Shown here: one piece after another, positions 1 to 50,407 of the stretch
Layout of the letters: each line of letters begins with the position of its first letter
Position numbering within the stretch: position 1 is the stretch's first letter
NCBI GenBank assembly: GCA_019828565.1
Contig: JAHDYR010000060.1
Span: 1-50,407, forward strand
Source of the DNA: Carpediemonas membranifera BICM
Lineage: Eukaryota; Protista; Fornicata
Reading direction: 5' to 3'
Length of the DNA: 50,407 bases
Translations under genes and position numbers: made by a program
The notes under the pieces: generated by a model
What the model was told of the DNA's origin: nothing
What the model saw: only the letters and a program-made list of their open reading frames with translations
Databases searched by the model: none

Positions 1-262
1 CTGGACAACCTTCGGCGGGTGAGCAGATTCACTGCTGCTGTCTTGAGTCAGAGCAGTGGATGAGCATACGGGAGGACACGCAGCAGGAGTACACGCCCAG
101 CAGATCTCATCTTGACCAGTTTTTCTCCGGCTTATTCAGGACATTTTTCGGGTTCATCACAACTCACACGTCGCTTGAGCGGGAAGAAGACTATATGGAG
201 TGCGTGCTGTCTGAAGATGATGACGGGGTTTGAGCTTAGCTTTGCTGCCCTATGCCGTGAGT
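1..262 (+). CDS. C-terminal fragment of the family A putative transposase (frameshifted)
   Basis: Translation LDNLRRV/IHCCCLESEQWMSIRED...THTSLEREEDYMECVL aligns by eye with the element B ORF C-terminus LNRLRRVRVHQCCRQARSWFAIRSH...DYTALAWDEESGVMVCEL. Same position, just upstream of the GNAT gene. Confidence 0.65.
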
Positions 263-468
263 AGAGATAGAAAAAGGCTGAGATTGTAAAAAGCATGATT
301 GATGAGAATACATTTCAGCTTGCCGGGAAAGATAATGCGCCCATAATACTTTTGCCTGACCTACTCGTCGAATGTCGTGAATTGACTTCAAATTCGTTTT
401 GTGCTCACTCATGGTGGCACAAATGCAGTTTGCGAAATCAGTGAAAAATTTCAGCAGAAGCGTGAAAC

Positions 469-1461
469 ATGCCTAACGACGAGACTGGAAGAACACGATA
501 TTGGCCGCGATGGCTGTCACCCTAGTATATGTACTACTGGACGACAACAGCCAGTATGTGCACAGCGTACTGTCCTTCCTGTCGTCATTTCATCGTTACG
601 GAAATGCTCGGTGCCATTGAGACTGAACAACACCCTGTATGACCCACCCCAAGCTCTTGCACTAGCATGATCGCTATTGTCAGCACCACCACCAACGACA
701 TCGTCTCTATGCTGCTCATGGTACACAGGAGGGCATTTCGGGTGTGCCGAACTTCAGAGTAAGTACGTCGTTACTCTTGGCACGTGAAGGTGGCCCACCG
801 AGGCAAGGGATATGCGTCAATCCTGCTCGCTGTTGCGTCTGCCGGCGCCAAGCTCAGGCTCCAGTGTGATGAGACTGTCCGGAGTTCTACAAGGGCTTGG
901 ATTCGTGACATCGCTACCTGCAGCGGAATTGGAGTCTATCGAGGATACCTCCAGCCCGAGCTACACGTTGGAGGCAGCGCTCTCTGGCACCAAGTGGGAG
1001 GCTTTGGGTCAGTCTCTTGCCGACTGTGTTGGGTGTGTGAGGGAGATCACCACATTTCTCCACAGCGCGGGTAGACGCTTATCAGCGTCGTCAGGGCTTG
1101 CGGCACCTCATTTCCCCACCCCCAGCCTTCCAATGATCCTGCCTCATCTCGCCGACAACCCGCCCCCAACCCACCCCATGCCCGAAAGCCCGAACGAGTA
1201 AGTACATCACACTGGACTCAGACGGAGGATGACTTGACGATGGCAATGAAGAAGAAGCTCAAGTCGATCAAGGAGGCGAGCAAGCAAAAGTCCACAAACA
1301 CCACGAGAAGCACCCAGCGGAAGATGATCCTCAAGCATATCGAGGAGGGTCACCTCGTCTTCGTTATCAAGATGGCTGCTCTCCGGTCTTACTACAGATC
1401 GCACGCAGATCGCAAGAAAGATAACTACTGGGAAGCCGCGTGGAATATTGAGTATGAGTAA
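469..1461 (+). CDS. GNAT-family acetyltransferase (intron 637-665; frameshifts/stop)
   Basis: Acetyl-CoA motif A-like VAHRGKGYASILL. Blocks RLQCD, KWEALGQSLADCVG and KKDNYWEAAWNI match the element B paralog (RLQCD, KWTNLGKSLTECCG, KKANFWDSEWNI). Confidence 0.7.
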
Positions 1462-1475
1462 AGTCACATGATGAT

Positions 1476-2233
1476 TTAATCAGTCTCTGGGGTCTGCTTA
1501 GTAGACTGGATCATGTAGAACATCATGATCGTCTCGTAGATCTTGCGACGTATGGCATCGCGCTGCTCCGCCTCCACACGCTTCCCGGTTCTGCGCGACA
1601 ATGATATCACCGAGCTCCTCCACGGAAGAATAGGACCTCTTCGGGACCAGTGTGGGTCGCTTGAAGATCTCAGTGGCGTCGGAGGACTGGGTGTTGGCAT
1701 GGAGGATGTGCCGGATCGTCTCCGTGGGGATGTCGAGCCGAGAAGACACGAACTGGTGCACCTCCTCCCTCAGGCCAGCGGGAATCTTGAGGAAAAAGAT
1801 CCCTGTGCGACTTAACGCAGGCCATGAGGGGTCATCAGGGCGAAGCTCGTCTTCGTCGTCGCCGTCGAGGCTGACCAGAGCCGCAAAACGCTTCAGGGCG
1901 CCATTATCGCCATCTCCGGTGTAGGCCGCCTCAATATCCCTCACGGTGGCGTGCCTGTAATCGTTGTTGTCGCGGGCTGACGTGGGATTCAGGTCACGGA
2001 CGTCCTGGTCGCGCCCCAGGTTGTTTTGCCTCCGTCACGATCTTGTTTGCCCTCTCAATCTCGCCCGGATCCTCGAGAGAGTTGATGAAGGATTGGACAA
2101 GGTCCAATGCAGCCATAGTGATCTTGCGCTGCTTCTTCGACAAGTTCAACTGCTTCTGGTTGCGAGCACCAAGCTTCCTTCTCTGCGCGTTAGGCCTTTT
2201 CGGCACTCTTGCCTTCGGATTACTCCTTGCCAT
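1476..2233 (-). CDS. Basic-N-terminus hypothetical protein, homolog of 38097-38858 (split over three ORFs)
   Basis: VQSFI..IERAN, RFAALVSLD, IFKRPT and RDAIRRKIYETIM match VQTFI..ITRAN, RFKALLSLD, IFARPT and RDALRRKVYQAIM in 38097-38858. Confidence 0.75.
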
Positions 2234-2354
2234 GATTGTTTCCTTTAAAATGCGCGTGAAATCTCAGTGAAATTTTTGCACTTTAGGGAAACAACTGCGA
2301 AACATCAGGGCAAAGTGATGATGAAGAACAAGTAGCGCCATTACAACAGCATGT

Positions 2355-2676
2355 AACGGGTTTATAGCATGCATATGATCCATTCTGATGCCTTTATCCT
2401 CTATAACCAACATAAGTCCATCAAAATGAATCTTGCAACAGAGTACTCATCCACACGCATCGAGAACGAAAAATAAGCATATAACCAACATCAACAACCT
2501 AATAGAAGGCTGCATGCAAGCGTAGAGCTCTCCTAGTCGATTCTTCATTTTCACAAGCATCGATCTCCACGTCCTGATGAAACCGTGCGCTCAAAAGCTC
2601 AGAGATGCCGTTATAGATGATATAACGACGTCTCTGAGCTTTTCAGCGATTTCAGTTTCTGGCCACCTCCAAGTTC
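2355..2676. repeat. Conserved noncoding block (copies at ~35652-35973 and ~38946-39256) containing a long hairpin
   Basis: Near-identical sequence in three places. Includes AAAAGCTCAGAGATGCCGTTATA-GATGA-TATAACGACGTCTCTGAGCTTTT at 2593-2643. Confidence 0.9.
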
Positions 2677-2682
2677 GGCTCT

Positions 2683-2750
2683 GCGAAAATAACAGTGCAT
2701 TGCACTATAAGTCATACATTTGGAATACAGCAATGCACTGTTATTTTCGC
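2683..2750. repeat. Perfect 21-bp inverted repeat
   Basis: GCGAAAATAACAGTGCATTGC (2683-2703) / GCAATGCACTGTTATTTTCGC (2730-2750). A third variant arm lies at ~3171-3191. Confidence 0.9.
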
Positions 2751-3192
2751 CAAAACCACGCTGACCTACCATTGTCCATGGGCTTGACGGGGGGTGATCT
2801 TCTCGGCTTGGATTTGGCTGAAACTTGGTATATGTGTAGTATTTGATATGTTAGGACGGATCCAAGATTTTTACATATCGTTCGAGTCTATTTACCGAGA
2901 TATACGTAAAAGCAAAAATTAGGGTTGAGTCTATTCTGGCTGAAAAGCGGTCTGGTGGGTTCTCTGACTGTCTGAACACGGCTCCAGAAGTTTTTACGTG
3001 ATGAATTGGCATATTTATATTGCTTTGCGTAGACAGAAAAATTTTGACAGTACCTACAATCAACTACCTGCATATACATGCTATAAACATGCTTAAAATG
3101 CCTTCAGTCGCACGTGCTAATACTAAAAGCTCTTCCTGCATCTTATTTCGACAGAACAAAAATATTCACTGTGAAAATAACACTGCATTGCT

Positions 3193-4817
3193 GTGAAATT
3201 TTGGAAAAAGATGCTAGATATCACTATTCTACGCAGCTGGATTCGTGAGCATCATGAGAAGACCGTTAGGATTGCTTTTGCTGCACCTGGTCAAGAGCGT
3301 AAGGCTATTCGAGCAGATAAGAGTATGTTCGAGAGATGGTTCGCACTCCGGACGAATAAGAGCCGATTGGAGTACCTCAAGGAGCACAACGTGATAACGA
3401 AGACAGCCCTGAGATGCGCGCTGGTCGACCACATCGTCATTGACGAGATTCGTGATGTGTTTGGTCTCGCTGGCCGAGTTTCACTAATGGATCTCATCAA
3501 CAAGGCTTCCCTTCCCGAGCTCATGGCCATTAGTGACGACCTTGCCCGGCCCGAGCTGTCTAAGGTTCCTGCAGGCTTGTTTATGGAGGATGATCAGGTT
3601 GAAATCGTGCGGGAAGCAGTTTGTTGACCACTACACCGGATCAGCGATCACCTTTGAGGATAACCGCGAGGCTGTCATGCCGTCACATCGTGGCTCTATT
3701 CATCTAGAAGGAACAGGCCGTCTCTTTCTTCCAGATCAAGTCAACCTGATCCTTCGCGCTCTCTTCGTCGCCCCTGAGGGCACTGTCGAGGCCCGCCGCG
3801 TGCATGCTCCCCTACGAGGACATTCTTTCTGGTTGCAAGAATGATCCGGGAAGCGATGTGACATCAGCCCAGCTTGAGCGGTTGCGTCGAGATGTTGCCA
3901 AGGCAGCCGCCGAAGCTATTCAGGCAAGGAATGACCGCGAGGAAGCCATACACTCGCTTGAACTCGTTACTGCATCCTATGCGCAAGATACAGGGCATGC
4001 CTATGTGACACCACCCGCCAGCGACGCCGTGGAATTTTCCGACACTGACGAGTCCGAGTCCGATGGCCACTCTGAACCGGCCGCCATGCATGGTGACGGC
4101 GTTCCGTTGCCCCAGACTGATCAAGACGTCGACGTAGAGTCCGATGTGGACGACACAGACACCGTTGGTTCTCTCCTTCAGCAGCTAGACGACACCAGTG
4201 CAGGCCTTGATGATGTACCCGAGTCTGTGCGCTTGTTGGAGCAGTACGAGCCCTTGATGAAACGGCTTGCTGAGGAGAGGGAGGCTAGGGAGGCGCTTGA
4301 ACAGGCTAACAGAGATTCTGAGGAGTCCCAGAAGAGACTTGAAGCTGAGTTAGGTCAGCAGAAGGCCGAGGATCAGGCGATCCATCAGTTTACTCAAGAA
4401 GAGTTGGCACGGGCGAGTGAGGCTGGGCTTGAAGCGCTCGCCGATGAACTCGAGGACAACTGGGCTGAGCTTGTCAGGCGCGCCGAGGAGGCAACAGTGG
4501 AGCTTGACCGCTACGTTCCTCTCGCTGCCTTGATGGTACTGTTCCAGAGGAACAATGTGACTGGAGCCTTATGGACTCGGATCAATAGCACCATGATGAG
4601 GTACGGGGGCCAGAAGTTCATAACGGTCCCACCCCTCGACCTCGGTCTGTCGCCAGAGATGAAGGCTATCATCAACCAGCACTCTCCGGCGGTCGACCTG
4701 CCGCCAGATATGAGCAGCAAGGAGCACTCATCTCCTGCCGATGTTACTCCTATGCATATATTCCTACGTCGCGATGGTAAGAGCAAGGCCCGTGCGACGA
4801 CTTCGGAGAAACTCTAA
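3193..4817 (+). CDS. Acidic coiled-coil protein (frameshifted), paralog of 39539-41715 but without the OTU-like domain
   Basis: ORFs 3193-3627, 3533-3844 and 3804-4817 overlap in tandem. 4032-4688 is near-identical to 40380-41036. Confidence 0.7.
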
Positions 4818-4845
4818 GAGAGTAAAGTGATTGATCAGACATGAT

Positions 4846-5619
4846 TTACTTCTTCTTCTTAATTCCCGCGCGCTGAGGTTGACGTAAACTGGGATACATC
4901 CTCTTCAAGTTGGAGATGTACCGCTTGTCAGTCATTTCGAGGGCCCGAAAGTGAGCCACTTCGACTTTCTTGACCTCCGAATCCTTCCAGTAGTCCTCCT
5001 GATAGTCAATGCGAAGGAACTCATCCTTCTCGATGCGCTTATTGGCATACACACCAAGAACAGGGAGGCCGCAGAGCACGCCCTCGCTGCATACACAGTT
5101 ATAGTCATCGCTGTGATTGATCAGGTGGACTCCACTGGCGTAGGATAGCTCAGTGGAGTCCACACGCACCTTGTTCCAAAAAGGAGATTCTATGTAAATG
5201 AAATAAAGGGTAACAAACACCATCGACGTGTTGCTGGCGAGGTATTCTTCCTCTGAGAGGAGCTGGCCACAGTAGACGCCGAGGAAGGTCCCCTCTTTGA
5301 CCTCCTGGACAGCCATCATCCCTCTGCCAACATGCCCAGTCTCGGCGTCACGGGCTGGTTGCTCCTTAACGACCTCGAGGAAGGGAGCGCAGCAAGACTC
5401 GGCCGCCGGCAGCCAGTCAGGCATCACATAGACGCGGGTGATGCCGTGACACTTCTTCCGGAGATCGGATATCTCCTCATCAGTGGCACCTGGGTAAATT
5501 CGATGGACAACGTTTTGCGGGAGCGTCATCGGATCATCAAGCTGCTCGCTAGCATCAGCAGATGCGCTTGAATTGTCGCTGTCGATCGGGGGATGAGCTG
5601 GTGCCTTACTACGTGCCAT
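4846..5619 (-). CDS. SET-domain protein (putative lysine methyltransferase)
   Basis: GRGMMA..GTFLGVYCG, LINHS, EFLRIDY. Likely start MARSK at 5619. Candidate intron 5190-5218 matches the paralog's intron position but needs a compensating indel. Confidence 0.85.
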   Translation of the reverse strand: MARSKAPAHPPIDSDNSSASADASEQLDDPMTLPQNVVHRIYPGATDEEISDLRKKCHGITRVYVMPDWLPAAESCCAPFLEVVKEQPARDAETGHVGRGMMAVQEVKEGTFLGVYCGQLLSEEEYLASNTSMVFVTLYFIYIESPFWNKVRVDSTELSYASGVHLINHSDDYNCVCSEGVLCGLPVLGVYANKRIEKDEFLRIDYQEDYWKDSEVKKVEVAHFRALEMTDKRYISNLKRMYPSLRQPQRAGIKKKK

Positions 5620-5857
5620 TGAAGTCCTCTCGTTATGCGAAAAAGCCAATTTTCGCAAAAACATCTTGTGAAAATATCGCGAAAGTTTCTGAAACACTGC
5701 TAAACGCCTATTGCTGACGTACACATGAATGGGAATGGATTTATGCAAAAGATGAAACAACATATTCCAGGTTTTTATAGGCCAAAAACTTCAGCTATCA
5801 GGCCGTACTGTGCTTGTGCCAATTTTTTTCATGGTGGCACATTCTGAAATTTGTGAA

Positions 5858-6852
5858 ATGAGCGAAGAACTGCCGCTTGTGTTCAATGAGAACGCTGTAA
5901 GAGCCGTAGAAGGCTCTGATAAGGTGCTTGAGTGTGTTTGCGGCAAAGAGACAAGCGTCGCGGCTATCGAGGAATTGGTATCCTCCCTCATCACCCTCCG
6001 GACAGCTTGACAAGGTTCCACTCCTGCCCGCTCACTCTGGACAACCTTGTCAACCGTCGCGTGCTCGTTGTTCTTGAGCCAGAGAACGGGTTCGCCTCCT
6101 CTCGCGACTCATTCGCCGTGTTCCACCTTGAGCACATGCCAGACGCGGCAGGGTACCATGTCAAGCTCAAGACGATCCTTGAGACCATGGGTGACCAGTA
6201 CCTCACAATCGAGGCCGTGTCGTTCTCCTCGACAGCAGATTTGGTTTCCAAATTGAGGACCCTGGCCGATCTTTACGCCAACTTCGACACGTATTGGGTC
6301 ATTTCTGGCCATACGGAGACTAGTACTTCTCGCTTGGTCATTGATGCGGCCACAAACGATGCCCTGTTCCTCCACAACTTTGTGGAGTTGATCACGGCCG
6401 CATTCAAGGAGCCTACAGTCGTCGATCAAACACGTGTGCGTATGATTTACTTCGCCACGTGTACTAGAGATAACGACACGGCCGAGACAACCGAGCTGAT
6501 GAAGACGATTTCGACGAAACCGTACAGGCACACCTGCATCATCCTCACTCCAGAGCAGGTACTGGCCAATGAGCTCCACCTGCAAGACTGCTTCTGGATT
6601 TATCGTACGCTGTGCATGGACAACCCCCTGCTGTTTCTGTCGAGGTACTTCTCAGGCTACCGCAACGCGCCGGGGGCTGCTGGGAGACGGCTGATTGCAA
6701 ATGGCTCATTAAGTAGCTGCAATGCGCCGATGCAGATCCTGGGTCCGACCAAGTATGTATCTTCTCTGCCTCTACCGTCTATTCGTGACCACTGTACCGG
6801 CATTACCGACTACAAACCACTGGAAACAAAACCCTTCCACTGTTCTAGATGA
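5858..6852 (+). CDS. Caspase-like (clan CD / CHAT-like) cysteine protease
   Basis: Strand-His YWVISGH and strand-Cys MIYFATC, conserved in the paralog at 42736 (FWVVSGH, LIYFATC). One frameshift near the start. Confidence 0.6.
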
Positions 6853-6925
6853 GCGGTTCATCACTCAAATGACGCAGAGACACGCACATGCCACTCGCAC
6901 GATCCATTAAAAGTTCTACACTTGT

Positions 6926-8038
6926 TTACCACTTCATTTTGACCACATGATCGTCATAGACGCTTCTGCACATCTTACACAGGCGAATCGTGAACACTCT
7001 TTGATCAAGCCTTGCCTCTAGTTCAGTTATGTGGGTCGGGCACATCCACTTGAGGCAGGCATAGCATGACATCAGTTCGCTGGTCTTCTTCTGAGTCTTG
7101 TGATCACTTGTGCACGCTTCGCACCGGTTCTTCGACTGCTTGCAGCATGGGCACTGGACCTTAGACCCAGCTTTGCCAGGTCTGTGGCAATGCTTGTGCA
7201 TGAAACGCTTGCAAGAGCTGCAAGTTACAAAGTCGCGGACATTTGGATTCCACCACCAGTCGGGGAGCACGGCACACGACGCAGGCATATATCAGCGATC
7301 TCTGGTAGAGAGTAGCCAGAGAGTGTACGTCGGAGGGGGGCTGATCGGACTCGGAGATGGGTTCCGTGTGACTCTGGCCGAACTTATTACTGATACGCTT
7401 GATGACAGCGGCCGAAACTATCTCAGCAAGCATTTCTGGATCAAGTCGGGCTCGTTTGGCCGCGGTCTCCACCTCATCCAGACGAAGTTCAAGCCTTCGG
7501 CGAGCAGTCGTGACCAGAGCTTCATCCTCGTCTGAGATCTCGTACTCCATGATCTGAGATAGCTTTCGTTTCCTGGCGAGCAGATGGTAGCTCGGCCTTG
7601 ATCGAGAGGAGGGGGGGTGGAACCAGAAGAAATGGGAGGAACGGCGGACGGATCAGGATCATTCTTGGCTCTGGGCGGACGATAAGTGACAAGCGTGGGC
7701 CAGGTGATGCCCTCAAGCTGAACTTGATTTGATACGTCAGGCTTGTCGATCGCCTTCAGTATGCTAGCGAGCTGAGCGCGGAAGCTACTGAGCTGAGGTT
7801 GACTGGCAAGACAAAGCCTGTGCGCTACGCCGTTATTGACCTCCTCTGTTCCAAAATGGTCGTTTTGGAAGGTCTTGATTGCGGCAATCGCTGCGTGCGA
7901 GGTTCTATCGGCGAACAGATAGCCCTTGATGTCTGGGACCAGTTTCAGAAGGCGTTCCTGAATAATGCGCAGGCATTGGTGCATGTCGGCCGTGGAAAGA
8001 CCCATGCCGCTGGTGACCGTCGTGTCAAAAAAATGCAT
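6926..8038 (-). CDS. PHD-finger protein with a second Cys/His cluster (frameshifted over three ORFs)
   Basis: CVVC...CSSCKRFMHKHC...CPCC gives a C4HC3 pattern. Homologous to 48239-49441 (GITWP/GIQWP, PDWWWNPN/PEWYFNPN). Confidence 0.75.
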
Positions 8039-8171
8039 TGAGGTATGCCGAATAAAGATTGGCCCGGAAATACCTTGGCTTATCTCCTGTTACGCGTTTA
8101 GCTGCCGCAGGTTCTTGTATTACAGGAATGTCCATCCGCGAAATTCTGACATAAACTGCGAATTTCACCAA

Positions 8172-8387
8172 ATGGAACTGCGGCGCGGAGGCATCAATGT
8201 TACTGAATTAACAGTAAAGAACATGTATGAAGTGTGTAAGATAGAAGAAAGTCTCAAAAAGATCCGCGAAAACAATTTTCAAGCCAAATTGGACATTTCT
8301 ATAGACGACACAGTCTCTGACATGTTTTTGGCCATCGAAAATCTCCGAAAGAAGCTTGTGCTTGTGCTACATAACTCTGATGTTTGA
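8172..8387 (+). CDS. Small helical protein, homolog of 49512-49691
   Basis: EVCKIEESLKKIR..DMF versus EVGKIQDSVREIR..DMF, in the syntenic position. Confidence 0.5.
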   Translation: MELRRGGINVTELTVKNMYEVCKIEESLKKIRENNFQAKLDISIDDTVSDMFLAIENLRKKLVLVLHNSDV

Positions 8388-8667
8388 TAAATGGACAATT
8401 CAATTGAAAAAGTTGCGTTTAGATTGTTGAAACTCTTAACGCTTGAAACATGGTTGTATGAGCCTGATTGGTCACATTAAGCGCCTCAAGCTGCTTCAGC
8501 ACAATCTCTTTCACGTTCTCGCATGAAAATGAGAAAGAGATTGTGCTGAATCTGTGTTGAACCGTTGTTTTGTGACAATTCATGACAATTTGAAGCAATC
8601 AACGCAAAATTATGTAACAAAAACACATCAGATGATCGTTTAATGCTGTACCACAGGTGTTACATCA

Positions 8668-8967
8668 TCATCTGATCCATGGTAGTGGAGACTCTTGACT
8701 CAGTGGAGAATGGTGGCCAGGAGAAGAAGGCGGACTGCCAACGGGCGTGGCAGAGGCTGAAGACGACGGCTGAGTGGGAGCAGGTTGGGTGGGGGGTGGC
8801 GTTGACGACGAAGAGGTGGATGGAGACGGGCACGGAGATGGATACGGCGAGCTGTACGGCATACGCCTTACTGGAAGCGGCATCTCCGGCCACTTGACGA
8901 ACCTGCACCGCCGGGCAGTTAAATCTTGAGGCCTCTTCTTGATCTGCCTTGGTTTCGTCCTTGGCAT
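8668..8967 (-). CDS. Small Ser/Pro-rich protein with basic N-terminus (MPRTKPRQIKK)
   Basis: GC-rich ORF between AT-rich spacers, with TGTGAAAA motifs just upstream on its strand. Confidence 0.5.
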   Translation of the reverse strand: MPRTKPRQIKKRPQDLTARRCRFVKWPEMPLPVRRMPYSSPYPSPCPSPSTSSSSTPPPTQPAPTQPSSSASATPVGSPPSSPGHHSPLSQESPLPWIR

Positions 8968-9038
8968 CGCTCTGTGCAGAATTAGCCACAGTTTTTCACA
9001 CAATTTTCACACAAAATTTACACGTTTTCAAATAATCT

Positions 9039-10346
9039 TTACTTCCGATCAATCATCGCAATAAACTGCCTGTGGAGTCTTCCGCTTACACCTTTTGCGC
9101 ACTTATTGGTGCTCACCTGCCTGTATCCCTTGTGGCATGTGTCACAGCTGACGTTCTCGCGTCCATGAAGGTCTCTACCACACACTATGCAGCGCCGATA
9201 GAAGACTTGACCCTCAAACCCCCGTTGGCAGCAGTCGACCATTCTCTTTCGCTGATCTACAGAGAGTAAGACCTGTTCAGTATCATCCAAGAGGAGCGGA
9301 CTGGTCTTGGCGACGCATTCATGCACGCGCATGATGACCTTGAGCTTGTCAAGACATTCGGCAGCAGTGGGACGCTTTGTTGGGTCGAAGTGGAGCATCT
9401 GCATTGCCAGGTCGTACAGGCTGAGACAAGTAGGTGGCGTGGTGCCGCGAATCGGGAGCTCAGAGTTCACGTTGACACACTCGAGGCAATCTTTGAAATG
9501 TGTCTGTGCCTGAGGTGACAACTGCAACTGCCCACCATAGAATTGGCACCAGTTCAGCAAGCTACCAAGCTTCAGCATCTTCTTCTTCTTCTTGTTGTCG
9601 ATCTGCGCCATGTTTGCACCCATGTCAGTCACCTTCGCGGCAAAGGGGGACTTGGGGAGACCGTAAAAGAGCATCATAATGACTACACCGCACGAGTAAA
9701 TGTCGGAGGCAGGTGTGACGACATAAGAACAGGCGGGAAGAGCCGATGCAGTCATTCGCGTGAGCTTGGAGGTCTCGTATGGCGCTCTTTGAACTTCCGG
9801 AATGACCGAACGCGCAGCGAGACACTCTTTGAACATCTCTGGGGGTAAATACCCATGCGTGCCGCGATATTCGGATGCTGATTTCAGTTGTATGACCCAG
9901 TTCTCGTCGCTACAAGCCGGCTTCGTCATAGCAGAACCAAAGTCAATGAGGTATCCCTTCTGGTCTGTGCTAAAAAGAAAGTTGTCGGGCTTAATATCGC
10001 AATGAGCAACTCCGTGGTCATGCATGAAGCATACAGACTGCAGTAGATGCGAAACGTAGCGGAACTGAAGGCTGGGCTCAGCCTTACAGAGGTCGACGAA
10101 GAAGATTTGGTCGACATGAGGAGTCATGAAGGCTGGGACATGGTCTACAAAGCCTGTATCGACGACAGGGAGGACATGCGGACTGTCCTTGAGCGCTAGC
10201 AGGGTGGGAACCTCCATATCGTAGTGCTCATCAATCTTGATCACGACCTTCAGCTTGTCAGCTCCAAACTCGTGCAGATACCGTCTACTATTACCACGTG
10301 AGGAAGTCTGTTGCTCCAGCTTCTCACTATCGAGCTCGAACACCAT
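9039..10346 (-). CDS. Ser/Thr protein kinase with C-terminal CxxC..CxxC
   Basis: VVIK, HCDIKPDN, DFG, GTHGYLPPE, SDIYSCG, RPTAAECL. Confidence 0.92.
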   Translation of the reverse strand: MVFELDSEKLEQQTSSRGNSRRYLHEFGADKLKVVIKIDEHYDMEVPTLLALKDSPHVLPVVDTGFVDHVPAFMTPHVDQIFFVDLCKAEPSLQFRYVSHLLQSVCFMHDHGVAHCDIKPDNFLFSTDQKGYLIDFGSAMTKPACSDENWVIQLKSASEYRGTHGYLPPEMFKECLAARSVIPEVQRAPYETSKLTRMTASALPACSYVVTPASDIYSCGVVIMMLFYGLPKSPFAAKVTDMGANMAQIDNKKKKKMLKLGSLLNWCQFYGGQLQLSPQAQTHFKDCLECVNVNSELPIRGTTPPTCLSLYDLAMQMLHFDPTKRPTAAECLDKLKVIMRVHECVAKTSPLLLDDTEQVLLSVDQRKRMVDCCQRGFEGQVFYRRCIVCGRDLHGRENVSCDTCHKGYRQVSTNKCAKGVSGRLHRQFIAMIDRK

Positions 10347-10404
10347 GCACAGGTAGCTGTGCGAAATACGGTCTTAAAGTGCATTTTGCGACAGCTACCT
10401 GTGC
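10347..10404. repeat. Inverted repeat abutting the kinase start codon (second copy 37132-37189)
   Basis: GCACAGGTAGCTGT / ACAGCTACCTGTGC perfect 14-bp arms with a further imperfect stem. Confidence 0.85.
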
Positions 10405-10695
10405 GTCGCTACGAGGGAAGCAGCAGCGGAAATAAAGACAGGAGTAGCTTATGGATAGCATTTATCGACAACCTCAGTGATTCTCTTGGCGAACAGTAGT
10501 CTCAGTGCAGAGAAGCATTTCGTGAAAATGTGTGAAAAATGCAGAAGCTCACAGATGCATGGAAAGCATGTATAGTGATGTCCTGTACATCCAGGGGTGT
10601 TCAGTGCCATCTCTTTCGTTTTCTTGCGCCTTGTGAAAATGGTGAAAAGATTTCACTGAATCTAATGTTTTCACCATTTTTTTTCGTGAAAACGG

Positions 10696-23029: not shown

Positions 23030-26000
23030 CAGTTTGAGGCTATGGGGTGCGTCGGGGTCCTCCGTCGCTCCATCCAGTGAGTCGCTGGCGAGTCAACAAA
23101 ACCAACAAGAACACTCTGAAGCGCTCTGCACGAGCCGATTGCTACACCAATATCAGAATTGAGTAACAATTAATGGGAGAGGCCCAAATCCTCTGCTGCA
23201 GCATGTGCTGCGTCGCATTGCTTGATGAACGCTGCATATGTGTGCACTTGCCCTCTCATGCACGCCAAGAAAGCGTTATCAGCCATCTCGCGGACCTGCT
23301 CAGCCTTAAGACCAAGTTCATCGCGCAAATCGTCCGTCCAGCCCCTTCCGTGCACTCTTCCAACGTCACCGTTGTGAAGCGTCACCGCGGGTATGAGCTT
23401 GACGTCCCAGTTGGAGTACTGGGCGCGCTTGCTCGTCATGGCCTGAGACACGTGGTTGCTGACGACGTTGTCAATGACGATTGCCTTCACGCCAGGTTTC
23501 GTGAGGAGGATGTCCGCCCGCGCCTTCATAGGCTTGGTCCGGTCAATGGTCCACTCACTGGCCTTGTTCAACCACACCTCGGACTGGACTCTCCAGCCAT
23601 AACCCTTCAGGTCTCTCACCAGCCCGTCCTTGATAGCGTTGTGACGCTCGTCGTCCAGGCCTCCACGGAGGCATGGGCAGCACAGGGTGTGAGTAGCGTT
23701 GCACACAACGGACTGGTGGTTCACGGTGCGTGCCCTGCAGAGAGGGCAGACGTCAAATCCGGGCGTGAATGCGGGGAGGCCCAGGTGATTGCGGAAGATG
23801 GGGGCAACAGCGGCATCGGTTACCGAGCGCCCAAGAGAGGTCGGGTCGACCATCATGAACGACCGAACGACGTTGGGCGAGACGGCGGCACTCACAGAGA
23901 GCTTGGTGGCAATAGATTCCTCAACGAGGCGAACCAAGTTCTTCTGCGTGTGGTCGGCGTCAAGAGCCTTCACATCGTCCAAGCCACTAGGCCAGTTCGA
24001 CGGCGTGTTGAGCTGGGGCGGGAGACACTTGATGGCACCCGTCACGCTGTCAGGTGAGCGTGTAACACCCAGCCCTGCCAGTTGTCTCGTGGCCGCGAGG
24101 AACGCGGGAGCCCACACGACTGATGGCATTGCCAGCGCAAGCCCGCGTCTTTCGACCGGCATACTCAGGCGGAGAGCAAAGTCGTCATCGACCTCAGCCT
24201 CGCTCGACAGGATTCGGAGGATGGCCGGGACCGCCTCTTTCTTCTCAAATCCGAGCTCAGCCTCGTAGAGACCGTTGCCGACTCCACCCGTTGCGGGGGG
24301 AACGTTACGGAAGAAGTGCTCCCACTTTGTGAGCGCACAATACTTCGCAATGATCAACGCAGGGGCAGTTGCCTCCGGCCCCTCCTTGGCCACCATCTCT
24401 CCGGCAGCGTTAAGGAGTTGCATCACGCGACTGTTGACCTTGGCCAACTCACCCATCGCATGAGCAGCGGACCCAACCGGAACGCCCACGAGGTTTAGGC
24501 TGCGTCTTCTTGGGACGCCTCCCGAGGTGTTGCCGTCGGTAACGTCTCTGTGCGCCACAACGCACTTCGACTTGTTGAGCCGCAGGCCGACTTCGAGGAA
24601 CTTCTCCCTCGCGATCTCGACAAGGTTGTTAGCCTCTCGGCCGACACCGGGCGTCTGCAAAGGCCGATCAGTCGTGGCGACTAGATCGTCTTGGTACGCT
24701 TGGAGGTGCCAACCCGGGAACGCCTCGCGCAGAACGTCCAGAATGGGCTTGATGCCCAGGCTGAACAGAATAGGGGACAGGGATCTCCTTGATGTATGCC
24801 CTCAGCTGACCCTTATCACTCCTCCCTGACGTGGAGAATAGGAGCCCTTGGCGATACATCGTAGACAGGTAGGGCATGAGAGCAGGCATGTAAGCGCGTA
24901 CCACGTCGAACATGAACGCCCTAGATAGGCATCCATAAGCGTTCGATAAGTCGAGGGAGACAACAGTCCCTCCCTCCTCGTAGACCCTGGTCACGCTGTC
25001 ACTCAGCCTCTCCAGGCCGCACTTCTCCCCCACCCCATACTGATCCTTGAGGGTCCGGTCGACGTCGACCAGGCGGGCCCTCACAGCCCAGGCGAGAGCC
25101 TTCGCCGCAACCCGCCGAAGCGAGTCCCCGATGGCCACTCCTCGGATCTTCCCAGCCCCCTTGGGGACCGGGACAATGATGCAGTGGCTCAATACCGCGG
25201 TGTAGGTCTCGCCGTTCAGGATGTCCTGTACGATCGGCATCAATGCGGCGATGAGGTCATGTCTGGCCACCTTCGCTGCTATTCTGATATGGAGGAAGGA
25301 CAAGCCCGACGGCCCTGGGGCCGCCTCGGCCTTTAGAGCGTGTAGTACAGTCTTGAGGGTCCTAGCGGACACCTCAACTGACTGCAGTGGCTCTGCGGGG
25401 ACGTCCTTAAACGGAACATCTGGGCGCAGGCCACTGTAATCCTCCTGCAGTCTCTTCAGCTCTACATCCACCTCCTGTGGTGACAGGCCCGCATCCTCAG
25501 CTACCAGCGCAGTGGCTGCCTTGGACACGAACCCGTGGCGAACCAGTCGCATCACCTTACGCCACTTGGACGGGCGGCCCTTGGGGCCTTTCGATGCAAC
25601 CGGCGGTGCGTACAGCGCCTTCGGGTACTCGAGTACCGTCCTCAGGGCCGCGCGCTTCTCGTCCTCGCTCTCCACGAGGGCCACCCGCTTGAGCTTCTCG
25701 ATCAGGCCTCTGGCGAATTTCTCGCGTCCCCTCTTGGGGGAGCGATCTTGCCAAGGAAGAGAGCCTGTCCCGGTGGTAGGAACACGTCGGGTCGATGGGC
25801 TGGGTGAGCGGGAGGGGCAGTCGGGGGGCTTGCGGTGAAGCCCACCGCGGTGACGTGCGCTGCTGCGCTCGGCTGCGATGACAGCTGGCTACCAGGGGCG
25901 TGGACCTCTTCGACAGATGGAAGGAGACTGGCAGGGTCGTTGTTGCCCATCACGTTTCTCCTGATCTCTCGGAAGAATTCGGCCGCCACCGACGGAGCTG

Positions 26001-26474
26001 TTTTGGCAGAACGCAGCGGTGTTGCTTTGGGAGTACTGCTAAGAGTAACACCCGCCGCGTCTAAGAGCCGCTTGAAGGAATCTACGATGTCCTTCAGTGC
26101 TCTCACCGTCAAACGCACAATCTTCTTGTTGTTCACGTCCTTCATCAGCTCGACGATGGCCGCTTCGGAGCACAGCGTATCAAACACTGTCTCTACATTG
26201 CACCAACGTGCGTCAATGAACTCAGCATTGACGAATTTCGCGTAGTCGGTACGAACAGTCTGCAGCAGAAGCTGTACGTCCCGAGCAAGCGCGTTTTCGC
26301 GCCAATCGGACGTTATGGAAACTCTCATCGCCATCTGGCCTCCAGGATCAGCCTGGGGCGCAGAAAATGACGACATTTCCATTTCGGGAGGGAGCATCGT
26401 TTATTGCCTTTTGGACGAACTGTATTGCGAGCGGCGAGGCGCAGCCGAGCTTCGCGAGCCTGAGCGCAGCGAAG
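23030..26474 (-). mobile_element. CRE-like RLE non-LTR retrotransposon, family 2
   Basis: Diverged paralog of family 1 in head-to-tail orientation. Confidence 0.9.
23170..26397 (-). CDS. RT-RLE polyprotein, family 2 (frameshifts)
   Basis: ORFs 25702-26397, 24668-25684 and 23170-24660 are collinear with the family 1 protein (APGPSGL, QYGVG, RHN, RADI..DNVV). Confidence 0.88.
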
Positions 26475-29400
26475 ACGTCACTCTAGTGGTCAGTATGTCG
26501 GGTTTGAGGCACTGCTCGCTCCGAAATCTCCCTTTCGACTCTCCACTCAGTCACAACGAACGCGAACGCGAATAACGCGCAGATCACGCTCAAAGTACAG
26601 AAACAACATCAGTATTAGTGGTTGAGGCCATTAGCCTCAGCTTGACGGTGCGCAGCATCCGCCTGGCGCATGAACGCATGGAACACATGAACTTGCTGCC
26701 GCATACAGGCCATCATGACCGCGTCGGCAATCTGCCCAACAGTTTCGGCATCAAGGCCCAAAACGTCGCGCATCTCGTCGGTCCATCCTCTCCCATGCAC
26801 AGCACCAACACCACCACTCTGGCGAACGACCACGGGAATAACCCGGACGTTCCAGTTGGCGTACTGCTCCTTCTTGCTCCGCATAGATGCAGACGCGTGA
26901 TTGCTCACCACTACGTCAAGCACAACGGGTTCGGTATGGCCCGGTCTGGTCAAGAGGAGGTCCGCCCGCGCCTTGACCCGTTTGGTCCGGTCCACAGTCC
27001 ACTCGCTGCCCCGTCCGAGCCAATGCTCAACTCTTACGCGCCAGGGGTGCCCGCGCAGCAGTTTGGCGAGCGTGTCGCGAATTTGGTCGTGCCGCTCCGA
27101 TCCCAGCCCCTCCTTCCAGGAAGGGACAGGTAAGAGAATGCTCGGCTGAGCAGGGGACAGACCGGTGGTTAACACTACGGGCCAGGCATAGCGGACAGAC
27201 GTCGTGGCCTGTCTCAAAGGCAGGAAGGCCGACATGGTTGCGAAGCATCGGTGCAGCACCCTCGTCACAGGGGTTACGACCCATAGCGGCTGGATCAGCC
27301 GCGAGTAGAGACCTGATCACGTTTGGCGAGTCGACTGAAACAGTCAGTTGGCTGGAAATGTTATCCTGCAGGAGGCGTACCAACTTCTTCTGCGTGCTCT
27401 CGAGTGAGAGCTTTCTGACATCGCCATATGATGTCGGCCAATCCTTGGGCGTCGCGGCGAGAGCCGGGATGCATGGCAGTGCGTCTTGGATGAGAGCCTC
27501 GGGCCTTTCGACCTTCAGCTCTATGAGTTGTCGTGCGGCACCCAGATAGGCTGGGGCCCACACAACAGAGGGCATGGCCAATCCGAGCCCGCCTTGACTG
27601 ACCGGCAGACAGAGCCTTGCGGCGAAGTCCTTGTCAGTCTCTGCGCTGGACTGGAGCAGCTTCAGGATGGCGGGGACCACCTTCTGCTGTTCGAAGTCCA
27701 GTTGCGACTCGAACATGTCACCCCCGCCCGGCGAAACATTGCGGAAGAAGTGCTCCCCACTTGGTGAGGGCACACAGTTTCGTCACTAGGAGGGCAGGGG
27801 CGACGGCTTCCGCGCCAATGTCAGAGACCATCGATGCAGCAGCGTCAAGCAGCTCCATAACCTTGCGGTTAGCAGAGCCTAGCTCCCGCATGATGTGCGT
27901 GGCGGAGCCGATTGGAACACCAACCAGCTTGGTATCGCGTCTCCGTGGGACGCCACCAGTTGTGTTGCCGTCAACGACATCCTTATGGGCTAGCACGCAC
28001 TTGGCACGGTTGAGGCGGAGGCCAACCTCGTTGAACTTCTGAGCGGCGAGTTCTGTGAGATTGTTGGCCTCACGGCCGACCCCAGGCGACTGTAGCGGGC
28101 GGGTAGTGGTGGCTACAATGTCATCCTGGTAGGCACGGATGCACCACCCAGGGAAAGCCTCGCGCAAGACGTCCAGAATGGGCTTAACGCCTAAGCTGAA
28201 AAGAATTGGCGAGAGCGGGTCCCCTTGGTGAATGCCTTCAGCCGACCTCATGGTGATGCCGGAGGTAGAGAAAAGTAAGCCCCGTCGGTACATGGTCGAC
28301 AGGTATGGGATGAGCGCCGGCATGTAGGCCGCCACCACCTTCATGGCGAAGGCCCTCGACAAGCATCCATAGGCGTTGGAAAGGTCGAGTGTGAGCACTG
28401 TACCGCCACTTCGGTAGACTGCACTCACCTCCTCTCCCAACCTCTCCAAGCCGCACTTCTCACCTACTCCGAACTGGTCCTTCAGGGCACGATCGACGTC
28501 AACCAGCCGCTTACGGACGGACCAGGCGAGTGCCTTTGCCGCCACACGGCGAATAGAGTCGCCGATCGCGACCCCTCGGACCTTCCCTTCACCTTTCGGC
28601 ACAGGGACGAGAATGCAATGACTGAACACATCAGTGTAAGCTTCTCCGTTCAGGATGTCCTGAACCAGCGGGAGCAGAGCCTGGACTAGTTCGCGCCTTG
28701 ATGTCTTGTAGGCGATCTTCAGGTGAAGGAACGATAGCCCGGAGGGCCCCGGGGCCGCCTCAGACTTGAGTGTGTTGAGGATGGTCTTCAGAGTCTTAGA
28801 GGAAACTTCGACACACTGCAGGGGGTTCTCGGGGACGTCTCGCATGGGGACGTCGGGACAAAGCCCGTTGAACCCAACCTGGAGGTCCCGCAGTTGAGCG
28901 TCGATTTCAGTCGGTGTCAGGTCAGTCTCATTGGCTACCATGGACGTGGCGGCCTTCGAGACAAACCCGTGGCGAATCAGGTTCAGCGTCCGACGCCACT
29001 TGCTCGCGCTAGCGCGTCGTCCGCCTCGGTCCGACGGCGGTGCGTACAGCGTCTTGGGGTAGTCTACAACCTTAAGAGCCTCAGCCCGCTTGGCGTCGTC
29101 ACCTGTCGCGTTGTTCACCTCCCTCAATCGTTCAATAAGGCCTCGTGTGAACTTCTCGCGCCCGCGCTTGGGCGGAGCGATCTTTCCGAGGAACAAGGCC
29201 TGACCCGGGGGAAGGAAGACATCGGGTCGATGAGCAGGGGTAGTGGGAGGTGCTGATGGCGGGGTTAGGGGGAAACCAACCGCCGAAACGTGAGCTGCCG
29301 TGTCTGCCTGGACCTCTTCGTCAACAGGCTGCGATGACAGACCCTCGTCGTCCGTCGCGATCTCTACTACAGAGGGAGGGACATTTGCAGCGGTCTCTGG

Positions 29401-29630
29401 ACGCATAGCGTTGTCTCGTATCGTGCAGGCGATAATCGCAATGGACTTGGGGGCTGTGTTTGCAGAACGCAACGAAGTTGCCGTTGGCAGCGCCTGTGTG
29501 GTGATGCTGTGGGCCTTAAGGAGGTCCTTGAAGCTGTCAGCAATCGCCTTCAGGGCTTTCACGGTAAAGCGTACGATGTGTTTGTTCTGGACGTCGCGCA
29601 TGAGCTCGACAACTGCAGTTTCAGAGCACA
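26475..29630 (-). mobile_element. CRE-like family 1, second copy, 5' end replaced by element B
   Basis: Near-identical to 19585-22728. ORF 26615-29630 has two homopolymer frameshifts (~27116, ~27756). Confidence 0.92.
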
Positions 29631-30715
29631 CATACTGTTAGAATGGCCAGTTAATCCGGGGATATACGGAGGATAAACGCAAATTCCTTATTCGTGCTTC
29701 AGGGCGTTCGAAGTCCTAAGAAGCAGCTGAAATGATAGATGCGAGTGCATTAATGACATATCCATGCTTGATGTAACATGTGCGAGATTGGTGGTCGAGC
29801 AAATTGCCTCTCGCATTTTAAGGTCGAAGGCAAAAGTGGTCGTACGACCAAGTGGCCTTGTCAGCAAAGTCTGTGTGTTCTAAAGAGTATCCTCTGTTGT
29901 TTTTATGCGTCAACTCCTTCTCAGTCGCCGGGAACTAATGACTGAATCAACCAATCAAAAGAATGAAGCTGTCCCCCAGAAAGCAGGCCATACTACGGTG
30001 GTATATAGTCAGTATACATCATCGGAGTATGTTCGGTTTTCTGGGGGACAGATTCAATCTTCTGTATCTCAAAATTTGCAATTTTTTTATCGGCGATAAG
30101 ATGGAATCAGAAGACTTGGCTCAGAGCTCAAGTGCACTTAGCTCCATAGAGCTGAGATCGGCAATTGGCATGATCCACCGCCGCAGAAGGTGCCCAAAGA
30201 GGCGCTGACGTTGAGCGGTCGATCATGGCCGTTTAACACATCAACGGGGGCCTCATCCCATGCAGTATCCATAACTTTTTACCATTTTCTTCTAGCTGCA
30301 CTGGTTGGCAAATGAGCATTTTGTGTCGCCTTCATCATGGCAATATTCGAGATCAAATCCAGATTTGCTTTTTTTGTGCACAAGGAGCACAACAGCAAAT
30401 TCGCAAGTAATGCAGATGAAAATCAGATGAATCTTAATCAGGCACTCTCATACACACACTGCTTTAGTTTCGGAGCCAACGTCCATAAACTGAAGGAGTT
30501 CTGAACATTGTTTCACCAATTGTGTGAAACTGGTGAAATTGTGAAATAGTGTTGAAACGGCCAGAGAAGAAGAAGGAACCCCGGCAGCGCAGTTGTAGCT
30601 GCTCTTATAGAGCTATAGCAACAGCCAAATTGTCTGATTTATCTCACAGACCGTTGCGCATGTACCTGCCTAGTTTTTGTACAAAAATCTTGTTTTTTTA
30701 AACTCTACAGAAATC

Positions 30716-33256
30716 ATGGTTGCTCATATTGTGTTCGAGAGCCACATCGGTACAATATATGATGACCAGCCACGCTCAGTTGAGCGCATGAATTACCTTC
30801 TTGGCTGTACCTACTTCGCCATGGTCGGAATTGGCCTCAACTCCGCCAGAACAAGACCTCAGCGCGAGCAATTCTGCCAGCTCGTCCGCGAGATGGAGGA
30901 GGCGGACCTGATCTCCCAGCGCATTCACGACGCAAGGTTCTTCCGCCCTCCAGCAGACTCCCGTCCCTTCCAACGTGCCGCAACCGCACACGGAAATCAA
31001 CACCCTCCTCACCCCTGTCTTCGTACGGGACGATTACCGCACCCACGCCATCCAGGAGCGTGCTGTGCAGGACTACAACGACTCAGAGGAGCGCTCCGCC
31101 AACTTTTCTGAGATCATGGAGCTCACATCGATCCTGATGTACGTCCGCAATGGCTTCAACTCGACCCAAGAGCTCTTTAAGCTCATCAACAACATCTCCC
31201 GCCGGCTTGGAAAGCCGATCTCGAAGAACAAGACCGCGGAGGTGCTCATTAAGGACCTTGGCATTGACATGACCAGAATATCTGGTGTCTCAGAGGCCCT
31301 CACTGAGGAGGAGCGCGCCTTCGTCAAGCATCTCGTGCCGTGCAGGTCGGTCTCAGGCAATACAACATGGCGGCGTACCATGTCCGGCACGCAGTCGCGA
31401 CTTGAGCTCACGAACCGTTTGACTGTAGCCGACGGAGCCGAGCCGACTCCGTTTTTCGACCACGACCTCGTCGCCGACCACACTTGGGAGCGACCGACGC
31501 TCACCCTCCACTATGACAGCGAATCCGACGCTGTCCAGCACTACCAGTCCCTCAAAGGCAGTGTAGGTATCGCCCATCTGGGCAAGCGACTGAACAGCTC
31601 GACCTGGGACAAGGTGGAAACGGTGTGGTTCGATGGCGTGTACTATCTGCAGCAGGCAGTGCTTCACCCGGAGTGGCTCGAGTCTGACCAGACGAACTTC
31701 GAGCGTTGCTCTCGTGCCCTTCAGGACCCAGGCCATGTCGAGTTCCAACCACTAAAAACTACTCCTGTGGCTCGACGCATGGAAGGGACATACCGCAACG
31801 TTCAAGATCCGCATCTACGACCCGTCAGGCTTCACGTTCCCTAACCGCATCACTCCCCCCTTCCGACTCGTTGAGTGTCTTGCCGGTGAGAAGGAGCTGA
31901 CGGAGGAGGGAAACCTTCAACTCGTTGAGGAAGAAGTCGAGCGGATCTATCAAGCCCTCATACCGATCAGAGGAACTGACCAGGTCACCACCTTCGACCA
32001 AGTCATCGTCATGGGCGATCACGCGGCCATCAGGAAGCTGTCATCCGGCATCGAGGGTAATGGAGGGCACTATCCCCAGCCCTTCAACAGCATCCGTCGA
32101 GACCACAAGGCGCTGCACCCCATTCCGGCGCACTCTCGGGTCACCTTGCATGATTTGCTCGAGCAGAAGGCAGCGTTCCACGCCGTGCAGGCCGACCCCG
32201 ACCGTGTGCAGGACCCGAAAGAGGAGTATGGCAACTTCTCCGACAAGAGGGCCATCTTCGAGAACCGGCCAGAGCCCCGAGTCATCCACACGGAGCGAGT
32301 TGTCTTTTGTCCTCCGATCATGCACAACTCGCACCGCCTGCTCGAGCAAGTGGCACGGCTATGCGCCAGCTTCCCCGCTGATCGGAACGCAACTGCCGTA
32401 GACAAGCGCAAGCTCCAGCGCATGTCATCCAACCGCAGTATTGACCGCACTGTCGGGTGCAACGAGCAGTCTGCTGCCAGAGTTCGCATGGCGAACACCA
32501 CGAACGAGGATTACGAGGCTCTTCCTGAGTCCGTCCAAGATATTGTGCGACTCATTGGCTATCTCCAGGCTCTTTACTACTCAACCGAGCCTGTCACCGA
32601 CAGCAAAGTCGCATTCCACTTCTTGGCCGCGTCCATGTGCCACCTGTTCCACGTCATGCTCAGTCTGCAGGCACACCAGACAAAGCTGGCGTTGCTCCCT
32701 CCTGGGCAAGCAGACAAGGCGGAGAAGCCATGTGCCCAGACACTCTATGTCAACAGCAGGCTCACTGCCCAGCCTCTTCTTCACGATCATCTCCGCATTC
32801 CTCTTTTTTTACCTCCTCGAGGAGTTCTTTGAGAGAGAGTTCATCAAGAACCAGGAGGTCCGAGCCGAGTTGCACAGGTCGGCCATGATCGAGAAGCTGT
32901 GTTTGACCGAGCAGACCACCCTCATCTGCACGTTCTTAACGGGTATTCGCTCGTTCGGTCGCCAGGACTACTCAGTCCCCCCGCTGAACAGGCTTCGTCG
33001 TGTCCGAGTCCACCAATGCTGCAGACAAGCTCGCTCATGGTTCGCCATTCGCAGCCACATGGAGGCAAGGCACCAATTCCATGCCACGGCGGCGGTGGTG
33101 CGCCTCTTCCAGGAGCTCGTTGACGAGATGTGGCAGTACGTCAACGATTATACGGCTTTGGCATGGGACGAAGAGTCTGGGGTGATGGTTTGCGAGTTGG
33201 CAGACATGGGTGAGGAGCTTGTTTGCTGCATTTGCGGTCATGCACGCGCTGAGTAG
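30716..33256 (+). CDS. Putative DDE transposase, RAG1/Transib/CMC(Chapaev)-like (frameshifted over four ORFs)
   Basis: VIVMGDHAAIRKLSSG..GGHYPQPF, FCPPIMH and TLYVNSRLTAQP...PLFYLLEEFFEREF occur in the order of the D, xxH and T-x-Y...E motifs of RAG1/Chapaev-type enzymes. First gene inside the left TIR. Confidence 0.65.
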
Positions 33257-33377
33257 TGAGTAAAGGAGTTTTATTGGTCAGTACATCCCATTTGGTGTGT
33301 TTCCCCCAACTACCAATTTTTTTCAACATTGGTAGTTTCACAATTTTCACATTACGTCACTTGTTTGGTGAAAAACA

Positions 33378-33762
33378 ATGGAAACGCCACTTCCGACATG
33401 GCTGACGATGAATTTATCGCAACACAAGGCCTATATTCAATATGTCAAGCTTTCAGACAAGTCTGAGCTCTTGCCGTCTGTCAGGGCCTTCTTCAACAGA
33501 GATCTGGCGACTTCGAACCTCGACTGTCTGAACTACTCATTCGTCATGTATGTCAGACCCACTACACTTCTTGTTAACACAGTCTCATCGCAATTCGTGG
33601 GGTTGAGATGGACAACATCAAGGCTGCATGCCTTCTCTTCCGCGAGTCGTACAGGGAGGGGCAGACCCTGAGCGGACAACTGCACCAGGAGCGGTTTGTC
33701 ATCGGCTTACGGACAGCCGTCTCCTGCAGAGGTCTTGGGTTCGCGAGGGTGCTTCTTAGCAT
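33378..33762 (+). CDS. GNAT acetyltransferase of element B, 5' part (intron 33548-33582)
   Basis: GTATGT...TTAACACAG intron joins ORFs 33378 and 33608. Motif AVSCRGLGFARVLL. Confidence 0.75.
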
Positions 33763-34086
33763 CATACTGTTAAAAACGGGGTTTCGATGCCTGAGGAAAT
33801 CATGAGGAAGTGAAAATGGCGATATCCGAAACTAGAACCCCTGAAGCCGATTTAAATACTACAGCAGGTGCTTTATAGATGAATAACGCATATCTTACAT
33901 CGTTGTCGAGCATTACTTTGCTCATCGGCGAGTAAATAGGGAAACGCATTTTATGTAGTTGGTGAAAAGTGGTCGTCATGACAAGCTGGTCTGTAAGCAA
34001 GCTCAGTACTACTGTTTATACATCCTCTCTTGGTTTCAGCTCTCAGCGATGTCTCAGTCGCTGGGTTCTATTGATTCAATCACACG

Positions 34087-34199
34087 ATCTCGGGATTGGT
34101 GAGGTGCAATCTCTAACTGAACATACTGGGGTGCTATATGACCTTCATACAGCACCCTTCTATGCTCGGTTAGTGATTGCACCTCATCAATGTTGAGAT
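34087..34199 (+). repeat. ~113-nt imperfect fold-back
   Basis: ATTGGTGAGGTGCAATC...GGGTGCT-ATATGA-CCT-TCATAC-AGCACCC...GATTGCACCTCATCAAT. Confidence 0.85.
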
Positions 34200-36769
34200 A
34201 TAAAAAATGTGGTACCATATCTCGTCGATGACAACATTGCAGAACATTTCGCCAACAGTAGATGTGTATCATAGCCTATAAGGGCTAATGGTATGCTTCA
34301 TCATTATCGACGCCGGCGAAGGTGCCCAAAGACGTTGTGAAAGGGGAGCTTTCTCAAATCCTCTTCTGTGTGAAACTGAACTCCTCAGGGGATGCAGATT
34401 GCAAAACCCTTTACCATTTTCCTCTAGCTGCTCTCGTTGGCGAGGTAGCCTTTTCTTACACCTTCACTTTCGCGATCTAGGTCAATATTGACCGTGAAAT
34501 TCAGATTCAACTTTTTGTGCAAGCTCAGAACTCGACAACGAGACTAGCTATCAGCAGTCTAACTTCAGGAGGTGTTATAGATCCTTGTTACAGGCATTTC
34601 TGCCGCTTTTCAGCTCCAAGATGTCGCAATCGCAGTAATCGCGTTTCGTGAAAATTCCGTGAAATGTGAAAATGTGAAATTTCACAGTTCGTAATCGCTA
34701 ATGTGATGATCATGCCGCTGGTGGTTTGCACTGGGTACTTTATTAGACACTATACACATCCCCTGAACACCTCAGAATGTTGTTCTGCAGCACACAAACT
34801 TCAAACTCATTTGTGCCACTTTTTTTTTCTTGGTGGCACAAAATGGTCTCGGGAGAAAAACATCAAAAAAAGTAACTTTGTACCTCTCGCACCTGTATCA
34901 TGGCAGGAGGTCAGAGACACCATCGAAAAATTGTTTTTCGCATTAAATACAATTTTAGGTCGATTGGTGTTCGGTCATGGACAGGTCCGGTATCCCATTA
35001 TCCCACAGCCGATAGACGCGGGTAACTGCCCAAGCTCGTGAATGACCATTTTCGCCACTCTCCACCCGGCCTGGGCGCTACCTCATCCGCTGAATGATGA
35101 CCAGAAGGACTCTAGAGCGCATTAGACCTCCAACTTGCATTCAACGCGCTTCCTATCACAATGGCACCCGCCATAGAGCATAGAGTTATGACCTCAAAAG
35201 TTCATACCTGTGGACTTTATGAGACTTGTGTCTTCTCCGGTGACCTTGCGTGTGATTTAGCGGGGGTGTGAGTGTTCCCCACAAGTGCTGGTCTGCCTCT
35301 TCTGCGTCCGCATTTATCACGGTCCTTGCACTGCACATCCCTAAGTCCCTATATCGCTAATTGGGGTAGCAGGGGAGGCAGTGAGTCTCATACACCAGCG
35401 AATATTATGACATTCTGAGAAGTTCCATTTGTTTCACCTGGCTGGGGTCAGTTCTTAGCGCTTTGACAGGCAGCCTGGAATTCGCTGTTCCCAATTCTTG
35501 TTCCTGCTCATGCCCCGAGACCCTTTGTTGCTGTCACATGCACAGATGGGCCAGGATTTATCAGTTCTTGTTGTGCACTTTAAGGATCGCAACGAGTGAA
35601 ACGAACAACAAGTGTTACCGACTATCGAATAACGCTATTCCAACGGCACAGAACGGGTTTATAGCATGCATATGAGCCATTCTGGTGTCTTCTTCATCAA
35701 CAACCAACATCAAGTCAGCTAAATGGAGTTTGTGAAAGAACTTCCATCCAGATACATCGAGAACGAAAATGAAGCATATAACCAACATCAACAACCTAAT
35801 AGAAGGCTGCATGCAGCGTAGAGACTCTCCTAGTCGATTCTTCATTTTCAAAAGCATCGATCTCCACGTCAGGATGAACCTGTGCGCCCAAAAGCTCAGA
35901 GATGCCGTTATAGATGATATAACGACGTCTCTGAGATTTTCAGCGATGTCAGTTTCTGGCCACCTCCAAGTTCTGGATAAGCTACAATCCTGTCAATGTT
36001 GTCCTCAGAGGACACTAAAAAATTTTAATCTGTGTCCTCTGAGGACCAAATTGACAAAATCGAAAATGGAGCGATGAGATGCCCATCGAAAAACGGCCAA
36101 AACAGCGCAGGTGCAGAATGAGCTGAAAATCGGCCAAGGGGTAGCTCTTGGGTCTTTATGGCTGCTGCGAGGTGTTTACATATCGTTCGAGTCTATTTAC
36201 CGAGATATACGTAAAGCAAAATTAGAGTTCAGACTACTTCTGCCTGAAAAGCAGTATGGCGGGTCCTTAGACTGTGCTGACCCGGGCCCAGCAATTTTAC
36301 GATAATGAATTGGCGTATTTAGGTTGATATACGTAAACAAAAAAATACATGGGGCGCACTTCAAGGTAAACACAGTACAAGTTCAATCACACCACATCAA
36401 ATGGTTTAGGAGATGGTTTGGGAGACATTTAGTCTCATGAGTCGTGGTGCATCCCTCCCATCTTCCTGTCTCGACATAATATCAATCCGAGGACTAATGT
36501 TGGAGTCACGTCAACAATACTCTCATGTTCAATAAGACGTTCTTGGCTATTTAATGCTTCTCTGCGTCGACTATGCGTATTCAATCGCGAGATTGGGCTT
36601 TCTGTTTAACATTATGGCGCGACTGGAAAGATTAGATTGATCTGACACACTCGAATAGCTTTCAAAGAGTCAGAGAGGACAATTTGTAGTGATCTTAGCC
36701 ATTGCTGAGTTATATTCAGTCACCTATCCGTTCGGTTCAGAGCGGAAAATAAAATTGTGAGACTTAAAG

Positions 36770-37131
36770 TCGCATTGAACAACTCCGTGGTCATGTATAA
36801 AGAATTTAGCCTGCATTAGATGACTAATATAACTGAGTTGGACACCAGGATTGACCTAACAGACGTTGGAGACGACAGTGCGGTCGACAGGAGGAGTATC
36901 CAGGCTGAGACACGGTCGACAACGACTACATCGGTGACAGGGAGGACATATGGATAGTATTTGAGCATGTGAGTAAGCGTGAAGTTCTGATCAGGATGAT
37001 GCGAGGGTGGGTCATAAACATTGATGAGATCCTACCACTTTCGAGGCCCAAAGTCGCTCAAGTATTGCTTACTGTTACCTGCAGAGTAGCCCTGTATTGT
37101 TCAGTGCCTTTCAATCAAGCTCAAACACCAT
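36770..37131 (-). pseudogene. Decayed remnant of the kinase 5' region
   Basis: AACTCCGTGGTCATG and GACAGGGAGGACAT match ~10008 and ~10164. Same distance from the right TIR. Confidence 0.65.
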
Positions 37132-37531
37132 GCACAGGTAGCTGTGCGAAATTCGGTCTTAAAGTGCATTTTGCGACAGCTACCTGTGCGTCGCTACGAG
37201 GGAAGCAGCAGCGGAAATAAAGACAGGAATACCTTATAAATAGCATTTATCGACAACATCAGTGATTCTCTTGGCGAAAAGTGGTCTCAGTGCAGAGAAG
37301 CATTTCGTGAAAATGTGTGAAAAATGCAGAAGCTCACAGATGCATGGAAAGCATGTATAGTGATGTCCTGTACATCCAGGGGTGTTCAGTGCCATCTCTT
37401 TCGTGTTCTTGCGCCTTGTGAAAATGGTGAAAAGATTTCACTGAATCTAATGTTTTCACCATTTTTTTTCGTGAAAACGGACTTCCTCATGATTTCCTCA
37501 GGCATCGAAACCCCGTTTTTAACAGTATGAT

Positions 37532-38072
37532 AGCATCTGCCGAAGAACTCGTCCGACTGCAGTGCGACAAGCGACTCCAGGACATGTATGCGTCCTTTGG
37601 CCTCAAGGAGTCATCGGACCCGTCGCAGGTCGAGCAGCTGGTGGACACGGGGGGCAACCCACTTGCCATTGTCACGATGGAGGGCACGATGGGTCCCAAC
37701 AAGTGGACCAACCTCGGCAAGAGCCTGACAGAGTGCTGTGGGATGATAATGCAAGGCTCTACGTTGATCCGCGTGACCAACCATGGTAATAGACTTGATC
37801 AGCACGCTCATGGGATGCCTGCTTCCGACAAGAGGAGTGTTGACTCGTTCGTGGAACGCACCCGTGTGTCCGTGCGCCGTGAACGTGCGGCAAAACGGCC
37901 TAACGTCACCCGCATCAGGCAGAAGTTGATGATTATCCGCCATTACAACCTTCGTTCTTTCACGCTGGTCAAAGAGATCAAGGAAACGAGGACCGAGATG
38001 CGTAAGGAGAAGAAAGCCAACTTCTGGGACAGTGAATGGAATATTTCCGTTGAGGATGACGAAGAAGTGTAA
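37532..38072 (+). CDS. GNAT acetyltransferase of element B, 3' part
   Basis: In frame with 33378-33762 after removing the insertion and one TSD copy. Homologous to 784-1461. Confidence 0.8.
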
Positions 38073-38096
38073 ATGAAATGAAAATAAAACAAGAAT

Positions 38097-38858
38097 TTAT
38101 AGCTCCTGTGCCGAACACTCTAAGTAGTAATTCATGATGGCTTGGTATACCTTGCGACGCAGCGCATCACGCGATTCTGCCTCAGCACGTTCCGCATTCC
38201 GCTTGGCAATGACAGAAGTGAGCTGACTGAGTGTCTTAGCCTCCTTCTTCAGAACTCTGGTGGGTCTGGCGAAGATGAGATCCGCGTCGCGGTCACGGCA
38301 AGGCTTGCTCAGGACGAGCTTGACGTCATCGACCGTCACACCGCACGATGAAGCAGCGAAGGCATGGACCTTAGCCCGGTAGGCGATGGGAATGCGGTGA
38401 AAGGCATCATCCATCTCGCGGACAGTCGCGATGAGTGGGTCGTCCGTGTCCAGCTCATCTGTCTGGGCGTCAAGACTGAGGAGAGCCTTGAAGCGGTGAC
38501 GCTTGTCCTCATCACCGCCTCCCTGCCACTTGCGGCTGATCTCTTCGACCGACTGGAGATTGCCGTAGAGCTTGTCCTTCTTCAAGGAGGCTACTTTCAT
38601 CTTAGGGACCTCGGCGGCAAACTTCTGGCTGAAGTCGACAACCCATCCGTTTGCGCGGGTAATATCGTCATTATTAAGGAGGAAATTGCTGATAAAGGTC
38701 TGAACGATCTCGATGGGCGTCTTGTGAGCTTTTCGGGCTGTTTTCGTGGACTTGTTGGACTTGCTCTGGCTCTTTTGCTGCGCTTTCTTGCCAAGAGCCA
38801 TTCTCCTCTCCTTTTGAGCTTCAGTGGCCTGTATATTGCCTTGTTTACTTCTTGCCAT
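38097..38858 (-). CDS. Hypothetical protein with basic, H3-like N-terminus (MARSKQ...KTARKA)
   Basis: Intact 253-aa ORF with a homolog at 1476-2233. Confidence 0.8.
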   Translation of the reverse strand: MARSKQGNIQATEAQKERRMALGKKAQQKSQSKSNKSTKTARKAHKTPIEIVQTFISNFLLNNDDITRANGWVVDFSQKFAAEVPKMKVASLKKDKLYGNLQSVEEISRKWQGGGDEDKRHRFKALLSLDAQTDELDTDDPLIATVREMDDAFHRIPIAYRAKVHAFAASSCGVTVDDVKLVLSKPCRDRDADLIFARPTRVLKKEAKTLSQLTSVIAKRNAERAEAESRDALRRKVYQAIMNYYLECSAQEL

Positions 38859-39538
38859 CGTTGTTTCCTTAAAATGCGTGTGAAAATGTGAAATGAACTG
38901 TGACTCTCGACATTGCTGCGCAGCTATGGTATTCCAACGGCACAGAACGGGTTTATAGCATGCATATGATCCATTCTGGTGCCTTTATCCTCTATAACCA
39001 ACATAAGTCCATCAAAATGAATCTTGCAACAGAGTACTCATCCACACGCATCGAGAACGAAAAATAAGCATATAACCAACATCAACAACCTAATAGAAGG
39101 CTGCATGCAAGCGTAGAGCTCTCCTAGTCAATTCTTCATTTTCACCACCATCGATCTCCACGTCAGGATGAAACCGTGCGCCCAAAAGCTCAGAGATGCC
39201 GTTATAGATGATATAACGACGTCTCTGAGCTTTTCAGCGATTTCAGTTTCTGGCCATGGATAAGCTACAAATCCTGTCAATGTTGTCCTCAGAGGACACT
39301 GAAAAATTTAATCTGTGTCCTCTGAGGACCAAATTGACAAAATCGAAAAATGGAGCGATGAGATGCCCATCGAAAAACGGCCAAAACAGCGCAGGTGCAG
39401 AATGAGCTGAAAATCGGCCAAGGGGTAGCTCTTGGGTCTTTATGGCTGATCGGAGGTATTTAAATGACAGCTGGCAATATTTATTGAGATAAAACGTATT
39501 TCATTTTTCGAGAAAGTCTTCTGAGGACCAAATTGACA

Positions 39539-41715
39539 ATGGTTAACGAAGACATCATCTCTCTCGGCAAACTGAAGGAGACAATGCTTGCTCCTGACGA
39601 TTCTGGTATGTCACTTTCATTTTCACGGTCCTATTTACACAGATGATTCATTCCGTGCATACGACGCCCTTTCGTCCACAAAGAGCCGTATAACCTGGCT
39701 GCAAGATCACGGCATCGTCTCTGATGACCCTCTGTTCTTCGTTTGCGTCCGTCTGATCAGCATTCGTACGATCAACGTTGTTTTCGGGTTCCCGTTGAAG
39801 CGCACTTTAAGCCAGCACGTTCACGACTATGGAGTTGCCAAACTACGCGCGATATGTGACGCAACTAACCGCAACTACCTCTGCGAGGTCGACTTTGACT
39901 CTCCCGACACAATTGAGGCATTCCGACGGAAGTTTTGTGACCACTTCACCGCCAAATCTGTTCATAAGGCTCTAGTCGGCGTCGACTCGCTCCCTGTTGA
40001 GAAGCAGGTTGAGATTTACCGCGCATTCCACCTTGTGTTGCGCCACAAGGACTCGAAGAAACTCGATTCTCGTGTTCCGGCAGGCCAATTTGGCCAGTTT
40101 ATCGCCCACGCCCAGCTCAGCAAGAAGCTGTCCTTCGCTGGCTCAGAGAAGCTGGCCGAGGAGTTGGCTAAGATCGGTTCGCTCGATCCGTCAGCTCCTC
40201 TGAAGAGGAAGATCGCTCGTCTTGAGAAGGAGCTCGCCTCATCGACTGCTGCTCTGATGAAGGTCCAAGAGGAGTTAGTCCGGGCCCAGGATCGCTCAGC
40301 AGCAGCCACCAAGCCTTCTTCCGTCGTTGCTGCCCCTCAGCCGCTTCCGGTTGTCGACGCAGAGTCCACGACACACGATGAATTTTCCGACACTGACGAG
40401 TCCGAGTCCGATGGCCACTCTGAACCGGCCGCCATGCAGGGTGACGGCGTTCCTTTGCCACAGTCTGATCAAGACGTCGACGTAGAGTCCGATGTGGACG
40501 ACACAGACACCGTTGGTTCTCTCCTTCAGCAGCTAGACGACACCATTGCAGGCCTTGATGATGTCCCTGAGTCTGTGCGCTTGTTGGAGCAGTACGAGCC
40601 CTTGATAAAACGGCTTGCTGAGGAGAGGGAGGCGAGGGAGGCGCTTGAACAGGCTAACAGAGAGTCTGAGGAGTCCCAGAAGAGACTTGAAGCTGAGTTA
40701 GGTCAGCAGAAGGCCGAGGATCAGGCGATCCATCAGTTTACTCAAGCAGAGTTGGCACGCGCGAGTGAGGCTGGGCTTGAAGCGCTCGCCGATGAACTCG
40801 AGGACAACTGGGCTGAGCTTGTCAGGCGCGCCGAGGAGGCAACAGTGGAGCTTGACCGCTACGTTCCTCTCGCTGCCTTGATGGTACTGTTCCAGAGGAA
40901 CAATGTGACTGGAGCCTTATGGACTCGGATCAATAGCACCATGATGAGGTACGGGGGCCAGAAGTTCATAACGGTCCCACCTCTCGACCTCGGTCTGTCG
41001 CCAGAGATGAAGGCTATCATCAAACAGCACTCTCCGACGCCTGCCAATGTTCCCCCCTATGCAGATATACTTACGGAGCGACGTTGATAGGCAGAAGTAC
41101 ATCGACGTGGAGTACGACAAGGTAGGCGAGCGAGTTCTCAAAGATCGTAAGAGTTGGCGGAAGATTGCAGTCAACCCGGATGGATTGTGCATCGGCTACT
41201 GCCTGCAGAAGGTTGAGAATGGCGAGTTCGACAAGAAGTTTGCGGCAGAGGAAGTGGCAGCAGTGAGGGAGGAGGTGCGCGCCTGGGGATTCTCCGATGC
41301 TGGCGAGAGGCTGAGGCTTGAGACGTCTAACGTGTTCGTGCCCACCCTGATGTTCGACGATGCCACTGATTGGTACAGCAACTTTGGTGTCATGGCCTGG
41401 TCAGCTCTGAAGAGCAAGACTGTAGTCGTTATCTGGGTCAAGATGTTGACGTACCATGACAAGTATATTGTGCGGATGCATTTGACGGAAGTTTATGAGT
41501 CCGGCATGGTCCGGCGTGGATCTGATGAAGATGTGGCTGCGGCGCAAGCTATTGTGGTCGTCAAGGATGAGCATGCGACGCTATTTGTCCGCAAACGTTC
41601 AAAGGGTGGTAAGAGAAAGGCTCATACGACTTATATCAAGCGCAAGGCAGTCGATAAGGATCGCGAAAAGAGAGTTGTTGATGCCGAGGACGTTAAGCGT
41701 GGAGTTCCCGAGTAA
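39539..41715 (+). CDS. Coiled-coil protein probably fused to an OTU-like protease (intron 39606-39642; frameshift ~41052)
   Basis: GTATGT...TTTACACAG intron restores the frame from ATG 39539. KIAVNPDGLCIGYCL and VVVKDEHATL. The frame change lies at a C-run. AGTAAA overlaps the stop. Confidence 0.65.
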
Positions 41716-41740
41716 AAAAGAGATGTTTTGACATTTTAAT

Positions 41741-42549
41741 TCATTTCTTCCGCTTCTTGAGTGCCGGATACTGCTCCAGGAACCTTGTGAGATAGTTTGG
41801 ATGAGAAATGGGCAGACTCGGGAACCTAGCAATGGTTAAGACCTCACCCGCATCAAAGAAGATCTCGCCGTAACTGATACGAAGAAACTCTTCGGCCTGA
41901 ATGACGTTCGTCGACTCAACCGCAAGGACTGGAAGGTCCTTGAGCAAACGGTTGGTGAACTGGCAGTTGGTGTCACTCTCACTGTGGTTGATGAGGTGTA
42001 CACCAATGCCTTCACCTTCGCCGGCGTCGACGTGAATGTTGCTAGCGTCGAATGAAATGCGGTGTAAAGGCATAATGAACAATGAACAAACACCATGTTG
42101 CTGTTATTCGCGTGGTAGTCCTCGTCGGACACAATCCTACCGGCGTAAATGCCGAGGAGCTTTCCGGGCTCAATTGCGGCAGTTGCAATGAGGCCTCTAC
42201 CCACGTCCGTGTGGTCGGGAGCCAGACAAGGCTGCACCTCAACGGCAATGGAGGGGTGGGTCAGCCGGGTGGATAACCAACTCGGGGGTTCGAGGGGAGG
42301 AAGGTCCTTCTCGGCCTCCTTAAGCTCCCTGATCGACTCCTCGGGAGTGTTTGGGTAGATCGCGGCGACCAGATCCGGATGCAGTGCCTGAGTATGCACA
42401 ACGGATTCAATGATGGAATCTTCGCTTGAGGAATCCTCCTGAGAATCATTTGAAGGCGCAGACGGCGGCGTCTTGCCCGCAGTGGACGTAATGGGTATTC
42501 TGATACCCCCAGGCTGCGGCTTTGGTGGGAGCGCCTTTCTTCTCGCCAT
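41741..42549 (-). CDS. SET-domain protein (candidate intron 42060-42091)
   Basis: GRGLIA..GKLLGIYAG, LINHS, EFLRISY. Removing GTTTGT...TTTACACCG joins the two ORFs; the acceptor reads CG rather than AG. Confidence 0.85.
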
Positions 42550-42735
42550 CTGATTATTTTTGCAAACGGACACGCGGTATTTCTCGGGATTGATGGGGCC
42601 GTCTCACACCGTAAAGGACACACATACAATATCTTATCTGTAACACCAGAATGCTTGCTTATTGTGGTCCATATCCTTCCCTATAGCTGGTTCGGCCAAC
42701 TACCAGTGTTGGAAAAAAAAAGTGGTAGTTGCCAA

Positions 42736-43539
42736 ATGGAGAGGAAATTTGGCAAATTCGGTACCAGACGCATCAGCGACCATCCTCTCACGTATGAATG
42801 CGTCTGTGGAATCACTAGGCCGCGTTCTGACATTCGCAACCAGGGCCTGAAGGAATATGACGGAATCAGGTACACGCATGACTGCCCCTTCACCCTGAGC
42901 AAGCTTGTGAACCGCCGCATCGTTATCCTGCTCGAGCCAGTCCATGGCTTCGAAGCACCTACTTGTGCGAACCCGGTCTTCACTGTCACCGGGCTTGCTG
43001 GCTCCGAGGGGTACCACAAGCGCATGAAGGCCATCCTTGATCTCGTCAGCGATGAGTGGCTCACCACGGTTGCCGTCAGTTTCGTCTCGACGACCCACCT
43101 CGGCTCCATACTGCAACAGTTGGCTGCAGAATTCGCCAATTTCGAGACATTCTGGGTTGTTTCTGGCCACAGCGAGACCACAACGTCGAGAATGATCGTT
43201 AATGCGAGCGCTAACGAGTTCCTGTACCTTCACGATATCGTACAGATGATCCTCTTCGCTTTCCGTGAGCCATCCCTCGTCACCACCAGCCGGGTTCGGC
43301 TCATCTACTTCGCCACCTGTACCGGAGCGGACAATAGCGAGTTCTCTCTGCTTAAGCAGTCCATTTCGACCCAGGCATACGAGCATACGTGCATCATTCT
43401 CACTCCGGAGAAAATGCTTGCCAACGAACTCGTCCTGCAGGACTGCTTTTGGCTCTACCGCACTACATGCATGGACAACCCGCTCCACTTCGTCTCGCGT
43501 TACTTCTCCGGCTATGGGCTCGCACCTGGCACAGCAGGG
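42736..43539 (+). CDS. Caspase/CHAT-like protease of element B, 5' part
   Basis: FWVVSGH and LIYFATC. Clear homolog of 5858-6852. Confidence 0.65.
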
Positions 43540-46500
43540 TGACGTTGTCGGTGGGAAACATTTTAATCTCGACACAATGGTGTCGTAATCATCAACTGAT
43601 TAAATGATAAGGAGTCTACGACATCCTGCTCCTCCCCCGCTCCGAGGTGTTCAACGGCTTCCATCGAATCCTATGTTGCCGGAGGTAGTCGGAAATTGGG
43701 CCGACCTTGGCATTGTCGCGTGTCAGTGGTTCCCATGTCGTCTGGGTGTAGCCCTCCCACTTAATGAGTAGGGTGTGGTCTCGAGTGTTGTGCTCAAGTA
43801 CTTGTTCTACAATGTATCTCTCGTCGTCGGAGGCGGCATACTGTCTCGCCAACTCCAGGGAGATGTCAGGGCAGAGGGAAATCTTGTCCAGATGCGTGAA
43901 TTGCCTCTCGTCATTGAGTAGGGACGCTACTTCAACAGCGTTGTTGCTGTGGATTGCGTGAACCTTGAATGGGCCGAGTAGGCCGTGCAGCTTGTGCTTG
44001 ACAGCTGGTTTGATGAACACTAGGTCACCTGACCTAATAGCTGGGCGTGTTGGGGCAGGGCCCAGCCTCTCCTCCCTCTTGTTGCACTGAGTTATAACCT
44101 TGTCCAGATTGTCCTGGACGTGAGCTAGTCGATCGAGATATTGCGCGATATCGGGTCTCTCTAGCGCCGCTTGTTGATTTCTGACCAAACCGATCTCTGC
44201 TCGGCGGCCGTAGACGACCTCGTGCGGCGATACGCCGAGCTTCGTGTGTGTTGATGTGTTCAAGATGTGTTGGACGAAGGGGAGGAGTTGGCTCCACTCT
44301 CCATAGCCGTCCATAGCCAGCGCCAGCCATCTGAGGTGACGTCCGACTTCCGCGTTCCGGCGCTCGACCACCCCGTTACTTTGAGGATGGTATGGCAACG
44401 TCCGCTGGTGGTGCGCTCCGAGCTGTTCAATCAGGAGGCTCACGACCTGATTAACATACTCTGTTCCGTTGTCACTCTTGATGTAGCTTGGGATGCCGTG
44501 GCGGGTGACGGCCAGCCATAGGGCGTCGACCGCGCTCTGGGCATTGTTTGCGGTTGCCGCATGCAGCTCTGTGTAGCGTGTGTAGAGGTCCGTGATGACG
44601 TAGATGAACTTGGCCCCATACGCGTCCTCCGACAGCGGTCCCACCGTGTCGATGGCTATGGTGTTCCAGAACGAGTCTTGAATGGTGCGCCCCTCTGGGG
44701 CTGACAAGAACTGCTTGAGCCTTGTCTTGGCACAGGTGGGGCACTGCTGGACGAAGTTGCTCACGTCTCTAGCGCGGCCGGGCCACCAGGCGACCTCGGC
44801 TACCCGTTGAAGCGTATCAGCTCTGCCGCCATGTCTGCTGTGGGCGGCTTTGATCAGCTTGTGTCGTAGCGCTCTGGCGTCTTTGGGGAGGACGGGGACG
44901 GCATCCTTCACCCAGGTGTTGTTGTTGATGGTGGCACCAGCGCGTCGCCAAGAATCCTTCTCCTCTTGGGAGGTGTTCTTTTGAGCAGAACTAATCTCAT
45001 CGTTCCAATCTGTAAGCTCCACGGCTAGTGCGTCGATGCGGGACATCAAGTCCGCGGTCTCGTTATCAAGACCGGCGATATGTTCGATTGTATACTGATA
45101 ATCCGATAGTAACAGCGACCAAAGGAGGATCTTATCGTTCTTAAGCTTCTTCTGATCAAGATACACAAGGTTCTTGTGATCAGTCTGAATTGTCAGATTT
45201 GGGTGAATCCTGAAGAGCTGGCCAAGATCTGGTCTGGTCAGGCAGTGTATGATTGCGAACAGCTCCTGTTCGTAGGTACTCCACCTTGTCTGAGTCTTGT
45301 TGAAGGATCCCGAGAAGAACGAGACTATCTCTTGGCGTCCGTCGTCCCCCTCCTGAGTGAGGATGCCACCGAATCCTATATCTGAGGCGTCCGTCTGGAG
45401 CACCCACTTCTTGTTGAGGTCCGGATGGACCAGTACTAGGTACTTCTCGAGGCGTCTCTTGAACTCGTCAAGTGCCTCATCATGAATCGATGACCAATCG
45501 GCGCCATCGGTGGCCGACCGCAAGTCATTGATGGGAGATAGTACTCTACTAGCGTCAGGAACAAATTTCGCTACGTAGTTCAGCGAACCACACATTGAAA
45601 GAAGTCCTTTCTTCGTCGTTGGCGTTTTCAGGGCATGGATTCCCTCCACGCGTTCCTTGCTTAGCTTTAGGCCCTCTGTATTACAGATGAAGCCTAGCAT
45701 CTCTCCACCTCCTCCACGCCAATCTTGCATTTCGGCGCTTTGAGCCGGAGGCGATGTTCCTTGCAGATATCAAGGACGTTGTGCAGCCGTTCTAGGAACT
45801 CCTCCTTCGTGCGGCCATATATCATGACATCGTCGATGTAGATAGCCACGCCGTGGTGTAGCTCCTTCGCGAAGGCCTTCTCCATACATCTCTGAAAGTG
45901 TGATGGGGCGTTGCAGAGGCCAAACGGGAGTCTCTCGAACTCCTCGTACGCATCCGGGGTGATAAAGGCGGTCTTGGGGATGTCCTCCTCCTTAACCTTG
46001 ACTTGATAGTAACCTTGTCTCAGGTCGAGACTGGCGTAGTACTCTGCGCCTGCGGCTTCCCGCAGGTACGCCCTGATGTCAGGTAGCGGGTACCTATCCC
46101 GCTTCGTGTGACGGTTGATGACGGTGTAGTCTACACATAGGCGAATCTTGGTCGACCCCTTGTGCCCGTTCGAAACCACCACTACGGGCGAGGCATATGG
46201 CCCGTGACTGTGGCGGATAATGTGCTGGAGGTGCATCTGCGTGACCTCCTGGCGCACCTTCTCTCGCTTTTCCTCCGAGAGGTGTCTCGGTTTTTGGTTG
46301 AACTCATTCACCCAGTCGTCGGAAATGAAATCAATAGACATCGGTTCAAGCTTGCTGCCTTCTGTAGGGAGCTCTTCCTCGAACACTTCTTCGTATGCAG
46401 CGCAGATCTCTCGTGCTGCTGCGCCGGTTTTCGTTCTCGCCGAACTCGATCTTATCGATTTCGGTCTTGATGCTCCTATTATCAGCGTGTTCCGCCGATA

Positions 46501-47975
46501 AGTAGCTGTGGTTGTAAGGGAGGATGTCATCTTCCTTCTCCGGGCCTTCTGGCGACGGGAAAGGGAGGAAGATTCCTCTGTCGCTGATGAACCCGAGGGC
46601 TCTCAGCTGATCTACGCCCAATAGGAGCTTCTCCACAGGACCTGGGAGTACTCTGAAGCTGATGTTCTTGACTATGGGTCTCGTGGTCAGATGTGGGAGC
46701 TCGACGCGGAGCTCAACCATCTCATTACCCTTGACGGTGCTACCTCCCGCCAGCGAGACGATAAACGGTTGGCACTTCTTCGGCTTGATGGAGTTGTCAC
46801 GCTCTCTCAGAGTGTGAAGCAGTCGGCTGCTAATGAATGAGACCCCGGCTCCCGTGTCAACCGTAGCAGAATAGGAGGAGTGATTTATGACAGCCTCCGT
46901 GTGGAGAGCTTCAGCATCACCCTCCTCTGCCGCGTGCGCCTCGAAGGGCGTCTTCTTCGGGGGGTTAGGGCGGAGCTGGCCGCTCTCGCGGGTCCGGCCC
47001 CCGAGCTTAGGGCAATCCGAGTCCCAGTGCTCGCCTCCGCAAAGGCGGCACGGTCTTGTACGCTGCTTACGCGAGGACTGGGCGGCAGTGGTGGTCTTAG
47101 CAGCCTGGGGGAGGCGCCTGACGGTGCTCCCGGTGGTCGTTGGCCTGCGAGGCGCCTGCAGAGGTGCTGGAGGCGGTCGTGGTCGTGGAGTTAGACGCAT
47201 CCTCGAGCTTGGCGACGGTGCGTGCGATGTTGATGAGGTCCTTGAGGGAGGACGGCTTGACGAACTGGCTCTCGAGCTCGATCCTTTCGTAGAGCGACTT
47301 CGGCTTGATCTTCTCCAGAAAGATCTTCCTTGCCGTCTTGTCGAAGGCGGCTGCTCGCTTCGCTGCGACGTCGGCGGCAGTGAGGAGTGCCTCCTCCTCC
47401 ACCACCTCGGCAGTGCCGTCTTCAAGCAGGCGGGCCATCTTTCGCTTCTCCTTGCCAAAGAGCGCTGCTAGGCTCTCGCTGCCCTCCTTCGCGGCGGAAC
47501 GAAGGGCGTAATCTGCGAGTTCCACGAAATCGGCGCCCAGCTGGCGGACGACAGAGAGATTCGAGGGGTAACCCTCGGTACCCAGCTTCGGGCACAGCAC
47601 AGCACGCAGCTGGCGTTTAAGTTCGAGCAGGGAACGGGGTGTGGCCTCGGATTCGAGGAACTCATATACTTGGTTGGAGGTGGCGCTCTCAGCGCTCACA
47701 CCGAGGGTTGCTTCTAATTCTTCCTGTAACTCCTCGCTAAGCAGGAGCCCGGTAGCATAGTCGGGGATCCGAGCGCGAAACACGCGAACCTCGGCTTTGA
47801 ATTTCTTAACACCGCGAGGATCGAGCTCCTTGGCCGACATACGCGGGAAATTATAATCGATTTCCAACTGAACCATTACGAGTGATCACTATGACGTTGT
47901 CGGTGGGAAACATTTTAATCTCGACACAATGGTGTCGTAATCATCAACTGATTAAATGATAAGGAGTCTACGACA
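43540..47975 (-). mobile_element. Ty3/Gypsy chromovirus-type LTR retrotransposon (4436 bp)
   Basis: Identical 84-bp TG...CA LTRs (43540-43623, 47892-47975), 4-bp TSD AGGG, and a polypurine tract at ~43624-43643. Confidence 0.96.
43616..47876 (-). CDS. Gag-Pol: Gag, CCHC knuckle, aspartic protease, RT, RNase H, integrase, chromodomain (frameshifts)
   Basis: CRLCGGEHWDSDC, VDTGA, LPFGL, YIDD, TDAS, H..H..CPTC, IDTVG / SDNG / VER, YIVEQVL..IKWEGY..TWEP. Confidence 0.95.
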
Positions 47976-47979
47976 AGGG

Positions 47980-48201
47980 AGACGGGTTATCGCGAATGGA
48001 TCAATGTCCATAACCCCGGGCGCGATTGAGATCCTCACAGCCACTCAGTTCCGCACGCCAATCCCTCTTCCCGAGATGGTCGACCTTGTTTCTGAGGTAC
48101 TTGCATATAGACCACTGCAGAGATCTCCGGCGGATGTTATGGCCTCGCGCTACATTACTGAGATGACAGTTGCGCACAGAGCGGCACTGGAAGACACTTA
48201 A
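47980..48201 (+). CDS. Caspase/CHAT-like protease of element B, 3' part
   Basis: Removing the Gypsy element gives PGTAG|RRVIANGSMS, matching PGAAGRRLIANGSLS in element A. Confidence 0.8.
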   Translation, partial: RRVIANGSMSITPGAIEILTATQFRTPIPLPEMVDLVSEVLAYRPLQRSPADVMASRYITEMTVAHRAALEDT

Positions 48202-48238
48202 AGTTCAAAATCTCCCTATTTAACTTACTCAATTGGCT

Positions 48239-49441
48239 TCATATCCGCCACCTTCTGGTAGTCATACACTGGTCGCAGAACCTGACACGATAGTCCTGGC
48301 CGTCGAGATGGAACTCAGCATAGCTTAAGTGTTTCTCTTCGCAGAACCAGTTTAGGCACGCCCGGCAGACGCCAGTGTCCTTTGTCGACTTGTCTCCGTC
48401 CTTGATACACGCGTGACATCTGTTAGACCTTCCTGCCAGACTGCAAGCTGCGCAAACCTTTCTGTTCTTACCATCAATCCTCTTCTCTCTGACACACTGA
48501 AGATGCATGAACTGATGGCAGAGATAGCACGTTTCATACTCGTTTCTTTTCATGTTTGGGTTGAAGTACCATTCAGGTGAGGCACAAACAGCGCATGCGA
48601 ACAGTAACTTACGCTGATATAGCTTCAGAAACGTCGCTTGCTTGAGGGCGGGGACCTTATCGTTCATTTCAACGGCCTTGGGTGACTGCTTGAGGAGATC
48701 AGTGACAGTTGTGGAGAGTGAAGCCGTCACCATCGCGGCAACCTCCTTCAAGTCAGCCTCTTCGAGCCTCGATCGCTTCTGAGCAGGCTCATGCATCTGC
48801 GCATCAAAATTAAGCTTCTTGACGGGGGAATCAGGCTTGATGGTAGCCAAGTCAGCTCTTTTTCTGAGCTTTGGTACCAATGTTGTCACTGGAGTCTTTG
48901 TGGGTGTCTCTGCGGGTGTTTCTGCTGGGGTACGTGGCTCAGGCTGGAGCTTGCGATGCTTGATCCTGATTACAACGGCTGGAGGCCATTGAATGCCGGT
49001 GCAAGTGATCAGACTGGAGACATCGTGGAGTCCAAGTCCCCGAAACAGCACAGACATCCTGTTTCTAAACTCCTGCAAGTGTTCAGCTGCATTTGCTCTG
49101 TCTCTGACAACCAGGTAGGGTATCTTTGTGCCAATGAGCTCTGTGCCACCCTTTCTACTTGCCACAAATGCCTGAATGGGCTCAGTAGTCGTGCGCCTGA
49201 CGGAGTTTGCAATAGCAATCTTGCGAAAGCCGTTGCAGAGGCCCGATATCACATCCTGCATGCCAAGGAGAGCGCGATGAACGTCAGAGGTCGTCAGACC
49301 GATAGTTGGGATGTCCGCGACGTCGAAAAAGCATTCCAGGAAGCTAGTCACGAACAGCCGGCGGTACTCTGTTCTCTTATCCGATCCGCAAGACGTGCCC
49401 TGCGAAATCTCAGCTTTCTTCGCAGTTTCACTGGTCGTCAT
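48239..49441 (-). CDS. PHD-finger protein with a second zinc-finger cluster
   Basis: CAVC..CYLCHQFMHLQC..CAAC (C4HC3), then CHAC..CRAC..C..H..CDQC. Confidence 0.82.
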   Translation of the reverse strand: MTTSETAKKAEISQGTSCGSDKRTEYRRLFVTSFLECFFDVADIPTIGLTTSDVHRALLGMQDVISGLCNGFRKIAIANSVRRTTTEPIQAFVASRKGGTELIGTKIPYLVVRDRANAAEHLQEFRNRMSVLFRGLGLHDVSSLITCTGIQWPPAVVIRIKHRKLQPEPRTPAETPAETPTKTPVTTLVPKLRKRADLATIKPDSPVKKLNFDAQMHEPAQKRSRLEEADLKEVAAMVTASLSTTVTDLLKQSPKAVEMNDKVPALKQATFLKLYQRKLLFACAVCASPEWYFNPNMKRNEYETCYLCHQFMHLQCVREKRIDGKNRKVCAACSLAGRSNRCHACIKDGDKSTKDTGVCRACLNWFCEEKHLSYAEFHLDGQDYRVRFCDQCMTTRRWRI

Positions 49442-49511
49442 ATTCTCATCTTAAACTGCGCATGTGTTGACGACAATGTTACGGTTATCCACGAACGAAA
49501 GGCTTAATCAT

Positions 49512-49691
49512 ATGACCAGTTGCATCCATGAAGTCGGCAAGATACAAGATTCTGTTCGAGAAATACGAAATCACATCACTGGGCTGAATTGCGAGGGGTT
49601 GGTGAATGAGAGGCTGAATGACACACAACACGTTCTGGAAGAGATAGGAGATATGTTTATAGATGTAATACAGCAACTTAAAGACCACTAG
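49512..49691 (+). CDS. Small helical protein, homolog of 8172-8387
   Basis: Sequence similarity and syntenic position. Confidence 0.45.
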   Translation: MTSCIHEVGKIQDSVREIRNHITGLNCEGLVNERLNDTQHVLEEIGDMFIDVIQQLKDH

Positions 49692-49963
49692 CACGTTATT
49701 ATCACTTTGAATAAGCAATGAATGGTTATGCAACATCAGCACCTACCTACGAATCACAAGAATGCCCCTAGCACGTCGTATGCAAGCAAAAATGAGACTT
49801 ACCCGTACCTTCCGCACGTTTCTCTACGTTTCACAAACGTTGGTGAAACGTGTGAAATAGTGAAAAAGATACGGGTGAATCTCATTTTTTCTTGCAGTTT
49901 CTTGTGCAAAAGGGTGTTTATCCTCCGTATATCCCCGGATTAACTGGCCATTCTAACAGTATG

Positions 49964-50407
49964 CACTCTGAAGCGCTCTCTGCACGAGCCGATTGCTACA
50001 CCAATATCAGAATTGAGTAACAATTAGTGGGAGAGGCCCAAATCCTCTGCTGCAGCATGTGCTGCGTCGCATTGCTTGATGAACGCTGCATATGTGTGCA
50101 CTTGCCCTCTCATGCATGCCAAGAAAGCGTTATCAGCCATCTCGCGGACCTGCTCAGCCTTAAGACCAAGTTCATCGCGCAAATCGTCCGTCCAGCCCCT
50201 TCCGTGCACTCTTCCAACGTCACCGTTGTGAAGCGTCACCGCGGGTATGAGCTTGACGTCCCAGTTGGAGTACTGGGCGCGCTTGCTCGTCATGGCCTGA
50301 GACACGTGGTTGCTGACGACGTTGTCAATGACGATTGCCTTCACGCCAGGTTTCGTGAGGAGGATGTCCGCCCGCGCCTTCATAGAGCTTGGTCCGGTCA
50401 ATGGTCC
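49964..50407 (-). mobile_element. CRE-like family 2, second copy, 3' end (continues beyond window)
   Basis: Near-identical to 23112-23552. RLE C-terminus ORF at 50024-50401. Confidence 0.92.

Follow-up and report, generated by a model that had tools for sequence, protein, structure and literature searches.

The stretch of DNA analysed here (the window, 50,407 nucleotides of contig JAHDYR010000060.1) comes from the free-living protist Carpediemonas membranifera, assembly GCA_019828565.1, and a piece of the transposase that it encodes matches J8273 proteins of this organism. Besides the 3' part of a related element at its beginning, the window contains an element delimited by two terminal inverted repeats (TIRs), which are 100% complementary over 48 nt, a chance pairing being rejected, and which enclose a core of ~12.1 kb once a nested element and a gypsy element are subtracted (Table 1). 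An initial annotation, made from the letters alone, had already described perfect 48-bp TIRs around about 12 kb with two later insertions, and this description is confirmed; its adjective "giant" is appropriate only if the two insertions are counted, and not for the core itself.

Table 1. Features annotated in the window (positions in nucleotides).
Feature	Positions	Strand	Remarks
3' part of sister family A element	1..10744	+	GNAT, basic protein, coiled coil, SET, clan CD protease, PHD, kinase, right TIR
Left TIR	29631..29678	+	48 bp, starts CATACTG
DDE transposase, RAG1/Transib/CMC fold	30716..33256	+	846 aa in intact copy L006
GNAT-fold acetyltransferase	33378..38072	+	intron 33548-33582; exon 2 split: 33583-33762, 37532-38072
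Nested non-autonomous CATACTG element	33763..37529	+	49-bp TIRs of sister family A, AT target duplication, kinase remnants
Basic protein, 253 aa	38097..38858	-	N-terminus ARSKQ, like histone H3 residues 1-5
Coiled-coil/acidic protein with C-terminal OTU-like Cys-His protease domain	39539..41715	+	intron 39606-39642
SET-domain lysine methyltransferase	41741..42549	-	intron ~42060-42091
Clan CD (caspase/CHAT-fold) protease, 341 aa	42736..48201	+	split by gypsy: 42736-43539, 47980-48201
Gypsy LTR retrotransposon	43540..47975	-	chromodomain, identical 84-bp LTRs, 4-bp TSD; foreign to the element
PHD (C4HC3) + second FYVE-like zinc finger protein	48239..49441	-	406 aa in other copies
Right TIR	49916..49963	-	48 bp

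Gene content and reading frames

The element contains seven genes, the transposase and six separately encoded cargo proteins. Eight had been counted initially, a number that we rejected since the coiled-coil and OTU-like open reading frames (ORFs) form a single intact frame of 712 aa, ending in the OTU-like domain, in copy L005 (in the window copy this frame is broken by an extra C at ~41052). The introns noticed earlier in some of the genes were recovered as short introns, called by splice motifs and reading frame, in the GNAT, coiled-coil/OTU and SET genes; the acceptor of the SET intron in the window differs from that of the other copies at 42061. The nested element (3.77 kb) interrupts the GNAT gene and the gypsy insert (4.4 kb) the protease gene, and locus L001, a copy 99.3-99.6% identical, has empty sites at both insertion points.

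Most of the frameshifts seen in the window are homopolymer indels of one base, which vary from copy to copy, among them three insertions in the transposase (~31012, ~31754 and ~32804); the PHD gene has a 4-nt deletion close to its 3' end. The assembly was sequenced by nanopore R9.4 and Illumina (PMC8516963). Programmed frameshifting was rejected because the indels are not the same from copy to copy and fall within homopolymers of an assembly based on nanopore reads, and the frameshifts in the window are probably assembly errors. Indels and introns were placed with the majority-rule sequence of the copies, and for spliced genes the searches used individual exons or natural copies.

Copies, mobility and target sites

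The copies, target site duplications (TSDs) and empty sites that the initial annotation had proposed to look for were found. At least seven further copies exist, with 0.06-0.6% substitutions from the window copy and with different flanks (near-complete L005, L006, L009 and L010; partial L001, L007 and L008), and a cluster of PHD proteins hints at additional ones. The TIR pair is not unique, and its linkage to this gene set recurs in other copies, in other families and in another assembly. As these copies support, the element is a DNA transposon with cargo that exists in multiple copies and has moved recently, and its identity as a transposon is close to certain.

At the window locus CA stands on both flanks, yet 383 bp of the target, a CRE-like retrotransposon, are gone between them, and for this reason the local CA/CA flanks were rejected as proof of a TSD. 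Duplications of 2 bp were found elsewhere: AT around the nested element (empty site in L001), GG around the 11,353-bp element of sister family L002 (L010 has the empty site in its flank) and GC around L011, a metagenome element inserted into a gypsy pol gene. All flanks read for family B, to which the window element belongs, lie within or adjoin other repeats, with insertions concentrated in gypsy and CRE-like elements.

The transposase and its classification

According to Atlas features and structure, the transposase is nearest to the RAG1, Transposase_21 and Plavaka clusters (feature similarity to RAG1 0.91-0.92; structure TM 0.42-0.51 by query), and the triad D353, D434 and E705, whose predicted catalytic role follows from motif position, is unchanged in 11 full-length relatives, so that the DDE transposase called from the letters holds, with a RAG1/Transib/CMC fold. 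A PPxMHxS motif and a C-terminal HxC..CxC are present across the relatives. The catalytic Glu of EnSpm sits in a FER motif, and the same is seen in the transposase of this element.

The CMCT clade (Kojima 2025, PMC12730594) unites EnSpm/CACTA, Mirage, Chapaev, Transib, Plavaka and ESTA, as well as Lanisha, with RAG1. The element resembles this clade in its 5'-CA..TG-3' ends (CATACTG..CAGTATG in families B, A, L002 and L011), in its 2-bp TSDs (AT, GG and GC, with empty sites), which fall within the CMCT range of 2-5 bp, in the DDE triad, in the RAG1/Transposase_21/Plavaka-like fold and in the PPxMH motif. It differs in the zinc motifs, since the C(2)C after the second Asp is absent (YPQPF in this transposase family, YPCPF or YPSPF in relatives, with no more than one Cys spaced in this way) and both His of the H(3-4)H before the catalytic Glu are missing (some relatives have the first His only). 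It also differs in the CATACTG sequence of its ends, in its six cargo genes and in that none of the 11 transposase relatives has a Pfam match, either to Transposase_21 or to Plavaka. Sequence searches of the PDB with transposase and protease profiles gave no match.

Transib/RAG-like transposons have 5-bp TSDs and CAC heptamer-like ends, and an assignment to them is ruled out by the 2-bp TSD and the CATACTG ends. EnSpm/CACTA was ruled out in the same manner (ends CAT and not CAC; Transposase_21 not matched in the 11 relatives), as was PlavakaB (CATAC ends versus CATCA..TGATG; PF18759 not matched). PlavakaB is similar in its TSD of 2-3 bp, its termini starting with CAT and, in some elements, a TET/JBP epigenetic enzyme, but it is fungal and carries one cargo enzyme, which acts on DNA methylation. 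With the named lineages compared by description, and a midpoint-rooted transposase tree covering the new group only, the element would represent a divergent CMCT-like (RAG1/Transib/EnSpm-fold) lineage outside the named families as these are defined. A RAG1/Transib-fold transposase devoid of the zinc motifs of the clade bears on the evolution of both CMCT transposons and RAG.

The cargo proteins

Pfam alone is almost blind to the proteins of this element family. The SET methyltransferase recognized initially is well documented, with EHMT1/2 as the best matches in a profile search (EHMT1 at E 8e-12), Pfam matches in sister families (E 3e-12 and 3e-11) and the motifs GxG, NHS and E-x-x-x-x-Y, of which NHS and the terminal Tyr are retained in family B. 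These best matches are H3K9 (repressive) enzymes, matches so generic that they do not set specificity. The PHD finger is also upheld by its invariant C4HC3 ligands and by a profile match to PDB 1wev (E 4e-4; other PHD fingers at weak E), the role of reader being a predicted one; the family-B protein lacks the usual Trp ahead of the seventh Cys. The GNAT call stands in part: a profile match is obtained in relatives (E 3e-4 in family A; above the Pfam cut-off in L014, which matches family B at E 0.001) and motif A (R-x-x-G-x-A/G) is present in family B, but exon 2 of family B has no Pfam match.

The protease is the most conserved of the cargo proteins. Its model (pLDDT 69.5) matches caspase-11 in Foldseek (E 4e-5), the best fold match by VIA is SAVED-CHAT (Z 11.4, rmsd 3.8, 189 aligned) and the His145/Cys195 dyad is invariant, all of which bears out the caspase/CHAT-like (clan CD) protease first proposed. 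No precedent for a clan CD protease on a transposon was found in the literature. The OTU-like call fared less well. The D-G-x-C motif, the Trp helix and the terminal His are present, and the five best PDB matches of the profile are all OTU domains; however, the best E is only 0.025, and the poor model (pLDDT 61) found no match with Foldseek or the Atlas and reached Z 2.1-2.5 to five OTU chains with VIA. An OTU deubiquitinase is likely, albeit weakly supported and not proven.

The basic protein draws attention by its first residues. Histone H3 has ARTK at 1-4 and ARKS at 7-10 (PMC6028506); the Met-ARSKQ start of the window protein recurs on a protein of L012, an element from the metagenome. In family A, the homologue of the basic protein begins ARSN and has AR at 7-8, and the SET protein begins ARSK. 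Lys9 is found in none of these H3-like N-termini (basic proteins, L012 protein and family A SET). Two Met-ARSKQ starts, in two distant families, were seen versus 0.013 expected in the background, in a post hoc test. In L002, L011 and L014 the basic protein lacks this start, no fold match was found for the basic protein in the Atlas and a profile search with the basic-protein N-termini found no histone. The likeness to H3 spans 5-8 residues only. A known mimic of H3 ARTK is the ARSK of influenza NS1 (PMC6028506), to which the element's motif is similar; the NS1 mimic is viral and C-terminal, whereas that of the element follows Met at the N-terminus, the position that ARTK has in H3. The H3-like N-termini would favour chromatin as the target of the cargo, with non-histone substrates possible.

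That such H3-like or basic tails sit on proteins of the element, including the family A SET protein, can also be read in another way, in which SET, GNAT, kinase, OTU and protease serve the internal control of transposition, by modifying, stabilising or maturing the transposase and the element's other proteins or by tuning the repair of cut sites, and the tails are substrates provided by the element and not decoys. For the OTU/Ulp1 domains of Ginger transposases a part in transposition or repair has been proposed (PMC2836005), and a protease that is the best-conserved cargo would suit this reading. It is nonetheless rather unlikely, as the combination of PHD, SET and GNAT is typical of chromatin and H3 mimicry makes most sense against readers of the host. 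The EHMT1/2 matches, together with the clustering of insertions in gypsy and CRE-like elements, would instead fit a kit that places marks of repression, by which the element itself, or the retroelements that it enters, are silenced and harm to the host is limited. Since GNAT, OTU and the K9-less H3-like tail point to activation, and the families have recently been amplified, we regard repressive marking as quite improbable.

Sister families, metagenome relatives and age of the cargo

Sister family A, of which the 3' part lies in the window and the 5' part, including the transposase, in L003, has the gene order of the window element, as does L002. Family A has an extra kinase, and its coiled-coil protein is without the OTU domain. 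Cargo pairs between families share 30-60% protein identity, with the third codon positions diverging most, as they do for the transposase. More distant relatives come from the metagenome assembly GCA_002919055.1: L011 is a complete CATACTG element of 11,629 bp whose genes encode OTU-like, protease, basic, SET and PHD proteins, and in L012 and L014 the kit is rearranged and accompanied by kinase, RCC1 repeat or GNAT. These elements share the termini of the window element; their transposases are ~21-26% identical to its transposase and interleave with those of Carpediemonas families on the midpoint-rooted tree; consequently, the kit either predates these families or moves between them. Other Carpediemonas families show a partial kit in the DNA read, that of L013 with OTU-like and PHD genes and that of L004 and L007 with OTU-like and HEPN-like genes in L004. 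Additional relatives were matched in ENA, JGI and Logan samples (within the JGI metagenomes, only in the PPCM01 assembly), and none were found among viral or prokaryote contigs.

The recurrence of the same kit, in other orders, in sister families and metagenome elements indicates that the cargo is old and selected, and the conserved residues make it very probable that it is under selection and catalytically intact. DNA transposons commonly contain captured fragments and the cargo of L012 includes an RCC1 repeat gene, both of which could suggest a passive capture of host genes without any role (Pack-type cargo). Yet frames and catalytic residues are retained across families despite near-saturated third positions, and homology searches yield only element-linked or unnamed proteins and no host parent gene. 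Passive capture appears largely refuted by this conservation of catalytic residues over deep divergence and is, in our view, hardly credible.

Sister families also contain Swt1-like HEPN ORFs, at sub-threshold level, and SAVED-CHAT, the best fold match of the protease, is a bacterial immune effector. Both would be expected of a conflict module (toxin-antidote or anti-immunity), in which the protease, together with the HEPN-like protein and the kinase that sister families encode, is harmful to cells from which the element is lost, or disables a response against transposons. But no antidote pair is evident, copies with a disrupted protease, GNAT or 5' part persist, and fold similarity alone shows no function, which leaves a conflict module improbable.

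A possible role in chromatin anti-silencing

The explanation that we favour is that of an autonomous cut-and-paste transposon, whose DDE transposase would act on the CATACTG ends with a 2-nt stagger (a chemistry predicted from the fold) and whose six cargo proteins, selected since the families split, would most likely act on chromatin, keeping the element expressed in repeat-rich regions. The PHD protein would bind histone tails, SET and GNAT would write lysine marks, the OTU-like domain would strip ubiquitin, the clan CD protease would cleave a protein of the host or of the element, and the basic ARSKQ protein may be an H3-tail decoy, or a substrate unable to carry the K9 mark. We consider such an anti-silencing role, deduced from sequence, an evenly balanced proposition. 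Against a role in chromatin speaks that enzymes of the SET, GNAT, OTU and clan CD types act on many proteins other than histones. The partial kits of the L013 and L004/L007 families, the Trp missing from the family-B PHD finger, the poor OTU model, the short and patchy likeness to H3 and the H3K9 enzymes among the best SET matches also count against it. A bolder version is possible but doubtful: a new superfamily of DNA transposons of anaerobic protists with a complete private chromatin-editing system (a reader, two writers, an eraser, a protease and a K9-less H3 tail decoy), the protease clipping histone tails or a silencing factor of the host.

The literature searches brought up neither a description of the element or the combined kit nor a described family with this cargo, in agreement with the undescribed group surmised from the letters, and the analysis suggests a transposon lineage, so far undescribed, that edits chromatin marks to stay active. 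The counter-silencing cargo known to date amounts to one protein per element (VANC, TET/JBP or SET), while here five enzyme or reader folds and a histone-like tail, encoded by genes of their own, are carried jointly in families that are deeply diverged and recently active. As a compact, expressible set of small enzymes, the kit lends itself to tests of how mobile DNA edits the chromatin of eukaryotes.

VANC, which belongs to a MuDR element, binds DNA in a sequence-specific manner. The VANC of Arabidopsis VANDAL, an element-encoded anti-silencing protein (Hosaka 2017, as cited in PMC12730594), shares its logic with the role proposed here and has no sign of homology to the cargo of this element; the fungal transposons with TET/JBP are a further precedent with a single enzyme. 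A SET domain is encoded by HarbingerS and by Phytophthora MuDR (Repbase Reports 2014, as cited in PMC12730594), which are likewise DNA transposons with a SET methyltransferase but belong to other transposase superfamilies, SET being the sole such cargo that PMC12730594 names for them. OTU, Ulp1 and PHD domains are carried by Ginger1 and Helitron (PMC2836005), which thus resemble the present element in having an OTU protease and a PHD finger on a DNA transposon; theirs are fused to the transposase, whereas those of the element are encoded as separate genes, beside SET, GNAT and the clan CD protease.

Exchange between families A and B

Two blocks of family B, the main CATACTG-ended cargo transposon, are 96-98% identical to blocks of its sister family A (40380-41039 vs 4032-4691 and 38931-39256 vs 2340-2665), whereas the proteins of the remaining genes are only 30-50% identical between the families, which argues for recent exchange. 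Family A is also the source of the first 910 bp of the non-autonomous element nested in family B, which carries a decayed kinase remnant. The small ORF following the family A kinase has a basic MPRTK start, possibly another H3-like N-terminus.

Features of the window and of related loci
Feature	Location	Domain
CRE-like non-LTR retrotransposon array, two families, head-to-tail	window 19585-29630, 49964-50407	RVT_1
Composite region, third CATACTG terminus at its end	window 10745-19584	
Decayed kinase remnant, nested element	window 36694-37094 (-)	
Small ORF after family A kinase	window 8660-8967 (-)	
Intergenic motifs of 45-110 bp in the cargo region, repeated or palindromic	L011 (complete metagenomic element) 5274-5329, 9651-9695, 11707-11762; window 29956-30064, 39179-39339	
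2.8-kb insertion of another element, coiled-coil/OTU gene	L001 (family-B copy) 16149-18927	
Distant family, J8273_7186-type transposase	L004 7782-8855, 5344-6630; L007 1373-3769	
Large inverted duplication, several CATACTG ends around OTU-like gene	L013 1-8325	

Insertion context and intergenic motifs

Both the family-B element and a further CATACTG end, at 19584, have the CRE-like array as their target; its two retrotransposon families are ~68% alike. Of six right flanks in family B, four (window, L005, L009 and L010) start with CA, hinting at a target preference. The composite region encodes an OTU-like protein of 632 aa and an acidic protein that family A interrupts; it also holds Swt1-like HEPN fragments, present in duplicate, whose matches are sub-threshold. 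The intergenic motifs are candidate binding sites or terminators.

Distant families

The J8273_7186-type family encodes a HEPN-like protein with RNxxxH, a coiled-coil/OTU-like protein and, in duplicate, a 428-aa ORF. The L013 inverted duplication adjoins a PHD gene and transposase J8273_8438.
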